Shown here piece after piece: positions 1 through 64,000 of a stretch of DNA of 64,000 nt. This DNA comes from Alphaproteobacteria bacterium (lineage in GTDB: Bacteria; Pseudomonadota; Alphaproteobacteria; Bin95). A program made the position numbers and the translations under genes. The notes beneath the pieces were generated by a model, which saw only the letters and a program-made list of their open reading frames with translations, ran no database searches and had not been told where the DNA came from. Numbering within the stretch: position 1 is the stretch's first letter; the number at the start of each line of letters is the position of its first letter. The stretch is from assembly GCA_965205265.1 (NCBI GenBank), contig CBDBGH010000003.1:5088001-5152000 (forward strand), given 5' to 3'.

Positions 1-546
1 GGTTTTTTCCAGGTGCGCGTCCTCTCCGTTCACCAGGTAGTTGTCGGGGTTCCATGGCGTTGCGTTGCGGCCGATGAAAGCGCGCAGGCGCTTCAGCTCG
101 CCGAGCAATTGCTCGGCGAGGACCTTGTCGCCGGTCGGCACGCGGCGGGCGGCGGGTCCGGCCGCTTCGCCGCCTTCCGGTTCTTCGGCCTCGCCGGCGA
201 GAAGACCCCGCACGAGGGCATCGGCCCTTCGCGCCGCCTGCGGTGTCTTGCCGGGCCGGAAATTGCCATTGCCGTCCAGGGCCTCCAGGACGTCGTCGCG
301 CACGGCCTCGAGAGCCTTGCGCATTTCGCCGTTCCGTGCGCGCAGCAGGTCGTTCTCCGCCGCCAGTTCGGGGGCGGCGCGCAGCAGGTCATGGTCCTCG
401 GGCGACACCAGGATGGCGATCGCCTTGCGCCAGGCGCTGCTCTCGTCCGGGGCGTCATCGGGGAGAGGCCCGCGGAGCATGTAGCCGTTCGGGGCCCGGT
501 CGATGAACCAGGGCGGCGGCGTGTGTCCTTCGATGTTCTTCATCAT
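1..546 (-). CDS. Phage-type hypothetical protein, 3' end outside the window
   Basis: Own translation MMKNIEGHTPPPWFID...LLRAAPELAAEN; the HTPxPW...AAPEL pattern is common in small phage proteins; coupled to the upstream gene. Confidence 0.7.
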   Translation of the reverse strand, partial: MMKNIEGHTPPPWFIDRAPNGYMLRGPLPDDAPDESSAWRKAIAILVSPEDHDLLRAAPELAAENDLLRARNGEMRKALEAVRDDVLEALDGNGNFRPGKTPQAARRADALVRGLLAGEAEEPEGGEAAGPAARRVPTGDKVLAEQLLGELKRLRAFIGRNATPWNPDNYLVNGEDAHLEKT

Positions 547-767
547 GATGCCCTATGGCGCTTCGGGCTGATGTCCCGGTCCTCCGCAAGTCCACCGTGC
601 TGCGGGCAGCCTTCGCCGAGAAGGCGTTCATGGCCGCAGGCGCTGCACCGGAACAGCGCGGTCGTCCATCCGCATTCGGGGCAATGCCAGAGCCCCGCCG
701 GCCGGTAGCGGCGGTGCCGGCAGACAACGCCCCAGACACGGGCGAGAAAGGTCGCGGCGACGATCAT
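543..767 (-). CDS. Small Cys-rich, putative zinc-binding protein
   Basis: MIVAATFLARVW...HCPECG...RCSACG...CPQHG; ATGA overlap with the upstream gene. Confidence 0.6.
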   Translation of the reverse strand: MIVAATFLARVWGVVCRHRRYRPAGLWHCPECGWTTALFRCSACGHERLLGEGCPQHGGLAEDRDISPKRHRAS

Positions 768-1009
768 GCATCCCCGTCGTCGCTGAATTTGCAGTAGCTC
801 CAGCCTCTCCAGCGCCGGTCGCGGCAGAAGACCTGGGGTTGCATGCTCGGAGACGGGCCGCGCGTTCCGCGGGCCAGGAAGAACCGGCCGGAGGGATAGT
901 CGGTCTCGATCCGGATGTCGCGCAGCTGTTTCGACCGTTGCCGCCGGGCGGCGGCGGCTTCGTCCGTGCTTTCGTAGAACTGCACCCGAACGTTGATCGC
1001 CCTGCTCAT
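764..1009 (-). CDS. Hypothetical protein, CRDRxWR family, copy 4
   Basis: MSRAINVRVQFY...SGRFFLAR...VFCRDRRWRGWSYCKF; ATGA-coupled. Confidence 0.75.
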   Translation of the reverse strand: MSRAINVRVQFYESTDEAAAARRQRSKQLRDIRIETDYPSGRFFLARGTRGPSPSMQPQVFCRDRRWRGWSYCKFSDDGDA

Positions 1010-1251
1010 TCCGGGAGACCCTCCGTTGGCCATACGCACCGGCTCCAGCCTCTCCAGCGCCGGTCCCTGCAGAACACCTTGCGCTGCGAGAGCGGATTGG
1101 CCTCGTCCGCCTTGCGGTACAGGAAGACCCGGCCGGACGCATGGTGAATGTCCGTCTCGACGGGCGCCCGCCTCGACAGTCTCTCCATGTCGGCGGCCGC
1201 AGCCTCGGAGGTCGTATAGAGGGCAACCCGGGAATCGTAGCTCGCGCTCAT
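1006..1251 (-). CDS. Hypothetical protein, CRDRxWR family, copy 3
   Basis: MSASYDSRVALY...HASGRVFLYR...VFCRDRRWRGWSRCVWP; ATGA-coupled. Confidence 0.75.
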   Translation of the reverse strand: MSASYDSRVALYTTSEAAAADMERLSRRAPVETDIHHASGRVFLYRKADEANPLSQRKVFCRDRRWRGWSRCVWPTEGLPE

Positions 1252-1496
1252 GCCGCCGCCACCGATCTCGGCCACTCGCACCGGCTGACGACACGCCAGC
1301 GCCGGTCGCGGCAGAGCACCCGGCGTTCTTTCCACCAGAGGTTCGGCTCGTCCGGGTTGCGGGCCAGGAAGCGCTGGCCGGTGAGTCTGTGGACCCTGAC
1401 GTAAACTCTCTTGGGGTTCGAGAGTCCGCTGCGGGCGGCACAGGCGTCCCGCCGGGTCCCGTAGAACTGCACCCGGCGGTCGATGCCGCTGCTCAT
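1248..1496 (-). CDS. Hypothetical protein, CRDRxWR family, copy 2
   Basis: MSSGIDRRVQFY...HRLTGQRFLAR...VLCRDRRWRVVSRCEWP; ATGA-coupled. Confidence 0.75.
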   Translation of the reverse strand: MSSGIDRRVQFYGTRRDACAARSGLSNPKRVYVRVHRLTGQRFLARNPDEPNLWWKERRVLCRDRRWRVVSRCEWPRSVAAA

Positions 1497-2005
1497 GACG
1501 GCGGGCCGTCCGGCCATTGGCAGGCCGCGAAGGGACGCCACACCTTGTCCCGGCAGAGGGCGTGGCGCGCCAGGTAACCTGACCGGATCAGAAACCGGCT
1601 GTCGGAGACAGGATGGCGAGCGATCTGGATGTGCATTGTGGCCGGGTGCCCGTCGCGCTCCTCGACAGCGGCGAAATCGCTTCCGAAGAACAGCACTTCC
1701 TCCGGACAGGTGAGCAGGGCGTCGATGCGGTTGGCCATCTCGTTGGCCCTGGGGGCCAGCGGCAGTGGATCGCCGTTTCTGTGAGCGGCGTTGCTCATGT
1801 CCAGAAGCAGGGCGTTGCAGTCGGCCAGCGCGGCGCGAAGCCGGACATTCCGTTCCTCCAGTTCCTCCCAGCAGAACGGGCAGATGGCGCCGTCGCGGCC
1901 CCAGTCATGGCGGGAGCCCAGTCTGGCGTCGCAAAGCTCCTTCAGCTTGGCCTGGGCGGCCTCGCTGCCCATGTCCACTTCGTGCCTGTAGCAGCCCCAG
2001 CCCAT
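1493..2005 (-). CDS. Hypothetical protein with N-terminal Cys motif and coiled segment, and C-terminal CRDKxWR domain (copy 1)
   Basis: MGWGCYRHE...CPFCWEE...HPVSDSRFLIR...LCRDKVWRPFAACQWP; RBS GGGGAG upstream. Confidence 0.75.
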   Translation of the reverse strand: MGWGCYRHEVDMGSEAAQAKLKELCDARLGSRHDWGRDGAICPFCWEELEERNVRLRAALADCNALLLDMSNAAHRNGDPLPLAPRANEMANRIDALLTCPEEVLFFGSDFAAVEERDGHPATMHIQIARHPVSDSRFLIRSGYLARHALCRDKVWRPFAACQWPDGPPS

Positions 2006-2094
2006 GGGTCTCACTCCCCGGTTGCAATCGTTCGTTCGGCGGCCATTCGCGCAGGCTGTTCCGGCGGCCCATGCGATGCCGGTCCTGAGCATGC

Positions 2095-2149
2095 AGTTTA
2101 CCGGCAGCGGGCAATTATGTCAATCCGATTGTCATGATAAGCGGATTGC
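2095..2149 (-). promoter_or_regulatory. Sigma70-type promoter (TTGACA-N17-TAAACT) overlapped by the tandem two-box motif
   Basis: -35 at 2118-2123, -10 at 2095-2100; boxes CAATCCGATTG-N6-TAAGCGGATTG at 2121-2148. Confidence 0.7.
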
Positions 2150-2275
2150 GGTTTTGTCCTCCAGATCGCGGGAGGGCACTGCGTTCATGGGCGATTTCCC
2201 TCCCTCCTGCCTTGCCCTTGGAGAGCGTCAAGCGCCTTGTCCCGGAAGCGGGCGCACGGGGAAGAACAATGCCGG

Positions 2276-2569
2276 TCAGGGTTCCATGGTGGAGTCGGGC
2301 TCCGCGGCCGTCGCGAGACCGGGAACCTCCTCCCGGAAAAAACGGCGCAGGCGGGACTTCATCGTCCCCCAATTGTCAAGGCCGCGCAGACAGTCCTCTA
2401 CGCCTTCCTTGACCCGGTCGGGGACCGGGCAAGCGTCGCCGGGCTCGAAGAGAAAGCGCTCGGGACGGCTCGGGCTCCAGGGGGTCTGCACGACATGGCC
2501 GATCTCGGCGCCTTCCGGGGTGGCCACTGCGGCCCGGTTGCCTGTTCGGGCGGAAACGGTGACTTGCAT
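2276..2569 (-). CDS. Hypothetical protein
   Basis: 97-aa ORF with RBS AAGGAG; same strand as the operon. Confidence 0.6.
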   Translation of the reverse strand: MQVTVSARTGNRAAVATPEGAEIGHVVQTPWSPSRPERFLFEPGDACPVPDRVKEGVEDCLRGLDNWGTMKSRLRRFFREEVPGLATAAEPDSTMEP

Positions 2570-2620
2570 GGGCGCTCCTTACGGAGTTTTCAAAGGGACT
2601 TGCAATAGTGAGTTGGCGGC

Positions 2621-2962
2621 TCACGCCACGGACCCGGTCTCGCTCCCCACGCTCTCCTTGGCGAAGGCCACGGCGTCCTTGAGCTGTTCGGCGGTCGCCG
2701 GCGTGGCGTGGAACCAGGCGACTGGCGGATGCGGCCGGACGGCGCTTTCGGCGAAGAGGGCCTCGACGCCGGCAATCAGCCGGGCGTTGATCTCCCGCAG
2801 TCGTGCGGCCTCCCTCTCCGCCGCATCGGCAATGCCGGCATGGACATAATCGACTTCCCTTGACGGATAGTCGCAGGTCCAGAGCCGCAGGCGCGGCGGC
2901 GGGTTCTTCGCGGTCTGCACATAGTGGGGAAGGCCAACGGCCGATTCCAGCTGAGCGGTCAT
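2621..2962 (-). CDS. Hypothetical protein
   Basis: MTAQLESAVG...; start abuts the stop of the upstream gene. Confidence 0.6.
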   Translation of the reverse strand: MTAQLESAVGLPHYVQTAKNPPPRLRLWTCDYPSREVDYVHAGIADAAEREAARLREINARLIAGVEALFAESAVRPHPPVAWFHATPATAEQLKDAVAFAKESVGSETGSVA

Positions 2963-3420
2963 CAGGGTGTCTCCGTCCTTCCCGACTCGGGTGCCGGGTC
3001 TTCGCCGATGTGCTGGAGGATGATGAACCGGGCATCGACGACCGCGCACAGCGGTAGCAGCGCCAGGAGGAAGATGCAGGCAGCCGGGTAGAGAAGCGGC
3101 AGACCCGGTTCGGCGTCCGGCGAGAGAATCTGCGTGGGAAGCGTGAATGCCCGGAGACCGGCCTCAAACACCATGATGCCGACCAGAAACACGACGGAGT
3201 AGATTGCGGCAAGGAGACCGAGGGTAGTGGGCTGGCGCCATGGCTTGACGGCGGACCGCACCCAGCCGTGGCGCAGGGCATCCCCGACAGGCCCCAGGGC
3301 GGGGACCATGTAGATGAGCATGACGGAAAGCGGGTCGACGACGGGATCCAGAAGCAGGCCGACGGCGGTCACCAGGAATACGGTCTTGACGACCAGGATG
3401 ACGAAGGTGGGGCCGTTCAT
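2962..3420 (-). CDS. Hypothetical membrane protein (about 4 TM segments)
   Basis: MNGPTFVILVVKTVFLVTAVGLLL...; several hydrophobic segments; ATGA-coupled. Confidence 0.65.
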   Translation of the reverse strand: MNGPTFVILVVKTVFLVTAVGLLLDPVVDPLSVMLIYMVPALGPVGDALRHGWVRSAVKPWRQPTTLGLLAAIYSVVFLVGIMVFEAGLRAFTLPTQILSPDAEPGLPLLYPAACIFLLALLPLCAVVDARFIILQHIGEDPAPESGRTETP

Positions 3421-4055
3421 GGCCGTGTTCCTTGCGGACGTTGATTCAGACCGGGCTCGGGGTGCGACCGAACCGGCTTCGAGGCTGCGGACATCACGAG
3501 CGCCGCGCGCCTGTGGGCGGCGAGGGCGTCTATGATGTCCAGCACCAATTGCTGCAGCCGCCTCTCGGAGGGCACGGGATCCAGCCACTCGAACTCGATC
3601 GCCGCTGCGCCCGCCCGGTCGTAGAAGACGCCGCTGAGCAGATCCGCCTGTCCCTGGCCGGCCGAAACCCGGTGCGGGTCTTCGCTAAGGTCAACCAGCC
3701 GGCAGCGGAAACGGGGCGCCCAGGTGTGGACGAGATAGGTCCGCCGCTCGCCGCTCGGCATGGGAAGACCGTGGGCGATCAACCAGCGGTCCCGACGCCA
3801 CTTCGGCTCCGGGGGCGTCTGGCCGAGCAGGCGGACGATGCGCATCTGAATGCGCGGCGGAACCTTATGGAGGTCCGCGGCCCAGCGCCTGATGCGGAAT
3901 CCCGGCACCCGGAGTTTCCGGGCAAGGGCGTGCAGGGACGGTTGCGGGAACACGAGGCGTCCCAGGCTGTCCCGGCCCGGACGCCCGCACAGGGCGCGCG
4001 CAAGGTCGAGAAAGGCTTTCCTGGAGCGGAATTCCGAAGGATTGTTCCCGGTCAT
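3417..4055 (-). CDS. Hypothetical protein, possible N-terminal HTH
   Basis: MTGNNPSEF...LHALARKLRVPGFRIRRWA...YLVHTWAPRFRCR; ATGA-coupled. Confidence 0.65.
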   Translation of the reverse strand: MTGNNPSEFRSRKAFLDLARALCGRPGRDSLGRLVFPQPSLHALARKLRVPGFRIRRWAADLHKVPPRIQMRIVRLLGQTPPEPKWRRDRWLIAHGLPMPSGERRTYLVHTWAPRFRCRLVDLSEDPHRVSAGQGQADLLSGVFYDRAGAAAIEFEWLDPVPSERRLQQLVLDIIDALAAHRRAALVMSAASKPVRSHPEPGLNQRPQGTRP

Positions 4056-4732
4056 CCAGGCGGCTCCGGCGAAGGGCCTGCGCTCGGGGACTCGTCCGGG
4101 CCGTCGGCCGGAGCCCCGAGACCGCGGGCTTTCCCCATCATGCGCGCCAGGACATGTTCCTGAAGCTCCATTATCCAGACGCGGTCGGTGCGCCCATCGG
4201 CGGAGTCGCGCCAGATCGCGGCTTGCTGGGCCATGGAGACCGCCGCGCCCAGATAGGCGGGAGTCGGTGTATGGAGGTCGAGCAGGCACCACATGACGCA
4301 GGACCGGACAGCTCCGAAATGGGGCACCGGGGTTGCGGGCAGTGCAGCGATCCGGTCGCGCAGCCTGATCGCCTCCATCCCGAAGGCCTGCGGCTCGCCG
4401 GCCTCGCCGTTGCCGGCCAGCCTTGCGAGCAGGGAGGCGGCCTTTGTGACAACGGGGTCCTCGAGCAGGGACGGGGTTCCCTGCCGCTGGACAAACCCTT
4501 CTTCCGACCATTCCCACGGGCCGGCGAGCGGACTGGCGTCGTCGGTGAACAGCCAGTGCCACCATGCGGCCCGCCTGTCGGCCGTCATGGCCTGCAGCAG
4601 CGCGACGAGCGTTCCGCCGGTCCGCTCGTTCTGCCTGCCGAGTTGCCCGGCGAGTGCATGGCGCGGCATCCGGTATCGTTCCTGATCGGTCAGGATACCG
4701 GATTGCAGCTCAGGGACCGGGTCCGTCATCAT
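4052..4732 (-). CDS. Hypothetical protein with one AxWxxWLF..SP domain
   Basis: MMTDPVPELQ...RAAWWHWLFTDDASPLAGPW; paralog of the adjacent gene. Confidence 0.65.
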   Translation of the reverse strand: MMTDPVPELQSGILTDQERYRMPRHALAGQLGRQNERTGGTLVALLQAMTADRRAAWWHWLFTDDASPLAGPWEWSEEGFVQRQGTPSLLEDPVVTKAASLLARLAGNGEAGEPQAFGMEAIRLRDRIAALPATPVPHFGAVRSCVMWCLLDLHTPTPAYLGAAVSMAQQAAIWRDSADGRTDRVWIMELQEHVLARMMGKARGLGAPADGPDESPSAGPSPEPPG

Positions 4733-5774
4733 GCGGTTCTCCTGTGGGTTCCGGAGCCCCTTCCGGGTCGAGCCGGAAATGCATGGCGAGCAACGCATCC
4801 GTTTCGGCGTTGGCCTGGGCGACCGGGTCCAGGGCGGCCGCCTCCCATCCCGCAACGGAGCGCAGCATGCCGACGGCCATCGAGAGGAACCGCGGGTCCC
4901 TGCGGTCGGGCTGGCCGGCCAGCCAGATCGCGGCCTCGCGGACAGCATGGAGCGCCGGCAAGGAGGAAGTGCGGGTTCTGCACAGTGTGTCGTGCCGCTC
5001 GACGAGATCGGGCGCGGGCTCGCCGCGGGCAAGGCGTCCGAAGCAGGCGCCCAGCATGGCGACGGGCTCGTCATGGAACCAGTTGCGGGCGGGACTTTCG
5101 GCACCGGAGAAAGCCCAGTGCCGCCATTCCGCGAATTCCTTTTCGGAGGTCCGGCTGAGCCGGGAAACCAGGCTCGAGGCCAGCTCGTCATTGCGCATGA
5201 CCAGAAATTCCGGCCGGTCGTCGGCCTGGGCAAAGCGCCGGCTGGCCGCTGCCATCGAGCGAAGGTTCCGCCTGATCGCGGCCTCGAGTTCGCCGGCCGG
5301 CAGACCCGACCCCCATACCCGGGCGCCGGCGGCCTGGGCGACCGCAGGCGTCAGCATTCCGGGAACCGACATCCGGCGGTCTCCCGAGAGCCAGAGGGCG
5401 GCCTGATGGGCTACCGCCGGGGCCGGCTGCAGGGGCTCGCGGGTTGCGCGCAGGCGTTCGGCAAGAGAGCGGAACGCCTCGGGCCGGTGCGGTTCGGCGC
5501 GCCCGAACTCGTCGAAAAGGCGCACGGCTTCAGGAAGAACGGGATGGCTGCGCCATGAGGAGGGCAGCGGGCTCTCGGGAGAGTCGAACAGCCATGCGCA
5601 CCAGGCGGCGAAGCCCTGCGGTGTCATCGCCTCCAGTCTGGCCGCGATGAGGCGCTCGCGTTCGCGGTTTTCAGCCCAGAGACCGAGACCGGTCCCCGGT
5701 GCCTGCCGGTCTTCGTGAGACGTTCCGGTATTCGGGTTCATCTGTGCGGCCTCGTGCGGCAAGGTAGAGGGCAA
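4710..5774 (-). CDS. Hypothetical protein with two AxWxxWxF..SP domains
   Basis: FAAWCAWLFDSPESPLPSSW and FAEWRHWAFSGAESPARNW; start may be 5741. Confidence 0.65.
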   Translation of the reverse strand: MPSTLPHEAAQMNPNTGTSHEDRQAPGTGLGLWAENRERERLIAARLEAMTPQGFAAWCAWLFDSPESPLPSSWRSHPVLPEAVRLFDEFGRAEPHRPEAFRSLAERLRATREPLQPAPAVAHQAALWLSGDRRMSVPGMLTPAVAQAAGARVWGSGLPAGELEAAIRRNLRSMAAASRRFAQADDRPEFLVMRNDELASSLVSRLSRTSEKEFAEWRHWAFSGAESPARNWFHDEPVAMLGACFGRLARGEPAPDLVERHDTLCRTRTSSLPALHAVREAAIWLAGQPDRRDPRFLSMAVGMLRSVAGWEAAALDPVAQANAETDALLAMHFRLDPEGAPEPTGEPHDDGPGP

Positions 5775-5807
5775 CAGCCTAGCATCCCGCCAAGAAAAAG
5801 CCGTGGC

Positions 5808-6392
5808 CTATGCGTATGCGGTCCACGGCAGCGGATCGAACGCGCCGTCCGGGCGCCTCTCGATCCGGATCGCCGCCGCGAAGCTGGCGATGCGCACGTC
5901 GTTCCGCGACGAGGCCCGGCGCCGGAAGGGGCGGCCGACGAAACGGTTCGGAACCGGGGTCGCTGTCCCCGTCATCGATCCGGTCGCCACGCTGTGCCGG
6001 GCGATCTCGCGAAGCCAGACCATGGTCCGGCCGGCGAGTGCGGTGACCTGGTAGAAATCGACATTGGTCTGGTTGTATCCCCAGCTGGAGGCGAGGATAT
6101 CGCCGACGGCCAGGGAATGCGGCGCGTTGCGCCTCCCGTCGGCGTGCCGGTGCCGCTCGCGCCGGTCCCTGAACATCCTCTCGATGGCGTTGTCGCGGCT
6201 TTCGATACTCGCGTAGCGAAAGCGCATGACCGGCTTCCGGGCCCTGCCCTCGAATCCGGCGAAACAGAACTCGGTCTTTCCCTCGACGACAATGTCCCAG
6301 AGCCAGGCGACAGCATCGCTCTGCGGGTCCTGGCGCCGGGTTGCGTGGGTGGGGAAGTAGTCTTCCCTGGAACGTGCGGCGGCTCGCGGCAT
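5808..6392 (-). CDS. Conserved phage/plasmid hypothetical protein
   Basis: Motif VGDILASSWGYNQTNVDFYQV recognised from MGE proteins; RBS GGAGGAG. Confidence 0.8.
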   Translation of the reverse strand: MPRAAARSREDYFPTHATRRQDPQSDAVAWLWDIVVEGKTEFCFAGFEGRARKPVMRFRYASIESRDNAIERMFRDRRERHRHADGRRNAPHSLAVGDILASSWGYNQTNVDFYQVTALAGRTMVWLREIARHSVATGSMTGTATPVPNRFVGRPFRRRASSRNDVRIASFAAAIRIERRPDGAFDPLPWTAYA

Positions 6393-6439
6393 GGCACTCT
6401 CCTCCCGAGGTCCTTATGACTGCCTTCCGACACGGTCCG

Positions 6440-6493
6440 AGCCTACCGTTCCTTTAGACATATGTCAAGTGGCTTGTTATTGTAAGCGGATTG
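6440..6493 (-). promoter_or_regulatory. Sigma70-type promoter (TTGACA-N17-TAGGCT) with tandem boxes
   Basis: -35 at 6463-6468, -10 at 6440-6445; boxes CAAGTGGCTTG-N6-TAAGCGGATTG. Confidence 0.65.
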
Positions 6494-6729
6494 CAATGAA
6501 AAGCGGCTTATGGGAAAACGGGGTTTGCGGAACGGCAGGACAGGCGCGGGACGCTTGAGCTGGCCGCGGTTGCCCCGGCAGGGTTGGAAACCCGGAGGCT
6601 GGTGTCGATGCCCCGTGAGTTCAGCCCCGATGGAGCGGTTCGTGCCCGAGAGAATGTCGGAAGTGCCGCCGTCGCGGAGATAGCCGCAGCGGGGTCACCG
6701 GATGCCGCTGAACGACATGATTGTCGTCA

Positions 6730-6783
6730 CAATCCGATTATTTTGGCAATCCGCTTGACACAGTCACGCGGGACGACTATAAG
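6730..6783 (+). promoter_or_regulatory. tRNA-array promoter (TTGACA-N17-TATAAG) with tandem boxes
   Basis: -35 at 6755-6760, -10 at 6778-6783; boxes CAATCCGATTA-N6-CAATCCGCTTG. Confidence 0.75.
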
Positions 6784-6893
6784 AGTTCCGCGAGACAGTC
6801 AAGAACAACGCCCTGTCGTTTGAGCCGATCTGCCGGCTCCGTCGGGGCAGAGGAGGCGGACATAGAGACAGACCGAGAGGATCCCGGTCAGGC

Positions 6894-6969
6894 GCCGCAT
6901 TAGCTCAATGGACAGAGCGACGGTTTTCTAAACCGCGGGTTGCGGGTTCGAGTCCTGCATGCGGCCCCA
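6894..6969 (+). tRNA. tRNA-Arg(TCT)
   Basis: Cloverleaf, anticodon loop TTTCTAA, CCA. Confidence 0.9.
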
Positions 6970-6993
6970 GCCTCCGGGTTTCCAGCCCTGCCG

Positions 6994-7084
6994 GGGAGGG
7001 TGCCAGAGAGGCTGAATGGACCGGACTGTAAATCCGGCGGTACCGAAAGGGCCCGCGCAGGTTCGAATCCTGCTCCTCCCACCA
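6994..7084 (+). tRNA. tRNA-Tyr(GTA)
   Basis: Loop CTGTAAA, long variable arm, ACCA. Confidence 0.92.
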
Positions 7085-7127
7085 GGGAACCGGGATACGG
7101 GGAAGCCGGGTCACGCCGACCTCCGGC

Positions 7128-7203
7128 GCCGCATTAGCTCAGCTGGTAGAGCAGTCGCCTTGTAAGCGACCGGTCGCGGGTTCGAGGCCTGCATGCGGCT
7201 CCA
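7128..7203 (+). tRNA. tRNA-Thr(TGT)
   Basis: Loop CTTGTAA, CCA. Confidence 0.92.
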
Positions 7204-7206
7204 CCC

Positions 7207-7282
7207 GGCCCCTTCGTCTAAAGGTCAGGATACGAGATTCTCAATCTCGGGATGGCGGGTTCAAGTCCCCCAGGGGCCTCCA
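7207..7282 (+). tRNA. tRNA-Glu(CTC)
   Basis: Loop TTCTCAA, Glu-type D arm, CCA. Confidence 0.88.
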
Positions 7283-7386
7283 GAGGAACACTTACGGGCG
7301 CATGCCCCGTCTGCATGCGGGAAGAGGAACGAAGAAGGAGAAACAGCGCCGGGACACGGTGAAACACGACTCGGACATGCGCGGAT

Positions 7387-7461
7387 GCCGCATTAGCTCA
7401 ATTGGCAGAGCGGTCGTTTCGTAATCGACTGACGCGGGTTCGACTCCTGCATGCGGCTCCA
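7387..7461 (+). tRNA. tRNA-Thr(CGT)
   Basis: Loop TTCGTAA, CCA. Confidence 0.88.
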
Positions 7462-7484
7462 GCCGGGATTTCCGGAAGCGGGAC

Positions 7485-7560
7485 GACCCCTTGGTCTAAC
7501 GGTCAGGATACGAGACTTTCAATCTCGGGGCGGCGGGTTCGATTCCCCCAGGGGTCACCA
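7485..7560 (+). tRNA. tRNA-Glu(TTC)
   Basis: Loop CTTTCAA, ACCA. Confidence 0.88.
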
Positions 7561-7563
7561 AAC

Positions 7564-7657
7564 GGAAGGATGCCGGAGTCCGGTTTATCGGGGCGGGTTG
7601 CTAACCCGTTGTGCGCCGCAAGGCGCGCCGTGGGTTCGAATCCCACTCCTTCCGCCA
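7564..7657 (+). tRNA. tRNA-Ser(GCT)
   Basis: Loop TTGCTAA, long variable arm, GCCA. Confidence 0.92.
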
Positions 7658-7696
7658 CCGGCCGCCGGGACAGCAAGGGGAGACGGAAGAAAACAC

Positions 7697-7771
7697 GATG
7701 CGGTGGGAGAGAGGCTTATCCGCGGGGCCGCAAACCCCGTTACGCCGGTTCGAATCCGGCCCGCATCTCCA
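7697..7771 (+). tRNA. tRNA-Cys(GCA) with C33
   Basis: Loop CCGCAAA, U73, CCA. Confidence 0.85.
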
Positions 7772-7779
7772 GAACGGCA

Positions 7780-7857
7780 CGGGGTGTGGCGCAGTCTGGT
7801 CAGCGCGTCTGCTTTGGGAGCAGGTGGCCGCAGGTTCGAATCCTGCCACCCCGACCA
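7780..7857 (+). tRNA. tRNA-Pro(TGG)
   Basis: Loop TTTGGGA, C1:G72, ACCA. Confidence 0.92.
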
Positions 7858-7865
7858 TGACACGG

Positions 7866-7939
7866 GCGTTCGTAGTTCAAAGGGAGAATACCAGGTCGCC
7901 ATCCTGGTGATCCCGGTTCGAGTCCGGGCGGACGCTCCA
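7866..7939 (+). tRNA. tRNA-Gly(GCC) with C33
   Basis: Loop TCGCCAT, GCG acceptor, U73, CCA. Confidence 0.85.
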
Positions 7940-7948
7940 GAACATCCA

Positions 7949-8024
7949 TGGCCAGTAGCTCAACCGGCAGAGCACTGGATTGTTACTCCAGGGGTTGCAG
8001 GTTCGAAGCCTGCCTGGCCAGCCA
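7949..8024 (+). tRNA. tRNA-Asn(GTT)
   Basis: Loop TTGTTAC, U1:A72, GCCA. Confidence 0.9.
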
Positions 8025-8025
8025 A

Positions 8026-8135
8026 GCGTCCGTGGTTCAAAGGAACGGTTCCGGGCTTCCGGGCGGCCGTTCCGAGGAAGGGCACCGGTTTTTTCAACAC
8101 CGGGGATGCGGGTTCGAATCCCGCCGGACGCTCCA
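8026..8135 (+). tRNA. Aberrant 110-nt tRNA-like gene: Gly-type acceptor, D-arm insertion, expanded anticodon loop
   Basis: Perfect GCGTCCG/CGGACGC acceptor, TCCA end, perfect T arm; extra hairpin of about 30 nt; loop TTTTTCAAC. Confidence 0.65.
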
Positions 8136-8197
8136 GACACGTTACCGGCCGGCAGGCATCGCCAAGGTCCTGCCGGCCGGCACCGAGGGGACACGGA

Positions 8198-8473
8198 ATG
8201 GGACAGACAGTGTACAAGGAACATGTCACCGACGCCCTTGAGGGCGCCATGACCGGCCTGGCCCGCGAGGCGGGCGTGACCATGCCCTCGCTGATGGGCG
8301 CCATCGTGGTGTCGGTGCACCAGTCGCAGGAGGACGGGGCGCCGCCCGGGCTCCATATCGCGACGAACCTGCCCCGGGAGCTGTTTCACGAGGCTGTGGA
8401 ACGCCTTGCGGACCGGCAGGGGGCAGGGAAGGTCGAGCCGGACACGGAGGGCTATGCATCGGTCGGTTCGTAA
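8198..8473 (+). CDS. Hypothetical protein within the tRNA array
   Basis: MGQTVYKEHVTDALEG...; RBS GAGGGG. Confidence 0.65.
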   Translation: MGQTVYKEHVTDALEGAMTGLAREAGVTMPSLMGAIVVSVHQSQEDGAPPGLHIATNLPRELFHEAVERLADRQGAGKVEPDTEGYASVGS

Positions 8474-8478
8474 CTGGC

Positions 8479-8555
8479 GGGAGAGTGGCGGAAAAGGCAT
8501 ACGCGCCGGATTTAGGTTCCGGTCTATCCGGGTTCGAGTCCCGGCTCTCCTACCA
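8479..8555 (+). tRNA. tRNA-Leu(TAG), short variable loop
   Basis: Loop TTTAGGT, Leu-type D arm, ACCA. Confidence 0.88.
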
Positions 8556-8574
8556 GACGGCCGTGAAAGGACAG

Positions 8575-8648
8575 GCGGGTGTAGTTCAAAGGTAGAATGT
8601 CAGGTTTCCACCCTGAATATGCGGGTTCGATTCCCGCCATCCGCTCCA
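8575..8648 (+). tRNA. tRNA-Gly(TCC)
   Basis: Loop TTTCCAC, TCCA. Confidence 0.92.
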
Positions 8649-8679
8649 GCGCCGGCCTGGGAACGGAATTCAACATGAG

Positions 8680-8752
8680 GGCCTCATAGCTCAGTGGATA
8701 GAGCAGCGGTTTCCGGGACCGCAGGTCGAAGGTTCAAGTCCTTCTGAGGCCT
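8680..8752 (+). tRNA. tRNA-Arg(CCG), no encoded CCA (CTA instead)
   Basis: Loop TTCCGGG, full cloverleaf. Confidence 0.88.
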
Positions 8753-8839
8753 CTAGGACACCCCGGCACGACGCGCGTGGAAAGAGAGAACAAGACGCGG
8801 TTGCGCAGGGTTGAAGAAGGGAACGGGAGTGAAGTAAAG

Positions 8840-8931
8840 GGAAGCGTGCCGGAGTGGCTTAACGGGGCAGTCTTGAAAACTGACATGGGCCGGGAGGTCC
8901 ATCCTGGGTTCGAATCCCAGCGCTTCCTCCA
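8840..8931 (+). tRNA. tRNA-Ser(TGA)
   Basis: Loop CTTGAAA, long variable arm, CCA. Confidence 0.92.
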
Positions 8932-8964
8932 TCCCCGTTCCTTCATGCGGGAGAAACAGTTCCA

Positions 8965-9039
8965 GGTCTCGTCGTCTAGTGGTAAGGACACCGGATTGTC
9001 GATCCGGCAACGCGGGTTCAATTCCCGCCGGGACCGCCA
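8965..9039 (+). tRNA. tRNA-Asp(GTC)
   Basis: Loop TTGTCGA, G73, CCA. Confidence 0.9.
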
Positions 9040-9047
9040 AAACAAAC

Positions 9048-9123
9048 GGGGTCGTAGCTCAATCGGGAGAGCGTCTGCTTTGCAAGCAGAGGGTTGAGGG
9101 TTCAAGTCCCTCCGATTCCACCA
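9048..9123 (+). tRNA. tRNA-Ala(TGC)
   Basis: Loop TTTGCAA, G3:U70, ACCA. Confidence 0.92.
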
Positions 9124-9207
9124 ATGGCCTCTCCACGGCCCACCAAGGCCCGTGGAGAGGCCTCCAGATCGTACAGGGAGAAGATCCCGAAAAGAACACA
9201 GAAGGAC

Positions 9208-9283
9208 GGTCTCGTAGCTCAATGGACAGAGCGTCTGACTACGGATCAGAAGGTTGCGGGTTCGACTCCTGCCGAGACCTCCA
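9208..9283 (+). tRNA. tRNA-Arg(ACG)
   Basis: Loop CTACGGA, CCA. Confidence 0.92.
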
Positions 9284-9286
9284 GAT

Positions 9287-9362
9287 GCCCGGGTAGCTCA
9301 GCTGGTAGAGCGCTGCGTTGAAGGCGCAGGCGTCGGTGGTTCGATCCCATCCCCGGGCACCA
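9287..9362 (+). tRNA. tRNA-Phe(GAA)
   Basis: Loop TTGAAGG, ACCA. Confidence 0.92.
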
Positions 9363-9366
9363 TTGC

Positions 9367-9442
9367 GGCCCCGTAGCCAAGCGGTCAAAGGCTCCGGGTT
9401 CTGATCCCGGGATCCCTGGTTCGAATCCAGGCGGGGCTTCCA
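9367..9442 (+). tRNA. tRNA-Gln(CTG)
   Basis: Loop TTCTGAT, Gln-type D arm, CCA. Confidence 0.9.
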
Positions 9443-9579
9443 GTTGCACCGGAGCGGTAAAGGCTATGGCGAAGTTTTCGGGCGAAGCCGCTAAAGGAGC
9501 CATGCGGTCCGGGTCGCCGCGATCCGATCCGGGTTCCGGCAAACCGGCCGCGCGGGCCTGCGGGAAGGAAGGTCGAAGG

Positions 9580-9891
9580 ATGATCCAGACGATAGAATGG
9601 GACAGCTACACATACCGGTCCTATGTAGGCCAGTGCGAAGAGAACATCGCCCGCCTCGAGGCGGAGCTCGATCGGGCGAAGCACCATCTGTCGTTCGCGC
9701 AGGCGCAGTTCCAGGCGGTTGTTCCGTTGGGGATGGCAGATTCCAGCCTGCCGTCCAATTTCGGCGAAATCGTGCTGGCGGCCGAATTCAACGCGGGAAT
9801 GCTTCCCGAGGGTGTCGAGATCGGCGCCAAGATCAGGAAGATTGCCGCCGACATGATGACGGGCAGCCAGTCGGCCCCTGTTCGGCGGTAG
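9580..9891 (+). CDS. Hypothetical coiled-coil protein
   Basis: MIQTIEWDSYTYRSY...; purine-rich RBS. Confidence 0.6.
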   Translation: MIQTIEWDSYTYRSYVGQCEENIARLEAELDRAKHHLSFAQAQFQAVVPLGMADSSLPSNFGEIVLAAEFNAGMLPEGVEIGAKIRKIAADMMTGSQSAPVRR

Positions 9892-9980
9892 CTCGACCCG
9901 GCAGGCCGCCACGCCCGGTGCCGGTCCAGGTATGCCGGCCACCATCGTCATGGACATGATGTTCGACCATGCATACTGGC

Positions 9981-10013
9981 GTTAGACAACAATAACCAGT
10001 ATTGTTGTCTAAC
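9981..10013. promoter_or_regulatory. Perfect 14-bp inverted repeat, putative operator
   Basis: GTTAGACAACAATA-ACCAG-TATTGTTGTCTAAC immediately before the ATG at 10015. Confidence 0.65.
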
Positions 10014-10014
10014 C

Positions 10015-11097
10015 ATGCCATCCGCCCTCCGGTTCCACAGCCATTCCGGCCACGCCGCCTACCAGGATCTCCGGCGTCGGCTCATGGATGCGGCCGTGTC
10101 GGAAATCCGCGGCACCCCGACCCGGCTCGCCGTCAAGGGCCGCTATTTCTGGTACGACAAATACCGGGTCGGGACGGAGGTGAGACAGCGCTATATCGGC
10201 CCCGAGACCGACGGGCTGCTCGCCAGGCTGGACCGCCTGGCCGATTTGCGCAGGGATCGAAGGGCCACGGAGCGGGAACAGGCCCGACTCATCCGTTTCC
10301 TGCGGGCCGACAGCTATAACTCGCTGGACCGCGGCACCGGCAGCCTCCTGGCCTCCTTCGCCGGATGCGGCGTCTTCCGCCTGGGCGGCACGCTCATCGG
10401 GGCTGTCGCCTTCCAGCATTACGAGGGCGAACTCGGCGTGGTCATGGATTTCGAGCGGATAGCCCGGACCGACGACATCGACATCGCCAGCTTCGAACGA
10501 CTGTCCTTCGCCATCGGCGACAGCGTCGAAACGCCCTTGGAGGAGGTCTTTCGAGAGCTGAAGTTCCAGCCCGTTCCGTCCCTGGACCAGCGGCATGTCT
10601 GGCGCTGGCGCCAGACGACCGGCTCCGTCCTGGTCGAATTCCTGATGCCGGCGCACGGGGAGGAAGGGATACGCAGACTGCCCGCCCTGGGCGTCAGCGC
10701 CCGTGCGCTTCGTCATCTGGACTATCTTCTCGAAGATCCCGTTCCGGCCGTGTCTCTCTACCGGTCAGGCGTGCTTGTCCGGATTCCGCGTCCCGAGCGG
10801 TTCGCGATCCACAAGCTCATCGTGGCCGAACGCCGTCGGGGCGGCCCGGATTCCCTGAAGGCCTCCAAGGACCGGGCCCAGGCGGATTTCCTCATTGCCG
10901 CCCTGGCGGAAATGCGCCCGGATGAACTGGCTCTCGCCTATGGCGAGGCCATGGGTCGAGGCCCCGGCTGGAGCAATCGCATAACGGCAAGCCTGAACAG
11001 GCTGCCGGGCGCAAGGGAGCGCGTCCTGGGCGTTGTCGGCGCCGACGACGCCCATCCGCAGCCGTCGGCCTCCTCAACCATATCCGGCCCCGCCTGA
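10015..11097 (+). CDS. GSU2403-family nucleotidyltransferase-fold protein
   Basis: GVFRLGGTLIGAVAF, RTDDIDIA, VRIPRPERFAIHKLIVA, KASKDRAQA motifs. Confidence 0.85.
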   Translation: MPSALRFHSHSGHAAYQDLRRRLMDAAVSEIRGTPTRLAVKGRYFWYDKYRVGTEVRQRYIGPETDGLLARLDRLADLRRDRRATEREQARLIRFLRADSYNSLDRGTGSLLASFAGCGVFRLGGTLIGAVAFQHYEGELGVVMDFERIARTDDIDIASFERLSFAIGDSVETPLEEVFRELKFQPVPSLDQRHVWRWRQTTGSVLVEFLMPAHGEEGIRRLPALGVSARALRHLDYLLEDPVPAVSLYRSGVLVRIPRPERFAIHKLIVAERRRGGPDSLKASKDRAQADFLIAALAEMRPDELALAYGEAMGRGPGWSNRITASLNRLPGARERVLGVVGADDAHPQPSASSTISGPA

Positions 11098-11498
11098 AGC
11101 AGGATCCGACATTCCGAATTCCAAGGTCCGCTGTTCCACAATATCGGGACTGGAGCCCCGCAAAGTTTGCAGCGGTTTTTTTGGTTGACTGCGGCGATTT
11201 GAACGCTAGATTGGCGGCCCATTGATCCACGGGGCTTGAGGCAGAACCTCTCCTTCGTGTTCAAGACGGGGAAGACAGGACCATGGCGAGAGTCATAAAA
11301 CCGAGCGTCAGCCGCAAAGCGTGCTTGAGCTTGCCGGTCCGTCACCAATTGTGGCCGTGGTGGCCTCATATTATCTGCGGCGTGTAAGGGCAGGACCCGG
11401 ACCCGTTAACCGAAGCAGTCCTGTGGCAAGCACCTGAAGCGGTTCCAATCCGTCCCGGTGGCCGAACGACCCCTTCCGCCGAAGCAGCCTCCATCCAT

Positions 11499-11574
11499 AG
11501 CCCTATAGCCAAGCGGTCAAAGGCTCCGGGTTTTGATCCCGGGATCCCGGGTTCGAATCCCGGTAGGGCTTCCA
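11499..11574 (+). tRNA. tRNA-Gln(TTG)
   Basis: Loop TTTTGAT, CCA. Confidence 0.9.
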
Positions 11575-11597
11575 ATACACACAACCTTTGCAACCGG

Positions 11598-11673
11598 GCG
11601 CCTGTAGTTCAACTGGCAAGAACATCGGTCTCCAAAACCGAGGATACAGGTTCGAATCCTGTCGGGCGCGCCA
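11598..11673 (+). tRNA. tRNA-Trp(CCA)
   Basis: Loop CTCCAAA, GCCA. Confidence 0.92.
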
Positions 11674-11707
11674 ACCCTGAAACCGGGAGGTACGGACAGA
11701 AAACGGA

Positions 11708-11784
11708 GCGCGGGTGGTGAAACTGGCAAACACACGGCATTCAAACTGTCGGCACTGGGGGTTCGAGTCCCTCCCCGCGTACCA
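11708..11784 (+). tRNA. tRNA-Leu(CAA), short variable loop
   Basis: Loop TTCAAAC, Leu-type D arm, ACCA. Confidence 0.88.
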
Positions 11785-11792
11785 CCCCTTCC

Positions 11793-11866
11793 AGGCGTGT
11801 AGCTTAATGGTAGAGCAGCCGACTGATAATCGGCCGGTCGAGGTTCAACTCCTTGCACGCCTACCA
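11793..11866 (+). tRNA. tRNA-Ile(GAT)
   Basis: Loop CTGATAA, ACCA. Confidence 0.9.
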
Positions 11867-11883
11867 ACCGCATATGCCACGGC

Positions 11884-11958
11884 AGCCCCATAGCCAAGCG
11901 GCAAAGGCTCCGGGTTTACACCCCGGGATCCCCGGTTCGAGTCCGGGTGGGGCTACCA
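11884..11958 (+). tRNA. tRNA-Val(TAC) on a tRNA-Gln-like body
   Basis: Loop TTTACAC, A73, CCA; D arm and anticodon stem match the Gln genes. Confidence 0.85.
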
Positions 11959-11961
11959 ATC

Positions 11962-12035
11962 GGGCCCGTAGTTCAACGGTAGAACGCTCGACTTTTAATC
12001 GAGGAATGAGAGTTCGATTCTCTCCGGGCCTTCCA
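11962..12035 (+). tRNA. tRNA-Lys(TTT)
   Basis: Loop CTTTTAA, CCA. Confidence 0.9.
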
Positions 12036-12045
12036 TCATCCTGCT

Positions 12046-12119
12046 GTGCCGGTAGCTTAGTCGGTCAAAGCGCCAGGTTGTGGCCCTGGAGATCGGGTTC
12101 GATTCCCGCCGGCACCCCA
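12046..12119 (+). tRNA. tRNA-His(GTG)
   Basis: Loop TTGTGGC, C73, CCA; short T stem; no encoded G-1. Confidence 0.82.
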
Positions 12120-12205
12120 CAGCACCGTTATATGCCCGGCGGCCGGGTGCCGCCGTTCCAGGACGGCGCCCTTCCCGCAGGAATTGCGGACCCCTCTAGC
12201 GGAAG

Positions 12206-13135
12206 CTACGGGGAAGGGGATTCTTCGGCCTGCGCCCGCGGTCCGGGACTATACGGGGCTTCCCAGACACGCCGCTCGCCGAGCAGCAGCTTGCGCATGT
12301 CGTGAACCAGGCTGTCTTGCGCCTCGACGAACTGTTCTTCGAGCGCGCGGTCCGGTGCGCCCGGCATGCCCGGCATGCGGCATCGGTTCCATACATGCTC
12401 AAGCAGCCAGTGGTGTTGCGCCGCTTCCCAGAACGCCGCCTTCCCGAGTGGGACGCTCTTCCGGCAATCGGCGTGGAATTTGCGGGCGCGGTCCTCCGTT
12501 ATCTCATGGCCCGCGCTGCGGACCGCATCGATATTGGCCGCGGCGATATCGTCTGCAAATTCGAGGTCCAGCTTAGTCGGGATATTGCCGATCCTCTTGC
12601 CGGAATGCTTCTCGATGAGCCACGCGCAGACACCGATATGCTGCGGCCGGCACAGAGGCCCCTTTCCCTGGCGGAAGCCGGTATCCTTTCCGGCCAGAAG
12701 CTCGTCGCGCATCTCCAGGGCAACCGTATCGCGAGCGGTTCCAATCCACCCCCAGGCCGCGCTTTCCGGCCACTGCGGGTGCTCGCAACTCTGGTAGTCG
12801 AGGCATCCGAGATAGGCGTGGGCCTCGGCTGTGCTGCAACTGATCGGTGCGGCGATCCGGCAAGCCTCCATATAAGCCCGGCCGGTCTGCTCGCCGGGAA
12901 TCATGTCGGCCAGCGGGTCTTCTTCCGGGCCGGGGTCGCCAGCGGCCATGCCCATCTCCCGCTCATAGAGGTCCCGGGCCTCGGGACCGTAACGGAAGGC
13001 GACGCTTTTCAGGTTTTCCAGCGCAAGCGCCTGGGCGATGTCCGCCGGGTCCATATTGGCGGCGGCGGGAACCGAGTCCGCGATGATGCGGGCGCAGGTT
13101 GCGATATGAGTCTCGTTGCAGATGAAGGCGCTCAT
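12206..13135 (-). CDS. Phage-type hypothetical protein with an apparent internal domain duplication
   Basis: MSAFICNETHIATCA...ENLKSVAFRY...CLDYQSCEHPQW; second unit LCRPQHIGVCA...ANIDAV. Confidence 0.75.
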   Translation of the reverse strand: MSAFICNETHIATCARIIADSVPAAANMDPADIAQALALENLKSVAFRYGPEARDLYEREMGMAAGDPGPEEDPLADMIPGEQTGRAYMEACRIAAPISCSTAEAHAYLGCLDYQSCEHPQWPESAAWGWIGTARDTVALEMRDELLAGKDTGFRQGKGPLCRPQHIGVCAWLIEKHSGKRIGNIPTKLDLEFADDIAAANIDAVRSAGHEITEDRARKFHADCRKSVPLGKAAFWEAAQHHWLLEHVWNRCRMPGMPGAPDRALEEQFVEAQDSLVHDMRKLLLGERRVWEAPYSPGPRAQAEESPSP

Positions 13136-13204
13136 GAGCGGCTCCTCTGGCTACATGCCGTTCGCCAGTCCGTTGCATTGCAACCTAAGTGGGCGATGTG
13201 AAAA

Positions 13205-13610
13205 CGCCAAACCCGAAACCCGGCCGGACCGGCGTCAATCCCATGGCGACGGAGGCGGTGGTCGGGGCAGCCGGAAGCGTGCGGAGCGAAGCAGCTGTCA
13301 GGCGAAAGGACGGGTCCTAGAGGCGCCCCGACCCTTTCGAGCGGAAGGTGGCAGCCGCTCTGCGGCCCGCTCGCCTGTCTGCTGACAGATCCGCGGAATT
13401 GCGAGCGGACATGACAGTCCGCCCCAAAATTATCCTGCGGCCCGGCCTTGAAGTCCCGGGGCCGCCGGTCTATCTGGCCGTGGTAACCCAACGGGCGTTC
13501 CCGAGGCGAACGCGGATTTCGGAGAGTTCCACTTCTTCCACACACCGGTTGCGACAGGAAGTTTCGGGCGGCGGGTGGACCGGCTCTTCCCTTGGGTCAA
13601 GGGAAATATC
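13205..13610 (+). ncRNA. Candidate large structured ncRNA
   Basis: No credible ORF; many nested and long-range helices; directly upstream of tRNA-Met; strand inferred from the tRNA. Confidence 0.4.
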
Positions 13611-13619
13611 CCATCGGAT

Positions 13620-13696
13620 TGCGGGATGGCGCAGACGGCAAGCGCGCCTGGCTCATAACCAGGAGGTCGAAGGTTCGAGTCCTTCTCCCGCAACCA
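13620..13696 (+). tRNA. tRNA-Met(CAT), initiator-like body
   Basis: Loop CTCATAA, TGCGGGA/TCCCGCA acceptor, ACCA. Confidence 0.9.
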
Positions 13697-13731
13697 ACCT
13701 CTCTCTTCCGGAGAGGGAAGCGCCCGCTCGG

Positions 13732-14391
13732 CTACATGTCCGGCTCCGGCCCGTCATGGGCCTCCGCGGCCGCGGCCCCTTCTTCGAGCGCCTCACGGCG
13801 CCGGGCATAGAGGTCCTCCAGGCGGCCCTCGATCGCCTCGATCTGGGCCAGGACGGCTTCCCGGCGCCCTTCCAGCGCCGCTATCTCTGCATCCAGGTCG
13901 CGCGGGACGATCTCGACCTCCCATTGGTCGGGATCGACAGTGTCGAGAGCGGGCACGGGCATCTCCCTTACGGAGAGCACGGTGCCCTCGGGAATCCGGA
14001 CCCGCGGCTCGTCATGCGTACCGGCCGTCTCAATGGAACCGGAGACCACGAGAACGCCTTCGGCGGTCCGCGCTCCCTTGTCGAAATCCCATGCCTGGAC
14101 GAGCGGGCGGCCGGCGAGGCGGGCGGTGGTAACGCCGCCGGCGTCGGGCCCGACATCGAGCAGCGCCCGCGCTGTCACCTGGATGTCCACGGTCTCGACC
14201 GGAGATCCGTCCGAGCCGTATAGTTCCAGACAGGTTTGCCGGACCAGTTCCGCGGCTTCGATGTCGAACACCCACTGACCGGTTGGCCGGTCGCATTTGC
14301 CGCCCAGCTGCCGGGCCCGTGTGACGAACTCGGGGTCGTAGGGGCTGTCGACCCTCACGACATGCGGCGTCTCCAGCAGTCTGACCGTCAT
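13732..14391 (-). CDS. Conserved phage/plasmid hypothetical protein
   Basis: VDSPYDPEFVTRARQLGGK...WVF...ELYGSDG motif; C-terminal coiled coil. Confidence 0.75.
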   Translation of the reverse strand: MTVRLLETPHVVRVDSPYDPEFVTRARQLGGKCDRPTGQWVFDIEAAELVRQTCLELYGSDGSPVETVDIQVTARALLDVGPDAGGVTTARLAGRPLVQAWDFDKGARTAEGVLVVSGSIETAGTHDEPRVRIPEGTVLSVREMPVPALDTVDPDQWEVEIVPRDLDAEIAALEGRREAVLAQIEAIEGRLEDLYARRREALEEGAAAAEAHDGPEPDM

Positions 14392-14516
14392 GCCCGGCCT
14401 CCTTCCGTCTGCGTACCGGGGGAGGTTACAGCGGAGGCATGAAAATCCCGCGAGCCGGGACGGCGGAGAGCGGATGCAGTGCCGGCGGGGTTGAGCGGGA
14501 CGGGCTGCGGAGCCGC

Positions 14517-14767
14517 CTACGGGCGGAAATCCTCCTCGGCCTCCTCCGGGTCGCCCCACTCCTCAAGCCAGAACGGCTCCATGATGTCGACCATGACAGC
14601 GACTTCCTCGCCCGCGACCCCGTCTCCTCATCGAATAGATAGATGCCGAAGGTCTGGTGCGCGCAGAACTTGCGTCCACCGCTCTCGACCTCGGCAATCG
14701 CCCCATCCAGGGTCGTCGCCTCCAGAGGCACCTCGAGTCCGTTTCCGGTGGCGATATATCTGGTCAT
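14517..14767 (-). pseudogene. Small acidic hypothetical protein, apparently frameshifted
   Basis: MTRYIATGNG...YLFDEETG continues plausibly in another frame as EEVAVMVDIMEPFWLEEWGD...RP*. Confidence 0.4.
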
Positions 14768-14822
14768 TGGGGATCTCCGTGCAGCGGGTGGACCGCGTGG
14801 GATGCGGGACGCCGTCCGGCCG

Positions 14823-16391
14823 TCATTGCGCCCGGGCCGGGACGAATGGCGTATCGGGCGGCCTGAACCCGAGCAGCACGCGGTAATCGGTTGCCCGGAC
14901 CGCGCTCAGGCCTGTCCCGTCATTCGGACCGGAATCGGGGAAGGATATGTCCGTGGTCCAGTGCCGGGAGTCCGGGTCATGGCGCCAGACGACAATGGCC
15001 CTGCCGTCGCTGCCGCCGAGGATGGCCGCGACTCCCAGGCGGCGGACGATATCTTCCGACATCAGCTCGAAAACTTCCTTCAGAAAGCCGATCCGGAGGA
15101 CGGACCTGCAGGGACTGTCGTCCGATGCATGCACGACGACAGTCGGAATGCGATCGGAAGCGTCGGGCCGCCAGCCCGTCTGCCAGCCGGTCCGGGTAAC
15201 CCACCTTGTGGACATGTCGGCCGCATTCGCGCCGCGCCAGCGGCCCAATTGGACGGTCGCCCCCCGAATGCCGGCGCGGGCGGCCGTCTCGATGGCGCAG
15301 CCGGCGACGGCCTGCTTGATCTCGAGGCTTATCCGGGAGGTGAGCGCGGGGGGATGCTCTTCGGGCGGGAACACCCGGAGGGCTTCCTCCCGATGCCGGT
15401 CGCGAAGGCCGGATGTCACGATCTGCGCTGACACATGCCCGTGACGGGCGACAAGGACCGGCCAGGCATCGTCGTCGCGAACCTCGTCGAGGCTCTGCAG
15501 GGTGAGGGCTGCAAACAGCTTTTCGGTGTCGAGATTATGGCGCTGGCGGCGATGGCGCTCGAGTTCGCTGCGCGCGACCGCCGGCGCTCCCTCCCGGACC
15601 GTGAGGCCCGCCTGCGACCAGTCGAGCGCGCCGCGGAGCATGTGCCAGTAGCCGATCGCCCTGTCACGCTCGAGGCCGTCCGGCCAGCCATAGAGGTCCT
15701 GAATGCGGCGGCCGCCCGTATTCCCGGCGGGAGAGCAACGCCAGAGGCGGTCGGCGGTGTCTCCGTCCACCCGCACGCTCTCGCTTTCGAGGAAGGCCTC
15801 GAAGGACGAGCCGATGAGGGCGGCAAGGACGGCTCCGGGAACCGGGGCGCCTTCGTCCGGGACCGGGCTGCCCGTGGCGTCTAGGATGCGCCGGCAGTGT
15901 TGCGAAAGCTCCCGCGGTCCGCCGGGCGGGCCGTTCAGGAGCGCATCCGCCATGGTTTCGCAAAGGTCCCGCCCGGCCCCGGTGGGCTCGCGCCGCAGTT
16001 CGGCGAACAGGGCCTGGGACCATTGATGGGCAAATCGTTCGCAGAGGCGTGTGTCGTCATCGTCGGCCAGCGTTATCAGCGGATAGCCGTCGAATTCCAT
16101 CTCCAGGACAGGGCCCGGTGCGGACAGGGACCTGTCGTCCGGTGACACCGTCGACACGAGAATGGCGACCCGGCGTCCCAATCCGACTTGGTCGGGCGGC
16201 ATGCACATCAGCGAAGCGAAGTCACGCAGTCCGCCTTCAAGATCCTCCAGAATGTCGTGCCGCATGGCGGCTTCCAGGGCGGTCTCTACCGGAAGCACGA
16301 TATCGCGCAGCCCGAAGCGGATCTGGATACGCCGCTTGTTGCTTTCGCACAGGAGCAGCGCCTCGGGGTCGGGCTGTCGTTCCTGGGCCAT
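14823..16391 (-). CDS. LPD1-like (polyvalent-protein-associated) domain protein, probably degenerate
   Basis: FAHQWSQAL at the AHEWxHAL position, SFEAFL, YGWPDGLERDR; family assignment from memory. Confidence 0.55.
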   Translation of the reverse strand: MAQERQPDPEALLLCESNKRRIQIRFGLRDIVLPVETALEAAMRHDILEDLEGGLRDFASLMCMPPDQVGLGRRVAILVSTVSPDDRSLSAPGPVLEMEFDGYPLITLADDDDTRLCERFAHQWSQALFAELRREPTGAGRDLCETMADALLNGPPGGPRELSQHCRRILDATGSPVPDEGAPVPGAVLAALIGSSFEAFLESESVRVDGDTADRLWRCSPAGNTGGRRIQDLYGWPDGLERDRAIGYWHMLRGALDWSQAGLTVREGAPAVARSELERHRRQRHNLDTEKLFAALTLQSLDEVRDDDAWPVLVARHGHVSAQIVTSGLRDRHREEALRVFPPEEHPPALTSRISLEIKQAVAGCAIETAARAGIRGATVQLGRWRGANAADMSTRWVTRTGWQTGWRPDASDRIPTVVVHASDDSPCRSVLRIGFLKEVFELMSEDIVRRLGVAAILGGSDGRAIVVWRHDPDSRHWTTDISFPDSGPNDGTGLSAVRATDYRVLLGFRPPDTPFVPARAQ

Positions 16392-16527
16392 TGCGCCTCC
16401 GCGCACAGCTGTGGATAAATCACGGTTATAGGGCGCAAACCGTGCCACGTCGAGGATTTGGCGCTGTCCGTCCGCAGCGGCAACCGATTGGCGGACCATG
16501 GCGCCTGGGGACCGCACCGGCCTGCCT

Positions 16528-17064
16528 TTACAGGGCGGGCTCCGCCGAAGCGCGGTCGCCGTTCCGGGGAGCGGCATGGCGCTCCATCTTGGCGAGGAAA
16601 TGGAGCTTGATCGCCTCGTCGTCGATATGTTCGTTCCGCCGCCATCCCGGACGGTTCCTTGCTTCATGCCACGGGGTGTCGGGGCTATGCCCCAGCTCGG
16701 CCAGCTCATGGGCGGTCCAGTCCCCGTAAACCTCCCAAATGCGCTTCAGGAAATCCGATGCCCGTGTGTCTTGGCGAGGAACGTCCGGGGTAAAGACGGT
16801 TGAATTGTCGTCCAGATCCGTGGCCAGCCTGGTTATTGGCCATTGGGCGCCGAACTCCCTGAACTCGCAATAGACGGACGGGTATCCGGGGCCGTATTGC
16901 CAGGCCTCGACATACTCGTCTCCAATCAGCGGCGTGTGGCGAAGAGCGAGATGCCAGCCATGCGCGACATACAGGAGTTTCTGCAATTTGAGCGGACCGA
17001 TCCCGGCCCTTCCGTAACAGCGAAGAAAGTGGTTGGCGACAGCCTTTGCGGAGTATCCCTCCAT
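16528..17064 (-). CDS. SocA/Panacea (DUF4065) antitoxin-domain protein
   Basis: AVANHFL, PLKLQKLLYVAHGWHL, EAWQYGP, H...TPW motifs. Confidence 0.9.
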   Translation of the reverse strand: MEGYSAKAVANHFLRCYGRAGIGPLKLQKLLYVAHGWHLALRHTPLIGDEYVEAWQYGPGYPSVYCEFREFGAQWPITRLATDLDDNSTVFTPDVPRQDTRASDFLKRIWEVYGDWTAHELAELGHSPDTPWHEARNRPGWRRNEHIDDEAIKLHFLAKMERHAAPRNGDRASAEPAL

Positions 17065-17070
17065 CCCGGT

Positions 17071-17850
17071 TCAGGGTTCCGGTGTCTCGCCGGAACGAAC
17101 CTGCAGAAGCGTGACGGCCTCGTCGAGGTTGTTGCGTCGGGCGATGTCGGCCGGGGTTTCTTCCCATTCGTTCCGGGCAGCCGGGTCCGCGCCGGCCTCG
17201 ATCAGGGCCAGAATGGCCGCTGGATCGCCATAGAAGGCCGCCGTATGCAACGGGGTGGTCTCATGGTCCGCCCTCGCATTGGGATCGGCGCCGCCATCGA
17301 GAAGGATCATGGCGATATCGGGGCGTTCGTTCCGGAGAGCGACATGGAGCGGCGTGCAGCCCCGGGCGTCGGCGGCGTCCGGTTCGGCGCCCGCCTCGAG
17401 AAGCATCCGCGTGGCGCGGCGATTGACGGCCTGACCGCTCATGGCGGCGCGGTGCAACGGCGTGTTGCCGCTGCGGTTGCGGGCCTCGATGTCGGCGCCG
17501 GCCTCGATAAGGAGCCGGACGGCCCCGATGGTCCCGCAGACGGCCGCGAGATGCAGGGGCGTTTCCCCCGCCCGGTCGCCGGCCTCGAGCCCGGTCGAGC
17601 GGGAGAGCAGCAGGGCAAGGGCCTCCTCGTTCCCGCTGGCCGCGGCCAGATGCAGGGGCCGGGCCCCGCCGACCGTCCTGGCTTCCGTGTCCGCCCCTGC
17701 GTCGAGCAGGGTCCGGACGATATCGGCCGCTCCCCGGCCACCGGCGGCGGCATGCAGGGGCGTGTAGCCGTAGGTGTCCACGGCCTTGGGGCTTCCGCCC
17801 CGGGAAAGCCAGGCGCGAAGCTGGCGGCTTGAAACGGACCGGAAGTCCAT
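17071..17850 (-). CDS. Ankyrin-repeat protein
   Basis: About 7 GxTPLHxAA repeats. Confidence 0.93.
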   Translation of the reverse strand: MDFRSVSSRQLRAWLSRGGSPKAVDTYGYTPLHAAAGGRGAADIVRTLLDAGADTEARTVGGARPLHLAAASGNEEALALLLSRSTGLEAGDRAGETPLHLAAVCGTIGAVRLLIEAGADIEARNRSGNTPLHRAAMSGQAVNRRATRMLLEAGAEPDAADARGCTPLHVALRNERPDIAMILLDGGADPNARADHETTPLHTAAFYGDPAAILALIEAGADPAARNEWEETPADIARRNNLDEAVTLLQVRSGETPEP

Positions 17851-17994
17851 GGAGACGGTCCCCTCTGCGTTCTGGCGACAGGAGTATTGGCCATATCGGT
17901 GAAAAGTCGAAACGCATGTCAACTCCCGGGGATCTTGTGGCGATGCCGGGAACTGGTATAATACTAGACAACTCTGCGGGGGGACCCGGGCGGT

Positions 17995-18867
17995 ATGGCG
18001 ATGACGGCCGAGGAGCTTCTGGAGCGCTATGCGGCGGGCGAGCGCGACTTCTCCGGTCTGGACCTGAGGGGCATCTTCCTGAAGGACCGGATCCTGAACG
18101 GCGCAAGGTTTGCTGGAGCGGACCTGACCGGGGCGAGCCTGTTCCGGGCGAAGCTGATCGGCGCCGATTTCACCGGTGCCGACCTGACCAGGGCGAGCCT
18201 GGGATGGGCGACCCTGTACCGTGCGATTCTCGACGATAGCGTGTGCGTCAAGGCCAATTTCGGTTCGGCTAGGACAGTGGCGCGAGGACGGTATCTGCCG
18301 GGGGTCACGAGTTTCCGGCGCGCGAATTTCGCCGACGCGAGGATGCCGTCGATCCGGTTCGAGTGGACCGACCTGTCATATGCCACTTTCGCCGGGGCCG
18401 ATCTTTCCCGGGCCACGTTTTCCGAGTGTCACCTGGACCATGCCGATCTGACCGCGGCAAGGGCGCGCCGCAGCGAGTTCTGGATGTGCAGTCTTGCGCA
18501 GACGAGCTTCGCCGGCGCGAACTTGAAGGAGTCCGTCCTGCAGCGGTGCGCGTTCCACGATACGGGATTCCCGCAGGCCGATATGAGACGGATGCTGATG
18601 GACTTGCAGGATTCGCGTAACGCGGAGGGCAAGGACATGAAGCGCAACGGCAGGGTCGATTTGTCCGGCGCCGACATCCGGGGGACCCGGCTGGACGAGC
18701 TTGCCGACGCGATAACGAACGGCCTGATACGTCTCGACGGCGCAAAGGCGGACGGGACGACGGATTTCCGCTGGTCTGGCGATGCATATATCGAGGAAGA
18801 AGAGCGGGAGGAGATCGAAAGGCTCCTGGGCCTTCAGGTTCGGGAACAGGAAAGCATCAGCCCGTGA
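17995..18867 (+). CDS. Pentapeptide-repeat protein
   Basis: LLERYAAGERDF N-terminus, many A(D/N)(L/F)xx repeats. Confidence 0.92.
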   Translation: MAMTAEELLERYAAGERDFSGLDLRGIFLKDRILNGARFAGADLTGASLFRAKLIGADFTGADLTRASLGWATLYRAILDDSVCVKANFGSARTVARGRYLPGVTSFRRANFADARMPSIRFEWTDLSYATFAGADLSRATFSECHLDHADLTAARARRSEFWMCSLAQTSFAGANLKESVLQRCAFHDTGFPQADMRRMLMDLQDSRNAEGKDMKRNGRVDLSGADIRGTRLDELADAITNGLIRLDGAKADGTTDFRWSGDAYIEEEEREEIERLLGLQVREQESISP

Positions 18868-18900
18868 CGGCTCCATGGGAGGCGCCGGAGACCGTGCCGG

Positions 18901-19092
18901 TCATTTCCCGCGCCATACCATGCGCAGCGTGCCGCAATGATCCCGCGCGGCTTCCTTGATCCCGGACCATGCGCCGATCAGCAATCCCAGCACCATCGAG
19001 ATCGGGAATGTCAGCACTATCGCGCACACCAGCACGGACCAGGGCATCCATCGCACATATGGTTTCAGCCGCTGCCGGTAGTCCCGGCCCAT
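18901..19092 (-). CDS. Small membrane protein
   Basis: MGRDYRQRLKP..., hydrophobic core; RBS GGGGAG. Confidence 0.5.
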   Translation of the reverse strand: MGRDYRQRLKPYVRWMPWSVLVCAIVLTFPISMVLGLLIGAWSGIKEAARDHCGTLRMVWRGK

Positions 19093-19298
19093 CCCGCTCT
19101 CTCCCCGTCCGGCAATGTACATGAGCTGCGAAGGGAACTCCCATGAATTGTTGCGGACAAAGGGCAGGAATCCCAATAGCCTGAAACGTCATGTGCGCCA
19201 GCAGTCCGGCGGCAGGTATCCAAGGGGTCAATGATGGGCCCCGACCTCATCTCCCCCGGAAGCGGGGAGCCGGACATTTTCGGAGTGAGGACGAAAGC

Positions 19299-19637
19299 AT
19301 GAGCGACACAGCCAACATCCTGTTCGCCGCCGCGGACCTGGTTGACCGGGGCTGGACCCAAAAAGCCTACGCTGTCGGCAGTGACGGGCGGTCCGTTGTT
19401 CCGGATGGCCCCTTGGCCAGAAAATGGAACGTCATCGGTGCTATCGCCGCGGCGGCCGGGCGATTTCACCGTGGCGCGGAACTCGCCTTGACGAACCATC
19501 TGGATGTTTGGGAACTGGAACTCTGGAACAACGAGCCCGGCCGCACGCAGGCGGAGGTGAGCGCCGCGCTCCGGGAGTGTGCGTTCCTCCTCCGGGGCGA
19601 CGGCGCCCCGGCCTCATCGAGGTTCGCGAGCGCATGA
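19299..19637 (+). CDS. DUF6197-like hypothetical protein
   Basis: RGWTQ...W.VIGAI...WNNEPGRTQAEV; ATGA-coupled to parE. Confidence 0.75.
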   Translation: MSDTANILFAAADLVDRGWTQKAYAVGSDGRSVVPDGPLARKWNVIGAIAAAAGRFHRGAELALTNHLDVWELELWNNEPGRTQAEVSAALRECAFLLRGDGAPASSRFASA

Positions 19638-21631
19638 GTGGCGAGAACGTCGTGCCGATGCCGGGCCTTTTCGCGGAAGACGAAGCCGCGAATTCCTACA
19701 CCGCCGAGCATATCGAGGTGCTCGAGGGCCTGGAGCCGGTGCGGCGCCGGCCCGGCATGTATATCGGCTCGACCGGCGAAGCCGGCCTCCATCACCTGGC
19801 CGCCGAACTGCTCGACAATGCGATGGACGAGGCGGTCGCGGGTCATGCCGACCGCATCGAGTTCGCGCTCGGCCGGGACGGCTGGGTCGAGGTCCGCGAC
19901 AACGGGCGCGGCATTCCCGTGGAGCCGCATCCCAGGTTTGCCGACCGTTCGGCGCTCGAGGTGATCCTGACCACCCTCCACTCGGGAGCGAAATTCGCCG
20001 ACGGGGCCGACAGCGCCTACCGCACGGCCGGCGGCCTGCACGGCGTCGGAATTTCCGTGGTCAATGCCCTCGCCGCCGAACTGGTGATCGAGGTCACGCG
20101 CGAACGCATCATGTGGCGCCAGAGCTACGAGTGCGGCAAGGCGGTATCGAAGCTGGAAAAGGTGGGTATCTCGCGCAACAGGCGCGGAACCGCCGTCCGG
20201 TTCCGCCCCGACAGGGCGATCTTCGGTGAAGCGACCCGTTTCAGGCCCGAGCGGCTGTATCGCATGGTCCGCTCGAAGGCCTCCCTGTTCGCCGGCGTGC
20301 GCCTGCTGTGGCGTTGCCATCCCTCGCTGCTCGCGGGGAACCCGGACGTGCCGGCGGAGGCGGAGCTGCACTTTCCGGGCGGTCTCGCCGACTATCTCGA
20401 CGCTTCCACGCAGGACCGCGAGCGCGTCGCCGACGCGGTGTTCTCGGGCCAGGTGGAGTTTCCCGGGGATACCGGGCGGGTCGAATGGGCCGTGACCTGG
20501 CTCGCCGACGGCGAGGGCTTTACGCAGAGCTACTGCAATACCATCCCGACGCCGCTCGGGGGCAGCCACGAGGCCGGCCTGCGTCTGGCGCTGATGAAGG
20601 GGCTGCGCACGCATGGCGAGCATGTCGGCAATCGCAAGACCGCCCGGATCAACGCCGATGACGCCATCGGCGGCGCCGGCGTCATGCTGTCGGCCTTCAT
20701 CCGGAACCCGCAGTTCCAGGGCCAGACCAAGGAGAAGCTCGAGAGTCCGGAGACGCAGCGTCTGGTCGAGCAGACCGTAAAGGACCGGTTTGACCACTGG
20801 CTGGCGGCGGATACCGAGGCGGCCACCGCGCTCGCGGCCTTTGCGGTGGAGCGCGCGGAGGAGCGCCATCGGCGGCGCGAGGAGCGCGACCGGCGCAAGA
20901 AGGCCGCCGGGACACGGCGGGCCCGCCTGCCGGGCAAGCTGACCGACTGCTCGAGGCGCGAGCGCGACGGCGCCGAGATATTCCTGGTGGAAGGCGATTC
21001 CGCCGGCGGTTCGGCAAAGCAGGCCCGGCGGCGCGAGACGCAGGCCATCCTGCCGCTGCGCGGCAAGATCCTGAATGTCGCCAGCGCCACCGCCGACCGG
21101 GTCCGGGCCAACCGCGAGGTCGCCGATCTCGAGCTCGCGCTCGGCTGCGGGACAGGCGATGGCTACCGCGATGAGGATCTGCGCTATGAGCGCGTCATCA
21201 TCATGACGGACGCCGACGTCGACGGCGCGCATATCGCGGCCCTGCTGATGACCTATTTCATGCAGGAAATGCCGGGCCTGGTCGAGGCCGGACGGCTCTA
21301 CCTGGCCCGGCCGCCGCTCTACAGGCTCTCCGCAGGCGGCGTCACCGCCTATGCGCGCGACGATGCGCACCGCGCGGAGTTGCTCGAAACGGTCTTCAGC
21401 GGCAGGCGGAAAGTCGAGATATCCCGGTTCAAGGGCCTGGGCGAGATGCCGCCCGGCCAGCTGCGCGACACCACCATGGATCCGGCCCGGCGCAGCCTCC
21501 TGCGGGTCGAACCGGACAGGGGCGGAGCATCCTTCGACATCATGGAGCGGCTGATGGGGCGCAATCCGCGCCACCGGCTGGACTTCATCCGCGAGAACGC
21601 GGACGGGGCCGCGGTCCTCGTGGACGCCTGA
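19634..21631 (+). CDS. parE: DNA topoisomerase IV subunit B
   Basis: IEVLEGLEPVRRRPGMYIG, GGLHGVG, EGDSAGG, PLRGKILN, MTDADVDG, ISRFKGLGEM; alphaproteobacterial ParE type. Confidence 0.93.
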   Translation: MSGENVVPMPGLFAEDEAANSYTAEHIEVLEGLEPVRRRPGMYIGSTGEAGLHHLAAELLDNAMDEAVAGHADRIEFALGRDGWVEVRDNGRGIPVEPHPRFADRSALEVILTTLHSGAKFADGADSAYRTAGGLHGVGISVVNALAAELVIEVTRERIMWRQSYECGKAVSKLEKVGISRNRRGTAVRFRPDRAIFGEATRFRPERLYRMVRSKASLFAGVRLLWRCHPSLLAGNPDVPAEAELHFPGGLADYLDASTQDRERVADAVFSGQVEFPGDTGRVEWAVTWLADGEGFTQSYCNTIPTPLGGSHEAGLRLALMKGLRTHGEHVGNRKTARINADDAIGGAGVMLSAFIRNPQFQGQTKEKLESPETQRLVEQTVKDRFDHWLAADTEAATALAAFAVERAEERHRRREERDRRKKAAGTRRARLPGKLTDCSRRERDGAEIFLVEGDSAGGSAKQARRRETQAILPLRGKILNVASATADRVRANREVADLELALGCGTGDGYRDEDLRYERVIIMTDADVDGAHIAALLMTYFMQEMPGLVEAGRLYLARPPLYRLSAGGVTAYARDDAHRAELLETVFSGRRKVEISRFKGLGEMPPGQLRDTTMDPARRSLLRVEPDRGGASFDIMERLMGRNPRHRLDFIRENADGAAVLVDA

Positions 21632-21647
21632 CAGGATAGGGGGGACG

Positions 21648-22370
21648 ATGACGGGACTGAGCAGGGTCGATCAGGGCGATTGGGATCTCGACTTCCTGGC
21701 GGCGCTCTGCGCCCGCCTGACCCTTGGGACCCTGCAGCGGGCGCCCGCCGCCGGTCTCTGGCCGGTCGCCTACCTGCGCGGCGACGAGGTATGCGTCGAT
21801 CTCGCGGACAGCCTGCGAAGGCAGTGGTTCCGGCACCGGGCCTCCAGGGCCTCCAGGGTCTGGCCGGACCCGTTTCCGCACATGGCGCCCCGCACGGTCC
21901 GGGTGCTGTGGAAGGCCTGTGCGCATCACGGTCTGCGGCGTCTGCGCACTATCGGCGTATCCGGGGTTCGGGTGACGCTGTCCTGCTGGCAGGAGGGGCT
22001 CGCAAGGGAAACCGAGGTCGAGTGGGCGATGCGGTCTCCCGGCCTGCCGGGAGAGACTGCGGCCGGGGAGCCCGTGGCGATGATGGCCCAGGAAGGGCTG
22101 AGCGGCGCCTGGCGCCTCATTTGCGCGGATGGGCGCACGATGATGGAGACGCTGTCGGACGATGTCGCCGCTTTCGTGCTGAGCGGGAATGAGCGCTTTC
22201 GACGGACCGGCCCGGTGGTTGTGCTTTGGGATGTCGATCCCGATGAATCGGAGCGCGCTTTCGGCTTTCAGGTTATGAGCCTGGACGGCGAGGACGGCGC
22301 TCCCGTGGCCATGCCCTGCGCCTTCCGGGACTATCGGGACATCGCCAGGAGCGACATGGTCACGGAGTGA
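21648..22370 (+). CDS. Hypothetical protein
   Basis: 240-aa ORF with RBS, downstream of parE. Confidence 0.6.
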   Translation: MTGLSRVDQGDWDLDFLAALCARLTLGTLQRAPAAGLWPVAYLRGDEVCVDLADSLRRQWFRHRASRASRVWPDPFPHMAPRTVRVLWKACAHHGLRRLRTIGVSGVRVTLSCWQEGLARETEVEWAMRSPGLPGETAAGEPVAMMAQEGLSGAWRLICADGRTMMETLSDDVAAFVLSGNERFRRTGPVVVLWDVDPDESERAFGFQVMSLDGEDGAPVAMPCAFRDYRDIARSDMVTE

Positions 22371-22483
22371 CCGCTCATCGGGCCTGGCGTTTGCCGCATT
22401 TCGACCGGAGATGGAAAGATTGACGCCCTTTCCGGCATTTCCTGCCCTATGCTCGGCACGCATGCCGGGAGGAGGTGATCGAC

Positions 22484-22771
22484 ATGACAATTCGAAAGAC
22501 AGTATTCGCCGCCATGGCCTCGGCGCTTCTGCTGGCGGCTTCGCCGGTGTCTGCGCTGCAGGAGAAAATGCAGGTCGAGGAGCAGTTCATAGGCTGCTGC
22601 ATTACCAGCAAGGGAGACTGGTGCTGCTTCATCGGCCTCCCCACCTGTCAATGCCGGGTTGGCCATGCTTCCGCCGCCATGACGCCCTTGCCGGATGGCA
22701 AGTATTCCGGCGACAGCCTCAGGGAAGCCATGCAAAAGATGATGGATGCGCTTCCGGACGACGGGACATAG
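22484..22771 (+). CDS. Small secreted Cys-rich protein
   Basis: Signal peptide MTIRKTVFAAMASALLLAASPVSA; CC...CC...CxC; RBS GGAGGT. Confidence 0.7.
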   Translation: MTIRKTVFAAMASALLLAASPVSALQEKMQVEEQFIGCCITSKGDWCCFIGLPTCQCRVGHASAAMTPLPDGKYSGDSLREAMQKMMDALPDDGT

Positions 22772-22845
22772 AACCGCCAGGACGCTGAAACGGCATCCTG
22801 CAACAAGACGCGAGGCCGGCCACAGCCTGCCGCCCCTGTGTCGGG

Positions 22846-23325
22846 TCACGAGAAGGTCGCGCCAAATCCAGGAGCTGCATCGACCACTTCGCGGACCTGT
22901 CCCGCCTTCAGCTTCCTCAGCGGAACTGCGGTTTCATCTTCGAACGGCCATTCCTGTGTGAGAAACGCCCAGGCCAGTTCCGGGTCCCCGATGGCATCGA
23001 GAATTTCCGGCAGGCCGGGGATGACCTTGCGGGGGCCCAGGATCTGCGCGGCCGGAATCCGCAGGCCGCCCTGGGGTGCCCTCCAGGCAAGAAGCGTTCC
23101 CTTGCGCGCCCAGTCGTAGATGGTTGTGCGCGATACCTCCAGTCGTTCGGCCGCTTCGGTCGCGCCGATTGTAGCCAACCCGCATTCGGGGCTGTCCCGG
23201 ACAAACCGCCTGAGCCGGACCGGCAGATCCTTCCCGGGTTTCTCGATGGCGCGCCGTCCGGCCGCGGCGTGTCGAGCGGCGGCAACGGCGACGCGCGCAG
23301 TTCGGGGGTCGTGGTTATCCGGCAT
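22846..23325 (-). CDS. HTH plus MbcA/ParS/Xre-like antitoxin
   Basis: EAAERLEVSRTTIYDWAR HTH; LAWAFLTQ...PLRKLKAG...FGATFS C-terminus. Confidence 0.7.
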   Translation of the reverse strand: MPDNHDPRTARVAVAAARHAAAGRRAIEKPGKDLPVRLRRFVRDSPECGLATIGATEAAERLEVSRTTIYDWARKGTLLAWRAPQGGLRIPAAQILGPRKVIPGLPEILDAIGDPELAWAFLTQEWPFEDETAVPLRKLKAGQVREVVDAAPGFGATFS

Positions 23326-23718
23326 TGGCGATCCGGTGTCGGTGATTATCATAAAGGGCGCATATTTGCTGGCGTAGCGCGCTTTTGTGGTGCGCACGAC
23401 AAACAGCGTGAGACAGGCGCGGCCGGGTTTATGACGGGGGCCGAGGACGGAAGGAGGGCGTAGCCCGACCGGAGTCCTCGGCCCCCGTCGCGTTGAGATT
23501 TTCGCCTCCCGGAGGGCGGCGACGTCCTGGCGACCGGGTTGGCCGTTCCCGGGCTGCGGCAGGGGGTAGACTGGGGCTTCTGAGAACGATGCGGCGCCGG
23601 CCCCGTTGGCTTGGTGGCAACGACCGGCGCCGCACCCCCCGAGCCATGCAAGGCGCGGCCCGGAAGCGCAGTATCGTGCGCGTCCGGGCGTGGGTCCACC
23701 CCGTTCTCATCGGTCGCG

Positions 23719-24153
23719 ATGAGGAACGCCGCCCGCCTGTTCACCTGCGCCCTGTGCCGCCGCCAGGTGGTTCTCTGCCGGCGCTGCGACTCTGGCCATA
23801 TCTACTGTTCGCCGCGTTGCAGCGGGCGGGCGCGGCGTCGGTCGGTGCGCCTTGCGGGGCAGCGCTACCAGAACAGCCGCCGGGGCCGTCACAAGCATGC
23901 CGAGCGCCAGCGGCGCTACCGCGAACGGCGCCGTGTGCGGCAGCCGGCAGTTCGGGCCATCGCGCAGAAAGTGACGCATCACCCTTTGACCGTCGCGCGC
24001 CGGCGTCCTGATGTGGCGCGCATACCGGCGGGGCGGTCCGGAACCCGGCCCTTCGGGCCCGACCGTCCCGCCCGGGTGTTCCGCTGCGAGCGCTGCGGTC
24101 GGTTCTGCGGCCTGGCGGTCTATCCGGGCCTGCGCCAGGCGCGAAGGGAGTGA
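23719..24153 (+). CDS. Cys-rich accessory protein upstream of istA
   Basis: CALC...CRRC...YCSPRC...CERCGRFC. Confidence 0.75.
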   Translation: MRNAARLFTCALCRRQVVLCRRCDSGHIYCSPRCSGRARRRSVRLAGQRYQNSRRGRHKHAERQRRYRERRRVRQPAVRAIAQKVTHHPLTVARRRPDVARIPAGRSGTRPFGPDRPARVFRCERCGRFCGLAVYPGLRQARRE

Positions 24154-24357
24154 GATGGCGATCGACAAGCAGACCCGTGCCGAGATCCAGCGGCTGTATT
24201 TTGCCGAGAAGTGGAGGATCGGCACGATCGCGCGCCAGCTCGGCGTCCACCACGGCACGGTCGAGCGCGCGGTAGCGGCCGCCGGGGCGCCCGCGCGTGA
24301 GAGGCGGCGCAGGGCTTCGATGATCGATCCGTTCCGGCCCTTCATCCGCCAGACCCT
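24153..24357 (+). repeat. About 205-bp direct repeat (istA 5' end), copy 1; copy 2 at 26274-26478
   Basis: Identical sequence on both sides of the IS1634 element. Confidence 0.92.
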
Positions 24358-26273
24358 CCTGACTTCGACGGTTGATTCGCATAAGTAGTTGATATTGCCT
24401 GGTTCTCATTTCGGCTAGGCACTACATCCGGCATTTCTTCGAGCCGTGCTTCGTCGACGGTCAGGCGAGTTGATACGGGGTGATCGTCAGGGGCAGCCCC
24501 ATGGTTGCGTAAATCTGCTCCGCCGCCGGTGTCGGCTTCGAGGGGATGACGTAGCGGTTGCCCGATTGCCGACAGCGCAGCAGGGAGCACTGGCGGTGGA
24601 CGAGGGCGGAGCGGATGACCTCCGGGGACATCCGCCGCTTCTGGATGGCGACGCGGTACGCAAGGTGTCGAACGCAGGCGAAGGCCAGGAAGGCGATGGC
24701 GATGTGAGCGCGGATCCGGTCCGGGTTCCAGTGCCAGATGGGACGTATCTTCAGGTCGTGTTTGGTGATCCGGAAGCTCTCCTCGACCTGCCAGAGCCCC
24801 TGGTAGTGAGCCATCACTTCGGTGACGCGCGCGTCGCGCAGATTGGTGATGACGCCGGTGAGCCCGTCCCATCGTGCGGCCTCGGCGATCTTCTCCGGGT
24901 TCACCGTGAGCCGTGCGTCGCCCTCGACGGCGATGAAGCGCTTCGCCCCGTGATTGGAGAGCAGTTCCCTGGGATTGTCGCTGCGGGCCAGCCTGTCGAG
25001 CAGGCGTTCCACCTGATGGCGGCGCTCGTGCGCGTCCTTGCGTGCGCGCTGGGGGCAGAAGACGACGATCAGGCGACGGCCCTTGTACTCCCACTCGCCG
25101 ACCCGGCGGTCCTGTGAGCCCTCCAGCGGGGCATAGGTCCCGGGGTCGAGAACCTGCCCCAGCAGCGCGAGCGGCAGCTTGCGCAGCCGCGCGCCGACGA
25201 CATACTCGCCGCCGATGGCGTCCATGGCGTCGAGGTTGTCGGCGCTCAGCATGCCCCGGTCGGCCACGCATACCGTGCGCTCCACCTGGTGGCGGCGCTG
25301 CATGTCCTGCAGGACCGGGACCATGCTGTGTCCCTCGTAGGTGGCGCCGGGGAAGACCTCGTAGCTGATCGGCAGCCCTTCGCGCGTCACCATCAGCGCC
25401 AGCAGAACCTGCGAGTCCTTGTGTTTGCCGTCCTTGCTGAAGCCGTGCTGGCGAAGCTCGTCCTCGGCGGCCGTCTCGAAGTAGAGCGTGGTGCAATCGA
25501 AGAAGAGGATCGCGACCGGCTCCGGCAGCAGCGACCGGCTCGCCTCGCCGACGCGCGTGCGCAGTCGCTCGATCACCGTCGCGTCGAGCTGATCCATCAT
25601 CCGGTAGACCTTCTCGAGCGGAAGACTCACGCCGAAGTCCTCCTCGAGCCGGCGCACGCTGCCCCGCTTGCTGTCGGGGTTGGCTACCCGCGCCATCACC
25701 ACATGGAACAGCGCGTCATGGGAGGCCCGGTAGCGCGAGCGCGGCAGCAGCGCGTCGAGGCCCAGCAGCCGGTAGATCTCGCCATAGACCTCGTGGATGC
25801 CTGTGATCAGGCGCTGCTCCTCTTCAAGCTGCTTGAGGTCGACCGGGAGTTCCTCCTTGCCGTCCCCCCGGCGGCCGACACGGATCGCCTGCTCAGCGAT
25901 CTTCTCGGGCGCAAACAATGCCGGCTGACGCTCGTCCTCCAGCTTCGCCTTGACGTACTCGCCGAGCTGCCTCAGGCGCTCGAGCTCGTCCTCGTCCATG
26001 GCCACGCCGACATGGCGGACGATGCGCTGTCGGACCTTGCCGCCGTCGCGCACGGCCTCGACGATCTGGACCGAGCGTCGCGGGCTGTTGGGGGAGGTCT
26101 TGATGCGCACGAACATGGGGGGAGTGTAGCGCGTGGCGGAGGCATTGACAGTCTCAAAGATTTACTAGGCACTACAACGCAGCTTGACCGCACCGCAACT
26201 GCCAACTCATTGGCTTTACTGAAAACTCCAGACGCGAGATCGGTCAGAAGTCAGCCCAACCGTCGAAGTCAGG
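24358..26273 (-). mobile_element. IS1634-family insertion sequence
   Basis: 17-bp TIR CCTGACTTCGACGGTTG; long flanking direct repeat. Confidence 0.9.
24461..26116 (-). CDS. IS1634-family DDE transposase
   Basis: FFDCTTLYFE, GFSKDGK, VADRGM, WQVEESFRITK, RPIWHW. Confidence 0.93.
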   Translation of the reverse strand: MFVRIKTSPNSPRRSVQIVEAVRDGGKVRQRIVRHVGVAMDEDELERLRQLGEYVKAKLEDERQPALFAPEKIAEQAIRVGRRGDGKEELPVDLKQLEEEQRLITGIHEVYGEIYRLLGLDALLPRSRYRASHDALFHVVMARVANPDSKRGSVRRLEEDFGVSLPLEKVYRMMDQLDATVIERLRTRVGEASRSLLPEPVAILFFDCTTLYFETAAEDELRQHGFSKDGKHKDSQVLLALMVTREGLPISYEVFPGATYEGHSMVPVLQDMQRRHQVERTVCVADRGMLSADNLDAMDAIGGEYVVGARLRKLPLALLGQVLDPGTYAPLEGSQDRRVGEWEYKGRRLIVVFCPQRARKDAHERRHQVERLLDRLARSDNPRELLSNHGAKRFIAVEGDARLTVNPEKIAEAARWDGLTGVITNLRDARVTEVMAHYQGLWQVEESFRITKHDLKIRPIWHWNPDRIRAHIAIAFLAFACVRHLAYRVAIQKRRMSPEVIRSALVHRQCSLLRCRQSGNRYVIPSKPTPAAEQIYATMGLPLTITPYQLA

Positions 26274-26275
26274 AG

Positions 26276-27781
26276 ATGGCGATCGACAAGCAGACCCGTG
26301 CCGAGATCCAGCGGCTGTATTTTGCCGAGAAGTGGAGGATCGGCACGATCGCGCGCCAGCTCGGCGTCCACCACGGCACGGTCGAGCGCGCGGTAGCGGC
26401 CGCCGGGGCGCCCGCGCGTGAGAGGCGGCGCAGGGCTTCGATGATCGATCCGTTCCGGCCCTTCATCCGCCAGACCCTGGCGGTCTGGCCCAGGCTGCCA
26501 GCCAGCCGGCTCTACCAGATGGCGGTCGAGCGCGGCTACCGGGGCAGCCAGAGCCACTTCCGGCGCATGATCGCGCCGGAGCGCCCGCGGCCTGTGGCCG
26601 AGGCCTATCTGCGCCTCAAGACCCTGCCCGGCGAGCTGGCCCAGGTGGACTGGGCCCACTTCGGCAAGGTGAGGATCGGGCGCGCGGAGCGCCCGCTGAT
26701 GGGCTTCGTGATGGTGCTGAGCTACTCGCGCCGCATCTTCCTGCACTTCTACCTCAATGCCGCGATGGACAACTTCCTGCGCGGCCATGTCGAGGCCTTC
26801 GAGGCCTGGCAGGGCGTGCCCCGCGAGCTATGGTACGACAACCTGAAGAGCGTCGTGCTGGAGCGCCAGGGCGACGCCATCCGGTTCAACCCCCGGCTCC
26901 TCGACTTCGCCGCCCGCTACCGCTTCCTGCCCAAGCCGGTCGCGGTCGCGCGCGGCAACGAGAAGGGGCGCGTGGAGCGCGCCATACGCTATGTGCGCGA
27001 CAACTTCTTCGCCGCCCGCGCCTGGCGCGACCTCGACGACCTGAACGCCCGGGCCCGCGCCTGGTGCGACGGCGTCGCCGCCGACCGTCGCTGGCCGGAC
27101 GACCGCTCCCTCACCGTGCGCGAGGCCTTCGAGCGCGAGCGCGGCTCCCTGATGGCGCTGCCCGACGACCGGCCCCCCGTCGACGAGAGGGTCGAGGTCA
27201 GGATCGGCAAGACCCCCTACGCCAGGTTCGACCTCAATGACTATAGCGTCCCGCATACCCATACGCGGCGCACCCTCACCGTGGTCGCGACACTGGAGGA
27301 GGTACGCATCCTCGACGGCGCCGACACCGTCGCCCGTCATCCGCGCAGCTTCGACAAGGCGGCCCGCATCGAGACCCCCGAGCACATCGAGGAGCTGGTC
27401 AGGCTCAAACGTCACGCCCACCGCCTGCGCGGGCAGAGCCGCCTTCTCCAGGCCGCCCCCGACAGCGAGCGCCTGCTTGCCGAGACCGCCAGGCGCGGCG
27501 GCAATATCGGCACAACCGTCGCCTCCCTGCTGCGCCTGCTCGACGACTACGGAGCCGTCGAACTCGAAGCCGCCATCGATGAAGCCCTTGAGCGCGGCGT
27601 CCCCCATCCCAATGCGGTGCGCTTCAGCCTGAACCGGCGGCGCGAACAGCGCAACGAGCCACCACCCATCCCCATCGACCTGCCCGGCGATCCAAGACTG
27701 CGCGATATCGCGGTCCGCGATCACGACCTCGGCGGATACGACGGGCTCGCAAGCCACCACGAGGAGGACAGCGAAGAATGA
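26276..27781 (+). CDS. istA: IS21-family transposase
   Basis: PGELAQVDW, YDNLKSVV, EKGRVER; true start MAIDKQ. Confidence 0.93.
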   Translation: MAIDKQTRAEIQRLYFAEKWRIGTIARQLGVHHGTVERAVAAAGAPARERRRRASMIDPFRPFIRQTLAVWPRLPASRLYQMAVERGYRGSQSHFRRMIAPERPRPVAEAYLRLKTLPGELAQVDWAHFGKVRIGRAERPLMGFVMVLSYSRRIFLHFYLNAAMDNFLRGHVEAFEAWQGVPRELWYDNLKSVVLERQGDAIRFNPRLLDFAARYRFLPKPVAVARGNEKGRVERAIRYVRDNFFAARAWRDLDDLNARARAWCDGVAADRRWPDDRSLTVREAFERERGSLMALPDDRPPVDERVEVRIGKTPYARFDLNDYSVPHTHTRRTLTVVATLEEVRILDGADTVARHPRSFDKAARIETPEHIEELVRLKRHAHRLRGQSRLLQAAPDSERLLAETARRGGNIGTTVASLLRLLDDYGAVELEAAIDEALERGVPHPNAVRFSLNRRREQRNEPPPIPIDLPGDPRLRDIAVRDHDLGGYDGLASHHEEDSEE

Positions 27782-28563
27782 CCCTCAAGGACCGCGCCAC
27801 GGCGCTCGGACTGCACGGCCTCCTCGCCCACTGGAGCGAGGTTGCGGAGCGCGACTGGCTCCCGCCCCTGATCGCATGGGAAGAGGAAGAGAGGCGAAGC
27901 CGAAGCCTCAGGCGACGCCTCACCGCCGCCCGCCTCGGACAGTTCAAGCCGCTCGCCGACTTCGACTGGGACTGGCCAAGGCGATGCGACCGCATGGCCG
28001 TCGAGGACCTCATGACCCTCAACTTCCTCCGCGAGGGCGCCAATGTCGTCCTCATCGGCCCCAACGGCGTCGGTAAGTCCACAATCGCCGCCAATATCGC
28101 ACACCGCGCCGTCCTCGAAGGCCACACCGTGCGCTTCGCAACCGCCGCCAGCCTGCTCGGCGAGCTCGCCGCCATCGACTCCGACACAATGCTCCAGCGC
28201 AGGCTGCGCTTCTACGCCCGCCAGCACCTCCTGGTCATCGACGAAGTCGGATATCTCTCCTACTCCAACCGTCATGCCGACCTGCTGTTCAATATCGTCT
28301 CAAGCCGCAGCCAGCAGCGCTCCACCATCATCACCACAAACCGCCCCTTCGCCGAGTGGAGCGAGGCCTTCCCCAACGCCGCCTGCCTCGTGGCCCTTGT
28401 CGACCGGCTCGTCCACAATGCCGAGATCCTCGCCATCGACGGCGACTCATACCGCCGCAAGGAGGCCGAGGAACGCCAGAAGCAGCGCAGCGCCGATCGC
28501 CGCCGGCGGCGATCGGCAAAAGGAGCGGGCAAGAGCACGGCGCAAGACACGGGGGATGCCTGA
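27778..28563 (+). CDS. istB: IS21-family helper ATPase
   Basis: GPNGVGKS Walker [20 protein letters not shown]. Confidence 0.95.
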
Positions 28564-29449
28564 GCCAGCCGTGCAGCATCTGCATCCATGGGATCGCCGC
28601 CTGCGGGCCGAGGGGCTGCGAAGCTGCCCCCTCGAAGACGTGGTCCACGCCCTCGGCTATCGCCGCGATCCCGCCGATGCCGCGCGCTGGAGACGAGCCG
28701 GTTCGGTCCTCTCCATCAACCGCTTCATGTTCTACGACCATCTGCGCGGAGAGGGAGGCGCCGGGGCCATCCAGCTGGCGGTTCATGCGCTCGGATGCCC
28801 AACGACCGAAGCCCTCGACTTCCTCGCCCAACTGCCGCGCCACTCACGGCTCCCGAACAGTCGCTGTGAGGCGGAGCCCTCGTGCCAGGACCCTCGCTGG
28901 CCGGCGCTGCGGCAATACCTCATCGAGCAGCGCGGCCTCGCCGACGCGCTCGTCGAGCTATGCCGAGGCCTCGGCCTGATCCGTGCCGACCGGCGCGGCA
29001 ATCCCGTGTTCCTCCGCCGAAACGCCGCCAGCAAGGTGGTCGGCATAGAGACCCTCCCCGCAGCGCAGGAGCCGGCCGCAGACGGCGGCTTCTGGATGTC
29101 ATGGGAGCCCGACTGGCCCGGCACCGTCATCCTCACCGGCAGCGCCCTCGACGCCCTGTCGATCCTCTCCCTCCACCTCGTCCCGGAAAAACGCAGCAAA
29201 TGCGCCGTCGTCTCCACCGGCGCCATCACGGCCAGAATCCCCAAATGGGTCGAGGCCTGGAACCCGCGCCGTATCTTCTGTGCCTGGGACGCTACACGAT
29301 ACGGCGATCACGCCGCCCGCCGCATGCAAGACAACGACACAAGAATCGTCCGAATGCGACCGGCCCTCGAAAACCAGGACTGGAACGACATGCTCATCCG
29401 TGACCGCGACGGCGAGCCGCTCGAAACCGATGACCGCCCAATCAGATGA
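28556..29449 (+). CDS. Primase-like (DUF3991/toprim-type) passenger protein
   Basis: [37 protein letters not shown]; toprim acidic motifs partly degenerate. Confidence 0.75.
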
Positions 29450-29543
29450 ACGCAACACCTAACCCATGCGACGCTGCTCGCAAGCCGCACAAACCGGCCG
29501 TTCCGCGCCAGCAAATAAACGCCCTTCCTAACCGTCGCTAACA

Positions 29544-29664
29544 TCCGGGAACGGTAACGGCGGACCGCGTCCAGGCCTGCCCCTGTCGGCGGTGGCGGAT
29601 TGCCGAGAGCTTCCAGCAAGGCCCTGCTGTCCTGTTCCGACAGCGTCGTGGTCCGATCCGGCAT
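29544..29664 (-). pseudogene. DUF1778/TacA-like antitoxin fragment interrupted by the IS21 element
   Basis: TLSEQDSRALLEALGNPPPPT...AVRRY; tail IANAG* resumes beyond the left TSD (about 23318-23336). Confidence 0.7.
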
Positions 29665-29761
29665 TTCGTCGTTTACGGCCGTCTTCCTCTCCGAGGACAA
29701 TTCGGTTTCTCCTGTGTGTCCCGACCATGTGTCGACTCTCGGATGTGCGCAATCATGCAGG

Positions 29762-29995
29762 TCAGCCGATGCTGGCGTTGCATGGTCCCGTAATCGCAAG
29801 TCCCATGGGATTGTTCCAGTCGTACCGGCGCTGCGGCGGCGGCATGGACTGCTCGGCTGGAAAACGGCCCAAACGGGAAAGTCGCAGAGACTCCTCATAC
29901 TGCCCGGATGCCGATCGGAGCAGTTCAATCACCTCGGCGTCGCTCGGACGGCCAGGCGCCGGCGACCTGGGGAGAAACCGGTCGGAGTCGGGCAT
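29762..29995 (-). CDS. Small hypothetical protein
   Basis: MPDSDRFLPR...; RBS GGAG; lies in the antitoxin run. Confidence 0.4.
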   Translation of the reverse strand: MPDSDRFLPRSPAPGRPSDAEVIELLRSASGQYEESLRLSRLGRFPAEQSMPPPQRRYDWNNPMGLAITGPCNASIG

Positions 29996-30063
29996 GCTGT
30001 GTTCTCCGTGATGATCTCCGTGATGACGGAAGCACGCCTGGATATGGGCACACGTTGTCCGTT

Positions 30064-30453
30064 TCACGCAAAGTCGCCCTGCAGATCGCCTCTTGCGGCC
30101 AGCACCACACGCTCGACCTCGCCCCGCGCCAGAAGCGCGAGGGGAGCCGCTCCGTCGAGAGACGGCCGAGGTGTGGTCAGCCAGACCCAGCGCACGTAGC
30201 CATCGGCAAACAGTCCGGCCATGCGTTCAAGGCCCGCCAGCGGACGGTTCCGTTCGTCGAGCTGCGCTGCCGGGAACACGAAACCCTGCAGCCCGTTCCG
30301 CCAGCCGACGATCCGGCCCTTCCTGCGCCAGTCATGCACCGACCGGAGCGTTCCGAGACCGATCCGGGCTTGGCACTTTTCCCGTCGATCAGGTGCTGGA
30401 CAGGCTCTTTCCTCGATACGCCCATCTTCTCGCACTCTCCCTGCGCGTTCCAA
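30064..30453 (-). CDS. MbcA/ParS/Xre-like antitoxin, 5' end uncertain or degraded
   Basis: VHDWRRKGRIVGW...FPAAQ...WVWLTTPRPSLDGAAPLALL...GDFA. Confidence 0.75.
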   Translation of the reverse strand: MERAGRVREDGRIEERACPAPDRREKCQARIGLGTLRSVHDWRRKGRIVGWRNGLQGFVFPAAQLDERNRPLAGLERMAGLFADGYVRWVWLTTPRPSLDGAAPLALLARGEVERVVLAARGDLQGDFA

Positions 30454-30720
30454 GAGGACGCGGCCTCAAATTCCGAGGGGCAGGGTATCCTTCATCGGTA
30501 TGCCCGTCCTTCTTTCCGGAGCCGACCGCGCTCGCGCAGCATCGGCAGATCATGGCTGTCAGGAAACCGCCCGTCAATGCGGCCGTCAGCGCAACGGGCG
30601 CAGGGCAGCCTTTCGCGGAGGATGTGGTTGGTCGTCATTCCAAGAAGATGCGAAGCATGACGCATACTGAGATTGCCAATTGTCAGGATGCGGGTTCGGA
30701 GTCAGGGACGCGCGGCTCTC

Positions 30721-30993
30721 TCAGGGAGCGATGCCCGCCCGGGCCCGGCGAATGAGAGTCAGGACCTCGTCGGCGCCGGCCCGGCCAGACCGGGCCGTGT
30801 CCAGCGGCGTCTTGCCATCCAGCAGCGGATGGGGCCGCGTCAGAAACGCCCTGATGCGGGCCATGTCCCCGCGATAGGCGCATGCGAGGGCGATGACAAC
30901 CCGGGCAACCCCATATAGCCTTTGGGCTCCGGTCACCGTCCTGATGCGGCCATATGAAGGCTCGGCCACAGGATCACGCGGCGGGATGGTCAC
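30721..30993 (-). CDS. MbcA/ParS/Xre antitoxin C-terminal domain
   Basis: RAFLTRPHPLLDGKTPLDTA...GADEV. Confidence 0.75.
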   Translation of the reverse strand: MTIPPRDPVAEPSYGRIRTVTGAQRLYGVARVVIALACAYRGDMARIRAFLTRPHPLLDGKTPLDTARSGRAGADEVLTLIRRARAGIAP

Positions 30994-31195
30994 CGGTCGC
31001 TCGCGGCAGACCCGCGAGCCACGCGTCGATCTCCGAGGCCCACCAGCGCACGGCGTTGGAGCTGATCTTGAGCGGCAGCGGGAATTCGTGAGCCCGCATC
31101 AGCCTGTAGATGGTCGAGGTGGAGAGCCCCGTCCGGGCCTCGACTTCGGACCGCCGCAGCAGTCGGTCACCTGGGTCGGTCATGGACATGTTCAT
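30974..31195 (-). CDS. AlpA-family transcriptional regulator
   Basis: RLLRRSEVEARTGLSTSTIYRLM...FPLP...VRWWASEIDAW. Confidence 0.92.
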   Translation of the reverse strand: MNMSMTDPGDRLLRRSEVEARTGLSTSTIYRLMRAHEFPLPLKISSNAVRWWASEIDAWLAGLPRATGDHPAA

Positions 31196-31240
31196 CCCTG
31201 TTTTCCATCATTCACCGGGATTGTGGGCAACAATATAGCA

Positions 31241-31269
31241 CAATCGGATTGTCATGACAAGCAGATTGC
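31241..31269. promoter_or_regulatory. Tandem two-box motif upstream of the AlpA gene
   Basis: CAATCGGATTGTCATGACAAGCAGATTGC, 26/29 identical to 2121-2149. Confidence 0.65.
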
Positions 31270-31355
31270 TTTAAATGGGTGCACGTCCTGATTTTGCGAG
31301 GTTGAGAAATGCCATGGTTCCGCCACGATATCTGTTTCTTATATTCGGGGGGCAG

Positions 31356-31787
31356 ATGGAGGCGGACATGGCCAGGACCGATCACGACGGCCTCGTCGAA
31401 CAGCGTGGCGAGCTGCTGCGGGAGATTGCGGGCATCGGCGACCTCCGTCAGGGTTCGCTCAGGGCACAGTACCGCAAGTGCGGCAAACCGAACTGCCATT
31501 GCGCGGTCGAGGGGGCGCAGGGGCATGGCCCCTACTGGTTGTTGACCTGGCCGGACAGGGAGACGGGGAAGTCCCGCGGCCGCACCGTTCCCGCCGACGC
31601 CATTGAGGGAACGCGGGCGCAGATCGCGGAATACCAGCGGCTTCGCGGTCTGGTGCGCGCGCTTGTCGAGGTCAGCGGCCGGATATGCGATGCCAGGCTG
31701 GACGCGGACAAGCCGGCCGCGCCGGGAAAAAGGGGGGTCTCGACGCAGCGATCGCGGAGGAGGTCGAGGCCGAGGTCGAGTGGCTGA
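31356..31787 (+). CDS. IS orfA (DUF6788-like)
   Basis: GSLRAQYRKCGKPNCHC...HGPYWLLT. Confidence 0.8.
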   Translation: MEADMARTDHDGLVEQRGELLREIAGIGDLRQGSLRAQYRKCGKPNCHCAVEGAQGHGPYWLLTWPDRETGKSRGRTVPADAIEGTRAQIAEYQRLRGLVRALVEVSGRICDARLDADKPAAPGKRGVSTQRSRRRSRPRSSG

Positions 31788-33067
31788 TCGGCGCGGGCGT
31801 CGTCGATGACTTCCAGGCGATCGAGATCGAAGCGCGGCGGGTTGCGTTGCAGATCATGGGGCAGGCCGTCGCCCACAGGCTCAATGCCGACCGTTCCGAC
31901 AACCGGGGACCGTGGCTGTCGTGTGCGTGCGGCGGCGAGGCGCGCTTCGCCGGCCGCCGGCCCAAGACCTTCACCACCGCTCTCGGCCCTCTGACGCTGG
32001 AGCGCGCCTGGTATCACTGCGACCGTTGCCACCGCGGCTTCAGCCCGCGTGATCGAACCCTCGGCATGGAAGATACTTTCCTCTCACCGGCGGCGCTGCG
32101 CATGATCGGCGTTGCTGCTGCCCGTACCAGCTTCGAGGGCTCCAGCGCCCTGTTGCGCGAACTGGCAGGCCTGGCTGTCGCGCCGAAGACGGTCGAACGC
32201 CATGCCGAGGCGCTCGGGCGAGAGATCGCAGGCGACGAATGCCGCGTGATCGAACCCGAGCCGTCCGACGCCCCCACCCTCTATCTCGGCCTCGACGGCA
32301 CCGGCGTGCCGGCGCGCAAGACCGAGGTCGAGGGCCGCGCGGGCAAGCAGCCCGACGGCTCCGCCAGCACCCGCGAGGCCAAGCTCGCCGTCGTGTGGTC
32401 GGCGGAGACCGTCGACAGGGAGGGGCGTCCGGTGCGCGATCCCGGCTCCGCCACCTACAACGCCGCCATCGAATCCATCGCCACCCGCGAGTTCGACCCC
32501 GAGCCCGCGCCCTTCGCCCGGCGTGTCATCCGCGAGGCCGAACGCCGCGGCTTCGACACGGCCGAGCGCCGGGTCATCCTCGGCGACGGCGCGCCGTGGA
32601 TCTGGAACTTCGCCGATGAGCACTTCCCCGACGCCATCCAGATCGTCGACATCTTCCATGCCAAGGGCCACCTGTTCGACGCAGCCAAGGCGATCTACGG
32701 GATCGGCAGCGAGATCGGTGAGCGATGGGCCGGGAAGCGGCGCGAGGAACTCGACGAGGGCCGCGTCGACGAGGTGATCGCCGCCCTCAAGGGCCATGCC
32801 GAAACTTGCGAGAACGCCCGGAAGAACGCCGAGTACTTCTCCAACAACCGCGAGCGCATGAACTACCCGAAGTTCCGCGCGATGGGCTTGTGCGTGGCCA
32901 GCGGCGTGGTCGAGGGCGGCTGCAAGAACATCGTCGGCGCCCGCCTCAAGCAGGGAGGTATGCGCTGGACCGTCAACGGCGCCAACGCCATCATCGCCCT
33001 GCGCTGCGCCGTCGAGAGCAATCGCTTCGACGACTTCTGGGAACGACGAGCCGGCGCAATACCATGA
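31685..33067 (+). CDS. ISKra4-family transposase, probably expressed by frameshift
   Basis: LDGTGVP, LGDGAPWIW, DIFHA, SGVVEGGCK. Confidence 0.88.
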   Translation: MRCQAGRGQAGRAGKKGGLDAAIAEEVEAEVEWLIGAGVVDDFQAIEIEARRVALQIMGQAVAHRLNADRSDNRGPWLSCACGGEARFAGRRPKTFTTALGPLTLERAWYHCDRCHRGFSPRDRTLGMEDTFLSPAALRMIGVAAARTSFEGSSALLRELAGLAVAPKTVERHAEALGREIAGDECRVIEPEPSDAPTLYLGLDGTGVPARKTEVEGRAGKQPDGSASTREAKLAVVWSAETVDREGRPVRDPGSATYNAAIESIATREFDPEPAPFARRVIREAERRGFDTAERRVILGDGAPWIWNFADEHFPDAIQIVDIFHAKGHLFDAAKAIYGIGSEIGERWAGKRREELDEGRVDEVIAALKGHAETCENARKNAEYFSNNRERMNYPKFRAMGLCVASGVVEGGCKNIVGARLKQGGMRWTVNGANAIIALRCAVESNRFDDFWERRAGAIP

Positions 33068-33161
33068 ATCTCACAAATACGACGTGCACCCGCTTTAAAT
33101 GCCCGGTTCCTGCCCTCACATCGTTTTGGCCTGTTCCACCCGCAGCGAATTGCAGACCTCC

Positions 33162-33526
33162 ATGAACGAAGGGGCGGTATCCGCCGCAGCGGTTATTCTG
33201 GAGATCCGCCGCCGGTCCGGTCTTGCATGGGGGAGCTCGCCAAGCTGTTCGATGTCCCGCAACAGAGCACCCGGCGCCGGACGGGTTCCCAAGGCTGCTG
33301 TCTAGCCCCGCTGGCCCTGGCGGCGCGAGAAAATCCTCGTACTCGACCTGCGAATACAGCCGCCAGAGAGGCGGCCATGCCGACGTCGCGGTATCCGGGT
33401 TCGCTGGTGCCGGTGACTGTTGGAGCACGCGGGCTACGCGAAGGCCCGCGCCGGAGCGCGGGCCTCGGAAAGAGGGCAAGCCGCCCAAACGGCTTGCGTC
33501 TCAGGAACGAGAATAATCGGACCTGA
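33162..33526 (+). pseudogene. Frameshifted HTH/XRE-type gene
   Basis: MNEG...LEIRRRSGLAWG then ELAKLFDVPQQS in a shifted frame. Confidence 0.5.
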
Positions 33527-33726
33527 CCCGAAACGCCAATGGATCCGTCCGCAAAGGGGCCATCCGGCACCGCGTGAGGAACACGCCTGCGAGCAGGGCT
33601 GGGGGATACAGGGAAGCCCGGGCCGTCGGCCATCAGGCCATGGTCCTGGTCCTGGACCGGCCTTCCGCGATCCTGTCGTGGCAGCTATACCTCCTGTCCC
33701 GCGCGGCGCTCAAGCGGAGGTGACAG

Positions 33727-34143
33727 ATGGCCGGGTCGGCCGATCGGGAGATCGAGCGGGACAATGCCGGGTTGCGTGCGCACTACCTTCGCGACACGAA
33801 GACCTGGACGGCGTCCGACATCATCCACGAATGCATGCTCGGGAAACAAGGGGCAAACCCGAGCGAACCGGCGTTACGCTGGATGCGCGAGGGACGGGTG
33901 TTCGCCGTCGATGCCGGCCATGGGCGGCTGTATCCGAGCTTCCAGTTTGAGAACGGCAGGCCGCGCCCCCTCATCGCGGAGGTGCTGAAGCGGCTGCCGG
34001 ACGACATGACGCCGTGGCAGATCGCATTCTGGTTCCGGTCAGGCAATGGCTGGCTTGACGGGAGATCCCCGGAAGAAGCGCTGGAGGACAGGGAAGGTGT
34101 TCTGAAGGCGGCGGACCGCCTGCGCGAAACGGCCATCGGCTGA
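33727..34143 (+). CDS. MbcA/Xre-like antitoxin
   Basis: RWMREGRVFAV...YPSFQF...WQIAFWF...NGWLDGRSP. Confidence 0.75.
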   Translation: MAGSADREIERDNAGLRAHYLRDTKTWTASDIIHECMLGKQGANPSEPALRWMREGRVFAVDAGHGRLYPSFQFENGRPRPLIAEVLKRLPDDMTPWQIAFWFRSGNGWLDGRSPEEALEDREGVLKAADRLRETAIG

Positions 34144-34521
34144 GACGGGCAGGCGGTCCGCCGCCTTCAGCTTTCGGGCCCTCGGACGTGGATATGGCCA
34201 CCGTGAGGTGGCCATAGGGTCCGCTGCTCATCAAGAGGTCAGCAATCCAGAGTTTCTGCCGACACAATGGCAACGAACCCTGGCAGCGTCAATCGGTGTC
34301 GCGCTGGGTGTCCGCTTCTGGAAGCTGCAGCGAATGCCCTGGGACGGGAAACAAGGATTTCAAAAAGCGAACCCCGGGCGCATGCAGGAGCAGAGGCGGA
34401 CCCGGGGGGTTACATGACAGAAGGTTGTTCACTCGATGGCGGATGTCAACGCCTTCCATTCTGCCGGTACCGTGGGACCATCTTGGATAGACCTGGGTTA
34501 AATGCGGAGTAGAATCGCTCC

Positions 34522-35178
34522 ATGCTGAATGCAGGTTTCTCTTCGCCATTGTCTGCGCCCAGGCGGCCTGGTGGTTTGGGGCGGCGCGACGAATATGCAC
34601 AATTGAACCCGGAAAGGGAAATCCTGGACAAGTTCCGGCGCGGCCAGGAACGCTATGCGTTTCGACAGAAGCAATCGCTCCTTCCCGACCGTCGAATGGG
34701 CTCGGCCGCTGGAATCGGCCTTGAGGCCAGGCAGTGGCCGGAGACGGCGGATATCCGCGCGCGGCAACTGCTTCGTCCCGGTGGTTTCCGGTTCGCCGGG
34801 CGCGCGCGCCGGAAGACATGGTTGAACGATGCATTGGCGCAGCTTGCAGACTGTCCGGAAGCTGCTGTCGAGGAGGGGTTGGACGAGCCCTCGAAAATTG
34901 GACTGGAGAAGGCAGGCGCGGTGCTCAGGGCCGTATCGGGATTCGTAGAGGAACCGCCGGACATATATCCAATGGAGGCGGGCGGCATTGTGATCGATCT
35001 ACGGGGTCCCGATTCACCAAGCAGCGTCCTGATGGTGGTGGAGAGCGGCGGGGCCGGAGCGATGTTTTATCGGGCAAGCGGAAAGAAGGGGCGAGCGCGC
35101 GTCGATGACGCAGCGTGTCTGCCAGACCTTCTGAAGGCGCTTGGGTTGTCAACGACGAAGGCGGTGGGAAATCTATAG
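34522..35178 (+). CDS. Hypothetical protein
   Basis: 218-aa ORF; PDIYPMEAGGIVID motif; start uncertain. Confidence 0.55.
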   Translation: MLNAGFSSPLSAPRRPGGLGRRDEYAQLNPEREILDKFRRGQERYAFRQKQSLLPDRRMGSAAGIGLEARQWPETADIRARQLLRPGGFRFAGRARRKTWLNDALAQLADCPEAAVEEGLDEPSKIGLEKAGAVLRAVSGFVEEPPDIYPMEAGGIVIDLRGPDSPSSVLMVVESGGAGAMFYRASGKKGRARVDDAACLPDLLKALGLSTTKAVGNL

Positions 35179-35300
35179 TGACCGGGCCCAAGTCTCGCAG
35201 TAAGGCGGCGATGAGCTGTGGGCCGCCGTCCTTGAGCGCCGCTTCCAGGTATGCGGCCATCTCTTCCGGCGTGCGGAGATGTTCGACGACGTCGTAGGGA
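35175..35300 (-). pseudogene. HI1420-family addiction-module antidote fragment
   Basis: PYDVVEHLRTPEEMAAYLEAALKDG...ALLRDL; truncated at both ends. Confidence 0.7.
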
Positions 35301-35309
35301 ACGCCGCGG

Positions 35310-36071
35310 CTGACGGTGATTTGTCCCTTCTCGATTTGCTACATTAAGCCGGAGATCGCTGCGAGCGGGGCGCGGGCTGCGGATTGCGGCTCCTTCTCGA
35401 TTTGCTACATTCGACGGCATAGCCGGGCCCGAGTACAGGCTGCTGCGGATTGCGGCTCCTTCTCGATTTGCTACATTCTGCTGGCGGAAGCCCGGACCGC
35501 AATGGTCGCTGCGGATTGCGGCTCCTTCTCGATTTGCTACATTGAGCCGCGCCGGCGTGGCGCGCCGGCGGCGGCTGCGGATTGCGGCTCCTTCTCGATT
35601 TGCTACATTGCAGGGATCCCTCTTTCCGACCAGCGGCCAGCTGCGGATTGCGGCTCCTTCTCGATTTGCTACATTCGCCGCCCGCTCGGTTTCCTCGATA
35701 GTCGAGCTGCGGATTGCGGCTCCTTCTCGATTTGCTACATTGCGGGCCCACAGGCTACCCACGGCCCGTTAGCTGCGGATTGCGGCTCCTTCTCGATTTG
35801 CTACATTGTCGCTGGTTGAGGCTGCGAAGCAACTTGGGCTGCGGATTGCGGCTCCTTCTCGATTTGCTACATTGCCGCCGTCCGGAACGCCGCGAACGCG
35901 CCGGCTGCGGATTGCGGCTCCTTCTCGATTTGCTACATTCTGCTGGCGGAAGCCCGGACCGCAATGGTCGCTGCGGATTGCGGCTCCTTCTCGATTTGCT
36001 ACATTGGAGCCGGTGGTCGCGAACACGGCGGTAGCGCTGCGGATTGCGGCTCCTTCTCGATTTGCTACATT
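35310..36071 (+). CRISPR. Type II-C CRISPR array: 11 repeats plus 1 degenerate, 11 spacers of 30 bp
   Basis: 36-bp repeat GCTGCGGATTGCGGCTCCTTCTCGATTTGCTACATT, 66-bp period; orientation from tracrRNA complementarity. Confidence 0.98.
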
Positions 36072-36120
36072 TCCCCCGGCGCAGGGCGTTGAAAATGCGC
36101 CACTTTCCTCCGCCCGCCGA

Positions 36121-36510
36121 TTAGAAAAACTCCAGCTGGGCGGGCGGATTCGGCGGGGCCTGCCGGGTTTTTCCAACATGGACCTCGATGCGGCCGAACT
36201 GCCTGTCGGTAATGGTCAGGAACCGGACCTCCCCTGCTGCCGGGACGCAACGGCCCATGCGGGCGACATGCACCTTGGCATTCTCGATGGACGCGCAATG
36301 CCGAATATAGACGGAATACTGCATCATCGTGAAACCGTCGGAAAGCAGGTCCTTGCGAAAGCGGGCATAGGCTTTGCGCGCTTTGGGCGTGTCGGTCGGA
36401 AGGTCGAACATCGCAATGACCCACATGGTGCGCCACCCCCACGGAAGGACCTTGACGCCGCCTCCTTCGCCGACATCCGCCGCCGGGGACTCAGCAGGCT
36501 TCAGCTGCAT
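36121..36510 (-). CDS. cas2: Cas2
   Basis: MWVIAMFDLPT...FRKDLLSDGFTMMQYSVY; start uncertain (36426-36510). Confidence 0.95.
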   Translation of the reverse strand: MQLKPAESPAADVGEGGGVKVLPWGWRTMWVIAMFDLPTDTPKARKAYARFRKDLLSDGFTMMQYSVYIRHCASIENAKVHVARMGRCVPAAGEVRFLTITDRQFGRIEVHVGKTRQAPPNPPAQLEFF

Positions 36511-37426
36511 CGACGAGGTCCGGCACGACCGGCAGGCCCTCGGGCAGCGACAATGTCCGGTCGCCGCCGGTCAGGGCCCGGCAGAGCGAGGCCGCGCTCG
36601 TATGCAGGGCGAGCAGCAGCGGTTCCCGGCGTCCGCCGACCAGAATAGTTTCGTTGAGCAGCGAGAGGAGCGCCGCGCGGGTCTCCCGCTGCGAAAGCTC
36701 CGGTGCCGCCCCGCTGCCTTCGCCGGCCAGAAGACGGACCCGCCAATCGACATAGGGCCGGTAGGGCTCCAGAAGGTCGTCGGCGAGGCAGAACGGGTTG
36801 GCCCGGTGCCTGTGGTGGACGCCGAGCGACGGAATGAGGCCGGCGGCAACGATGGCGCGCGCCACCGCCGCCCGCACGACCGCATAGCCGTAGTTCAGCA
36901 GCGCGTTCACGCCCTCGGCGCTCCGGTCGCGGCGAAAATCCCTGCCGAACAGGCGCGGCCAGTAGCGCTGCGCCGCCTGCGCTTCCAGATTGTCCGAGTC
37001 TCCGGACCTTACCCGCCGCGCCATCGGCTCCAGCCCGCCATGCCCGCCCGTGAAGTGAGAAAGCACGGCGGCCTGCTGGCCGATCTTGGCCTGCACAATG
37101 GCTTGCCACGCCCGCTTGCGCACCGGCTCGTTCGCTGCAACTTGGGCGCGGTGCCGCTCCGTCTGCACATGATGGGCGTCCAGCGGCAGCATCATCCCCG
37201 TCGGCAGGTGGTCGCGCCCGGTCACCATCACGGTTGCACCGGCTTCCAGCAGCTCCAGGAACACGGCCTGCGTATAGGTTGCGCGGGCGTCGTCCACGAT
37301 CACCACGCCCAGATCCTCGACCGGCAATGTTGCCTTCGGCATGTCCGGCCGCTCCACCACAAGCTGGCGAAGTTTGACCGAAAGCCGCGTGCCCGGCGTC
37401 GAGAATTCGACCGTCTTGCGGATCAT
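36491..37426 (-). CDS. cas1: Cas1 (type II)
   Basis: NLEAQAAQRYW, NALLNYGYAVVR, LADDLLEPYRP. Confidence 0.97.
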   Translation of the reverse strand: MIRKTVEFSTPGTRLSVKLRQLVVERPDMPKATLPVEDLGVVIVDDARATYTQAVFLELLEAGATVMVTGRDHLPTGMMLPLDAHHVQTERHRAQVAANEPVRKRAWQAIVQAKIGQQAAVLSHFTGGHGGLEPMARRVRSGDSDNLEAQAAQRYWPRLFGRDFRRDRSAEGVNALLNYGYAVVRAAVARAIVAAGLIPSLGVHHRHRANPFCLADDLLEPYRPYVDWRVRLLAGEGSGAAPELSQRETRAALLSLLNETILVGGRREPLLLALHTSAASLCRALTGGDRTLSLPEGLPVVPDLVDAAEAC

Positions 37427-37438
37427 GGGCGAAGGGGG

Positions 37439-37492
37439 TCAGTCATTCGCTGGGCGGATGCGGCCGATGGGGTCCACGGCGAGTTTCTTGGG
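37439..37492 (-). pseudogene. cas9: Detached 3' end of cas9
   Basis: (PKK)LAVDPIGRIRPAND* is in frame once the IS and one TSD copy are removed. Confidence 0.9.
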
Positions 37493-37516
37493 GGGTGCAC
37501 GTCGCATTTGTGAGAT

Positions 37517-38899
37517 TCATGGTATTGCGCCGGCTCGTCGTTCCCAGAAGTCGTCGAAGCGATTGCTCTCGACGGCGCAGCGCAGGGCGATGATGGCGTT
37601 GGCGCCGTTGACGGTCCAGCGCATGCCTCCCTGCTTGAGGCGGGCGCCGACGATGTTCTTGCAGCCGCCCTCGACCACGCCGCTGGCCACGCACAAGCCC
37701 ATCGCGCGGAACTTCGGGTAGTTCATGCGCTCGCGGTTGTTGGTGAAATACTCGGCGTTCTTGCGGGCGTTCTCGCAAGTTTCGGCATGGCCCTTGAGGG
37801 CGGCGATCACCTCGTCGACGCGGCCCTCGTCGAGTTCCTCGCGCCGCTTCCCGGCCCATCGCTCACCGATCTCGCTGCCGGTCCCGTAGATCGCCTTGGC
37901 TGCGTCGAACAGGTGGCCCTTGGCATGGAAGATGTCGACGATCTGGATGGCGTCGGGGAAGTGCTCATCGGCGAAGTTCCAGATCCACGGCGCGCCGTCG
38001 CCGAGGATGACCCGGCGCTCGGCCGTGTCGAAGCCGCGGCGTTCGGCCTCGCGGATGACACGCCGGGCGAAGGGCGCGGGCTCGGGGTCGAACTCGCGGG
38101 TGGCGATGGATTCGATGGCGGCGTTGTAGGTGGCGGAGCCGGGGTCGCGCACCGGACGCCCCTCCCTGTCGACGGTCTCCGCCGACCACACGACGGCGAG
38201 CTTGGCCTCGCGGGTGCTGGCGGAGCCGTCGGGCTGCTTGCCCGCGCGGCCCTCGACCTCGGTCTTGCGCGCCGGCACGCCGGTGCCGTCGAGGCCGAGA
38301 TAGAGGGTGGGGGCGTCGGACGGCTCGGGTTCGATCACGCGGCATTCGTCGCCTGCGATCTCTCGCCCGAGCGCCTCGGCATGGCGTTCGACCGTCTTCG
38401 GCGCGACAGCCAGGCCTGCCAGTTCGCGCAACAGGGCGCTGGAGCCCTCGAAGCTGGTACGGGCAGCAGCAACGCCGATCATGCGCAGCGCCGCCGGTGA
38501 GAGGAAAGTATCTTGCATGCCGAGGGTTCGATCACGCGGGCTGAAGCCGCGGTGGCAACGGTCGCAGTGATACCAGGCGCGCTCCAGCGTCAGAGGGCCG
38601 AGAGCGGTGGTGAAGGTCTTGGGCCGGCGGCCGGCGAAGCGCGCCTCGCCGCCGCACGCACACGACAGCCACGGTCCCCGGTTGTCGGAACGGTCGGCAT
38701 TGAGCCTGTGGGCGACGGCCTGCCCCATGATCTGCAACGCAACCCGCCGCGCTTCGATCTCGATCGCCTGGAAGTCATCGACGACGCCCGCGCCGATCAG
38801 CCACTCGACCTCGGCCTCGACCTCCTCCGCGATCGCTGCGTCGAGACCCCCCTTTTTCCCGGCGCGGCCGGCTTGTCCGCGTCCAGCCTGGCATCGCAT
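37517..38899 (-). CDS. ISKra4-family transposase
   Basis: Differs from copy 1 by only a few residues. Confidence 0.88.
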   Translation of the reverse strand: MRCQAGRGQAGRAGKKGGLDAAIAEEVEAEVEWLIGAGVVDDFQAIEIEARRVALQIMGQAVAHRLNADRSDNRGPWLSCACGGEARFAGRRPKTFTTALGPLTLERAWYHCDRCHRGFSPRDRTLGMQDTFLSPAALRMIGVAAARTSFEGSSALLRELAGLAVAPKTVERHAEALGREIAGDECRVIEPEPSDAPTLYLGLDGTGVPARKTEVEGRAGKQPDGSASTREAKLAVVWSAETVDREGRPVRDPGSATYNAAIESIATREFDPEPAPFARRVIREAERRGFDTAERRVILGDGAPWIWNFADEHFPDAIQIVDIFHAKGHLFDAAKAIYGTGSEIGERWAGKRREELDEGRVDEVIAALKGHAETCENARKNAEYFTNNRERMNYPKFRAMGLCVASGVVEGGCKNIVGARLKQGGMRWTVNGANAIIALRCAVESNRFDDFWERRAGAIP

Positions 38900-39228
38900 A
38901 TCCGGCCGCTGACCTCGACAAGCGCGCGCACCAGACCGCGAAGCCGCTGGTATTCCGCGATCTGCGCCCGCGTTCCCTCAATGGCGTCGGCGGGAACGGT
39001 GCGGCCGCGGGACTTCCCTGTCTCCCTGTCCGGCCAAGTCAACAACCAGTAGGGGCCATGCCCCTGCGCCCCCTCGACCGCGCAATGGCAGTTCGGTTTG
39101 CCGCACTTGCGGTACTGTGCCCTGAGCGAACCCTGACGGAGGTCGCCGATGCCCGCAATCTCCCGCAGCAGCTCGCCACGCTGTTCGACGAGGCCGTCGT
39201 GATCGGTCCTGGCCATGTCCGCCTCCAT
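38797..39228 (-). CDS. IS orfA (DUF6788-like)
   Basis: Same as copy 1 orfA. Confidence 0.8.
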   Translation of the reverse strand: MEADMARTDHDGLVEQRGELLREIAGIGDLRQGSLRAQYRKCGKPNCHCAVEGAQGHGPYWLLTWPDRETGKSRGRTVPADAIEGTRAQIAEYQRLRGLVRALVEVSGRICDARLDADKPAAPGKRGVSTQRSRRRSRPRSSG

Positions 39229-39292
39229 CTGCCCCCCGAATATAAGAAACAGATATCGTGGCGAAACCATGGCATTTCTCAACCTCGCAAAA

Positions 39293-42200
39293 TCAGGACG
39301 TGCACCCTTTCTTGGGAGACCTATTCATGAACCCGCCAAAGCGAGGCTCGAAATTTTCTCGCTTGCCATCCATTTGCAGCCTACTCGCCTCAGTTGCAGT
39401 TGTAGGACGTGCGTCAGTGACTCTTGCAAGCACTGGGCGGCCCGAAGACTTGATGCCATGAACCACCCATATTCCTGACTCTTCTCCTCCCTGTAATTCA
39501 ACGGTGTCCCCCGGTGCGAGCGACATAATAAAGGTCGAATTGTCTCCCCGGTCCCGCTGCACTACCGCTAATCCCTTTGCTAAGCGTTGTAATGCTTCGA
39601 TGAGACTGACCACTTGTCGATCCGGGCGGCCATTGGACTTGCGGTAAATCGCCATATGGTGGTTGTTCGCTCGATCGGCATAGCCTGTGGAGGCCGGTGC
39701 CATAAGGTCAATCTGTTGCTTTTTTCTCACGCGTACTTTCCGGATTTCTGGTCCTTTTCGTCCCCGCTTCGGGTAGCCATTGATAAATGCTCTTTTTGGA
39801 TTGCCACCATGATCTGTTATCCACTTGTGAACAATCTCTTGCACGCCGTTATCCACTATATCGATTACCCTTGACCCGTTGGATTGCTCGTTTTCGGACA
39901 TCGTCAAGTCTTCGACCTTCTTGCGGGTAACGAAATGACGATAGATTGTGCCGTCTTTCCCCGTTTCATCCACTCGCGTATCGCCGTAGATCGTCTCCTT
40001 GTGCAGAGGGCCCGAGATTTTCTTGCGGACACGGTGGGAGACGACGATTTCCGCGACCGCGCGTTCTGCATCGGCGCGGATCGAGGGCCAGGGTTGCGGG
40101 AGCGGTGGTGGGTCCGGGACGTGGCGCTCGTCCTCGGCCTGCCAATAGCGGGAGAGCCGGTTCGTCATGCCGGAATGAGCGCAGGCCACAACCAGCGCAT
40201 CAACCGCATGGTGGCGGTGGTCCGCGCGGGTTTTCTCGCCGTCGTCGGAGAGGATGTTGTTCAACCCCCAGAGCCGGCGGAGATGCCCGGTTACGCGCCC
40301 GGTCACCGCCTGCACGGTCACCGGCGCTTCCGGCCCGACATCCGGCCACAGCCGTTTCAGGAAGGCGACGGTCTCGCGCGCCGCATATCCGGTGTCGTTC
40401 AACTGTCGGTCGGCGAAACCCTCCGGGATTTCCCTGGCCGCAAACCGCCTGATCTTGCGCGGCGACATACCGGTCTTCCCCATGCCATCCAGCCGCTCAA
40501 GAACAGCCGACCAGCGGTCGACATCCTCGTGCAGATATTCGTAGGGCGTCCGGTTCCCCTTCTTCTCGTTCTCATCCACCCGGCAGAGAGTCTTGTTCCC
40601 GTAGCTGTTGTCGAGAGAACGGGACCTCGGCCATATGTGCTCGACATCGAAGCGCCGGGACCGACCGAACAGGTCGTCGAAGCAGATAAGGTCTCCCGTA
40701 TAGGGGCACTGCTTTCCGCACTCCTGCCAAAGAAGCCACTTTTCGATGTCGCGGCGCGAAGGATTGATAAGCCCGTTTTCCTCAAGGTGCGCCTTCGCCT
40801 TCCTGCGTTGCCCGTCCTGCCGGCGGATCGCTGCGCTGTATTCCTCCCGGTCGCGCTTCGACCGGCCGACATCGCGCGTAAGCTCCACCCGGATCAGGTC
40901 CGGCTTGCCGAACATGCCGATCAGATTGTTCACCACCTTGCGCAACTCGTTGCGGGTCCGCGCTACAGTCGGGTTTCGCAGGGCTGCAGTGCGTTTCCCT
41001 TCCTCCGGGTCCGCCGGGCTGGGCAGCCGGTCCAGCACTTCCCCGGTCGGTCCTTCCCGGTTTGGGAACGTCCTGTTCCGCCAAGCCACCCATTCGGGTT
41101 CGAGACTGTTGAGGAGGGCGCCGAAGCGCACCCCCTCTTCCAGACGCGGCAGCACGGCTTGCAGGGCCTCGACCGAGAACGGCTCCCAACCCGTCGGCAG
41201 CTTGAGCGCCGCCAAATTGCGAGCCTGCGCTTCTGTGACGCCGAAATCGCGGATGAACTCTTGCGTCGCAGCCTCGCGGTCGTCCCTGCGCTCCCTGGCA
41301 GGCCGGATTACCACCCGGTCTCCGATTTCGCCGTAATCGGCATTTCTTAATCTGGCAGGGACATTGTCACGGATAGCCTGCCGGTGCGGATGGCTGTTCC
41401 ACTCGTCGCCGAAAATGCCCTTTAGCTTCGCCTCGACCGCGTTGCCGAGCAGGTTCCTGTCGCCGCCGACTTCCAGATTGAAACGCAGGCGTTTTTCCGC
41501 TCCCGGTTCGCCGCGCTTCTTGAAGAGCGGCGCGAGAGCACGGCGCACACCGGGCCATGTCATCGACGCCTGGGTTTGCAAGCGACCGAGAATCGCGGCG
41601 CGTTCGTCGGTGTCGAGAGGACGGCTGTTACCGCCGGCAATTTCGAGATTGTTGACCTTCTCCAGCATGCGCCGCTGCTGTGAAAGCCATGACCCTTTGG
41701 GGCAAAGCGTTGCGCCCGGCATCAGGCGGCATTCGCCGAGTGTGTTCTTGCGCCAGAACACGGGTCGTTGGGCGAACATCGCCTCCTGCACGGCGTTTTT
41801 CAATCCCGCTTCCCGCAGAACAGGCAGATGTTTTTGTTGCCCGGTCCAAATTGCATCGAATTCGTCTTCCACGATTCTCCGGGTTGCATGCTCGCCGCGT
41901 TTACGCTCGTGCTGGCCCCGTTCGGCCAGCCATGCCCCAAGCGTCCGGCCGGTCTGCTTCAACGCCTGTTCGGTTTTTCCCCGGCCCGTTCTCGCCTTCT
42001 TTTCGTCTGCGTCTTCGTCGTCCGGCGCTGCATCGTCGGAAACCTCTTCGATATCCCGCCCCTTGAAGTGCCGACGCTGCGCCAGATGGTAGAGCGCCCG
42101 GCCCAATTCGTGCGCCGCTAAAGCCTCGCCATCCACAGCCCTGCGGCGCAACTCATAAGGGTCGGTGCCGTCCATAAGGCATCGCCACGCATCGGAGCCG

Positions 42201-42463
42201 CGCGCCGGAAGCAGACCGGATTCCAGAAGAATGTCGCCCAGTGCCCGACGTCGTTTGCGCCTGCGGCGGAGCTGTCTGCGGCGCATGCGCGCTGCGCGCC
42301 GTTGCTGGTTAAGCGGTATGTGCTTCGGGTCCCGCGCTTCGGGAAAGATGCGCACGCCCATGCGCCGGATCGTGCCGGTCTCCCGATGAGCGTCGTGGTC
42401 GATGACGGTGAAGCCGATGGAGGTCGTGCCGATGTCGAAGCCGAAAATCAGAGTCATCAGCAT
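39293..42463 (-). CDS. cas9: Type II-C Cas9, C-terminally truncated by the IS
   Basis: RuvC-I FGFDIGTTSIG, Arg-rich bridge helix, HNH DVEHIWPRS..N.KTL, RHHAVDA; last 14 aa replaced by GCTS. Confidence 0.96.
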   Translation of the reverse strand: MLMTLIFGFDIGTTSIGFTVIDHDAHRETGTIRRMGVRIFPEARDPKHIPLNQQRRAARMRRRQLRRRRKRRRALGDILLESGLLPARGSDAWRCLMDGTDPYELRRRAVDGEALAAHELGRALYHLAQRRHFKGRDIEEVSDDAAPDDEDADEKKARTGRGKTEQALKQTGRTLGAWLAERGQHERKRGEHATRRIVEDEFDAIWTGQQKHLPVLREAGLKNAVQEAMFAQRPVFWRKNTLGECRLMPGATLCPKGSWLSQQRRMLEKVNNLEIAGGNSRPLDTDERAAILGRLQTQASMTWPGVRRALAPLFKKRGEPGAEKRLRFNLEVGGDRNLLGNAVEAKLKGIFGDEWNSHPHRQAIRDNVPARLRNADYGEIGDRVVIRPARERRDDREAATQEFIRDFGVTEAQARNLAALKLPTGWEPFSVEALQAVLPRLEEGVRFGALLNSLEPEWVAWRNRTFPNREGPTGEVLDRLPSPADPEEGKRTAALRNPTVARTRNELRKVVNNLIGMFGKPDLIRVELTRDVGRSKRDREEYSAAIRRQDGQRRKAKAHLEENGLINPSRRDIEKWLLWQECGKQCPYTGDLICFDDLFGRSRRFDVEHIWPRSRSLDNSYGNKTLCRVDENEKKGNRTPYEYLHEDVDRWSAVLERLDGMGKTGMSPRKIRRFAAREIPEGFADRQLNDTGYAARETVAFLKRLWPDVGPEAPVTVQAVTGRVTGHLRRLWGLNNILSDDGEKTRADHRHHAVDALVVACAHSGMTNRLSRYWQAEDERHVPDPPPLPQPWPSIRADAERAVAEIVVSHRVRKKISGPLHKETIYGDTRVDETGKDGTIYRHFVTRKKVEDLTMSENEQSNGSRVIDIVDNGVQEIVHKWITDHGGNPKRAFINGYPKRGRKGPEIRKVRVRKKQQIDLMAPASTGYADRANNHHMAIYRKSNGRPDRQVVSLIEALQRLAKGLAVVQRDRGDNSTFIMSLAPGDTVELQGGEESGIWVVHGIKSSGRPVLARVTDARPTTATEASRLQMDGKRENFEPRFGGFMNRSPKKGCTS

Positions 42464-42507
42464 CGTTCCCTATTGATTTATTGACGCCGTGCGTTAATAT
42501 AATGCTC

Positions 42508-42630
42508 GTAGCAAATCGAGAAGGGGCCGGTTTCCTTTTCGCAGCAAATCGACCCTTCGCGCGGGCTCGGCGTCCCAAGGTCATTCCGCCGGCACTATTC
42601 GCCCCCGTCCCCGGACGGGGGCGTTTCGCA
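42508..42630 (+). ncRNA. tracrRNA
   Basis: Anti-repeat GTAGCAAATCGAGAAGGGGCCG; TATAAT at 42498-42503; terminal hairpin CGCCCCCGTCC/GGACGGGGGCG-TTT. Confidence 0.9.
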
Positions 42631-42745
42631 TCGACTTCAGGCATTCCGAGCTACTAAATGTCTGCCGAGAGAACTCAACCTTTTGGAGTTTTCATCTCAT
42701 TCCCCCAGAGTAGCGGCACCACTTCCGCCTCAGGGGAAAGCCGCC

Positions 42746-43243
42746 ATGCTCCGTTTTCCCGACACCTCGCCGTTCGAGAACACGGCCATCCAGCACAACC
42801 TGGCCGTCATGTCGGAGTACATGAAGCAGGCTGGTATGGCGGCGGTGTTCGTGCACCTGGACGGCTACGGCGACAACGGCATGGTCGAGGACATCCGCTA
42901 TGCCCCGGAAAGACGGGATGATCCTCCGGGACCGGTGGAGGGCATGTTCGATGCCGGGGGTATCGGCTGCAAAGGGCCACCGTACAGAAGCTCTCCGCCC
43001 ATGGCGTTCCGCGAGGCGGCGGAGAAAATTGCCCTGGACCTCTTCGACCGGGCGTTCCAGGGCTGGGAGGTGGACAGCGGAAGCCTGGGCCGGATCACCA
43101 TCGATTCCGACGGCCGGGCCACGGCCTACTGGCTCGACAGGCTGGACGAAGTCGCGTTCGAGGGCGTCGAAGCCGAGGCGGATTTCCGTCCATTCCTGGA
43201 AATGACGGCCCTTCCGGGCACTGACAGCGAGCCGGGGCTGTAG
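42746..43243 (+). CDS. DUF6878-like protein
   Basis: V..DGYGDNGMVE...GWEVDSGSLG.ITID. Confidence 0.75.
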   Translation: MLRFPDTSPFENTAIQHNLAVMSEYMKQAGMAAVFVHLDGYGDNGMVEDIRYAPERRDDPPGPVEGMFDAGGIGCKGPPYRSSPPMAFREAAEKIALDLFDRAFQGWEVDSGSLGRITIDSDGRATAYWLDRLDEVAFEGVEAEADFRPFLEMTALPGTDSEPGL

Positions 43244-43281
43244 CCGCCATCATCCAGTGTGCGCCTGCCACGCGTTTACGG

Positions 43282-43986
43282 TTACGGTTGCGGGAGGTCG
43301 TTGGCTTCGATGGCGGCCTTCGCTTCGGCGATCATGGCGTTGAGTTCGCCGCGCCTGCCCCGGGCAGCCAGCTGGACGGCTTCGCGAATGAAGTCCGGCG
43401 TGCAGAGCGGCAGGACAGCCGAGACCTCCAGCGGCGCCGGGCTCCCGGTTGCCTGGAGGTCGAGGATCCGGACCTGCAGGCTTCCACCATCATCGAGGTC
43501 GAGCCTCCACATTTCGGCTGCGCCGATGCTTCGATAGATGGCGGGCTTGCCGGGATTGGCATTGCTGCGCTCGACCTCGACCACGAGGTCCGGCGGGGTC
43601 ACTGCCTCGAAGGCATCTCGTGCTTGCGGACCACGGTCCCAGGCCCGGTCCCAAGCATCGGCATTCTCGCCGAGCCAAAAACACGCGTCGGGTTCGCTGC
43701 CGGTATTGTCGGGGTCGTCCGGGCGTAGCTTCCAGCGGGTTGAGCCGAGCAGGGCGGCACCCAGGCCCACCGCCTCGCTCAGGCGGTCGACCAGCAGTTT
43801 GGCGCCGTCGGCATGGTTTTCGTGGTCGCGCGAGGGGGTCATGAGTTCGACGAGCCCGGTGACGGGGTCGATGAGAACCCGCCTCGCTACGGCGCTCCAG
43901 TCGGCTTTCGCCAGATCCGGAATCTCGTGCGGCGCGAAGCGCAGTGTCGTGAAGGTGGACCCCATGCTTCCGGTGGTGACGTCCAT
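43282..43986 (-). CDS. Uma2 (DUF820) family putative endonuclease
   Basis: MTPSRDHE, EPDACFW, PPDLVVEV, K..IY..IG..E.W. Confidence 0.88.
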   Translation of the reverse strand: MDVTTGSMGSTFTTLRFAPHEIPDLAKADWSAVARRVLIDPVTGLVELMTPSRDHENHADGAKLLVDRLSEAVGLGAALLGSTRWKLRPDDPDNTGSEPDACFWLGENADAWDRAWDRGPQARDAFEAVTPPDLVVEVERSNANPGKPAIYRSIGAAEMWRLDLDDGGSLQVRILDLQATGSPAPLEVSAVLPLCTPDFIREAVQLAARGRRGELNAMIAEAKAAIEANDLPQP

Positions 43987-44095
43987 AGCATGTCTCCTGC
44001 CTGGCCCCCGTGCACAGGCGGGGCGAGTGCGAAAGCCATTGTAGCATGGCCGACCCGCGGCCATCGCCGGCGACTGCACCTGGCAGCGCGGTGCG

Positions 44096-44524
44096 TCAGG
44101 CCCGCTCCTGCATTGACCGCTGGATTGCGGACAATTCCACCCGCGCCTGTGCCCTGGCGGCCCGATGCGCCAGACGCAGCATCGGCTGGGAACGCCGCCG
44201 CCACACCACCGTGATGGCCCGGGCGGCGGCCCTGTCCTCGATCTCGCCGGCCACACCGTCGATCCAGCGGCGCCGCCCCGGGGCGCGCAGGGCGTCCCGG
44301 ACCGCCTTTGAGTCCGTCAACAGGGTCATCCCCTCAGGGACATGGGCAAGGGAATCGCGAACGCCCTCCGCCTCGGCGCGGGCGGAATCGACCGCCGGCC
44401 GGCGGATGATCGCAACCCGGCCCCTGGCCGCCGGCGCGCCGTCCGGCCCGACAAGGGCCCAGACGGCCCAGGGACTGTCCGGGAGCACGCAGCTGTCGAC
44501 CGCCCAGACCTGCCGGCCCGTCAT
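44096..44524 (-). CDS. RNase H-fold-like protein
   Basis: WAVD, DSARAEAEG, LLTDSKAV, VVWRRR, AHRAAR; ATGA-coupled to the ligase. Confidence 0.65.
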   Translation of the reverse strand: MTGRQVWAVDSCVLPDSPWAVWALVGPDGAPAARGRVAIIRRPAVDSARAEAEGVRDSLAHVPEGMTLLTDSKAVRDALRAPGRRRWIDGVAGEIEDRAAARAITVVWRRRSQPMLRLAHRAARAQARVELSAIQRSMQERA

Positions 44525-45789
44525 CCGATCTCCAGCGCAAACAGGGGATTCTTCCACTCCGGCAGCCCGAGCGCCGGTCGCACTTCCCCGGCGACGGTTT
44601 TCTCCCTGGTGCATCTCTTCGCAACCATTCGGGCCAGGGCTTCCTCGGTCGCGTGCAGGACCTCGAGGCTGCGTTCCAGGCCGTCCCTGGCCTGGAACCC
44701 GACCGCCCGCCGGAGCGGTTCGGGTTCGGCCTCCATCCAGCGCTGTGCGAACGCCTTGCGCGTGTCGGTCTCGCGGCTCAGGCATTCAACCTTCCGGGCA
44801 ATCTCGCTTGCCCGTGCGCGCATGGCCGAGCGCACGCCGTCGGCATATTGGCGGACAGTCCCGCCGGCCTCCGGCGGAATGACCTGGAACAGGATGTCCT
44901 CATTGTTGTCGAGGACGAGGCCCAGCACGATACGCTCGCTTTCGATATGGCTGCGCACATGGTGCAGGGCCGCATATTCGGCGGTCTTGACCTTGACCCG
45001 GTGTCCGCTTTCGAACGCGATCACGACGCCCTCTTCGCCTTTTCGCTCCCAGACGCTCTCGACGAAGCGTTCCGGGGCCGCCGGGTCGACGGTCCGGCGG
45101 TCCCCGAGAAGCCCGCCGGCCGTTCCGAGGTCCGACGCCGTGCCGGCGCCGATCCCGGCCGCGCCGCAGGCTTTCTCAACCTCCGCGCTCGTGAGGTAGC
45201 GCCCGCTTTCCCGTTCCCGGACCGCGAGCAGGCTGAGCCGCGGACGGTCGTAGCCCAGCACGATCCGGTTCGCGGGCGAGGTGTGCTCGAAACAGGGCGT
45301 GCAGGGCACGCCGTCGATCAGGGTGAGCGCCTCCGCCCGGCGCCAGACATGCGCCGGCAACATGGCCTGAAGGGCCTTCGCCATGCCGGTGCGGCCGGCC
45401 CGGGTGCACCACAGGATCTCGCCATCCGCGAGGACGGCCGGGAACATGAGCGTCCCGTCAAGCTTCTCGCAGACGGTATGGGGGGCGGCCCAGTCGAGCC
45501 CCATGTCCTCCTCGGGCCTTTCGCCCCAGTTGAAGAACTTGTGCAGCGGGCGGGCCGCAAGGGCCCCGGTCCCGGTGTCGTAGGCGATGCCCCGGCATTC
45601 GCGGGCGACGGCCCGGTCGAAGCTCGTGGAGAGCAGGAACGTGTAGTTGGCGGAGAGCAGACGGCCGCCGGCAGTCGGATACCAGTGGAACTCCTCGCGC
45701 TCGCTGACGAGAGCGTCGACGTCCTTCCGGTTTACCGGCATTTCGGCCTGCCAGTCCTCGGAATGGCGCAGGTCATCCATGGATGGCAT
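44521..45789 (-). CDS. T4 Rnl1-like RNA ligase
   Basis: RECRGI, RPLHKFFNWGE, motif I EKLDGT, FE.TSP.NRIV..Y, EGVVI, KVKTAEY. Confidence 0.92.
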   Translation of the reverse strand: MPSMDDLRHSEDWQAEMPVNRKDVDALVSEREEFHWYPTAGGRLLSANYTFLLSTSFDRAVARECRGIAYDTGTGALAARPLHKFFNWGERPEEDMGLDWAAPHTVCEKLDGTLMFPAVLADGEILWCTRAGRTGMAKALQAMLPAHVWRRAEALTLIDGVPCTPCFEHTSPANRIVLGYDRPRLSLLAVRERESGRYLTSAEVEKACGAAGIGAGTASDLGTAGGLLGDRRTVDPAAPERFVESVWERKGEEGVVIAFESGHRVKVKTAEYAALHHVRSHIESERIVLGLVLDNNEDILFQVIPPEAGGTVRQYADGVRSAMRARASEIARKVECLSRETDTRKAFAQRWMEAEPEPLRRAVGFQARDGLERSLEVLHATEEALARMVAKRCTREKTVAGEVRPALGLPEWKNPLFALEIG

Positions 45790-45970
45790 TGTCTCCAGTG
45801 AGTGCGGGTGAATGTGGCAGGGAGGGAATTATCCTTCGGCACGGCTTTCTCAAGCCGGGACCGGGAATGCGGGATGCGAATTCGTTCACGCCGCGCCCGC
45901 AGGCGCGCCGACTTGAGAACGCCGGAGCGAACCCTATGATTAACCCCGAGGCTCATTGGGAGAAAGGGTC

Positions 45971-46207
45971 ATGTCGTTCGTTCCCGTGGTCGATCTGACG
46001 GATCCCGCATGCGAACCCTCCGATGCGGAGCTGGAAGCCCTGATGCAGTCGGTGTGCGACGGGGTGATCGAGCGCGATATCCGGACCCAGGAACGTTTCG
46101 AGGCGAGCCTGGCCGACAGCATTGCACAGGCCGCACGGGGCGGGACGGCATGGGGCCCGCCCGCCGACCAGGCTGAAGAGGAAGCGGCCGGCACGTTCGA
46201 GCCGTGA
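45971..46207 (+). CDS. Small protein upstream of the zeta-like ATPase, putative antitoxin
   Basis: EPSDAELEALM motif; two-gene arrangement. Confidence 0.6.
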   Translation: MSFVPVVDLTDPACEPSDAELEALMQSVCDGVIERDIRTQERFEASLADSIAQAARGGTAWGPPADQAEEEAAGTFEP

Positions 46208-46217
46208 CGGCGGACCG

Positions 46218-46835
46218 ATGCGTCCCGTGCTCATTGTCGTGGCCGGGCCCAACGGTTCCGGGAAGACGTCCCTGACACGGGATATCCTAGCGCATCGCTG
46301 GATCGAGGGGTGCCACTACATCAACCCCGACGACATCGCGCAGCACCGTTTCGGCGACTGGAACGATGCCGATGCGATCCGCAAGGCGGCAAGGGAAGCG
46401 TCGAGGCAGCGTTACGACTGTCTTGCGCAACGCATGTCCTGCGCCTTCGAGACGGTGTTCTCGAGCCCGGAGAAACTGGAATTCCTTCACAGGGCGAAAG
46501 ACGCCGGCTTCTTCGTCAGGATGTTCTTCGTCGGCACGGACGGGCCTGAGATCAATGCCATGCGCGTCGCCCGCCGCGTCATGGGAGGCGGTCACGATGT
46601 GCCGATCCGGAAGATCATCGACCGCTTCAACAGGTCCATGGCCAACCTGGCGGCGGCAGTCCCCCTCTGCGACCGGGTTTACGTCTATGACAATTCGGTT
46701 GACCGCCGGAATGCGGCATTGCAGTTCCGGACAGTCGACGGTCTTGTCGAGAAGACCTACGGCACAGGTCATGCATGGGCGGAGCGGGTCCGGCAGGGGC
46801 TGGTCAACGCCCCCCTGAGCCAGCCCGGACGGTAG
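46218..46835 (+). CDS. Zeta-toxin-like P-loop ATPase
   Basis: VAGPNGSGKT, INPDDIA, FETVFS, RV..GGHDVP, VYDNS. Confidence 0.9.
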   Translation: MRPVLIVVAGPNGSGKTSLTRDILAHRWIEGCHYINPDDIAQHRFGDWNDADAIRKAAREASRQRYDCLAQRMSCAFETVFSSPEKLEFLHRAKDAGFFVRMFFVGTDGPEINAMRVARRVMGGGHDVPIRKIIDRFNRSMANLAAAVPLCDRVYVYDNSVDRRNAALQFRTVDGLVEKTYGTGHAWAERVRQGLVNAPLSQPGR

Positions 46836-46864
46836 GCGTCCACCTTGCCGGGCCGGCGTCGCGC

Positions 46865-47560
46865 TCAGCCGGCCCTTGCGTCCGCAGCTTCGTCCGCGTC
46901 CTGCCGGTGTTGCCGGGACGGCCGGTCCGCGTCGGCGGTGGGAAACCGCCGGCGGCTGCGGTCAGGCGGCGGGGCGACGGAGATCGTCGCGAAGGCGCAG
47001 ACGGCCAGTACCAGGCAGAACAGCCCGGTGATGGCGCGCGTGCCGAAGCCGGGAATGAGCACGAAAACCGTGACCAGCGTGCCGAGCACGTTACCCATGG
47101 TGGAGACCGCATAGACCGTGCCTGTCGTGCGTCCGCCGCGCTCGAGATCGGAGAGCAGGAGGCGTACGAAAAAGGGCGAGAGAGCGGCGAACAGAAATAC
47201 CGGCACGAAGGTGAGCGCCATGGCGGCCGTCATGGTTCCGGCGAACCCGAACCCGATAGCCGCCATGATGGCCTCCAGCGCCCGATCGGCAAAGAGCAGC
47301 ACGGCGAGCAGCCAGAGGCTGACGGCGCAGAGAATGAAGCAGATTACCGACAGATGCTGCGTGCGGTCGGCGAGGACGCCGCCGGCGGCATATCCGGCCG
47401 CCATCGCCAGAAGCACCACCGATATCAGGCAGGCCCAGCTGGTTATGCCGCCGCCGAACCAGGGGTTCAGGTAGCGGCTGCCGAGCATCTCGAAGCCCAT
47501 GAGGGCAAAGCCGCACAGAAAGATGAGGAGGAACAGGAACAGACGCATTGCCGTCGTCAT
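46865..47560 (-). CDS. Membrane subunit of the fused MFS/spermidine-synthase family
   Basis: EMLGSRYLNPWFGG..SW, GTVYAVSTMGNVLGT. Confidence 0.85.
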   Translation of the reverse strand: MTTAMRLFLFLLIFLCGFALMGFEMLGSRYLNPWFGGGITSWACLISVVLLAMAAGYAAGGVLADRTQHLSVICFILCAVSLWLLAVLLFADRALEAIMAAIGFGFAGTMTAAMALTFVPVFLFAALSPFFVRLLLSDLERGGRTTGTVYAVSTMGNVLGTLVTVFVLIPGFGTRAITGLFCLVLAVCAFATISVAPPPDRSRRRFPTADADRPSRQHRQDADEAADARAG

Positions 47561-48510
47561 TGCCGCGGCTCCGGGAGTGCCATCGGCTCCAGGCCGCGAT
47601 TGTGGCGCTCGGTCGCCCGCAGCAGCTCGACCGGGGCGAAGTCGTCGGTCAGCGGTCTCGTGTCCGGCAGCTGTTTCAGCGGTCTCGCCTCCCGGACCAT
47701 TTCGGCAAGCGGATAGCGGAACCCGTGGGCGGCGTCCAGGCGCCGGGCGCTGGCCAGCAGGGCCTCGAAGGACCGCCGGGGCCCTTCATAACCAACCATC
47801 ACGATATTGCCGTCGGCCTCGTAGAGATCGAGATGGTCGAATACCGAGGCCATGGTGGCGACGGCGGCGTCGAACATCATCGTCGAGGGCGCCACGTTCT
47901 GGACCGCGGCCCCGGCCGGCGCCAGTCGCGCCTTGACCAGCTCGTAGAATTCCTTCGTGAGAAGGTGGAACGGCACGGAGGGGCCCCTGTAGGCGTCGAT
48001 GGCGATGACCGGCCAGGTTTGGCCGTCGCGGCGCTGCAGCCAGCGCCGCCCGTCATCGATCTCGACCCGGAACCCCGGTTCCGGACGCACGCCGAAATGG
48101 AGCTTCGCGAGTTCGAACACTTCCGGGTCCAGTTCGACCGAGGTGATGTCCATGGCCGGAACCGAACGATGGAGATACCAGGTCGTTCGGCCGCCGCCGA
48201 AACCGATCTCGAGGAAGCGGTCGGTGTTCCCGGCATAGGCCAGGGCGGCGGTCATGTAGCGCGAGTAGGGCGAGGGCAGGGCGAGTTCGTCCCTGGTGTC
48301 GTATTCGGTCTCGGTGAACAGGTCGCGGTTGTGGCCGAAGGTCATCACGACCATCGGCCCCTGCCGGATGACATAGATGTCGTTGTACACGGATTCACGC
48401 CGGTCGATTACGTCGGGATGGATTGCGAACGACCTGACCTCCAGATACGCGAATGCGCCAAGGATGGCGATCAGGGTGAAGGATGCCGCGATGATCGGGA
48501 GTCTGGACAT
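47557..48510 (-). CDS. Spermidine-synthase-like SAM-dependent transferase
   Basis: EIGFGGG, VELDPEV, DDGR, IDAY...PFHLLTKEF. Confidence 0.88.
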   Translation of the reverse strand: MSRLPIIAASFTLIAILGAFAYLEVRSFAIHPDVIDRRESVYNDIYVIRQGPMVVMTFGHNRDLFTETEYDTRDELALPSPYSRYMTAALAYAGNTDRFLEIGFGGGRTTWYLHRSVPAMDITSVELDPEVFELAKLHFGVRPEPGFRVEIDDGRRWLQRRDGQTWPVIAIDAYRGPSVPFHLLTKEFYELVKARLAPAGAAVQNVAPSTMMFDAAVATMASVFDHLDLYEADGNIVMVGYEGPRRSFEALLASARRLDAAHGFRYPLAEMVREARPLKQLPDTRPLTDDFAPVELLRATERHNRGLEPMALPEPRQ

Positions 48511-49137
48511 GGGGGCGTTCCGCGACTCACGCCCGGCCGGCGGGAGCGGGGTGCTGGTCGTCATCGACGGGGTGCGGCACGGCACCTGCCCCGGGAGCAC
48601 GGTGCCGCCTTCATGCCATTGCGTCTATTTCTGCGCGGCTGGCTCCGACGGCCACGGAATGGCCGAATGATCCGGAGGCCGGGCCGCCAGACCGGGACGC
48701 ATGGCGGGCGTCAAGGGAAGACTTGGCACGAGCATGGCGCATTTCCTCGACTTCCTTCCAAGTCCGACGGCATGGCGTTATCATAATCGGATTGCCACGG
48801 CAATCAACAAAGGATAGAACCTCCATGAAATACGGTCTTGCGCAGGGGCTTGCGCGGCCGCATGATCGGAAACGGTTCGTCCTGCCGCGGATTCCGGTCG
48901 GTGGCGGACTCTCCTTGCCGGTGCCGGCCGCTGTTTGTCATTGTCGGGTTCGTCTGCCGTCGCTGTCGGAGCGTTCCGGATACAGCAGGCCAGGACATGT
49001 CCGTCGGTCCGGGACGAACACAGAACCTCCTGCGGATTTGTTCGTGACGGTCGCCGACGCCGTCCAACACGCGCGAGGGTTCGCGCGGGAGAGACAATTC
49101 GCAAGGCTCTCAAAACGGGTTGGCAAGGGGGGAGGGA

Positions 49138-49290
49138 CTCATCCCGTGCGCGGGCGCACATTGAAGGATCATCATCGCTCCTCGTTCCACGACCTCGACG
49201 ACGCTCATCCCGTGCGCGGGCGCCATTGAAGGTCGTTTCGAAGGGTTATGGCGCTCGCCGAAAGCCAGGGCCGCGTGCACACATTGAAGG
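49138..49290 (+). CRISPR. Orphan CRISPR-like mini-array: 2 repeats plus 1 degenerate, 2 spacers
   Basis: CTCATCCCGTGCGCGGGCGCACATTGAAGG at 49138-49167 and 49204-49232 (1-nt deletion); degenerate copy ends at 49290. Confidence 0.65.
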
Positions 49291-49514
49291 GACCTGATCG
49301 CCGGGACCTTGACGGGGCGAATTATGGGAAGCGCCTTCTTGCCCTCCCCATGCCGTGATCCGTTTCAGGGACGCTGCCATGACAGAGGCGACGGGCAGGA
49401 CCGTTGCCCTTCCTTCCTTTGAGACCATAAGCATCATCCTGGACCGCACTGACACCTGGGGGACTCCCCGGGACTCCCCGGGCTTGTGCGGCCACGATCT
49501 GCTGATTATAATGA

Positions 49515-49542
49515 CAATCCGATTGTTTCGGCAATCGGATGC
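49515..49542. promoter_or_regulatory. Tandem two-box motif upstream of the recQ operon
   Basis: CAATCCGATTG-TTTCGG-CAATCGGATGC. Confidence 0.6.
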
Positions 49543-49570
49543 CATCATGACCCTTACCCGGAACGGGTCG

Positions 49571-49876
49571 ATGTCAGGACAGCATTCCCGAAAACGCAGA
49601 CTCAGCTTGCGGCAGGTGTTCGAGACAGGGCCCAGGGGCCCGCTCTATGTCGGGACCTTCTTCAGTCCCTATGAGTTGAAAGCCGTCCGGGATTTCGGTC
49701 CCGTCTGCGTGATCGTGACCGGCGGTGGCGGCATCGAGCCCATGCGCTGGACCGCGGACTGGTCCGAGCCGGCGTTCCGGGACTATCGCGAGGCGGAACG
49801 CCGCGCGCGCAAGTCCGGTTGGGACGGCCGGCTCCGTCGCAGCGGCTCGGCCATCGGGGCGGGGCGGAACGCATGA
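49571..49876 (+). CDS. Hypothetical protein
   Basis: MSGQHSRKRR...; ATGA-coupled to recQ. Confidence 0.6.
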   Translation: MSGQHSRKRRLSLRQVFETGPRGPLYVGTFFSPYELKAVRDFGPVCVIVTGGGGIEPMRWTADWSEPAFRDYREAERRARKSGWDGRLRRSGSAIGAGRNA

Positions 49877-51714
49877 GCCCCAACGCGACCATGGATGACG
49901 CGCGCCGGATACTCCGGAGCGTCTTCGGCTTCGAGAGCTTCCGGCCGGGCCAGGAGGCCGTCATCGGGACGCTGCTCGCCGGGCGCAGCGTGTTGACGGT
50001 AATGCCCACGGGCTCGGGAAAGTCCCTCTGCTTCCAGATACCCGCTCTTCTTCTGGACGGCCTGACCGTCATAGTGTCGCCGCTGGTGGCATTGATGCAG
50101 GATCAGGTGGCGGCCCTGAACATGGCCGGAGCGCTGGCGGAGGCCATCCACTCGGGAAACGGACGCGAGGCCAATGTGGCCGCCTGGCGGCGTGTGGCCG
50201 CGGGCCGGGCAAGGCTGCTCTACATGGCGCCGGAGCGCCTGATGACCGAACGCATGCTGGAGGCGCTCGGGCGCCTTCCCGTGCGGATGTTCGTGGTCGA
50301 CGAAGCCCATTGCATGTCGCAATGGGGGCCCGCTTTCCGCCCCGAATATGCGGGTCTGGCGCGTCTGCGCGCGCTGTTCCCCATGGTCCCGGTCGCCGCC
50401 CTTACAGCGACCGCCGACGAGGTCACGCGCCGCGATATCGTGCAAACCCTGTTCGACGGGCGTGTCGAGGAGCATGTGCTCGGGTTCGATCGGCCCAATA
50501 TCTCCCTGGCGGTCGAGGCGAAGAAGGACTGGAAACGCCAGGTATCGGCCTTCGTGGACCGCCACAGGGGCGAGAGCGGTATCGTGTACTGCCTCTCCCG
50601 GCGCAAGACCGGGGAGACCGCCGCGATGCTCGCGCGCCAGGGCGTGCGCGCGCTCGCCTATCACGCCGGCATGCCGGCCGCGGAGCGCGAGGCCAACCAG
50701 AACATCTTCATGACGGAACCCGGCGTGGTGATGGCAGCGACCATCGCCTTCGGAATGGGCATCGACAAGGCGGATGTGCGTTTCGTGCTTCATGCCGACC
50801 TGCCGGGCAGCGTGGAAGCCTATTACCAGGAGATCGGGAGAGCCGGACGGGACGGGGCGCCTGCCGAGGCCCACATGCTCTACGGGCTGCCCGACATTCG
50901 CATGCGCCGGCAGTTCATCGAGCGCGAGGACGCCGGCGAGGACCGTCGCCGCCGCGAGACGGCCCGTCTCGATGCGCTGGTAGGCTATTGCGAGGCCCCG
51001 ACCTGCCGGCGCACGGTGCTGCTGTCCTGGTTCGGCGAACACAGCGTGGCCTGCGGCAACTGCGACGTATGCCGCGACCCGTCCGGGCTGGTGGAGGGGA
51101 CCGCCGAGGCCCGCACGATCATCCAGGCCGCGCTGCAGACCGGCAACCGGTTCGGTGCGGTTCACCTGATCGATGTCGTTCGCGGAGCCGGAACGGAGAA
51201 GGTTCGCAGGCTCGGCCATGACAACCGGGCCGTTTTCGGGACCGGGGCGCGGCGCGGCGCGGACAGCTGGCGTTCCGTGGTTAGGCAGATGGTGGCCGCC
51301 GGTCATCTCGACATCGACATCGCCGGACACGGAGGCATGACCGTCACGGAGTCGGGCATGGCGCTGCTGAACGGCGATGCCCGGTTCATGTTCCGGGAGG
51401 ACGGCGTCCTGGCGGCTCCCTCCGCCTCCCGGCCTCGGCGCGAGGGCCGGAAAGCGGCCGAGCAGGACCTCGACGATGCCGATGCTGCGCTGCTCGGCGC
51501 GCTGAAGAAACTGCGCCTGGAGATTGCCCGGGAGATGCGGAAACCTGCTTTCGTGGTGTTCCCGGACCGCAGCCTCATCGACATGGCGAGGCGCCGTCCC
51601 CGGACCCGGGAGGAATTCGCTCTCGTTTCCGGCGTGGGAGACGCCAAACTCAGGCGTTTCGCGGGACCGTTCCTCGCCGCCATCGACGAGGCCCTGACGC
51701 ACGCCCCGGACTGA
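49873..51714 (+). CDS. recQ: RecQ DNA helicase
   Basis: MPTGSGKSLC, DEAHCMSQWG, YYQEIGRAGRDG, Zn motif CGNCDVC, RQC and HRDC domains. Confidence 0.96.
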   Translation: MSPNATMDDARRILRSVFGFESFRPGQEAVIGTLLAGRSVLTVMPTGSGKSLCFQIPALLLDGLTVIVSPLVALMQDQVAALNMAGALAEAIHSGNGREANVAAWRRVAAGRARLLYMAPERLMTERMLEALGRLPVRMFVVDEAHCMSQWGPAFRPEYAGLARLRALFPMVPVAALTATADEVTRRDIVQTLFDGRVEEHVLGFDRPNISLAVEAKKDWKRQVSAFVDRHRGESGIVYCLSRRKTGETAAMLARQGVRALAYHAGMPAAEREANQNIFMTEPGVVMAATIAFGMGIDKADVRFVLHADLPGSVEAYYQEIGRAGRDGAPAEAHMLYGLPDIRMRRQFIEREDAGEDRRRRETARLDALVGYCEAPTCRRTVLLSWFGEHSVACGNCDVCRDPSGLVEGTAEARTIIQAALQTGNRFGAVHLIDVVRGAGTEKVRRLGHDNRAVFGTGARRGADSWRSVVRQMVAAGHLDIDIAGHGGMTVTESGMALLNGDARFMFREDGVLAAPSASRPRREGRKAAEQDLDDADAALLGALKKLRLEIAREMRKPAFVVFPDRSLIDMARRRPRTREEFALVSGVGDAKLRRFAGPFLAAIDEALTHAPD

Positions 51715-51743
51715 CCGGGCACCGGGCCGGCGGTGGCATGTCT

Positions 51744-53300
51744 TCAGGCTTCCGAGCGGCCGGTCGATGTCCGCCCGACACGGCCCGCCGAAGCCTCCTC
51801 AACGCTCGGCAGGGCAGTTGCAGCGGTCCCGGCGAGCGACGTCATGTGGGTATTGGGGGACTCTTCGCGTCGCCGACCGCCGTCCGGCGGAACAAGCAAT
51901 GCCGACCTCATCGTAGCCTGGTCGTCTTTCCCGATCCCTGTCGTTCCGAAAGGCCCGCTTTCCGGCGTGGCATACAACCCGTCGCCGATGCGCAGCACGG
52001 CATGACTCTCGCCCGACGGGGTCTCCAGGCAGACCACCGCCAGCCCGCCGTTGTCGCAGTGGGCGTCGACCTCCGCAGGCTCCTGCGAATAGACCGCCGG
52101 TATGTCCAGCAGGTCGAACATTGCCTTCGCCTCGGACATCCGCACGGCACCGGCATTGTTCGACTGATGCCATTTCCCGCCCGTGGCGGCTTCCCACAAT
52201 GCCTCCAGCCAGTCGCGACGATGCCGCATAAGAGCCCAGCCGATACAGGTCAGGCCGCTATCGGCATCCAGGCTGTCGGCTGTCCCGGGATCCAGATGAA
52301 GCGCATCGGGCCGGATATCCACCTTGATCGTCCAGTCGGCCCGGCCGCGATAGCTCGCACGGCCCAAGGTGACCTGTTCAATGGCGGAGGAAGTATCTGC
52401 ATCGTCCGGGCTGAAGGCGGCGCCTTCGCCGCAAGCGGCCAAGGCGGGAAGGGAAGACGACCGGAGGCTGCACAGATGGTGCAGCACCGCCTCCGCCTCG
52501 TCTTCCGTCAGCATCCGCTGCATCCTGGCCGAGCGCGGGCGCCCGTCCTTGCCGGCAAGGAGGACCTGGCGGTCCTGGGAGTGGGCCCGGGCGCCCGTCA
52601 TCCAGCCCGTGCCGCTGGCGGAAAAACACTCCGTGTTGAGCATCTCGACAAGCTGGCGCCCGCGCTCGGCCAGTTCATGCTGTCTGGCGGCCAGACGCGC
52701 CGTCCAGCTGTCACCCGGCGCCCGAAGCGAGTCCGGATGCACGGTTTCGGACGGGCGGGCAAGCCAGAGGAACCTGAACGGCGACTGAACGGGCAGCAGG
52801 CGCTGCTCCAACCCGGTGCTCAGAACCACGCGCAGCCACGGGAATTTGTCCACCGTCCTCAGGATCCGGTTCAGATCGAACAGTTCGGTAGGGTGCCTTA
52901 TGTGCAGAAGCAGACGGACCGTCGTCGGCCTTTCCCGGAATGCCGCGGCCAGAGACCGGTTGACCGCCGTAACCGTCGCGGTGACCGGGCCATCCCGATA
53001 GTCGGAATGGCGGTTCTCGCCCAGAAGAGTCAGCGCAAGGCTGCCCAGGCAGTCTTTCAGGTCCTGCCTTGTCGAGATATCGGCCCAATAGACAGGGCTG
53101 CCGTCAAGCCCCGACAGGATGTGGCAGACCGTCCTTGCCGTTTCCCGTCTGGTCTCATGGCTGTCCGCATCGGGATCGTGCAACATAAGGTGCCAGGAAC
53201 CGTTGAAGCCGACATCGGAGCCGTTGCAGAGACCTGCAATGGATTCGACGGTTACGGCGTTGAGCCGCATGCGGTTGAACGGGTCATGTCCGCGCTTCAT
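51744..53300 (-). CDS. Hypothetical protein
   Basis: Long ORF from MKRGHDPF with RBS GGGAGGAG; no family recognised. Confidence 0.6.
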   Translation of the reverse strand: MKRGHDPFNRMRLNAVTVESIAGLCNGSDVGFNGSWHLMLHDPDADSHETRRETARTVCHILSGLDGSPVYWADISTRQDLKDCLGSLALTLLGENRHSDYRDGPVTATVTAVNRSLAAAFRERPTTVRLLLHIRHPTELFDLNRILRTVDKFPWLRVVLSTGLEQRLLPVQSPFRFLWLARPSETVHPDSLRAPGDSWTARLAARQHELAERGRQLVEMLNTECFSASGTGWMTGARAHSQDRQVLLAGKDGRPRSARMQRMLTEDEAEAVLHHLCSLRSSSLPALAACGEGAAFSPDDADTSSAIEQVTLGRASYRGRADWTIKVDIRPDALHLDPGTADSLDADSGLTCIGWALMRHRRDWLEALWEAATGGKWHQSNNAGAVRMSEAKAMFDLLDIPAVYSQEPAEVDAHCDNGGLAVVCLETPSGESHAVLRIGDGLYATPESGPFGTTGIGKDDQATMRSALLVPPDGGRRREESPNTHMTSLAGTAATALPSVEEASAGRVGRTSTGRSEA

Positions 53301-53690
53301 ATGTCTCCTCCCTGCGTTACGGCTTTGCGGTTTCCCGGCGCAGGACGAACGGGAAGCCTTCCTGACGGGCGGCTGGAGAAATGCCAACATAAGGGCGAAG
53401 CGGGGGCCGGCAAGCCAATGTCTCCCGGCCTGTATGCCGGGCCCCGTTGTCCCCTGGCGCCGCCGGAACCGCATGACACGGCGCGGGACATTGCGGGATA
53501 GACGGACGCCGCAGGCCGGAGGTGAAAAAAATTCCGAAGGCCACGCAGTTGTGGTGCGTGCTGGCCTGGGGCGGACGAGCCCGGTCCGGATAGTCGCGCC
53601 CAACGGATACATTTGGATTTTTCAGGCGATCCGGGAATACTGGTCCGGGCCGCCGCACAGTCTCATGGAGCCGATCGGGGTCGACGCAGA

Positions 53691-54518
53691 ATGATCGACA
53701 TGTTCCATATCTCCGCAGAGGAACTGCTTTCGTACATCGCCGCAGGCGGCGACCCCGATGCCGCTTCGGGTGAGGAGGGATGGAGGCCGCTGCATGCCGC
53801 TGCGCGGGATGGCGCGCTCCATGCGGTGCAACTGCTGCTCGAAAGGGGCGCCTGCGTCAACGGGCGGGCCGCCACGGAGGAAACGCCGCTCCATATCGCA
53901 GCGCTGTTCGGTCACGAACGCACCGTCCGGCTTCTGCTTGAAGCGGGAGCGGAACTGGAGGCGCGCGATGAATGGCGTCATACCCCCCTTTACAAGGCCG
54001 CCTGGGGAGGTGGAACCCTGGGGCGAATGAACCCGGGCACCAGCGCGACCGCGACGATGAAGCGCCTTATGGCCAGCGGCGCCGATGTGACAGTGAAGGA
54101 CTACCGGGAACGGACGCCGTTGCATGCGGCGGCATGGTCGGGAAAGCCGAACCGGCTGCGCCTTCTTCTCGCCGCGGGCGCAGACGCGTCGGCGCTTTCA
54201 TGCGACTATCGCACGCCGCTTCATCATGCAGCCGGACAGGGCAGCCGCGAGAGCCTTCGGCTTCTTCTCGACGCAGGCGCGAACCTGGCCGCAACCGACA
54301 TCGAGGGACGGACGGCGCTGCACTATGCTGCCTGCGCCGAAAAGCCCGTCCATGGCCTTCGGTTCCTTCTGGATCGGGGTGCCGACCCCGAGGTGCGCGC
54401 CCATGACGGCCGCACCGCCCTCGACGATGCCGAATACGAGAATCGCGAAGGCGCGGGCGTCTGCGTGCTGCGGGAATGGATGGAGGCCGTGCGTGGCGAC
54501 ACCCCTTCACCCGCCTGA
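53691..54518 (+). CDS. Ankyrin-repeat protein
   Basis: Multiple TPLHxAA repeats. Confidence 0.93.
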   Translation: MIDMFHISAEELLSYIAAGGDPDAASGEEGWRPLHAAARDGALHAVQLLLERGACVNGRAATEETPLHIAALFGHERTVRLLLEAGAELEARDEWRHTPLYKAAWGGGTLGRMNPGTSATATMKRLMASGADVTVKDYRERTPLHAAAWSGKPNRLRLLLAAGADASALSCDYRTPLHHAAGQGSRESLRLLLDAGANLAATDIEGRTALHYAACAEKPVHGLRFLLDRGADPEVRAHDGRTALDDAEYENREGAGVCVLREWMEAVRGDTPSPA

Positions 54519-54592
54519 TGCAGGACGGGTGCGATATGCGCGCCCATTCAGCCATGAAAAGTTCCAGGACGGGATTCAACCGGGAGATATCG

Positions 54593-55798
54593 ATGCCGGA
54601 TTCCGATGACGGGACGGTGCAGACCCCCGGCGACAGGACGGCCGCCGGTCTGGCCAGACGGGGCTGGGCGCCGCTGCACCTTGCCGCCGCCCAGGGCCTG
54701 CACCGACAGGTACTTGCCCTGCTCCATGAAGCGCGGGAGGACCTGGACCGGGGCAATGACGACGGACACACCCCGCTGCATCTGGCGCTCCTGTCCGGTT
54801 CCGAGCCGACGGTCCGTCATCTGCTGGAGGCGGAAGCCGGGGTTCATGTGCGCAACGGCGATGGCTGGACCCCGCTTCACACGGCGGCCTGGCTGGGCGT
54901 GCCGGCCAATGTAGCGGCCCTGCTTGCCCACAAGGCCGACCCGGAAGCCGCAACGAAAGACGGGTTCAGGCCGCTGCATCTCGCGGCCCGGGCCGGCAAC
55001 CCGGAAGCGCTTGCAATTCTGCTGGACGGATGGTGGGGCGACAGGGATATCGCCGCTCCCAACAACGAGGGCAGGGCGGCCCTGCACCTGGCGGCCTGTT
55101 CCGAAAGCGCCGAGTGCGTGGCACGCCTCGTCAGCGCCGGGGCCGATCCGAACGCGCCGGACAGCGAAGGCTTGACGCCGCTTCTGTGGGCGGTGATGAC
55201 CGGGCGCCCGGACAATGTGCACGTCCTTCTGGAGGCCGGCGCCGATCCCGACCTTCCGGACGAGAACGGGGGCGCCCCGCCGCTTCTGAAGGCGGCCCGC
55301 CTTCCCGATCCGGCCATCGTCCGCCAGCTGCTCGCCGCCGGGGCCGATCCGAACGGGCGGACCCAGGACGGTTGGACCGTTCTCCACGCGGCATCCGGGA
55401 ACGTGCCGCCCGAGCATTGCGAGCGGTCCGGGGAGGTCGTCCGGATGCTCATTGCGGCCGGCGCGGATCCCGGACGCCCGGGCAGAGGCGCATGGACGGC
55501 CTTGCATCAGGCCGCCGCGGAGTTCAATGCGGGCGCCGCGCGGGCCCTTCTCGAAGGAGGGGTTCCCGTCGAGGCGCGCAGCGCCGGGGGCGATACCGCT
55601 CTTCACCTGGCGGCGTGGCACGGGGCACGGGACGTCGTGGCGTGCCTTCTTGAGGCAGGGGCCGATGTGTCCGCGAAGGGCCGTGACGGTGCAACGGCGC
55701 TCGAAACGGCCCGGGAACACGGCCTCGACGATATCGTCGAGATTCTCGAAGCCGGCGCGGGCGCCCCCGCGGATACGATCACGGGCCCGCCCGTCTGA
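54593..55798 (+). CDS. Ankyrin-repeat protein
   Basis: About 11 ankyrin repeats. Confidence 0.93.
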   Translation: MPDSDDGTVQTPGDRTAAGLARRGWAPLHLAAAQGLHRQVLALLHEAREDLDRGNDDGHTPLHLALLSGSEPTVRHLLEAEAGVHVRNGDGWTPLHTAAWLGVPANVAALLAHKADPEAATKDGFRPLHLAARAGNPEALAILLDGWWGDRDIAAPNNEGRAALHLAACSESAECVARLVSAGADPNAPDSEGLTPLLWAVMTGRPDNVHVLLEAGADPDLPDENGGAPPLLKAARLPDPAIVRQLLAAGADPNGRTQDGWTVLHAASGNVPPEHCERSGEVVRMLIAAGADPGRPGRGAWTALHQAAAEFNAGAARALLEGGVPVEARSAGGDTALHLAAWHGARDVVACLLEAGADVSAKGRDGATALETAREHGLDDIVEILEAGAGAPADTITGPPV

Positions 55799-55837
55799 GC
55801 GCGCAGGGTCGAGACGCACGAAGAGGAGGGGTTTGCG

Positions 55838-57097
55838 ATGGCGCCCACATCAGGAATACCGACAGTTGAAGATATCCTCTGTCTGCCCCCGGAGCGTGAG
55901 GATCTTGCCTCAAGGGGCTGGACTGCGCTGCACCTGGCGGCCCGGCTGGGTATGGAGGAAGAGGTCGAGGCGCTCATGCGAATGAATGAACTCGTTCCCG
56001 AAGATCAGCCAATGCCGTTCCATCCTCCCGAGGTCGATGCGCGCAATGACGAGGAAAGGACGCCCCTGCATCTCGCCGCTCTCGCAGGCGCGGAGTTCGC
56101 CGCACGGACGCTCGTGGATTGCGGGGCCTCCGTCGACGGCCGCGACCTGCACGGGCGGACGCCCCTTCACCTGGCGGCGCTGAGCGACGGGAACGACCCG
56201 GAAAGTGTGGTCAAGGCGCTCATGGCAGCGGGCGCGGACCCGGAGGCCCGCGATGCCGGCGGCCGCACTCCGCTCCACCTGGCGGCCGCCGCGGGCAAGC
56301 CGGAAAACCTGAGTGCCCTCCGGTCGATCCTGCCGGGACCGGAGCCCATTGCCGAAGCGCGGGACAATGACGGCCGCACGCCGCTGCACCTTGCGGCGGC
56401 AGTGGGCAGCCCGGCCTGTATCGAGGGCCTCCTTGCCGCCGGGGCCGGCATCGACGCCCGGGACGACGATGACGGACATACGCCGCTGCACCTGGCGGCG
56501 CTCTGCGGGGACGCCGAGTGCGTCGGTCTTCTGCTGGAGACAGGGGCCGATATCCATGCCGATACGGAGCATGGCTGGACCGCCGCGCATTTTGCGGTCG
56601 TGAGCGACAGCTACGCCTGCCTGCAGCTGCTGCTCAACAGGAGGGCCAACCCGAATTCAGCGGCGCGGGACGGATGGACGCCGCTCCATCATGCTGCCCT
56701 GCAAGGCAACGCAGACATGGTGCATCCGCTGGTCGACGCCGGCGCCCGTCCGGACATGCCCGAGAACGACGAGGGCGCAACCGCATTGCATGTCGCCGCA
56801 AGGGCCGGGTACGAGGCTGCTGTGGCGGCCCTGATCGAACGGGGCGCGGCCCCGGATGTGCGCGACGGGCATGAGCGCACGCCGCTGCACTATGCGGCGC
56901 ATCGCGGTGTTCCATCCGGAACCCTCGAGGCGCTGCTTGCCGCCGGGGCCGACCGCAACGCCAGGGACTGCGAGGGGATGACCCCTCTCGAGCTTCTGGA
57001 AATGGACGGCGGTCGCGGCGACAGCCCAGACAAGGAACGCATCGCGGAGATCTTGCGACGCGTGTCCGGCCATGCGGACGCCGGGATGTCGATGTAG
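55838..57097 (+). CDS. Ankyrin-repeat protein
   Basis: About 11 ankyrin repeats. Confidence 0.93.
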   Translation: MAPTSGIPTVEDILCLPPEREDLASRGWTALHLAARLGMEEEVEALMRMNELVPEDQPMPFHPPEVDARNDEERTPLHLAALAGAEFAARTLVDCGASVDGRDLHGRTPLHLAALSDGNDPESVVKALMAAGADPEARDAGGRTPLHLAAAAGKPENLSALRSILPGPEPIAEARDNDGRTPLHLAAAVGSPACIEGLLAAGAGIDARDDDDGHTPLHLAALCGDAECVGLLLETGADIHADTEHGWTAAHFAVVSDSYACLQLLLNRRANPNSAARDGWTPLHHAALQGNADMVHPLVDAGARPDMPENDEGATALHVAARAGYEAAVAALIERGAAPDVRDGHERTPLHYAAHRGVPSGTLEALLAAGADRNARDCEGMTPLELLEMDGGRGDSPDKERIAEILRRVSGHADAGMSM

Positions 57098-57194
57098 AGC
57101 AGTCGTTTCGGCGGCCCTGGAAGGAAAGGGCCGCGATGCGGATGTAACAGGCGCCGCCTGCTACCCGGGAGGCATTTCGGAAGGAGACCCCTGC

Positions 57195-57635
57195 ATGCCG
57201 GCACCCATCGACGACCTGAAATACCGGTCCGGCGTGAATGTTGTCGATATCGGCGACCTCCGTGTCTCGCGCGGCAGGACCCGGCGGCCCGCTTCCGTCT
57301 GCACGCATCGCCGGATGGCCTACGATCCGCAGGAACGGCGGATATGGTGCAAGGACTGCGAACAGGAGGTCGAGTCCTTCGATGCGTTTGTCCTGCTTGT
57401 CGAGGAGTACGACAGCGCCGCGAAGCGCTTGGAGGCCCGGCTCGAGCGCGTCGAGGCGGCCGAGACGTTCACGGCGAGGGGGCTGGCGGCCCGGGAAATG
57501 GACAAGGCGTGGCGAAGCCGGACAATGGTTCCGGCCTGCCCTCACTGCAACCACGGGCTGTTTCCCGAGGATTTCAGGAACGGCCCCGCCATGGTGGGCA
57601 AGGACTATGCCCTTGCGCGGCGGCGCCGACGCTAG
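57195..57635 (+). CDS. Phage-type hypothetical protein, putative Zn-binding
   Basis: CTH...YD..ERRIWCKDC...CPHC; RBS AAGGAG. Confidence 0.8.
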   Translation: MPAPIDDLKYRSGVNVVDIGDLRVSRGRTRRPASVCTHRRMAYDPQERRIWCKDCEQEVESFDAFVLLVEEYDSAAKRLEARLERVEAAETFTARGLAAREMDKAWRSRTMVPACPHCNHGLFPEDFRNGPAMVGKDYALARRRRR

Positions 57636-57656
57636 ACGCCGGGCGCACCGGGGGCC

Positions 57657-57959
57657 TCAGGCGTCTCTGGCGGCCTCGCCTTCATAGAGGCTCTTGACCG
57701 CGAGCATCACCGCCTCCTCCGTGCGGTCGACCGCCCGTCCGCAGAGATGCGGTTCGCGCACGGGCGTCTGTCCCAGCGCCTCGATGAGTGCGGCCCCGAG
57801 AAGGCGCAGCCGGAGTTTCGGGTCTGGTTCGGCATGCGGCGCCCGGGCCGCGGCTCCCAGGCAGCGGCGCATGCCTTCGAACCCGTCCGTAAAGCTGACG
57901 GTCATGCGGCGCTCGCCGCAGGTTTCGTCCGTGTGGACGATCATGACGGATATCGGCAT
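57657..57959 (-). CDS. Hypothetical protein
   Basis: 100-aa ORF, divergent from the 58022 promoter. Confidence 0.5.
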   Translation of the reverse strand: MPISVMIVHTDETCGERRMTVSFTDGFEGMRRCLGAAARAPHAEPDPKLRLRLLGAALIEALGQTPVREPHLCGRAVDRTEEAVMLAVKSLYEGEAARDA

Positions 57960-58021
57960 TGGCTGCTTGCCCCTTCAGGACAGCTACGGGACACGGACAG
58001 AATGTCAGCCCGTGCCGAGGC

Positions 58022-58051
58022 TTGACAATATAGGGCCAACGGTCCTATAAT
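58022..58051 (+). promoter_or_regulatory. Consensus promoter TTGACA-N18-TATAAT with an internal palindrome
   Basis: TATAGGGCC-AAC-GGTCCTATA lies in the spacer and overlaps the -10. Confidence 0.7.
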
Positions 58052-58224
58052 AGGCGAAACCGGCCAAAGGTGCAAGACAGCACCGGAGACTCCCTTTCCC
58101 ACAGTCGGCGCGTCCGGGAATCCCGGCCTCCGGGAACCTTGTAACGGGACGCTCGCGCTGCTTGGTGATGGCAAGGAGACAATGCATGCCGATGAGCCAC
58201 AGGAACCGGAATCGGCGGGCGAAG

Positions 58225-58626
58225 ATGCGCTATCGTGTCCAGATGAACCGGGAACGCGGCGCGACAACGCCCGAGCTGGGGCGGATCAGCGGATACGGCC
58301 CCGCGTCCTGTTACCGCCAGCTGAACGACATGGAGACATTCGAAGGGGGTCTTGTATCCCGCCTGGAGTTGCGCGACGGGCGCAAGGTCAGGGTCTGGTA
58401 CGACCCCGACCATATTCCCGTCCTGCCGGGTGAGGCCGCGGTGGTGGCCCTCACGAGTGCGGGGGACCGGCTGCCGGCGGCCCGCTTCTTCGCCTATGAG
58501 CCGGCGATCGCATATGTGCGCAAGCAGTGCCGGGCGAACCATGCGCGTATCGGCGGCTACGAGATCTTCGAGGCAGCCGACGGTGTGCCATGGCCCGGAC
58601 GAAACGTTCGGGGCTTACAAAGGTAA
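58225..58626 (+). pseudogene. Hypothetical gene interrupted by the tnpB element
   Basis: ...WPGRNV continues in frame as LTVRLDPADGSWLDGGPYA* (to 60013) once the element is removed. Confidence 0.7.
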
Positions 58627-59946
58627 GTTGACATTGCCGTGTATCGTATCCAGTTCGGCCGCATGAGCGAGGTCTTCACGCACCGTCAGGTGGTATTCCG
58701 GCTTCTGCCGGGCCGCCGGTCCGTTTGGCGGCGTCTGGAGCGGGTTCTGGAGGCGCAGCGGCAGTTGTACAACGCCGCCCTTCAGGAACGCTGCGACGCC
58801 TGGCGTCTGGCCGGGCGGTCGCTCTCCTATATCGACCAGGCGAAGAGCCTGACGGTGTGCCGCCGGGAGGACCCCGAGATGGCGGCCGTTCCGGTCGCCG
58901 TGCAGCGCGGGACGCTGAAGCGCCTGGACGAGGCGATGAAGGGCTTCTTCCGGCGGGTGAAGGCGGGCCAGAAGCCGGGTTTTCCCCGGTTCCGGTCCCG
59001 CCGGCGGTTCGACAGCCTCTCCTTCGTCTCGGGGGTGAGGCTGGAGGACCGGGCCCGGCCCGGCGCGGACTGCGGGTCCGGCGCGGCCTGCCTGCGCCTT
59101 CCGGGTTTCGGCCCGCTTGCGGTCCGCCGGCGGGGCGGCAACCCGCATGGGGATGGCGAGCCGGTCTCGGCGGTGCTGAAGCGCGAGGCCGGCAAGTGGT
59201 ACGCCGTGGTCTGCTACCGGGTCCCGGCGCCGGCGGTCCACGAGGATGACGACAGCGTCATCGGGGTGGACATGAACGCTGGCCAGGTGGCGGCGAGCGG
59301 TCCGGGGCCGGAAGCCCGCCTGTTCCATGCCCCGGATACGCGGCGGCTGGAGGCGAGGGCGAAGCGCCTTGCCCGGCGTCTGGCGCGCCAGAAGCGCGGC
59401 TCCGGGCGCCGGGAGCGCACCCGCGCCCGTCTGGCGAAGACGAGGCGGCGCCTTTCCGGGATGCGGTGCGACTGGCGCCACCATGTCTCGCGGACAGTCG
59501 CCGACGCCGCCCATACCGTCGCCGTCGAGGACCTCCGGGTCCGGAACATGACGCGCAGCGCCCGGGGCACGACAGAGGAGCCGGGCGCCCGGGTCCGGCA
59601 GAAGGCCGGGCTCAACCGCGTCATCCTGGCCACGGGATGGGCGGAACTGCGCTTCATGTTCGGCTACAAGGCGGGACGGCTGCTCGCGGTCGACCCGGCC
59701 CATACCAGCCGGACCTGCGCCGCCTGCGGCCATGTCGATGCCGGCTCGCGGCGTTCGCGGGCCGAATTCCAGTGCACGGCCTGCGGCCATGCGGACCATG
59801 CCGACGCGAATGCCGGCAGCAACATCCGGCGTCGGGGACTGGCGCTGCTGCACGGGGAGGGGCGTTCCGGCTTGCGGACCCCTGCGATCCGTGAAAACGC
59901 AGGGATGCTGGCGGCATGACGCCGTCAACTCATCTTTGTAAGGCCC
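58610..59946 (+). mobile_element. Non-autonomous TIR element carrying only tnpB
   Basis: 23-bp TIRs (20/23 identical); 8-bp TSD AAACGTTC at 58602-58609 and 59947-59954. Confidence 0.85.
58663..59919 (+). CDS. tnpB: TnpB RNA-guided endonuclease
   Basis: RQLYNAALQER, GFPRFRS, IGVD, VEDL, TSRTCAACG..CTACG, ADANA. Confidence 0.95.
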   Translation: MSEVFTHRQVVFRLLPGRRSVWRRLERVLEAQRQLYNAALQERCDAWRLAGRSLSYIDQAKSLTVCRREDPEMAAVPVAVQRGTLKRLDEAMKGFFRRVKAGQKPGFPRFRSRRRFDSLSFVSGVRLEDRARPGADCGSGAACLRLPGFGPLAVRRRGGNPHGDGEPVSAVLKREAGKWYAVVCYRVPAPAVHEDDDSVIGVDMNAGQVAASGPGPEARLFHAPDTRRLEARAKRLARRLARQKRGSGRRERTRARLAKTRRRLSGMRCDWRHHVSRTVADAAHTVAVEDLRVRNMTRSARGTTEEPGARVRQKAGLNRVILATGWAELRFMFGYKAGRLLAVDPAHTSRTCAACGHVDAGSRRSRAEFQCTACGHADHADANAGSNIRRRGLALLHGEGRSGLRTPAIRENAGMLAA

Positions 59947-60043
59947 AAACGTTCTGACGGTCCGGCTCGACCCGGCGGACGGCAGCTGGCTGGATGGGGG
60001 ACCCTATGCCTGACCGCGAGCGGCAGACCGGGAGGACGGGACG

Positions 60044-60265
60044 ATGATCCGTCAGGCGGACCTGCAACTGAAGGAACGCTGGCTCGCCCGCTTCGGCCGG
60101 CTGCCGCCCGAGGCGCGGACCGCCCTGCGCGACTGTCTGCTCGAACTGCGCGCGGATGCGCTGGGACGGGCCGAGCACTCCTGGCGAAACCACAAGGCGC
60201 CGATGGCGGCGTACTGGAAGGTCGTCGGGGTCTATGCCGGACATCTGGCGCGGGCGCTGCGGTAA
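60044..60265 (+). CDS. Small hypothetical protein
   Basis: SWRNHKAPMAAYWKVVGVYAGHLARAL; RBS GGAGG. Confidence 0.7.
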   Translation: MIRQADLQLKERWLARFGRLPPEARTALRDCLLELRADALGRAEHSWRNHKAPMAAYWKVVGVYAGHLARALR

Positions 60266-60314
60266 GGCCCCGCAGGGATCGGCAAGCAACCAGGACGAAC
60301 AGGGAGACAAGGCC

Positions 60315-60776
60315 ATGCCACTGCCGGAGAAACGCTTCTTCGTGAGGAAGTCGGTTCCGCTCTCGGAAATCGATCTCGAGAACCGCCGGGCGGCCGCCAC
60401 CGGCAGTCCGCGATATGCCGCGGCGGCGTCAGGGGCCGACTTCAACGGTCACTGCCTCGAGATCCGCTTCAACCCGCACAAAAGCCACTGGTCGGCCCAC
60501 TACTACTGGGGAGAGTTCGTCTGGCTTGCCCATGGCACGCTGGAGCGTTGCCTCGCGGTATGCACGCGGCGCTGCGACGAGACCGACCAGCGCGGCACCT
60601 GCATCGTCGTGGACATCGAGGACGGCGGGAACGCCCCCGAGAGCGTCGAGGTCCAGGTGGAACTCTGCCGGTCCGCCGGTCTGGAGGAGGTCTGCGGCAG
60701 CGGGAAGGATGCCGTGGACTTCGCCTATAGCCGGGGCGCGTACGAACCCGAAACGGCGGGCGGCCCGGAGCTGTGA
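60315..60776 (+). CDS. Hypothetical protein, paralog A
   Basis: SVPLSEIDLENRRAAATGSPRYA...ADFNGH...W.A.YYWG. Confidence 0.75.
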   Translation: MPLPEKRFFVRKSVPLSEIDLENRRAAATGSPRYAAAASGADFNGHCLEIRFNPHKSHWSAHYYWGEFVWLAHGTLERCLAVCTRRCDETDQRGTCIVVDIEDGGNAPESVEVQVELCRSAGLEEVCGSGKDAVDFAYSRGAYEPETAGGPEL

Positions 60777-60786
60777 GAGCCGGGCC

Positions 60787-61233
60787 ATGACAGCCCGGCG
60801 ATTCGTGAAGAGATCGGTTCCGCTTACCGAGACCGACCGCATCAACCGCCGCGCGGCGGCGCAGGGCAGCCTGCGTTACGCCGCGCTCGCCGAGCATGCG
60901 GACTACAATGGCCACGCGGTGTCGCTGACGTGGAACACCTTCCGGAAATACTGGGTCGGCGAATACTACCGCGCCGGCCGCCGGGTGATCGCACGGGGCG
61001 CGTTCGGCCATTGCCTGGATGCGTGCATGGACCACTACAACCGCGGCCAGCGCGGAACGGTGATCGTGGCGGCGCTCCGGAATGACGGCGAGCCGCCGGA
61101 AACGGTCGAGGAGCAGGAGCGCCTCTGCCTCGCGGCCGGACTCGAGGAATGTCCGCCGGACATCAATCCGTACGAGTTCGCCGACAGCACCGTGCCCAGG
61201 GACCTGAGTGCGCCCGTGCTTCAGCGGCCATGA
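60787..61233 (+). CDS. Hypothetical protein, paralog B
   Basis: SVPLTETDRINRRAAAQGSLRYA...ADYNGH...WVGEYYRAG. Confidence 0.75.
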   Translation: MTARRFVKRSVPLTETDRINRRAAAQGSLRYAALAEHADYNGHAVSLTWNTFRKYWVGEYYRAGRRVIARGAFGHCLDACMDHYNRGQRGTVIVAALRNDGEPPETVEEQERLCLAAGLEECPPDINPYEFADSTVPRDLSAPVLQRP

Positions 61234-61457
61234 CGCCTGAGGAACTCCGGAACGCCCGCATCCACCTCGGCCTCTCGCAGGCAGGCCTCGCGGCCGCCCT
61301 TGGCGTGGCCGGGGGCAGCCGCACGGTCGGGCGATGGGAGCGCGGCGAGCGCGCCGTTCCCGGCGTCGTCGGCGTCGCCATGGCTCTCATGCTGGAGCGT
61401 CAGCCCGAACCGGCGGAGCCCCCCAGGCGGGGCCCGCGAAAGCGCGACGGGAGCTGA
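61230..61457 (+). CDS. XRE-family HTH regulator
   Basis: MTPEELRNARIHLGLSQAGLAAALGV...RTVGRWERGER. Confidence 0.88.
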   Translation: MTPEELRNARIHLGLSQAGLAAALGVAGGSRTVGRWERGERAVPGVVGVAMALMLERQPEPAEPPRRGPRKRDGS

Positions 61458-61706
61458 AAGACCGGCCCGGCCCCTTCGGTTCCCGCCACTCCCTGTAACC
61501 TGGGCTCAACGTGCAGGGAGTGCCTGCGGCGCGACAATCAGCTTGAGACGCTGGCGACAATCAGGATGAGACGGGGGAAGGCGGCGGCCCGGAACGGAGG
61601 GAGGGCGTAGCCCGACCGGAGTTCCGGGCCGCCGCCTCAAAAAATTTTTCCTGGACCTTCTGGCGGGGTCGGTCGGCTGGGCGAACGGTGACGTTTTTCC
61701 GAGTAG

Positions 61707-64000
<2,294 letters not shown>

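Follow-up and report, generated by a model that had tools for sequence, protein, structure and literature searches.

What kind of protein is encoded by four small consecutive genes that share a domain of no recognised family, and what might such an array do for the DNA that carries it? The question was raised by a stretch of 64,000 nucleotides from an alphaproteobacterial contig (hereafter the window), for which an initial annotation had proposed four tandem paralogs with translational coupling on a mobile element, possibly acting in host takeover or anti-defence. The features of this locus are listed in Table 1.

Table 1. Features of the paralog operon and its upstream region, in window positions.
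Feature	Position	Strand	Description
Palindrome	2121..2148	.	14-nt arms, 86% complementary; abuts or overlaps the -35 hexamer
Promoter-like site	2123..2095	minus	TTGACA-17-TAAACT; 10/12 consensus match; precedes the g1 start by about 90 nt
g1	2005..1493	minus	170 aa; two-domain fusion
g1, N-terminal orphan domain	about 1826-2005		followed by a helical linker
g1, family domain	1499-1714		residues 98-169
g2	1496..1248	minus	82 aa; family domain, pI 11.6; ATG overlaps the g1 stop
g3	1251..1006	minus	81 aa; family domain, pI 9.2; ATG overlaps the g2 stop
g4	1009..764	minus	81 aa; family domain, pI 10.2; ATG overlaps the g3 stop
g5	767..543	minus	74 aa; hydrophobic N-terminus, CxxC...CxxC zinc-ribbon-like core; ATGA-coupled to g4 and g6
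g6	546..<1	minus	at least 182 aa, runs off the window; orphan; ATG overlaps the g5 stop (ATGA)

The four genes (g1 to g4) are indeed consecutive and paralogous. In pairwise BLASTP comparisons, g4 shares 43% protein identity with g3 (E 6e-20) and 39% with g2 (E 6e-12), and g2 shares 30% with the C-terminal part of g1 (E 2e-10). The proposed coupling was recovered at all three junctions between them, where tcat on the plus strand reads as ATGA on the coding strand (1493-1496, 1248-1251 and 1006-1009). This chain extends past position 764, beyond the coordinates given at first, to g5 and g6, all junctions between g1 and g6 reading ATGA and a total of seven such junctions occurring across the gene run. 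A Shine-Dalgarno-like GGGGAG precedes the g1 start by 8 nt, and GGAGG is present upstream of g4. Tandem Repeats Finder returned nothing for positions 500-2300, and DNA identity between the copies is just 44-57%; they therefore represent an old duplication rather than a DNA repeat array.

In principle, such an arrangement could consist of duplicates undergoing decay, or of ORFs that arose by chance in GC-rich DNA, as long ORFs occur in every frame of this 68% GC region and the family is extremely rare. Moreover, the language-model recognition scores (2009 and 2070) are below 2300, a value reached by 91% of known families, and NG86 dN/dS between the paralogs is near 1 (0.56-1.28). The latter values are saturated and GC3-biased and do not themselves show constraint, and dN/dS was dropped as a selection test in favour of synonymous variation and a frame test. 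The latter test scored codon usage by log-likelihood after training on 13 genes of the window with Pfam support, for which it chose the correct frame in 13/13 cases; the annotated frame was the sole positive one of six for each of g1-g4, and also the sole positive one for g5 (0.106). GC3 reaches 0.83-0.87 in g1-g4, compared with a GC2 of 0.50-0.59. All four frames are intact with identical domain ends, and at 6 of the 11 residues invariant among the copies the synonymous codon varies (R63, for instance, is encoded by CGC, AGG, CGC and CGG). The start codons are supported because outside homologues share the same start and end positions; orthologues found on other contigs have identities of 57-73% and conserved loops, and the domain yields a confident AlphaFold model. 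Judged by their sequences, g1-g4 are real protein-coding genes conserved at the protein level, and decay or chance is an extremely improbable explanation.

The four-way alignment of the domain contains 11 invariant columns (V9, A19, F44, L45, R47, C62, R63, D64, W67, R68 and C73, in g4 numbering). When the whole family is considered, V9, A18, L45, C62, D64, W67, R68 and C73 are invariant, and D6, R8, R47 and R66 are nearly so. The conserved polar residues thus comprise four Arg, one Trp and two Asp, and the conserved Cys pair noted in the initial annotation is found in every domain as C62 and C73. The pattern of about 80 residues that had been described for each gene is present in all four, but in g1 it is confined to the last ~75 residues, the first ~60 belonging to a different orphan domain. 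It holds in the four-way alignment except that g3 reads RVFL instead of RF(F/L). Likewise, the CRD(R/K)xWR signature has CRD in all four copies, but CMD, CAD and CND also occur in outside members. The description of the array as a diversified cassette is correct in that the middles have diverged, but each orthologue group conserves the variable loop (residues 48-58): in g4 and the outside proteins P0005 and P0006, 9 of its 11 residues are identical, yet it differs between paralogs. In addition, g4 clusters with these outside orthologues and not with g2 or g3 (support 94/98). It follows that the paralogs are old and specialised, not recently hypervariable.

To describe the extent of the family, an exhaustive HMMER scan of 1.84 billion representatives was combined with word-indexed searches. 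Six outside members (P0005-P0007 and P0017-P0019) were identified, all of them metagenome proteins of 77-83 aa with shared ends, giving a total of 10 domains in the searched collections. P0017 and P0018 are carried by contigs of 4,216 and 16,854 bases, respectively. P0005 and P0006 are orthologues of g4, with identities of 73% and 57-59%, respectively. One further hit, P0008 (149 aa, E 4.3e-5), contains a three-fold internal repeat and matches just profile positions 53-77; it was rejected as a member and excluded from the alignments. Using a curated profile cut-off, or E ≤0.01 where none exists, as the criterion for membership in known families, none of g1-g4 (0/4) reached any cut-off in Pfam, NCBIfam, PHROGs v4 or PADLOC-DB v2, none of the outside members (0/6) reached any Pfam cut-off, and the family had no sequence match among PDB sequences. 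No match was obtained by tblastn of g4 against 72,556 plasmids and 50,697 phage records, or by megablast of positions 1-6000 against the plasmids. Among species-representative genomes, a set outside which the source genome falls, 37 pattern matches were found and two passed tblastn. Both were rejected, leaving no family member in this set: L001 overlaps a 431-aa ORF in a different reading frame, and L002 matches the motif over 11 residues within a 71-aa ORF, which runs antisense to an ORF of 377 aa. The motif strings of the family are not mentioned in the literature searched, that is, outside subscription journals, and the best ESM Atlas feature scores (0.77 for g4 and 0.83 for g1) are below the lead level of 0.9.

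These results agree with the initial view that the family is unrecognised. The profile search, which had been suggested for phage and plasmid proteins and was run on the 1.84 billion representatives, finds metagenome proteins only, and a match to a characterised family, which would have spoken against that view, was found in none of Pfam, NCBIfam, PHROGs, PADLOC, PDB and Foldseek. As far as sequence comparison goes, the family is an extreme orphan, and a lineage-specific, dispensable role is possible for a family so rare.

The structure prediction suggested by the same annotation was also carried out. AlphaFold2 on a 7-sequence alignment gave a model with a mean pLDDT of 81.1 and a pTM of 0.65, containing a helix at residues 15-25 and strands at 32-37, 42-47, 59-62 and 67-69; the predicted order of elements in this ~80-residue alpha/beta domain is beta1-alpha1-beta2-beta3-beta4-beta5. 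Foldseek found 0 matches at E ≤0.001 in PDB (both models) and BFVD, the best E values being 0.55 and 0.13, respectively, and the best TMq 0.26-0.36. The top rows that recurred in both PDB searches were Tudor (PHF19), the BrxR WYL domain and the UBC/UEV sheet, all of which likewise have a short antiparallel meander sheet on one helix. With E values of 0.55-2, probability ≤0.13, TM ≤0.31 and no sequence similarity, these rows are indistinguishable from noise. Tudor, WYL and other SH3-like small barrels were rejected, failing E ≤0.001 / TM about ≥0.5 in both PDB and BFVD, and a likeness of the first half to SPOR- or RRM-like beta-alpha-beta-beta units was set aside, with support from neither Pfam nor Foldseek.

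The N-terminal part of g1 is a second orphan domain with a CxxH...CxxC pattern, which is shared with 8 outside proteins of 97-195 aa. A total of 19 columns are invariant in 9/9 sequences, including C5, H8, C42 and C45, and the domain opens with 11 residues identical in all nine members. Its closest relative is 74% identical over the N-terminal part and has an unrelated C-terminus, and tblastn of the member P0013 found no match in the plasmids or phages. P0013 and P0015, both carrying the N-terminal domain, lie on contigs of 87,440 and 176,830 bases. Seven of the nine members match the same part of the DUF6875 profile (PF21780, about positions 14-51), all below its gathering score of 24.5 bits (best 16.8 for P0009; 13.2 for P0001). 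This likeness adds no mechanism, since DUF6875 has no known function. As for g5, its CPEC and CSAC knuckles are 8 residues apart, compared with about 10-20 in the zinc-ribbon criterion, and the 14 Pfam zinc-ribbon-type families that matched were all below cut-off (best 18.5 versus 25.7 bits).

The two-domain structure of g1 raises the question of whether it is the main gene of a swappable or immunity-like array, with g2-g4 as spare C-terminal heads or immunity-like paralogs. The N-terminal module carries other C-terminal parts elsewhere, three standalone copies of the family domain directly follow g1, and a 33-nt stretch over the motif, in which g3 and g4 differ by one Arg codon (AGG in g3, CGC in g4) compared with 57% identity overall, could be a conversion tract. 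However, no toxin family was matched in g1-g6, toxin and immunity genes do not alternate, and the CDI immunity protein rows of Foldseek (E 0.8-1.7) are noise. Besides, the copies are not silent spares, since every one of them is translationally coupled and begins at an individual start codon. We consider a spare-head or immunity arrangement highly improbable.

The same coupling could instead serve to deliver the products of g1-g4, and perhaps of g5, in fixed proportion for a hetero-oligomer assembled through the common core, with a metal possibly shared between Cys pairs. All four copies have the same invariant core, two Cys per domain are too few for a metal site in one chain, and the charges computed at pH 7 are complementary (-4.9 for g1, versus +12.6, +2.7 and +5.5 for g2, g3 and g4). 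However, ATGA coupling is common to the whole run rather than specific to the paralogs. In addition, P0005, a g4-type protein, lies on a 7,340-base contig, and the word-indexed searches that found it detected no g2- or g3-type partner anywhere; the P0007 group, on contigs up to 55,455 bases, was likewise found by such searches without these partners. Hence, the domain does not need the other paralogs in order to exist. A complex prediction for g3 and g4 (alignments A5 and A4) scored 0.18 against a mark of 0.32, which is evidence neither for nor against. We regard an obligate-ratio assembly of this type as distinctly unlikely.

Our own tentative reading, held with considerable doubt, is that the paralogs may serve as binding proteins without enzymatic activity, most of them basic, for which nucleic acid would be the preferred ligand. 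Binding is favoured over catalysis by the small size of the domain (~80 aa), by the fact that no catalytic family was matched and by the conserved polar residues, which are Arg, Trp and Asp. The target would preferably be RNA or DNA, or else a host protein with an acidic surface, because three of the four domains (Table 1) and the outside members computed (P0005, P0006 and P0007, three of the six; pI 9.2-10.1) are basic, the g1 copy being the exception with a pI of 6.5. Neither the profile libraries nor Foldseek against PDB and BFVD gave a match to a nucleic-acid-binding fold or family. The invariant beta4-turn-beta5 hairpin (C-x-D-x-R-W-R) and residues R8 and R47 would make up a shared surface for contacts, rich in Arg and Trp, on the open sheet face; the location of the conserved Arg on one face was reasoned from strand alternation and not from model coordinates. 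The Cys pair might stabilise this hairpin or bind metal, and the paralog-specific loop 48-58 would provide target specificity. In g1, the family domain is tethered to the CxxH...CxxC knuckle domain and may act as an adaptor, because the knuckle domain occurs elsewhere with other C-terminal parts. The likely role of such binding proteins would be in establishing or maintaining a mobile element in its host. Alternatively, the Cys pair could be a sign of redox or metal chemistry instead.

Further examination of the upstream region showed that the promoter which had been assigned to the operon has the consensus -35 hexamer, but its -10 hexamer departs from the consensus. Three such promoter-like sites occur in 7 kb, compared with 0.4 +/- 0.6 in shuffles. 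The adjoining palindrome is a possible operator. A scan of positions 1-7000 detected no minus-strand terminator, and a terminator after g4 was rejected, as the RNA fold of positions 547-780 has a z score of 0.37 and this stretch is g5 coding sequence. We also rejected a single-strand promoter of the Frpo type: the single-stranded DNA fold of positions 2006-2275 (270 nt) is no more stable than those of shuffles, with z scores of +1.65 in the coding-strand sense and +0.35 on the other strand and with 189/200 and 128/200 shuffles, respectively, folding at least as well.

The operon lies within a one-directional run of orphan genes, beside IS elements and an array of 28 tRNA genes located between positions 6894 and 13696 (about 4.1 per kb by ARAGORN, with 29 Rfam matches above the gathering score). 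The density and number of these genes place the array within the tRNA array unit definition given by Tran et al. 2015 (PMC4758250), namely a minimum of 20 tRNA genes with a density of two per kilobase or higher. AlpA-type excisionases are found in the region, genes for an RNA ligase of the Rnl1 type and a kinase of the zeta/AAA_33 type are located nearby, and relatives of the gene that opens the run occur on 2,824 plasmid records, of which 2,597 are typed as conjugative. The setting is thus mobile-element-like, as had been proposed, and the window covers just part of the element. Within its 64 kb, no relaxase, oriT, type IV secretion, mating-pair, ssb, psiB or ardA-type gene was detected (Pfam, 50 ORFs), and tblastn of g6 against the plasmids had no match.

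An alternative is that the paralogs are inhibitors of host defence or factors for takeover, each binding and blocking its own host protein, from a defence system or a housekeeping function, early after arrival of the element in the cell, much like the anti-defence islands in plasmid leading regions. The run consists of tightly coupled small orphan genes in one direction and starts with a relative of conjugative plasmid genes, and leading-region anti-defence genes are reported to lie all on one strand (PMC11541004). The tRNA array is also relevant, such arrays being called a putative antidefence system in another report (PMC12803027), as are the RNA ligase and kinase; the paralog-specific loops would suit different targets. 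On the other hand, the conjugation genes listed above were not seen among the 50 ORFs scanned in the window, the upstream 270 nt have no Frpo-like promoter, and no known anti-defence gene is found nearby; for g1-g4, Pfam and PHROGs, in which some such families are included, were empty. The family is also absent from the very plasmid and phage records in which spread anti-defence families would be expected, and its proteins are basic rather than acidic, which speaks against DNA mimics. Overall, we consider an anti-defence or takeover function rather unlikely. A more specific proposal would combine it with the binding reading: an integrated conjugative-type element whose four paralogs, representing a new small basic binding fold, bind with g5 to host RNA or RNA-targeting defence proteins and act with the tRNA array, RNA ligase and kinase against tRNA-directed immunity. 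This scenario is a long shot.

If the genes are expressed, a domain without detectable kin in sequence or predicted fold occurs four times in one mobile-element operon. Its novelty rests on absent matches and not on a demonstrated mechanism, and the functional pointers are limited to charge, conservation and neighbourhood in a rare family of ten domains. Nevertheless, the two Cys, one Trp and four Arg, along with the paralog-specific loops, provide clear mutational handles.

Compact orphan operons beside tRNA arrays are places where new functions in element-host conflict have been found. In the orphan cassettes of polymorphic toxins, tandem paralog arrays follow a modular main gene; similarly, the C-terminal domain of the longer first gene is repeated here as standalone, diverged copies downstream. 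The present array differs from such cassettes in that g1-g6 include no toxin or immunity family, there is no alternation, and all copies are translationally coupled. The other system for comparison is the leading-region establishment and anti-defence island. The Frpo/ssi promoter of such islands is reported to be a stable single-stranded DNA hairpin with -35 and -10 elements (PMC11541004), whereas no such hairpin is present upstream of g1; moreover, the oriT, relaxase, ssb, psiB and ardA-type genes are not seen in the window, and the plasmid and phage collections yielded no member of the family. What the two have in common is a set of many small, mostly uncharacterised genes on one strand (PMC11541004).

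At every junction of the four tandem minus-strand genes g1 to g4, the plus strand reads tcat, which corresponds to ATGA on the coding strand, with the ATG of the downstream gene overlapping the TGA of the upstream gene. The products of g2, g3 and g4 and the final ~75 residues of g1 were aligned over their full length, revealing 11 invariant columns (V9, A19, F44, L45, R47, C62, R63, D64, W67, R68 and C73; g4 numbering). Pairwise BLASTP gave 43% identity for g4/g3 (E 6e-20), 39% for g4/g2 (E 6e-12) and 30% for g2/g1 (E 2e-10). Thus, the four tandem paralogs described in the initial annotation, coupled by ATGA and sharing a pattern of ~80 residues, are supported at all 3 junctions and by sequence similarity; in g1, the pattern is confined to the C-terminal ~75 residues, whereas the first ~60 belong to another orphan family. 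A family profile run against 1,051 stop-to-stop segments from all frames detected exactly these four domain copies in the window (next match, E 0.27).

Because long ORFs fill every frame of this region, which has a G+C content of 68%, the coding status was tested directly. The four frames have GC3 values of 0.83-0.87 and GC2 values of 0.50-0.59. A log-likelihood ratio of codon usage, which was trained on 13 window genes with Pfam support and chose the correct frame for all 13, was positive only in the annotated frame of g1 (0.405), g2 (0.194), g3 (0.197), g4 (0.239) and the next downstream gene, g5 (0.106), the other five frames being negative in each case. Moreover, six of the 11 residues identical across the paralogs use more than one synonymous codon (R63, CGC/AGG/CGC/CGG; R68, AGA/AGA/CGT/CGT), and conservation therefore acts on the protein rather than on a DNA motif. 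Outside homologues of the domain match the g1-g4 copies in length and ends. Seven of the eight relatives of the g1 N-terminal domain begin with the same first residues as g1, which favours the start at 2005 over the upstream ATG at 2092. The dN/dS values between paralogs (0.56-1.28) are saturated and uninformative. To the reading that these are non-functional ORFs of a GC-rich region we give the least credence.

The domain family is very rare. When the four-domain profile proposed in the initial annotation was searched with HMMER against all 1,835,955,588 sequences representing about 15 billion proteins, six scored an E no higher than 0.001: three from the window, two real outside members (P0006 and P0007) and P0008, a 149-aa, internally repeated protein that matches the motif only and was rejected. 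Word-indexed searches of 5.8 billion clusters identified one outside member with a 4-sequence profile and six with a 7-sequence profile, all unnamed and originating from ENA or Logan assemblies. P0005 (73%) and P0006 (59%) are g4-like, and P0007, P0017, P0018 and P0019 (77-83 aa) form a second subfamily. In the resulting ten-domain alignment, the invariant set is reduced to V9, A18, L45, C62, D64, W67, R68 and C73, with D6, R8, R47 and R66 near-invariant. The proposed conserved Cys pair (C62 and C73) is thus present in all ten domains; the proposed CRD motif keeps its C and D, but three outside members have M, A or N in place of its R. No family member was found in one genome each of 185,579 species, where two candidates were rejected as alternative-frame artefacts, or by tblastn in 72,556 plasmids and 50,697 phage records. 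The family matches no Pfam, NCBIfam, PHROGs or PADLOC family and no PDB sequence even at E 10, and four of its motif strings retrieved no paper in a full-text search of openly accessible literature.

AlphaFold2 models reached a pLDDT of 67.6 with four sequences and 81.1 with seven (pTM 0.65; 23 residues at pLDDT 90 or above), the predicted order being a short beta1 (8-12), a helix (15-25) and strands at 32-37, 42-47, 59-62 and 67-69. Foldseek at E no higher than 0.001 retrieved nothing from PDB with either model, or from BFVD. The best results were E 0.55 and 0.13, with TM no higher than 0.36, and the structures that repeatedly ranked highest (Tudor, WYL, UBC-like sheets and CDI immunity) are at noise level. 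By all tests applied, the family lies outside known families and folds, newness here meaning absence of matches; the initial annotation likewise did not recognise the family.

The N-terminal domain of g1 is shared by eight outside proteins of 97-195 aa with variable C-terminal parts; the closest, P0009, shows 74% identity in this domain and has an unrelated C-terminus. Nineteen columns are invariant in all nine sequences, including the first 11 residues, C5, H8, C42 and C45, and the CxxH...CxxC pattern suggests a zinc knuckle that may bind metal. DUF6875 matched seven of the nine members below threshold (best 16.8 bits vs a cut-off of 24.5), and no match was found in PDB, phages or plasmids. 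So invariant an N-terminus is unusual for proteins with 46-59% overall identity. One of the four paralogs is fused to a second orphan domain.

Most of the domains are basic, with pI values of 11.6 (g2), 9.2 (g3), 10.2 (g4) and 9.2-10.1 (P0005, P0006 and P0007, the outside members computed); the g1 copy has a pI of 6.5 and its N-terminal part 5.3. The conserved polar residues (arginines, one tryptophan and two aspartates) cluster in the beta4-turn-beta5 hairpin, which also bears the first Cys. In the variable loop 48-58, nine of 11 residues are identical among g4, P0005 and P0006, and the loop is similar within the P0007 group, yet unrelated between paralogs. A maximum-likelihood tree places g4 with P0005/P0006 (support 94/98) and, weakly, the g1 domain with the P0007 group (71/84). 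These results make the paralogs old, each constrained in its own way. In sum, g1-g4 are four real and coupled paralogs, ancient in origin, of an orphan alpha/beta domain of ~80 aa. The diversified cassette proposed initially holds insofar as the loops differ between paralogs, but their age and constraint are unlike a recently hypermutating one, and a swappable or immunity-like cassette is quite improbable. It is also unlikely that the four products are subunits of one hetero-oligomer, a reading weakened by g4-type and P0007-type genes found elsewhere for which no g2/g3 partner was detected. Our tentative preference is for small, non-enzymatic binding proteins, in which the invariant Arg/Trp/Cys hairpin would form a common contact or structural core and loop 48-58 would act as a specificity element, and the net charge of the domains would make nucleic acid the likeliest ligand. 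The weight of the finding is limited by the rarity of the family and by evidence on function that consists of charge, conservation and neighbourhood; the remaining probability goes to functions not named here.

Features of the window, with coordinates and strand
Feature	Coordinates	Strand	Remarks
g1	2005..1493	-	170 residues
g1 N-terminal domain	1826-2005	-	first ~60 residues; second orphan family
g2	1496..1248	-	82 residues
g3	1251..1006	-	81 residues
g4	1009..764	-	81 residues
g5	543-767	-	74 aa; ATG overlaps g4 stop, stop overlaps g6 ATG
g6	1-546	-	at least 182 aa; orphan; runs off window
Promoter-like site	2123..2095	-	TTGACA-17-TAAACT; full match at -35, 4/6 at -10
Palindrome	2121-2148		14-nt arms, 86% complementary; AT-rich patch abutting/overlapping -35 hexamer
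First gene of minus-strand run	5808-6392	-	matches phrog_37844
tRNA array	6894-13696	+	28 tRNA genes (ARAGORN), 29 Rfam matches; about 4.1 per kb
tRNA array blocks	6894-8132, 8479-9442, 11499-12119, 13620-13696	+	one strand
Orphan ORF	9466-9891		interrupts tRNA array
NTP_transf_8 nucleotidyltransferase gene	10015-11097		interrupts tRNA array
SocA/Panacea-domain gene	16528-17064
Pentapeptide-repeat protein	17995-18867
Stand-alone GyrB-like gene	19424-21631		phrog_543 topoisomerase II large subunit; no GyrA-like partner recognised
UPF0236-type transposase gene	31685-33067	+	460 aa; brackets CRISPR locus
CRISPR locus	35326-37426		~11-unit array, period 66, beside cas2/cas1
cas2	36121-36510		type II-like
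cas1	36491-37426		type II-like
UPF0236-type transposase gene	37517-38899	-	identical to the other copy, inverted
Rnl1-type RNA ligase gene	44521-45789	-
Zeta-toxin/AAA_33-type kinase gene	46122-46835	+	divergent from Rnl1-type gene

The four genes are part of a longer coupled operon. The supposed spacer after g4 turned out to be coding: the N-terminus of g5 is hydrophobic, and its CPEC...CSAC is a zinc-ribbon-like core by pattern, all zinc-ribbon matches being sub-threshold. Further upstream, ATGA junctions occur at starts 4055 and 3420, and genes overlap by 1 nt at 2962; the entire minus-strand run 6392..1 is thus characterised by coupling, and none of its proteins has a Pfam family. Orphan genes lie on one strand at 2276-6392 (-), and the products of 4710-5774 and about 4052-4732 apparently have a repeated Trp-rich segment in common, judged by eye only. 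For the first gene of the run, tblastn matches, all annotated as hypothetical, were found on 2,824 plasmid records (2,597 typed conjugative), and the match adjoins ParB-domain genes in two alphaproteobacterial plasmids. An operon promoter of its own, as initially claimed, is plausible from the sequence upstream of g1, where the -35 hexamer is consensus but only 4/6 positions agree at -10; three such sites occur in the first 7 kb vs 0.4 ± 0.6 expected. The adjoining palindrome is a possible operator. No single-strand-promoter-type fold was found upstream of g1 (z +1.65 and +0.35), by the criteria of PMC11541004.

The contig that bears the window comprises 5,463,552 bases, and the replicon is therefore chromosome-sized. 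The window also holds IS21, IS4-type and TnpB elements, AlpA and HTH_17 excisionase-like genes, and genes for a Uma2 nuclease and a DpdF-like RecQ helicase. Unusual genes cluster at 17071-21631 and 55838-57097: those for two ankyrin-repeat proteins, which match PADLOC PDC-M72A/Ankyrin models, and the pentapeptide-repeat, GyrB-like and SocA/Panacea-domain genes. At the CRISPR locus, an intact effector gene was not recognised, and the flanking transposase genes suggest that it has been IS-disrupted or IS-mobilised. The Rnl1-type ligase and zeta/AAA_33 kinase genes resemble an RNA-repair-like pair and share their region with the tRNA array. The window revealed no relaxase, oriT or secretion gene. 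Taken together, the IS elements, the excisionase-like genes, the tRNA array and the conjugative-plasmid relatives make the neighbourhood mobile-element-like, as the initial annotation had supposed. It had also suggested anti-defence or host-takeover factors; such a role, directed at proteins, suits this setting but is rather doubtful, and binding proteins with nucleic acid as the likelier ligand remain our tentatively preferred reading. The tRNA array is divergent from the gene run bearing g1-g4 and covers all 20 amino acids by our count. It agrees with the tRNA array unit as defined in PMC4758250, and islands and ICEs are reported to carry tRNA arrays (PMC5468388).

What the first reader, a model, noticed from the sequence alone, without database searches (positions are those of the whole stretch)
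8026..8135. 110-nt tRNA-Gly-like RNA with an extra D-loop hairpin and a 9-nt anticodon loop containing UCA
Seen: perfect Gly-type acceptor (GCGTCCG/CGGACGC, U73, CCA) and perfect T arm. The D region carries an inserted stem GGAACGGTT-CCGG-GCTT-CCGG-GC-GGCCGTTCC. The anticodon arm is CCGGT-TTTTTCAAC-ACCGG, whose last 7 nt (TTTCAAC) differ by one base from the Gly(TCC) loop TTTCCAC at 8575-8648. Inference: retained pairing argues against plain decay. It could be a UGA-reading or frameshift-suppressor tRNA, a processed and religated precursor (an RNA ligase is present), or a non-ribosomal decoy. The anticodon register is ambiguous (TCA versus TTC).
Basis: partly seen in the sequence, partly recalled or inferred. 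Interest (0 to 1): 0.75.

Follow-up and report, generated by a model that had tools for sequence, protein, structure and literature searches.

The report
Aberrant glycine-type tRNA gene in array
A real but one-of-a-kind, misshapen glycine-type tRNA gene sits inside a horizontally acquired cluster of 28 normal tRNA genes; it is most likely a damaged copy that no longer decodes, and nothing found here shows that it reads stop codons.

Summary
Window 8026-8135 (+) is a tRNA-derived gene: Rfam tRNA 41.8 bits against a cut-off of 29. It has a 7-bp Gly-type acceptor, U73, an encoded CCA, a perfect T arm and a perfect 5-bp anticodon stem. It also has a 36-nt D-loop insertion and a 9-nt anticodon loop, UUUUUCAAC. 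ARAGORN does not call it.

It is the 29th gene of a long tRNA array (6894-13696) that already covers all 20 amino acids. The array lies on a mobile-element-rich island that was not found in 40 relatives.

Contigs of three runs from two studies lie on it without a difference, so an assembly error is unlikely.

No homolog turned up in any collection searched, so covariation cannot be tested.

The insertion contains an 8-nt tandem duplication and is flanked by a 5-nt direct repeat. Folding predicts that it pairs with the two conserved D-loop G's.

TGA is the main stop codon and RF2 is present. No in-frame TGA use was seen in the window. No splicing endonuclease was found.

Best reading: a damaged tRNA-Gly paralog, probably still transcribed and processed but not decoding. 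A weak UGA or frameshift reader, or a decoy RNA, is not excluded.

The parts
8026..8135 (+). Whole aberrant tRNA-Gly-like gene (110 nt with encoded CCA)
   Evidence: Rfam RF00005 41.8 bits over 8026-8132, model positions 1-71. Not called by ARAGORN.
8026..8032 (+). Acceptor stem, 5' strand GCGTCCG. It pairs with 8125-8131 (CGGACGC). T at 8132 is the discriminator; CCA is at 8133-8135.
   Evidence: Sequence. Pair probabilities 0.8-1.0.
8035..8038 (+). D-stem 5' strand GTTC. The partner is either GGGC at 8080-8083 (Rfam alignment) or GAA at 8077-8079 (MFE fold).
   Evidence: probability about 0.1 for the Rfam register and 0.57-0.82 for the MFE register.
8042..8073 (+). Inserted hairpin in the D-loop: 8 bp, a 2-nt bulge, 5 bp and the tetraloop GCTT. 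Its 5' arm starts with the two G's that stand where G18 and G19 stand in a tRNA.
   Evidence: helix probabilities 0.95-0.98 and 0.56-0.97; the hairpin alone folds at -19.6 kcal/mol., I8.
8049..8064 (+). Exact tandem duplication TTCCGGGC x 2 inside the insertion
   Evidence: the repeat finder family D2
8041..8045 (+). AGGAA, the first copy of a 5-nt direct repeat that flanks a 29-nt stretch. The second copy is at 8075-8079.
   Evidence: Read from the sequence. Without the 29 nt and one repeat copy the D-loop would be 7 nt long, as in the array's two Gly genes.
8085..8103 (+). Anticodon arm: 5-bp stem CCGGT/ACCGG around the 9-nt loop TTTTTCAAC (8090-8098). TCA is at 8094-8096.
   Evidence: Pair probabilities 0.91-0.98.
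8108..8124 (+). T arm GCGGG-TTCGAAT-CCCGC
   Evidence: Pair probabilities 0.93-0.94.
6894..13696 (+). Long tRNA array that holds the gene: 28 canonical tRNA genes, all on the + strand and covering all 20 amino acids, plus this one
   Evidence: ARAGORN and Rfam
6755..6783 (+). Promoter-like TTGACA, 17 nt, TATAAG, about 110 nt upstream of the first tRNA of the array
   Evidence: Read from the sequence. The scan tool does not list it, because it requires T at the last position of the second hexamer.
8140..8185 (+). G+C-rich inverted repeat directly after the gene, with no T run behind it
   Evidence: the repeat finder I1: 17-nt arms, 88% complementary. No terminator-like site was found in 6400-9600.

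Best explanation
This is a genuine tRNA-derived gene. It is a class-I, glycine-type paralog that belongs to a horizontally acquired long tRNA array (an 'L-array', or tRNA array unit).

Three lesions have altered it:
1. A 34-36-nt insertion in the D-loop. It is flanked by the 5-nt direct repeat AGGAA and carries an 8-nt tandem duplication.
2. Two extra T's at the 5' side of the anticodon loop, which lengthen a T run.
3. An A where Gly tRNAs have C36.

Inferred steps:
- It is co-transcribed with its neighbours.
- Because the acceptor and T arms are intact, it is probably cut out by RNase P and the 3'-end nucleases as a stable RNA of about 110 nt.
- It does not work as a normal elongator tRNA. 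The inserted helix is predicted to pair with the two D-loop G's that normally dock on the T-loop. The anticodon loop has 9 nt instead of 7. One recalled GlyRS anticodon determinant is lost.

The array already supplies Gly(GCC) and Gly(UCC) and a complete set for 20 amino acids. A surplus copy is therefore free to decay.

In short, it is a relic, or at most a very weak reader of UGA or UGAAA, carried along as a passenger.
For: **Array membership and surplus.** The gene lies in phase in an array of 28 canonical tRNAs that cover all 20 amino acids. The array meets the published definition of a tRNA array unit (at least 20 genes, at least 2 per kb; abstract of PMC4758250 in the listing). No match to this gene was seen in 40 relatives. 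Pfam shows Mu-type and IS21-type transposition genes on the island.

**Low score.** It is the lowest-scoring of the genome's 79 tRNA matches, and ARAGORN misses it.

**Mutational footprints.**
- Exact tandem repeat TTCCGGGC x 2.
- 5-nt direct repeat AGGAA on both sides of 29 nt.
- A T run of 6 where Gly(TCC) has 3.

**Predicted structure.**
- The acceptor, T and anticodon stems stay paired (p = 0.8-1.0).
- The insert helix pairs with the two D-loop G's (p = 0.98).
- A canonical-like alternative with those G's free costs 8.5 kcal/mol more (-42.4 against -50.9).

**No sign that UGA is read as sense.**
- TGA ends 876 of 1224 long high-GC3 ORFs.
- Two prfB matches pass the cut-off.
- A screen for coding-like frames joined across TGA gave 6 candidates. 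The two that I scanned gave no domain that needs read-through.

**No conservation.** No homolog was found in any collection searched.

**Literature.**
- Arrays are described as holding 'tRNA genes and pseudogenes' (PMC4758250, passage).
- The Anabaena array has 26 genes, of which 23 encode functional tRNAs (PMC8421152, passages).
- The Caulobacter phage CcrColossus cluster is annotated with 'tRNA-Pseudo' and 'tRNA-OTHER' entries.
Against: - All four canonical stems are still perfectly paired. Against the array's Gly(GCC) gene, the anticodon stem differs at two pairs by changes on both sides (A-T to G-C and G-C to T-A, read by eye). The molecule was therefore under selection for pairing for part of its history.
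- The insertion is itself a strong hairpin rather than random sequence.
- After three hits in one small gene one might expect stem damage too, and there is none.
- The loop can be read as U32 U33 + UCA + A37 C38 with two extra 5' U's. That is exactly a one-letter change from the Gly(UCC) loop.
- The gene is unchanged in contigs of runs from two studies.
- Thermodynamic folding ignores tertiary contacts, so the loss of the elbow is a prediction, not a result.
- The searches for homologs relied on exact-word patterns and BLAST, which miss diverged RNA.
Confidence: 0.55

Rival explanations
1. It is a working non-canonical decoder: a Gly-charged tRNA that reads UGA (anticodon UCA with two extra 5' loop U's), or that reads a longer codon such as UGAAA through a 5-base anticodon in the 9-nt loop. 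It would give low-level read-through or frameshifting when the array is expressed.
For: - U73 and the first three acceptor pairs G-C, C-G, G-C match the bacterial Gly identity set (the set is recalled; the sequence is).
- The loop differs from the Gly(UCC) loop by C36 to A plus two U's.
- The acceptor, T and anticodon stems are intact.
- Two ankyrin genes at 54476-57097 lie in one frame, separated by TGA. This is also what one in three neighbouring gene pairs would show by chance.
Against: - No homolog was found, so conservation cannot be shown.
- TGA is the stop of 876 of 1224 long ORFs and RF2 is present. An efficient suppressor would be costly.
- No domain was found to span an in-frame TGA.
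- The D-loop G's are predicted to be paired.
- The 9-nt loop is outside the natural 7-nt rule (PMC7609411, passage).
- A survey found no tRNA-Sec(TCA) and no suppressor tRNAs (CTA, TTA) in tRNA array units (PMC4758250, passage).
Confidence: 0.12
2. It is a tRNA-like RNA with a role outside decoding. It could be a decoy or sponge for a tRNA-cutting toxin or anticodon nuclease. It could instead be a processing or stability element that marks the end of the first block of the array, ahead of the small ORF at 8198-8473.
For: - tRNA array units are called a putative anti-defence system (abstract start of PMC12803027, listing).
- In Anabaena the array is induced under translational stress together with an RNA ligase gene (PMC8421152, passages).
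- This island carries an Rnl1-type RNA ligase next to a P-loop kinase-like gene.
- The intact acceptor and T arms should give a stable, processed RNA (inference).
- A strong hairpin and an ORF follow directly.
Against: - No partner nuclease was identified near the array.
- The ligase lies 36 kb away, behind several insertion sequences.
- No homolog was found, and no other case appeared in five other arrays: 0 of 113 Rfam tRNA matches were longer than 91 nt.
- Nothing in the loop sequence matches a known nuclease target that I could test.
Confidence: 0.2
3. It is a precursor whose D-loop insertion is cut out and whose halves are rejoined by the island's RNA ligase, giving a normal-sized tRNA.
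For: - An Rnl1-family ligase is present in the window (PF09511, E = 1e-18; phrog_562).
- The insertion is a discrete hairpin with direct repeats at its borders.
Against: - No tRNA-intron endonuclease was found: 0 matches in the genome, while the control search rings in 4 archaeal genomes.
- The fold shows a symmetric 3 x 3 internal loop, not a bulge-helix-bulge.
- No intron family was matched in the window, and 34-36 nt is too short for a self-splicing intron (established knowledge).
- Removing the insertion would still leave the 9-nt loop.
- The ligase is 36 kb away.
Confidence: 0.03
4. It is an assembly or sequencing artefact: a homopolymer error in the T run or a chimeric join.
For: Nothing specific. 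The T6 run is the kind of place where some platforms slip.
Against: - Contigs of X1 (depth 173.8), X3 (depth 96.3, second study) and X4 (depth 1066, to 8282) cover the gene with 0 other letters.
- No insertion or deletion is listed at the run.
Confidence: 0.02

Closest known systems
Aberrant tRNA genes and pseudogenes inside long tRNA arrays (L-arrays, or tRNA array units), such as the Anabaena sp. PCC 7120 trn operon
   Same: - A surplus tRNA-like gene in a same-strand array acquired by horizontal transfer.
- Arrays are described as holding 'tRNA genes and pseudogenes' (PMC4758250).
- The Anabaena array has 26 genes, of which 23 encode functional tRNAs (PMC8421152).
   Different: - The lesions here are unusual: a hairpin of about 32 nt in the D-loop and a 9-nt anticodon loop.
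- None of 113 Rfam tRNA matches in five other arrays exceeded 91 nt.
- I could not see the papers' supplements, which may list comparable cases.
Bacterial tRNA-Gly (the array's own Gly(GCC) at 7866-7939 and Gly(TCC) at 8575-8648)
   Same: - U73 and the first three acceptor pairs.
- The acceptor differs from Gly(GCC) at 1 of 14 positions.
- The T arm differs from Gly(TCC) at 1 of 17 positions.
- A 4-nt variable loop.
- The loop ends in ..TTTCmAC.
   Different: - The anticodon stem sequence is closer to the array's tRNA-Trp(CCA), which is the best overall paralog at 77% against 76% for Gly(TCC).
- A36 instead of C36.
- Two extra loop U's.
- The D-loop insertion.
UGA-reading tRNAs with anticodon UCA (natural suppressors; tRNA-Gly(UCA) of genetic code 25; tRNA-Trp(UCA) of code 4). 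Recalled, except Trp(UCA), which is mentioned in PMC13092985.
   Same: TCA sits at the place of the anticodon if the loop is read from its 3' side.
   Different: - Those tRNAs have 7-nt loops and canonical D-arms, and they occur in genomes that lack RF2 or use UGA as sense.
- Here RF2 is present and TGA is the main stop.
Frameshift-suppressor tRNAs with expanded anticodon loops (SufB2-type 8-nt loops; engineered 9-nt loops for five-base codons are recalled)
   Same: An enlarged anticodon loop on an otherwise intact anticodon stem.
   Different: - The natural cases seen in the listing (SufB2) have one extra nucleotide, not two.
- None has a D-loop hairpin.
- No frameshift-dependent gene was identified here.
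tRNA-Sec
   Same: Anticodon UCA and an unusually long D-arm.
   Different: - tRNA-Sec has a 6-bp D-stem with a 4-nt loop (PMC7609411).
- It also has a longer acceptor stem, a long variable arm and G73 (recalled).
- Here the acceptor stem is 7 bp, the T stem 5 bp, the variable loop 4 nt and the discriminator U73.
Archaeal tRNA introns at non-canonical sites, including the D-loop (recalled)
   Same: A short extra hairpin-forming stretch inside the D-loop of a tRNA gene.
   Different: - They need a bulge-helix-bulge motif and the EndA endonuclease.
- Neither is found here, and the host is a bacterium.

Membership tests
tRNA (Rfam RF00005) | Score at or above the curated gathering score | tested here: met
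   41.8 bits against 29; all 71 model positions matched
tRNA (Rfam RF00005) | 7-bp acceptor stem, 5-bp T stem with a 7-nt T loop, 5-bp anticodon stem | tested here: met
   All are Watson-Crick pairs; pair probabilities 0.8-1.0
tRNA (canonical cloverleaf) | 7-nt anticodon loop | tested here: not met
   9 nt, TTTTTCAAC, at 8090-8098. The 7-nt rule is stated in PMC7609411.
tRNA (canonical cloverleaf) | Short D-loop whose G18 and G19 are free to dock on the T-loop | tested here: not met
   The D-loop is 41 nt in the Rfam alignment. The two G's are paired in the insert helix with p = 0.98. This is a prediction that ignores tertiary structure.
tRNA (gene finders) | Called by ARAGORN | tested here: not met
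   28 genes were called; this one was not
Bacterial tRNA-Gly (identity set recalled: U73, G1:C72, C2:G71, G3:C70, C35, C36) | Acceptor-end determinants | tested here: met
   GCG.../...CGC and T at 8132
Bacterial tRNA-Gly (identity set recalled) | C35 and C36 in the anticodon | tested here: not met
   In the TCA register C35 is present, but position 36 is A
Bacterial tRNA-Gly | Charged by GlyRS | not testable with these tools
   Needs a charging assay
UGA suppressor or UGA-sense decoding system | Associated genes carry in-frame UGA that must be read | tested here: not met
   The screen of the window gave 6 candidate frames. I scanned two of them, and neither has a domain spanning the TGA. The other four were not scanned.
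UGA suppressor or UGA-sense decoding system | UGA is not the organism's regular stop, or RF2 is absent | tested here: not met
   TGA ends 876 of 1224 long ORFs. Two prfB matches pass the cut-off.
Long tRNA array (tRNA array unit, L-array) | At least 20 tRNA genes at 2 or more per kb, in the same orientation | tested here: met
   29 genes in 6.8 kb, all on the + strand. The definition is from the abstract of PMC4758250.
Long tRNA array (L-array) | Patchy distribution that points to horizontal transfer | tested here: met
   Among 40 relatives no match lay on this gene; the listed matches to its flanks were single stretches of 26-87 nt. Transposition genes lie on the island. An array of the same kind, with pentapeptide and topoisomerase genes, sits on an Acidiphilium multivorum plasmid.
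Archaeal-type spliced tRNA | EndA-family endonuclease in the genome and a bulge-helix-bulge at the insertion | tested here: not met
   PF01974 gave 0 matches, while the control search rings in 4 archaea. The fold shows a symmetric internal loop.
tRNA-Sec | 6-bp D-stem with a 4-nt loop, long variable arm, longer acceptor stem | tested here: not met
   7-bp acceptor stem, 4-nt variable loop, and a 3-4-bp D-stem plus a long helix behind an internal loop

The most novel reading that the evidence does not exclude
The 110-nt RNA is made, folded and used. It would be a bacterial tRNA-Gly derivative with a rod-like D-arm extension and a 9-nt anticodon loop. It would either insert glycine at UGA or at a five-base UGAAA-type codon at a low, regulated level when the array is switched on. 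Or it would serve as a tRNA-shaped decoy that protects the cell's tRNAs from an anticodon nuclease. Either way it would be the first natural bacterial tRNA-like RNA found with a hairpin inserted in the D-loop.
Probability: 0.12. Interest if true: 0.8.

Novelty: new member of a known kind. Interest (0 to 1): 0.3.

Why it matters
If it is a relic, it is a clean snapshot of how surplus genes in horizontally acquired tRNA arrays decay. Slippage-type insertions hit the loops while the stems are still intact. It is also a reminder that gene finders miss such copies.

If it were functional, it would break two near-universal rules of bacterial tRNA shape, the short D-loop and the 7-nt anticodon loop. 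It would also place a UGA-directed or frameshifting adaptor on a mobile element in a genome where UGA is the main stop. That would bear on how stop-codon reassignment starts.

Tried and rejected
**Searches for homologs: nothing related found**
- The exact anticodon-arm pattern gave 0 matches in genome contigs.
- The exact 3'-half pattern gave 0 matches in genome contigs and 0 in viral contigs.
- The architecture pattern (Gly-type D-loop motif, 55-85 nt, T-loop motif) gave the following:
  - 0 matches in viral contigs.
  - 90 stretches in genome contigs, 80 of them listed as loci. The script found 90 pattern matches in the loci held. Of these, 7 had 5 or more of 7 acceptor pairs, and none has a D-loop insertion.
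  - 8 stretches in metagenome contigs, none homologous.
- BLAST of the gene against phages and plasmids found only generic matches to the tRNA 3' half.
- BLAST of the 2.5-kb array found only scattered single-tRNA similarity.
- Among 40 relatives, 0 had a match on the gene.
- Among 400 genomes of the class, 0 had a full-length match. This count includes the unpublished genomes G064 and G263.
- The one 39-nt match to the insert, in G391 (87% identity), lies just upstream of an ORF start. I take it for chance in G+C-rich DNA.

**Looking for related arrays through neighbouring proteins**
- Eight loci with NTP_transf_8 relatives have no array.
- The 91-aa ORF has no relative in genome contigs or viral contigs.

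**Origin of the insertion**
- It is not a genome-wide repeat. The 18-19-nt matches elsewhere appear to lie inside coding sequence.
- An internal partial duplication of the D and anticodon region looked attractive by eye but is not significant: 111 of 300 and 34 of 300 shuffles reach the observed score.

**Other checks**
- Expression: no RNA holder is listed among the public runs.
- The T run is not part of a terminator-like site by the scan's rule.
- Supplementary tables of the array papers could not be read. They may list similar aberrant genes.

Full report
**1. The observation**

Window 8026-8135 (+) reads as follows:
- acceptor GCGTCCG, then TG
- D-stem strand GTTC and loop start AAAGG
- a long insertion
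- GGGC, then A
- anticodon stem CCGGT, loop TTTTTCAAC, stem ACCGG
- variable loop GGAT
- T arm GCGGG-TTCGAAT-CCCGC
- acceptor CGGACGC, then T and CCA

The Rfam tRNA model matches 8026-8132 over all 71 positions at 41.8 bits (gathering score 29). E is 1.8e-5 for the whole window. The alignment shows 36 letters where the model has 2 in the D-loop, and 5 where it has 3 in the anticodon loop.

ARAGORN tRNA genes between 6894 and 13696 but not this one. Among the 79 tRNA matches of the whole genome it scores lowest.

The MFE fold (-50.9 kcal/mol) keeps the acceptor, anticodon and T stems. It turns the D region into a 3-bp stem, a 3 x 3 internal loop and a 13-bp helix capped by GCUU. The energy is only modestly better than shuffles (z = -1.71; 15 of 200 shuffles fold as well).

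**2. Is the sequence real?**

Seven public runs from three studies hold all or part of the stretch. Five of them, from two studies, hold half of its sampled words or more. I laid four runs on it.
- Contigs of X1 and X3 cover 7700-8700, and a contig of X4 covers 7700-8282.
- All three lie on it with 0 other letters.
- No insertion or deletion is listed at the T run.

X1 may be the sample the window came from. X3 is from another study. These are contigs, not reads, so rare variants would not show. An assembly slip is nevertheless unlikely.

**3. Context**

The window is G000:C3:5088001-5152000 of a 5.7-Mb genome. The best relatives of one island protein are alphaproteobacterial.

The 28 canonical genes cover all 20 amino acids. 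They include Gly(GCC) at 7866-7939 and Gly(TCC) at 8575-8648. All lie on the + strand with encoded CCA. The odd gene starts 1 nt after the CCA of tRNA-Asn.

With 29 genes in 6.8 kb, the cluster meets the published definition of a tRNA array unit (abstract of PMC4758250, listing). It also fits the 'L-arrays' that spread by horizontal transfer (PMC8421152, passages).

In 40 relatives no match lay on this gene. The listed matches to the 801-nt stretch around it were single stretches of 26-87 nt.

The surrounding island holds the following:
- an NTP_transf_8 gene
- ankyrin and pentapeptide-repeat genes
- a GyrB-like gene
- Mu-type, IS21-type and IS605-type transposition genes
- 36 kb away, an Rnl1-type RNA ligase next to a P-loop kinase-like gene

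A plasmid of Acidiphilium multivorum carries a 37-gene array beside pentapeptide and topoisomerase IV genes. That is an element of the same kind, and it has no counterpart of the odd gene.

TTGACA, 17 nt, TATAAG lies at 6755-6783, upstream of the array.

**4. Homologs**

None were found.
- Exact patterns of the anticodon arm and of the 3' half gave 0 matches.
- A pattern that asks only for the Gly-type D-loop motif, 55-85 nt and the T-loop motif gave 0 viral matches.
- The same pattern gave 90 stretches in genome contigs. The script found 90 pattern matches in the loci held. Seven had 5 or more acceptor pairs, and none has a D-loop insertion.
- It gave 8 metagenome stretches, none homologous.
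- BLAST against phages, plasmids, 40 relatives and 400 genomes of the class found only generic tRNA similarity. The count of 400 includes the unpublished genomes G064 and G263.
- In five other arrays, 0 of 113 Rfam tRNA matches were longer than 91 nt.

These searches rest on exact words and BLAST. They would miss a diverged RNA, so 'orphan' means 'not found in what was searched'. Without homologs no covariation test is possible.

**5. What the sequence itself says**

*(a) Identity.*
- U73 and the first three acceptor pairs are those of bacterial tRNA-Gly (the identity set is recalled).
- The acceptor differs from the array's Gly(GCC) at 1 of 14 positions.
- The T arm differs from Gly(TCC) at 1 of 17 positions.
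- The loop ends in TTTCAAC, against TTTCCAC in Gly(TCC).
- By overall alignment the nearest paralogs are the array's Trp(CCA) (77%) and Gly(TCC) (76%). There is therefore no recent twin.

*(b) Past constraint.* Against Gly(GCC), the anticodon stem differs at two pairs by changes on both sides (read by eye).

*(c) Lesions.*
- The insertion contains an exact tandem repeat, TTCCGGGC x 2, at 8049-8064.
- AGGAA at 8041-8045 and again at 8075-8079 flanks 29 nt.
- Without those 34 nt the D-loop would be 7 nt long, like the AAAGGGA and AAAGGTA of the two Gly genes.
- The anticodon loop carries two more T's in a run.
- Position 36 is A.

These look like slippage-type and insertion-type mutations.

*(d) Predicted consequence.*
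- The insert helix pairs with the two G's that stand for G18 and G19 (p = 0.98).
- A structure that frees them and uses the Rfam D-stem costs 8.5 kcal/mol more.
- The other three stems keep probabilities of 0.8-1.0.

The insertion is not a genome-wide repeat. An internal duplication is not statistically supported.

**6. Tests of the functional readings**

*UGA reading.*
- TGA ends 876 of 1224 long high-GC3 ORFs.
- Two prfB matches pass the cut-off.
- A screen for coding-like frames joined across TGA gave 6 candidates.
- The two that I scanned show no domain that needs the TGA to be read. One of them is simply two ankyrin genes in one frame.
- A survey reported no tRNA-Sec(TCA) and no suppressor tRNAs (CTA, TTA) in tRNA array units (PMC4758250, passage).

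*Splicing.*
- No EndA-type endonuclease was found in the genome, while the control search rings in 4 archaea.
- There is no bulge-helix-bulge and no intron family in the window.
- The ligase is far away.

*Decoy or regulator.* This is untestable here. The only support is the general view of arrays as anti-defence or stress devices (listing; passages).

**7. Verdict**

The gene is a real, reproducibly assembled, orphan member of a horizontally acquired tRNA array. It is of Gly type and carries three loop lesions with intact stems.

The most likely mechanism has four parts, and all are inferred:
1. It is co-transcribed with the array.
2. It is excised by RNase P and the 3' nucleases, because the acceptor and T arms are intact.
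3. It persists as a stable RNA of about 110 nt.
4. It has lost normal decoding.

It is a surplus copy on the way to being a pseudogene (confidence 0.55). A weak UGA or five-base-codon reader (0.12) and a non-decoding tRNA-like function (0.2) remain open. Splicing (0.03) and artefact (0.02) are unlikely.

Compared with what is known, it is a new member of a known kind: an aberrant tRNA gene in an array.

In the passages I saw of the review of non-canonical tRNAs (12 of 17 places, PMC7609411), no natural tRNA with a D-loop hairpin insertion is described. [quoted passage not shown] If the RNA proved to be charged and active, it would therefore be a notable exception.

Noticed in passing
window 6894-13696: A complete 28-gene tRNA array covers all 20 amino acids, on an island not found in 40 relatives. 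The genome has 50 further tRNA matches elsewhere.
   Followed up: partly
window 17995-21628; L120 (NZ_CP041717.1 136000-160000): A pentapeptide-repeat gene and a GyrB-like gene lie beside the array. The Acidiphilium multivorum plasmid array likewise has a pentapeptide-repeat gene, parC, and GIY-YIG and HNH endonuclease genes. Arrays may travel with topoisomerase-related genes.
   Followed up: partly
window 44524-45789 (-) and 46122-46832 (+): An Rnl1-type RNA ligase (PF09511, phrog_562) lies divergently next to a P-loop kinase-like ORF (Zeta_toxin/AAA_33 match). This may be an RNA healing-and-sealing pair.
   Followed up: no
window 31275-33064 (+) and 37520-39282 (-): Two inverted copies of a DUF6788 ORF plus a 460-aa UPF0236-like ORF bracket about 4.5 kb, like a composite transposon. 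Both 460-aa ORFs give the same Pfam match at the same E-value.
   Followed up: no
G000:C3:5228011-5229018 (outside the window): A second prfB (RF2) match passes the curated cut-off (439.6 bits), about 76 kb beyond the window's end. The main copy is at 2269930-2270952. The genome's 7.28% 'contamination' may reflect such duplicated core genes.
   Followed up: no
window 54476-57097 (+): Two ankyrin-repeat genes (440 and 419 aa) lie in the same frame, separated by TGA and 12 codons.
   Followed up: partly
L073 (Acaryochloris marina NC_009925.1) 1318-1446 and about 1459-1580: Two adjacent tRNA-like genes carry long insertions, with no other tRNA within 8 kb by ARAGORN. The first (Rfam tRNA, 45.9 bits) has about 64 nt in the anticodon loop. 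In the second the extra stretch follows a normal D-arm, and a shorter register scores 22.2 bits.
   Followed up: partly
L036, L111, L113, L115: A set of acidobacterial and metagenomic tRNA-like sequences has a normal D-arm, 7 of 7 acceptor pairs in three of the four, a long extra stretch before the T arm and no CCA end. They match no tRNA finder.
   Followed up: no
L129 (Caulobacter phage CcrColossus) 5577-5662, 8356-8445, 15391-15479, 15496-15592: Class-I tRNAs of unusual length (Trp 86 nt, Lys 90, Asn 89, Arg 97 by ARAGORN) and several entries annotated 'tRNA-Pseudo' or 'tRNA-OTHER' occur in a phage tRNA cluster.
   Followed up: no
L020 (Agrobacterium plasmid CP039918.1) 1463-1537: ARAGORN calls a tRNA of undetermined type with a two-base 'anticodon (cc)', next to an integrase gene.
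   Followed up: no
L127 (Arthrobacter plasmid NZ_CP104273.1) 13032-13421: A plasmid-borne array of 37 tRNA genes also carries a tmRNA gene.
   Followed up: no
window 8258-8378: In run X4 the small ORF after the odd tRNA is covered by several 60-65-nt contigs with 0-2 differences, at much higher summed depth than the flanks. This suggests strain variation or a repeated segment there.
   Followed up: no

Follow-up and report, generated by a model that had tools for sequence, protein, structure and literature searches.

Orphan, or isolated, CRISPR arrays are common and are either served in trans or decaying. Among type I-G systems, that of Thioalkalivibrio sulfidiphilus is the one studied biochemically: its Csb2 cleaves 4 nt beyond the 3' end of a 7-bp stem to give an 8-nt handle, binds the hairpin tightly and remains bound to it, and the PAM of the system is TTN (Shangguan et al., 2022, PMC9638904). 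Mini-arrays carried by viruses and mobile elements are reported to use host Cas proteins against rivals, with repeats identical to those of the host and most spacers matching related elements (PMC11656645).

Here we describe a mini-array in a 64-kb stretch of DNA (the window, by which we mean the whole stretch that was analysed) from a CRISPR-rich genome of 5.7 Mb in three contigs. We regard the array as very likely to be of type I-G, and as probably a genuine I-G CRISPR mini-array, lying far from I-G cas genes and decaying. The features on which the argument turns are listed below in window positions.

39293–42463: II-C cas9, in the window together with cas1, cas2 and an array of its own
48780–48810, unstranded: box operator (TAATCGGATTG plus the half-site GGCAATC), overlapping a minus-strand sigma-70-like promoter that runs from 48807 to 48780
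48830–49137, plus strand: leader-like non-coding stretch, recognized from the GC-by-phase plot, the leader alignment and the lack of a conserved ORF
49138–49167, plus strand: repeat 1 (R1), 30 nt, consisting of 5' CTCAT, a 4-bp stem CCCG/CGGG with loop TGCG, a 5-nt linker and the 8-nt tag ATTGAAGG
49168–49203, plus strand: spacer 1, 36 nt, unique
49204–49232, plus strand: repeat 2 (R2), 29 nt, R1 minus one A in the linker
49233–49268, plus strand: nominal spacer 2, its 3' end uncertain because repeat 3 is without its 5' part
49255–49280, plus strand: 26 nt exactly identical to C3:4885155–4885180, on the coding strand of a 372-aa island ORF
49269–49290, plus strand: remnant of repeat 3 (R3), with linker and tag (CACATTGAAGG) retained and the stem gone
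49505–49540, unstranded: second box (CAATCCGATTG plus GGCAATCGGAT), overlapping the region's best sigma-70-like match, TTGCCG-18-TATAAT

A sequence-only reading of this DNA had proposed a 30-bp repeat, a 36-bp first spacer and progressive degeneration towards the 3' end, and all three were borne out. R1 and R2 share an exact core of 20 nt at a spacing of 66 nt, evident both in the sequence itself and to the repeat finder, while R3, which ends at 49290, retains roughly 19 nt from the 3' side of the repeat; the repeat finder scores R3 at 80% identity to R1 over 30 nt, with similarity extending a few bases downstream. None of the three units has lost any of the 8-nt tag. In the window, the octamer CATTGAAG is found three times, always on the plus strand and all within 131 nt; a count of three was reached in 14 of 100 shuffles and is ordinary, but the clustering is not. 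The duplication covers the 30-nt repeat alone and its flanks are not copied, so R1 and R2 did not arise by tandem duplication; they bear the signature of spacer integration, which copies one repeat. We infer that a single such event duplicated an already shortened repeat, which would explain two near-identical repeats around a unique 36-nt spacer beside an older, eroded third unit. At up to three mismatches, the sole match in the genome to the 25-nt core of the mini-array is the mini-array itself.

That the repeats arose by chance, or form part of a protein-coding gene, is scarcely credible and largely refuted. A 134-aa ORF (48825–49229) does read through R1, spacer 1 and R2, but the GC-by-codon-phase plot gives no coding signal between about 48650 and 49350, whereas the signal is clear for the minus-strand methyltransferase-like gene at 47557–48600 (third-position GC 0.75–0.95) and for the ORF preceding RecQ. 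No codon phase in this stretch attains the GC of the flanking genes, and the part upstream of the repeats had already been described as non-coding. The ORFs crossing the repeats are arginine-rich and look spurious. The 134-aa ORF finds matches in none of 16 same-genus genomes and three weak ones (E 0.002–0.006) among 60 other genomes; the 168-aa ORF that contains it in the same frame (48723–49229) has no Pfam match, and a search of Rfam over 48000–50000 returned five matches, all at chance level (E ≥ 0.59). Tag, geometry and leader are, moreover, common to arrays that lie beside cas genes.

The hairpin first reported for the repeat, with five pairs and the loop CGGG, exists. It excludes, and is excluded by, the 4-bp stem CCCG/CGGG with loop TGCG, which fits the geometry of the family better and, unlike the 5-bp stem, survives both the deletion in R2 and a T-to-C change in a related unit of genome G012. 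The linker between stem and tag measures 5 nt in R1 and 4 nt in R2; R3 has no stem. The tag ATTGAAGG is one base off both the tag of the host I-G array (ATTGAAGC) and that of the I-G array on the island described below (ATTGAAGT). The whole repeat resembles the 36-nt repeat of the island array at 5.059 Mb, from which it differs by a stem 3 bp shorter on each side, and with which it shares the CTC..CCC start. The host I-G repeat has a stem of 8 bp, unlike the hairpin of the mini-array, and the tag is the sole part that the two have in common. Tag and stem geometry are thus I-G-style, and the II-C repeat in the window is unrelated, in line with the earlier view that this is not a Cas9 array.

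The mini-array does not stand alone. Units of a GC-rich hairpin followed by (CA)CATTGAAG, spaced at about 75 nt, form eight further clusters between 4.94 and 5.32 Mb, giving at least eight further arrays with the CATTGAAG end on the same chromosome arm.

Scattered arrays (Mb): 4.943, 5.059, 5.227, 5.280, 5.293, 5.294–5.296, 5.308 and 5.318

The stems are array-specific and the tag is constant. Except for the 5.059-Mb array, the scattered arrays are without adjacent cas genes, none having been found among 11 flanking ORFs. Several measures point to real hairpins in these units. Fifty-one of them are, on average, more stably folded than 101 other CATTGAAG sites (−12.1 versus −8.0 kcal/mol; Mann–Whitney p 8e-9), and a perfect stem of at least 6 bp that ends 2–8 nt before the tag is found in 31 of 56 units but in just 19 of the 249 ATTGAAG sites outside them (Fisher p 1e-14). 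In an alignment of 19 units, 76% of cells pair, compared with 66% in shuffles (0 of 500 reach the observed value) and 41–55% with slid partners, and there are 15 double changes where 5.4 are expected. A covariance model was built from 19 units of four genomes, with the units of the mini-array left out. When it was run against the window, R1 (16.6 bits), R3 (15.3 bits) and R2 (14.8 bits) took ranks 2–4 of 41 at E 0.011–0.038 (R1 0.011), within 155 nt and on one strand; genome-wide, it returned 66 matches at E ≤ 0.01, the weakest at 23.8 bits and none at the mini-array. By anatomy and context the mini-array is thus a member of the family, though its most eroded one. Its stem runs to only 4 bp, or 5 bp if the repeat folds the other way; 31 of the 56 sister units have at least 6 bp.

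Kinship with I-G arrays extends in part to the leader. We aligned seven arrays over the 110–120 nt preceding the first repeat plus that repeat. The leader motif consists of ACCGCTCGAAAA, then a CCTTG...CAAGG hairpin, then GGGTT, and is common to five of the seven (host I-G, island I-G, and the arrays at 5.227, 5.280 and 5.295 Mb, the last three of which retain the I-G leader in full). In the mini-array, 49105–49116 (GGCTCTCAAAAC) is a shortened and altered version of the first motif, and the hairpin part is missing; CTCTCAAAACGGG, at 49107–49119, is the altered first part of the I-G leader motif. The region that had been called leader-like accordingly contains a truncated copy of a leader motif present at five other I-G-type arrays. 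A GAACC...GGTTC pair noted in the same stretch is present but just 5 bp long, and went unreported by the repeat finder, whose minimum length is 12. Promoter-like sites are less accommodating. A consensus scan of 48500–49700 gave two sigma-70-like matches, both on the minus strand and both overlapping boxes: that from 48807 to 48780 faces the methyltransferase-like gene at 47557–48600, and TTGCCG-18-TATAAT points leftward into the array from the right, antisense to it. As far as a consensus scan goes, sites confined to the minus strand count against transcription in the guide sense. The partial box that had been placed at 48784 is there (48784–48794 matches CAATCSGATTG with one mismatch); a box at 48785 was considered as a plus-strand promoter of the array and dropped, the scan having put both sites on the minus strand.

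Effectors that might serve the array are present elsewhere in the genome. Besides type I-C and type II-C arrays, the genome holds a host locus at 3.41 Mb, type I-G plus III-B with a 34-repeat array, and a second I-G set at 5.046–5.053 Mb (Cas3g, Cas8g2, Cas7g and Csb2) with a degenerate array 6 kb off. These are the only two Csb2 loci in the genome, both with Cas3g, Cas8g and Cas7g; Cas4/Cas1g occurs in the 3.41-Mb I-G set only, and none of the five cas1 genes in the genome is near the island I-G set. Host and island I-G arrays have 36-nt repeats and periods of 71–78 nt. The cas1-less island set, 84 kb upstream, provides the I-G cas genes nearest to the mini-array. The statement that there are no adjacent cas genes consequently holds for those of I-G type, none of which is near, but does not hold for type II-C, as cas9, cas1, cas2 and their own array, with an unrelated repeat, lie 6.7 kb upstream. 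Related repeats and I-G Cas genes were both found, and with them two compatible I-G effector sets, as the sequence-only reading had supposed might exist elsewhere in the genome.

The island Csb2 (C3:5045981–5048308, minus strand) is 775 aa long, and its C-terminus is a second match to the Cas6-like half of the protein's family model. Long forms of Csb2 (open frames of 728–739 aa) also occur in relatives G001, G009 and G015, which have Cas8g2 as well; among these long forms, the second Cas6-like match was seen in G015 only. In the II-C locus of the window, an insertion sequence (DUF6788 and UPF0236 ORFs) of 1818 nt is present in two inverted copies that are 99% identical (31274–33091 and 37493–39310). 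Between them lie the Cas9-type array, cas2 and cas1, and cas9 is bordered at its 3' end by the right copy. One spacer of the II-C array, at about 35544–35573, matches C3:4761995–4762024 at 30 of 30 positions, a perfect self-target elsewhere on the chromosome. It is one of two spacers, among the 164 of the uniform arrays, with a match off the arrays, the other being a host I-G spacer discussed below. A TnpB-type ORF at 58639–59919 (plus strand) combines OrfB_IS605 with a Cas12f-like TNB domain, and a truncated relative adjoins the 5.308-Mb array.

If the plus strand of the mini-array is transcribed, Csb2, a Cas5–Cas6 fusion, would be expected to bind the short stem and cut 4–5 nt downstream, releasing a guide in which the 36-nt spacer is preceded by the 5' tag AUUGAAGG. 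Such a guide would load into I-G Cascade encoded elsewhere, by either the cas1-less island set 84 kb upstream or the complete 3.41-Mb set, and the loaded Cascade would direct Cas3g to matching DNA. That the array still yields a working guide is doubtful, and we lean somewhat against its being active.

What such a guide would be aimed at is not apparent from the searches made. Spacer 1 has no target in its own genome (best ungapped match 25 of 36, against 23–24 in shuffles) and no match in 60 relatives; searches of plasmids gave 11 records, all at E ≥ 0.1, and of phages two records at E 0.5. Nor did the exact 36-mer occur in viral or metagenome contigs, a type of scan that diverged targets escape. 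For spacer 2, the best ungapped self-match is 24 of 36, with 23–24 in shuffles.

The regulatory RNAs CreR, CreA and Cracr suggest a different use, in which a crRNA-like RNA or a self-directed guide of partial complementarity would lead Cascade to bind a promoter or gene without cutting it. A mini-array with a degenerate last repeat resembles such elements (bioRxiv 10.1101/2024.10.29.618823), and the array lies between two box operators. The target would perhaps be the island gene with which the array shares 26 nt, a 372-aa ORF at C3:4884371–4885486, downstream of a box promoter on the same island. The identity is exact and sharp-edged; the genome contains the 26-mer only twice, no other site matches it at more than 21 of 26 positions, and BLAST gives E 9e-7 and 1.6e-5. 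However, it begins 22 nt past R2, in the last part of nominal spacer 2, and continues into R3, and so fits no spacer frame, and its flank in the ORF is CTG, not TTN. Tag-adjacent seeds from spacer 1, spacer 2 and the stretch after R3 match the cas loci over no more than 8–10 nt and never beside TTN, which is chance level and argues against a cas-repressing guide; the element is also 84 kb from the cas genes rather than beside them. The tests made lend a regulatory role no support, and we consider it quite improbable. The 26 nt may instead be a scar of recombination, or what is left of a self-derived spacer after the repeat beside it was lost. At the protein level, tblastn found no kinship of the 372-aa ORF to the array, and local alignment ends at the 26 nt; the 372-aa ORF, the small ORF at 49547–49876 and other neighbours matched no Pfam family, and the ORF at 49355–49876 has no paralogues.

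Comparison with related genomes bears on how such arrays persist. Across 60 relatives, the array region has no DNA match except for one of 31 nt, at 94%, to R1 in G012, where the matching unit belongs to a four-unit mini-array whose hairpin-plus-tag units are unlike one another and whose neighbouring genes are different ones. A 23-nt pattern of the repeat, run against one genome per species, hit two loci, the G012 record and a TPR-type gene of an unrelated MAG; the latter was judged a chance match and rejected as a relative of the repeat. A strict three-unit pattern found arrays in seven of 37 family genomes, all of the same genus. Most of these genus arrays are uniform and of host type; that of G010 is mixed, and that of G002 is uniform and ends in CATTGAAGG. 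Csb2 occurs in six of 17 genus genomes and was not found in G010 or G012 (99% and 100% complete), the carriers of similar mixed arrays. Mixed arrays in genomes where Csb2 was not detected suggest that such arrays can persist without an effector, which favours decay.

How far decay has gone is a separate matter. The array could be an inert relic: what was once an I-G array would by now be drifting, with neither guide-sense transcription nor processing. Its 4-bp stem, truncated leader and eroded third repeat are what one would look for in a relic, as are the sub-threshold family-model scores genome-wide, promoter-like sites on the opposite strand only, a spacer 1 that finds no target in the databases and genomes searched, and the similar arrays of G010 and G012. 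But R1 and R2 are one base apart, so that the duplication of the repeat is recent relative to the divergence of the sister units; three units retain an unbroken 8-nt tag, and the genome encodes two compatible effector sets. We hold the relic reading to be the less likely one, and prefer a genuine I-G mini-array in the course of decaying. Guides against rival elements, gene repression and an RNA anti-CRISPR had been put forward as possible functions for the locus, and we consider decay at least as likely as these three conjectures.

The setting of the array is mobile in appearance, as had been surmised. The window is rich in insertion sequences, genes of unknown type and plasmid- or phage-type families (DUF6197, DUF6878, DUF3991, a zeta-like kinase), and the box CAATCSGATTG matches seven times where 1.06 matches are expected, a number that none of 100 shuffles reaches.

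Palindromic boxes in the window: 2121, 6730, 6747, 13611, 31241, 48784 and 49515

Genome-wide, 30 of 39 copies of the strict box fall within 4.787–5.254 Mb (0.47 Mb), and an integrase gene adjoins the last of them. The boxes are usually tandem, spaced by about 17 nt, and overlap promoter-like hexamers; the box looks like the operator of an island-specific regulator. We read the array-bearing stretch as mobile, or formerly mobile, DNA. A VirB4-type conjugation ATPase (PF03135) had no match in the genome, leaving the idea of a conjugative island without support. Within the window, 14687–14722 agrees with a host I-G spacer (C3:3411449) at 33 of 36 positions; the mismatched spacer positions are 7, 13 and 17, and the flank is CTC rather than TTN. 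This near-match indicates that the island is, or was, a target.

An island so nearly matched might profit from repeat mimics that soak up host I-G proteins, and the array could in principle be an RNA anti-CRISPR or decoy of this kind. The 33-of-36 match supplies a motive, the tight and lasting hold of Csb2 on its hairpin a means, at least as described for Thioalkalivibrio (PMC9638904), and RNA anti-CRISPRs (Racrs), reported as repeat mimics, a precedent (PMC10651486). The hairpin of the mini-array, however, is unlike the 8-bp stem of the host repeat, with which only the tag is in common, and a spacer of normal length with a leader remnant is array-like, not the make-up of a solitary mimic. A much closer likeness to the host repeat, and a better decoy candidate, is found at 19586–19623. 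We rate an anti-CRISPR role for the mini-array as highly improbable.

This solitary look-alike of the host I-G repeat (plus strand) has stem arms and linker (TCCGGGGCG ... CGCCCCGGCCTCAT) identical to those of the 3.41-Mb repeat, with the tag altered to CATCGAGG, and is the top match to the family model in the window (16.7 bits). It lies within the last 17 codons of a DUF6197 ORF, past the Pfam domain (residues 3–95), and a gyrB-like gene follows directly; the near-match of the host I-G spacer is 4.9 kb away. The 14-nt arm-plus-linker has 33 copies in the host array and three elsewhere in the genome. Judged by its sequence, the element is a candidate repeat decoy.

A wider proposal takes these pieces together, with the mini-array as one part of an island-wide RNA toolkit on a box-regulated island of about 0.47 Mb that comprises the cas1-less I-G effector, the scattered arrays and the host-repeat look-alike. 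In such a scheme, at least eight scattered arrays with a common 8-nt tag (four also with the leader) and stems of their own would be read, across many stem variants, by the long Csb2 with its extra Cas6-like domain. Even without adaptation, the island could then retain older guides directed at rivals or, as the 26-nt identity might suggest, at genes of its own, and the look-alike would weaken the host I-G system, which comes close to targeting the island. We offer this as a speculative and unlikely scheme, and retain a decaying I-G mini-array as our preferred explanation of the locus itself.

The array alone adds little, but its setting may deserve attention: at least nine I-G-style arrays, differing in stem but alike in tag and partly in leader, occur on one chromosome arm, which also bears an I-G effector set lacking adaptation genes and comes close to being a target of the host's own I-G array. 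Should the scattered arrays prove to be processed, they would reveal how much latitude Csb2 allows in its hairpin, and by what means a mobile element can preserve its guides in the absence of Cas1; otherwise the locus would make a clean example of array decay after separation from cas genes.

Set against the described systems, the locus is closest in design to the I-G arrays of Thioalkalivibrio. Both have a palindromic repeat, an 8-nt 5' tag taken from the last 8 nt of the repeat, a stem that stops 4–5 nt short of the cut site and a spacer length near 36 nt, and Cas3g, Cas8g, Cas7g and Csb2 genes are present in this genome; the mini-array differs in a repeat of 30 rather than 36 nt, a stem of 4 rather than 7 bp, two to three units, a truncated leader and the lack of an adjacent cas gene (PMC9638904). 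With mobile-element mini-arrays it shares one or two spacers, a mobile-looking context and cas genes located elsewhere, but its repeat is identical to that of no array in the genome and no target of spacer 1 was found (PMC11656645). The order of degenerate repeat, spacer-like segment and degenerate repeat recalls CreR, CreA and Cracr, from which the array is set apart in that no cas or toxin promoter was found to match it partially beside a PAM and in that it does not lie beside cas genes (bioRxiv 10.1101/2024.10.29.618823). Like Racr, it would be a repeat-like RNA element on mobile DNA, but one with three units and a spacer, and without mimicry of the host hairpin (PMC10651486). As an orphan array it is typical in lying tens of kilobases from cas genes of its own type and in having a degenerate terminal repeat; it departs from that pattern in being one of at least nine scattered arrays with a common tag, a partly common leader and array-specific stems, all on one chromosome arm that also bears a cas1-less effector set.

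Follow-up and report, generated by a model that had tools for sequence, protein, structure and literature searches.

The window, a stretch of 64,000 nucleotides, contained a 1.3-kb mobile element inserted within a gene, with tnpB as the element's sole gene. The element was delimited by a left terminal inverted repeat (TIR), GGGGCTTACAAAGGTAAGTTGAC (58610..58632, + strand), and a right TIR, GTCAACTCATCTTTGTAAGGCCC (59924..59946, + strand), both located by inverted-repeat search and matching each other at 20/23 positions; by covariation, the right arm doubles as the 3′ portion of the predicted omega-RNA scaffold described below. A search of the window for the 23-mer TIR with ≤3 mismatches returned these two sites only, in inverted orientation, where 0 were expected from 100 shuffles. 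Abutting the two tips were two copies of the 8-mer AAACGTTC (58602..58609 and 59947..59954, read directly from the sequence). The window contains 3 occurrences of this 8-mer where 1.1 would be expected, a count of no significance by itself; its weight lies in the two copies that abut the TIR tips. The inverted repeat extends to 30 nt because AACGTT in the target-site duplication (TSD) is palindromic. By manual count, the flanks matched at 8/8 positions as a direct repeat versus 6/8 as an inverted repeat, and the choice between the two was settled by the relatives, since each carries a different 8-bp duplication. The left tip, GGGGCTTAC, fitted the family consensus tip GGGACTTATATA (PWM). The locus thus combined TIRs and a TSD with a cargo gene and no transposase inside, as in a non-autonomous TIR element, whereas neither the lack of TIRs nor the fixed 4–5-nt motif without a TSD that marks IS200/IS605 elements (IS1341 group) was found. 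With arms matching at 20/23 and AAACGTTC at both ends, the first-pass annotation was upheld in reading the locus as a genuine insertion bounded by TIRs and an 8-bp TSD. At the inner TIR edges lay the motifs TTGAC and GTCAA, a feature that the window copy shares with many relatives.

The interrupted host gene was represented by a 5′ part (58162..58609, + strand), defined by homologue comparison and belonging to no Pfam family, and a 3′ part (59955..60013, + strand) that was in phase after removal of the element and one TSD copy. The left ORF, from 58162, ended in ...PWPGRNV and then entered the TIR, and resuming the codon phase of the left ORF at the right TSD copy gave NVLTVRLDPADGSWLDGGPYA followed by a stop codon. 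An uninterrupted 160-aa homologue with 63% identity ended in ...PWPGQLVLTVWRDPANGRWLDRGRNA. By manual count, 12/19 tail residues were identical between the restored gene and the homologue, and the two stops coincided. Indeed, as had been claimed from the sequence at first inspection, removal of the element restored an in-frame gene, with a C-terminus matching that of the uninterrupted homologue.

The tnpB gene (58663..59919, + strand) encoded 418 aa from the ATG at 58663, with the Pfam domains OrfB_IS605 (PF01385) and Cas12f1-like_TNB (PF07282). An upstream GTG at 58639 would give a 426-aa TnpB, but the ATG is probably the start, since the consensus of the relatives begins there. The protein carried the RuvC D-E-D triad and the CxxC...CxxC zinc finger of TnpB, and D211, E297, D389 and C360/C363/C379/C382 did not vary across 32 aligned relatives with identity down to 51%. 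The initial description of the sole cargo as a tnpB with intact catalytic residues is supported by this invariance of the triad and the four cysteines. The window TnpB also gave a full-length match to the ISDra2 TnpB structures 8H1J and 8BF8 (E about 3e-25).

A contig scan confirmed 247 relatives, of which the best 80 loci were kept. Seventy-three copies were examined (72 related loci and the window), the related loci coming from marine Alphaproteobacteria and Rhodothermales MAGs. Contigs with several copies included CBDEUR010000003.1 and the CBDCAO0100000xx contigs. Both GGGnnTTAT-type tips were present in 52/73 copies. Among these two-tip copies the TSD matched at 8/8 positions in 30, at 7/8 in 3 and at ≤6/8 in 19; the 19/52 without a matching TSD may have decayed or have recombined with other copies. 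Four further copies in which one arm was degenerate also had an 8/8 TSD, giving 34 exact TSDs, and all 34, with their flanks, represented different sites. The copies L001 and L002 were 99.5% identical across a segment of exactly 1303 bp that begins at one tip and ends at the other, while their flanks showed 26% identity, the random level, and their TSDs differed. The outer TIRs and an 8/8 TSD were kept despite nested insertions in four copies (L036, L041, L047 and L056), and the TIR arms varied between subfamilies yet matched within an element. The family therefore enters a wide variety of sites and duplicates 8 bp of the target, and the kind of duplication first read in the window was present in exact form in 34 copies, each with a different sequence. 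The exact and varied TSDs, together with the tip-to-tip identity of L001 and L002, indicate that the tnpB-only element moves as a TIR/TSD unit. Two other loci, L031 and L052, shared a 3.86-kb composite with 96.9% identity at different sites, neither with a TSD.

TnpB was solo, without a transposase partner, in all 80 loci, and no transposase was found between the TIRs of these loci, unrelated nested IS elements excepted. The transposase would therefore be supplied in trans, presumably by a DDE enzyme encoded elsewhere in the genome; this mobilisation in trans, proposed at the outset, is consistent with the moves of TIR-to-TIR units seen among related copies. An autonomous transposase with the same TIRs, which the first-pass annotation had suggested looking for, was detected neither in the 64-kb window nor in the 5-kb flanks of the 80 loci, flanks that are a small sample of each genome. 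Comparison of 30 ORFs of the window with Pfam identified IS4-like, IS21 and UPF0236 elements and no IS1595 domain, the family's DDE(N/E)K transposases being those of Pfam DDE_Tnp_IS1595. When the window and the 80 loci were screened by regex and PWM for additional TIR pairs and for solo tips, no other pair with a TSD and no IS1595-type enzyme came to light, and representatives of 24 repeated ORF clusters (from 423 filtered ORFs) included only IS4/IS5-like and IS110-like transposases. In the plasmid collection, blastn with the element and tblastn with TnpB found only relatives with <40% identity, and the TIR query gave a single chance-level match. An IS5-like ORF adjoining L019 and L037 was rejected as the partner, as it was outside the TSD-bounded element, and larger TIR-to-TIR spans considered as autonomous forms proved to be nested insertions or a duplication with a vapBC-like pair. 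The ISNwi1 group of the IS1595 family has the end consensus ggnnatTAT and an 8-bp TSD, and some of its members carry passenger genes. The TSD of the present family has the 8-bp length of the IS1595 family, and the family tip GGG(A/G)(C/A)TTAT (PWM) presumably fits the ISNwi1 consensus; a literature search for a published IS1595 subgroup end consensus gave nothing usable. From this end consensus and the TSD length, an enzyme of the IS1595/ISNwi1 type is our guess for the partner.

The predicted omega-RNA scaffold (59829..59946, + strand) was obtained with RNAalifold from 34 copies, with a provisional 5′ limit, and the alignment columns were mapped onto window coordinates. The consensus fold consisted, all on the + strand, of the helices H1 (59829-33/59841-45), H2 (59851-55/59889-93) and H3 (59900-04/59933-37), a terminal hairpin with the tnpB stop codon in its loop (59907-15/59921-29), and a candidate pseudoknot between 59835-39 and 59942-46. 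Over the 29 pairs in the 34 copies, 86.3% of cells were paired, versus 32–43% when the partner was slid, and changes on both sides were present in 83 cells versus 12–31. The covariation score was 0.231 versus ≤0.074, and 0/500 shuffles reached the observed value. In H3, which joins the middle of the right TIR (alignment columns 161–165, window 59933–59937) to the C-terminal codons of tnpB, 11–18 sequences had both-side changes at three pairs. In total, 19/23 bases of the right TIR were in pairs that were conserved and covarying across the 34 copies. G-U pairs were many (among them 19 at columns 137–153 and 14 at 127–163), which favours a structure in sense-strand RNA over a hairpin in DNA.

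The covariation shows the predicted omega-RNA scaffold as the last ~120 nt of the element, right TIR included. As computed, the scaffold would overlap the 3′ end of tnpB and reach the end of the element. The window's own MFE fold had three domains as in the consensus, with a z of -1.37, which is not significant; in this copy 1/5 pairs of H3 was broken, and the candidate pseudoknot had a mismatch (loop GGGAC, tip GGCCC, 4/5 pairs), with A facing G where L001 has an A-U pair. Across the family 90% of cells of the candidate pseudoknot were paired, with double changes at two pairs (pair types AU:29/CG:3 and CG:20/UA:2) and few independent changes. Its GGG/CCC never varied, and both coding and transposase binding could hold it. 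Among 27 elements with differing tips, pairing of the loop was better with the actual right tip in 20, better with a left-type tip in 1 and the same for both in 6. An Rfam scan gave no family reaching significance, a promoter scan returned 0 sites, and the terminal hairpin was the sole terminator-like site. For TnpB reRNAs, a section of PMC10711439 describes a pseudoknot formed by the terminal scaffold bases, supported by a -130/-3 rescue experiment, and places the ends of IS200/605 scaffolds at the transposon boundary.

The predicted scaffold runs to the element tip because the right TIR pairs with the last codons and the terminal 5 nt are predicted to pair with the loop. With the scaffold ending at the tip, the guide should therefore be the TSD and the adjacent variable flank, and it was placed at 59947..59966 (+ strand, length assumed) from the scaffold end and the canonical TnpB architecture outlined in PMC10711439. 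The first-pass annotation had taken the fixed right-TIR sequence as the guide and had itself named a guide from variable flanking DNA as the observation against this; since the TIR is predicted scaffold, with 19/23 of its bases in covarying pairs and its last 5 predicted to pair with an upstream loop, the guide would be of this variable kind and the earlier assignment is not supported.

A G was located immediately 5′ of the left TSD (58601..58601, + strand) and is a candidate single-base TAM. It was present at position -1 in 32/34 exact-TSD sites (binomial P = 3.4e-14, background G 0.318) and in 13/19 copies without a matching TSD. Position -1 was the sole conserved upstream target position in the 34 exact-TSD copies, and the mirror position, +8 after the right TSD, was C in just 10/34 (P = 0.58). 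The G may thus be a one-base TAM or part of a TAM, an inference weaker than that of the flank-derived guide, and it could equally reflect the preference of an asymmetric transposase. A TAM of one base is unusually short.

The best explanation overall, which we consider reasonably probable, is a TIR cassette mobilised in trans, with the scaffold fused to the TIR and a guide derived from the flank. The cassette comprises two ~23-bp TIRs (tip GGGnnTTAT) around tnpB and the predicted omega RNA, is non-autonomous, and would be moved in trans by a DDE transposase from elsewhere in the genome. In its RNA, the inner and middle right TIR would pair with the final codons of tnpB, and the terminal 5 nt with the upstream hairpin loop. 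Transcription past the tip, into the TSD and the flank next to it, would supply the guide, as it does in canonical TnpB elements. TnpB would then recognise the unoccupied allele, consisting of the left flank, one TSD and the right flank, and cutting of this empty allele would let recombination copy the element back (restorative homing or drive). With the -1 G as TAM, the element would be protected from its own nuclease, since at an occupied site this position is taken by the C that ends the TIR. For the window the predicted target is AAACGTTCTGACGGTCCGGC, with G required at -1 and no cutting expected with C there. DDE cut-and-paste transposition leaves a donor break, so that the benefit of homing is less obvious, a point raised in a section of PMC13565253.

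That donor break also speaks for a view of TnpB as a mere passenger of a DDE-moved cassette, in which homing may add little, the RNA structure is a relic or an aid to tnpB expression, and the -1 G comes from the transposase alone. Copies whose tnpB was disrupted by nested elements persisted with intact ends, and the window copy had weakened pairs. Against this view, the triad and zinc finger showed no variation among 32 relatives as distant as 51% identity, and compensatory changes kept the scaffold across subfamilies; the loop followed the right tip and not the left, and a one-sided target base is unexpected from a symmetric TIR transposase. We consider the passenger view unlikely, though it fares better than the other alternatives.

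More doubtful still is the proposal that the scaffold ends at the TCAA in the right TIR and that the fixed outer TIR is the guide, which would direct TnpB to the ends of the transposon, or to TIR-TIR junctions lacking cargo, and not to empty donor sites. The TTGAC/GTCAA motifs at the inner TIR edges are in its favour, and TTGAC resembles the ISDra2 target TTGAT given in a section of PMC13565253. However, the bases 3′ of TCAA are predicted to be paired, 59933–59937 with the C-terminal codons and the last 5 nt with the loop. TTGAC was also not universal, since the inner TIR motifs differed among subfamilies (GTGACC, GTCACA, GTGCCA, GTACCC), and no cargo-less TIR-TIR junction of at least 40 bp was found in the window and the 80 loci.

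An IS1341-type element inserted after TTGAC in a small palindromic MITE or REP-like repeat, and still moved by a Y1 TnpA, would account for the TIRs and TSD as those of the host repeat. The nearest plasmid relative examined, on Bosea pANAM02 (38% identity), follows TTGAT in a palindromic CCGGCATCCGAGG...CCTCGGATGCCGG hairpin and is without GGGnnTTAT tips, and the family could plausibly have arisen when a TIR element captured an IS1341-like core. As an account of present mobility it is very improbable: 34 different 8-bp duplications flanked the TIR tips in 34 copies, identity between copies stopped at the tips, the TIR co-varied with the tnpB 3′ end within an element, no empty MITE copies were found in the window and the 80 loci, and no Y1 transposase was among the ORFs examined at the loci. 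The tiny-MITE alternative of the first-pass annotation is thus kept as a plausible origin and set aside for present mobility, as the TSD differed at every copy. That a staggered cut by TnpB, filled in after joining, makes the 8-bp duplication with no separate transposase is the least credible reading, for although neither the 80 loci nor the window yielded a transposase and the target is orientation-specific, the conserved symmetric TIR tips are a signature of transposase binding sites, insertion at any further site would first require a matching guide, and a literature search gave no precedent, nor do we know of one for a TnpB-made insertion with duplication.

The favoured reading, a trans-mobilised cassette, has relatives among known systems. 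The literature already records TnpB in DDE-type TIR elements, of which the present family is a variant. Six DDE-associated TnpB branches (DDE-1 to DDE-6) with inverted terminal repeats are described in part of PMC10691335 (Altae-Tran et al. 2023, PNAS); like the present family, these are prokaryotic TnpBs with inverted terminal repeats and a tnpB 3′ end near the transposon end, and solo TnpBs with near-identical ends are thought there to be mobilised in trans. The available text of PMC10691335 names only IS630, whereas the present family has an 8-bp TSD and GGGnnTTAT tips and is solo in all 80 loci; 'IS1595' and 'TSD' are absent from the main text in that form. The present family may already be one of the branches DDE-1 to DDE-6. 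The elements ISL2, IS630 and IS1031 make duplications of 2–3 bp or TA. Links to these three are those for which a section of PMC13565253 cites Altae-Tran 2023. In section 6.2 the same OMEGA review (2026) calls links between prokaryotic TnpB and DDE transposases rare and asks whether inflexible target recognition explains this rarity.

The IS200/IS605 elements, as described in a section of PMC13565253, have no TIRs and no TSD and insert 3′ of a 4–5-nt target, in agreement with the statement of the first-pass annotation that IS200/IS605 and IS607 elements are without TIRs or a TSD. Like the window element, the IS1341 group is tnpB-only and about 1.3 kb with an RNA scaffold over the 3′ end of the gene, and the window TnpB is of the ISDra2 type as in that group; in contrast, the present family has TIRs, an 8-bp TSD and a single conserved base before the TSD. 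The ISDra2 TnpB (8H1J, 8BF8, 8EXA) shares with the window TnpB several RNA hairpins and a pseudoknot near the guide, which in the window is a candidate. ISDra2 is moved by the Y1 TnpA with TTGAT as both target and TAM, whereas the window element has a TIR end and an upstream G only. Fanzor-carrying eukaryotic TIR/TSD transposons were reportedly described by Bao and Jurka in 2013. In these, as in the present family, a TnpB-family nuclease was captured by cut-and-paste transposons and TIR bases belong to the scaffold, but Fanzor transposons are eukaryotic or viral with a short fixed TSD that is part of the scaffold (as outlined in PMC10711439), whereas the present element is bacterial. Because its TSD is 8 bp and variable, it is hardly scaffold and more likely the start of the guide.

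With sharply defined boundaries and dozens of insertions that arose independently, the family is a clean natural case, in many copies, of how a guide-RNA scaffold can merge with a transposase-type TIR, and it forms a prokaryotic parallel to the Fanzors in eukaryotic TIR/TSD transposons. It also supplies a testable target rule, namely G, then the TSD, then the flank; if the TAM were truly a single G, a compact editor with few sequence constraints would be of interest. More tentatively, and with more doubt than confidence, the family could be an OMEGA system re-fitted to a TSD-making DDE transposon, in which the right TIR would serve both as transposase site and as scaffold and pseudoknot, the variable TSD would become the guide seed, and empty and occupied sites would be told apart by G versus C. 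If that were true, the TAM, and not only the transposase, would decide which insertions and orientations survive or arise.

The 8-bp sequence AAACGTTC was read at both 58602-58609 and 59947-59954, flanking a left terminal inverted repeat (TIR; 58610-58632) and a right TIR (59924-59946) that match at 20 of 23 positions. Allowing up to three mismatches, the TIR 23-mer was found only at these two places in the window and in none of 100 shuffles. The 8-mer occurs three times in the window against 1.1 expected, a frequency that is unremarkable alone. Because AACGTT is palindromic, the inverted repeat formally reaches 30 nt, and the window copy alone therefore cannot separate a target-site duplication (TSD) from a longer TIR; relatives can. 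The left-hand ORF running into the element (58162-) has a 160-aa homologue (63% identity), and the DNA downstream of the right TSD copy, in the same phase, translates to NVLTVRLDPADGSWLDGGPYA followed by a stop codon. The homologue ends in LVLTVWRDPANGRWLDRGRNA. By manual count 12 of 19 residues past the common V are identical, and the stop codon falls at the same position, so that removal of the element and one TSD copy restores the gene in frame, as the first-pass annotation had maintained. Two ORFs (60156-61233; 206 and 272 aa) that overlap or abut follow shortly after the interrupted gene and share a repeated module of about 90 aa (KRSVPL.E.D..NRRAA..GS.RYAA...), for which a Pfam scan matched no family.

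Relatives of the window TnpB number in the hundreds. An alignment of 32 of them served as the query for a profile search of genome contigs, which confirmed 247 relatives; the best 80 of the 247 loci (36-75% identity) were retained and belong to MAGs of Thalassobaculaceae, Paracoccaceae, other Alphaproteobacteria and Rhodothermales. Inverted repeats were not called in seven loci, and an eighth was truncated at the end of its contig; the other 72 loci and the window provided 73 copies. Both tips were recognized in 52 of the 73 by a weight matrix made from the confident copies themselves, a step that is circular with respect to the arms, though not to the TSDs. The TSD matched at 8/8 positions in 30 of these copies, at 7/8 in 3 and at no more than 6/8 in 19, and an 8/8 TSD was present in four more copies with one degenerate arm. 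All 34 exact TSDs lie at distinct sites, supporting the original claim of a TIR-bounded element that duplicates its target. The copies L001 and L002, on the same contig, are 99.5% identical across exactly 1303 bp, tip to tip, with unrelated flanks and different TSDs. The family tip consensus is GGGACTTATATA; the inner arms vary among subfamilies, yet agree within each element.

An 8/8 TSD was also kept in four copies with a far larger tip-to-tip span, in which the added DNA is nested material. By eye, this material includes an IS110-like ORF (L047), an IS4-like ORF (L056; the related ORF of L031 matches Pfam DDE_Tnp_1 and DruA) and a reverse-transcriptase ORF bearing the motif YADD (L041). The L036 version spans 3053 bp (3208-6260; 8/8 TSD AGAATCAA) and carries a partial duplication of its left ~220 bp, with a vapBC-like pair between both copies, read by eye as the end of an antitoxin-like ORF and a 147-aa PIN-like ORF (4205-4648). 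This would be a cassette that acquired a second cargo. The 19 TSD-less two-tip copies have flanks resembling insertion half-sites, with A-rich starts and a G immediately outside the site (-1) in 13 of 19, which fits decay or recombination between copies. Two 3.86-kb composites (L031, 2097-5958; L052, 2098-5969), 96.9% identical to each other and located at different sites whose flanks are unrelated, have tnpB interrupted by an ORF of 752 aa that matches Pfam DruA and DDE_Tnp_1, and neither has a TSD. Locus L067 also contains, 3 kb upstream of its main copy, a second element (466-1915) of another subfamily, whose tips resemble those of L074.

The window TnpB contains Pfam OrfB_IS605 and a Cas12f1-like TNB domain, and aligns full-length with the ISDra2 TnpB structures 8H1J and 8BF8 (E about 3e-25). 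The RuvC D-E-D residues and four zinc-finger cysteines, noted at first in the window protein, were invariant across the alignment of 32 relatives.

The RNA predicted at the 3′ end of the element was analyzed in an alignment of 34 copies, each represented by its final 150 nt and 20 nt of flank and picked from the 52 two-tip copies to span subfamilies. RNAalifold predicted three helices with compensatory changes, the columns of which were converted to window coordinates: H1 (59829-33 with 59841-45), H2 (59851-55 with 59889-93) and H3 (59900-04 with 59933-37). In H3 the central part of the right TIR pairs with C-terminal codons, and three of the H3 pairs have both sides changed in 11-18 sequences each. 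A terminal hairpin (59907-15 with 59921-29), with the stop codon in its loop and the inner TIR as its 3′ arm, was added by eye, as was a pseudoknot joining the H1 loop (59835-39) to the final five bases of the element (59942-46). The hairpin is 66% paired, the Paracoccaceae group being poorly aligned there, and the pseudoknot 90%, with pair types AU:29/CG:3 and CG:20/UA:2 and with the outermost pair unpaired in 12 cells. Over the resulting 29 pairs, paired cells amounted to 86.3%, versus 32-43% when the 3′ partners were slid by 1-3 columns; cells changed on both sides numbered 83 versus 12-31, the covariation score was 0.231 versus at most 0.074, and none of 500 shuffles attained the observed values. 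The numerous G-U pairs favour an RNA from the sense strand over a hairpin in the DNA. Among 27 elements with unlike tips, the H1 loop pairs better with the true right tip in 20, with the left type in 1 and equally in 6. The window pseudoknot is slightly degraded (loop GGGAC, tip GGCCC), and the window sequence folded singly gave the same three domains, alone not significant (z = -1.37).

Since the predicted pairs draw 19 of the 23 right-TIR bases into the scaffold, which extends to the tip, the guide should begin at 59947 and consist of the TSD and then the flank. The first-pass annotation had suggested that the guide may be the fixed sequence of the right TIR, which is not supported: those 19 bases are instead predicted to pair as scaffold, the final five with the H1 loop. 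This arrangement resembles that described in passages of PMC10711439, in which bases about 130 nt upstream pair with the terminal scaffold bases of TnpB reRNAs in a pseudoknot, and the IS200/605 transposon boundary is the scaffold end.

The insertion sites were marked on one side only. Oriented by tnpB, a G precedes the left TSD in 32 of 34 exact sites (P = 3.4e-14, background 0.318), and C occupies the mirror position past the right TSD in 10 of 34 (P = 0.58). Position 1 of the TSD is A, C or T, never G, and positions 2 and 7 are A or T only in the 34 sites. A symmetric TIR transpososome would be expected to leave a symmetric motif or mixed orientations. On one reading of these sequences, the G at -1 is the target-adjacent motif (TAM) of TnpB, or part of it. 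An empty site would then present G followed by the TSD and flank, and an occupied site the TIR-tip C before the same sequence; with C replacing G, the element would be spared. The G at -1 may equally be the product of an asymmetric transposase.

Neither a partner transposase nor an autonomous transposase with the same TIRs was found in the window or in the best 80 loci with their 5-kb flanks, and the cassette is likely moved in trans. The 8-bp TSD and GGGnnTTAT tip would suit an IS1595-family enzyme of the ISNwi1 group, a lead to the possible transposase. In two loci with a shared flank, an IS5-type transposase ORF (DDE_Tnp_1 and DUF4096; L019, 280-1179; L037, 3728-4501) precedes the TnpB element by about 350 bp; it was rejected as the partner as it lies outside the TSD-bounded element.

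Insertion sequences abound in the window. On the minus strand, an IS4-like DDE_Tnp_1 ORF (24461-26116) overlaps an IS21-type pair, consisting of a Mu-transposase/rve ORF (25289-27781) and IstB (27778-28563). Two inverted 1818-bp IS-like copies (31274-33091 and 37493-39310; 99% identical), each with a 460-aa ORF weakly matching Pfam UPF0236, enclose a minus-strand cas1 gene (36491-37426) and a CRISPR-like repeat array (35310-36072; 66-bp period, about 11-12 units), and 31274-39310 resembles a composite transposon with an adaptation module. Taken with the sources named for related MAGs, three ankyrin-repeat proteins (17071-17922 and 54476-57097), two of which are encoded a short way upstream of the tnpB element, and a pentapeptide-repeat protein (17995-18867) suggest a host-associated marine alphaproteobacterium.

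That IS200/IS605 and IS607 elements have neither TIRs nor TSDs, as initially stated, is also found in a passage of PMC13565253, which further credits Altae-Tran et al. 2023 with prokaryotic TnpBs accompanied by DDE transposases (ISL2, IS630, IS1031) within TIRs. Solo TnpBs with near-identical ends were taken as suggesting trans mobilization in the main text of that 2023 study (PMC10691335), where, Fig. 4 and Additional Files 10-11 aside, 'IS1595' and 'TSD' are absent. TnpB in TIR/DDE-type elements in general is thus already published. Full-text literature searches listed no description of an 8-bp-TSD TnpB cassette or of its RNA merged with a TIR; judged apart from the PMC10691335 supplements, this family, with a scaffold RNA that merges with the TIR and a target base on one side only, appears to be a novel version of that known type.

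No close relative was found in the plasmid collection. The nearest plasmid relative among those inspected, on pANAM02 of Bosea sp. ANAM02 (L081), has a TnpB 38% identical to that of the window, located after TTGAT within a palindromic CCGGCATCCGAGG / CCTCGGATGCCGG repeat (2915-2960 and 4225-4275) and with no GGGnnTTAT tips. By its sequence features this is a canonical IS1341-type insertion in a REP-like hairpin. It illustrates the alternative raised in the first-pass annotation, an IS1341-like element inserted into a tiny MITE, and it may also point to where the core came from.
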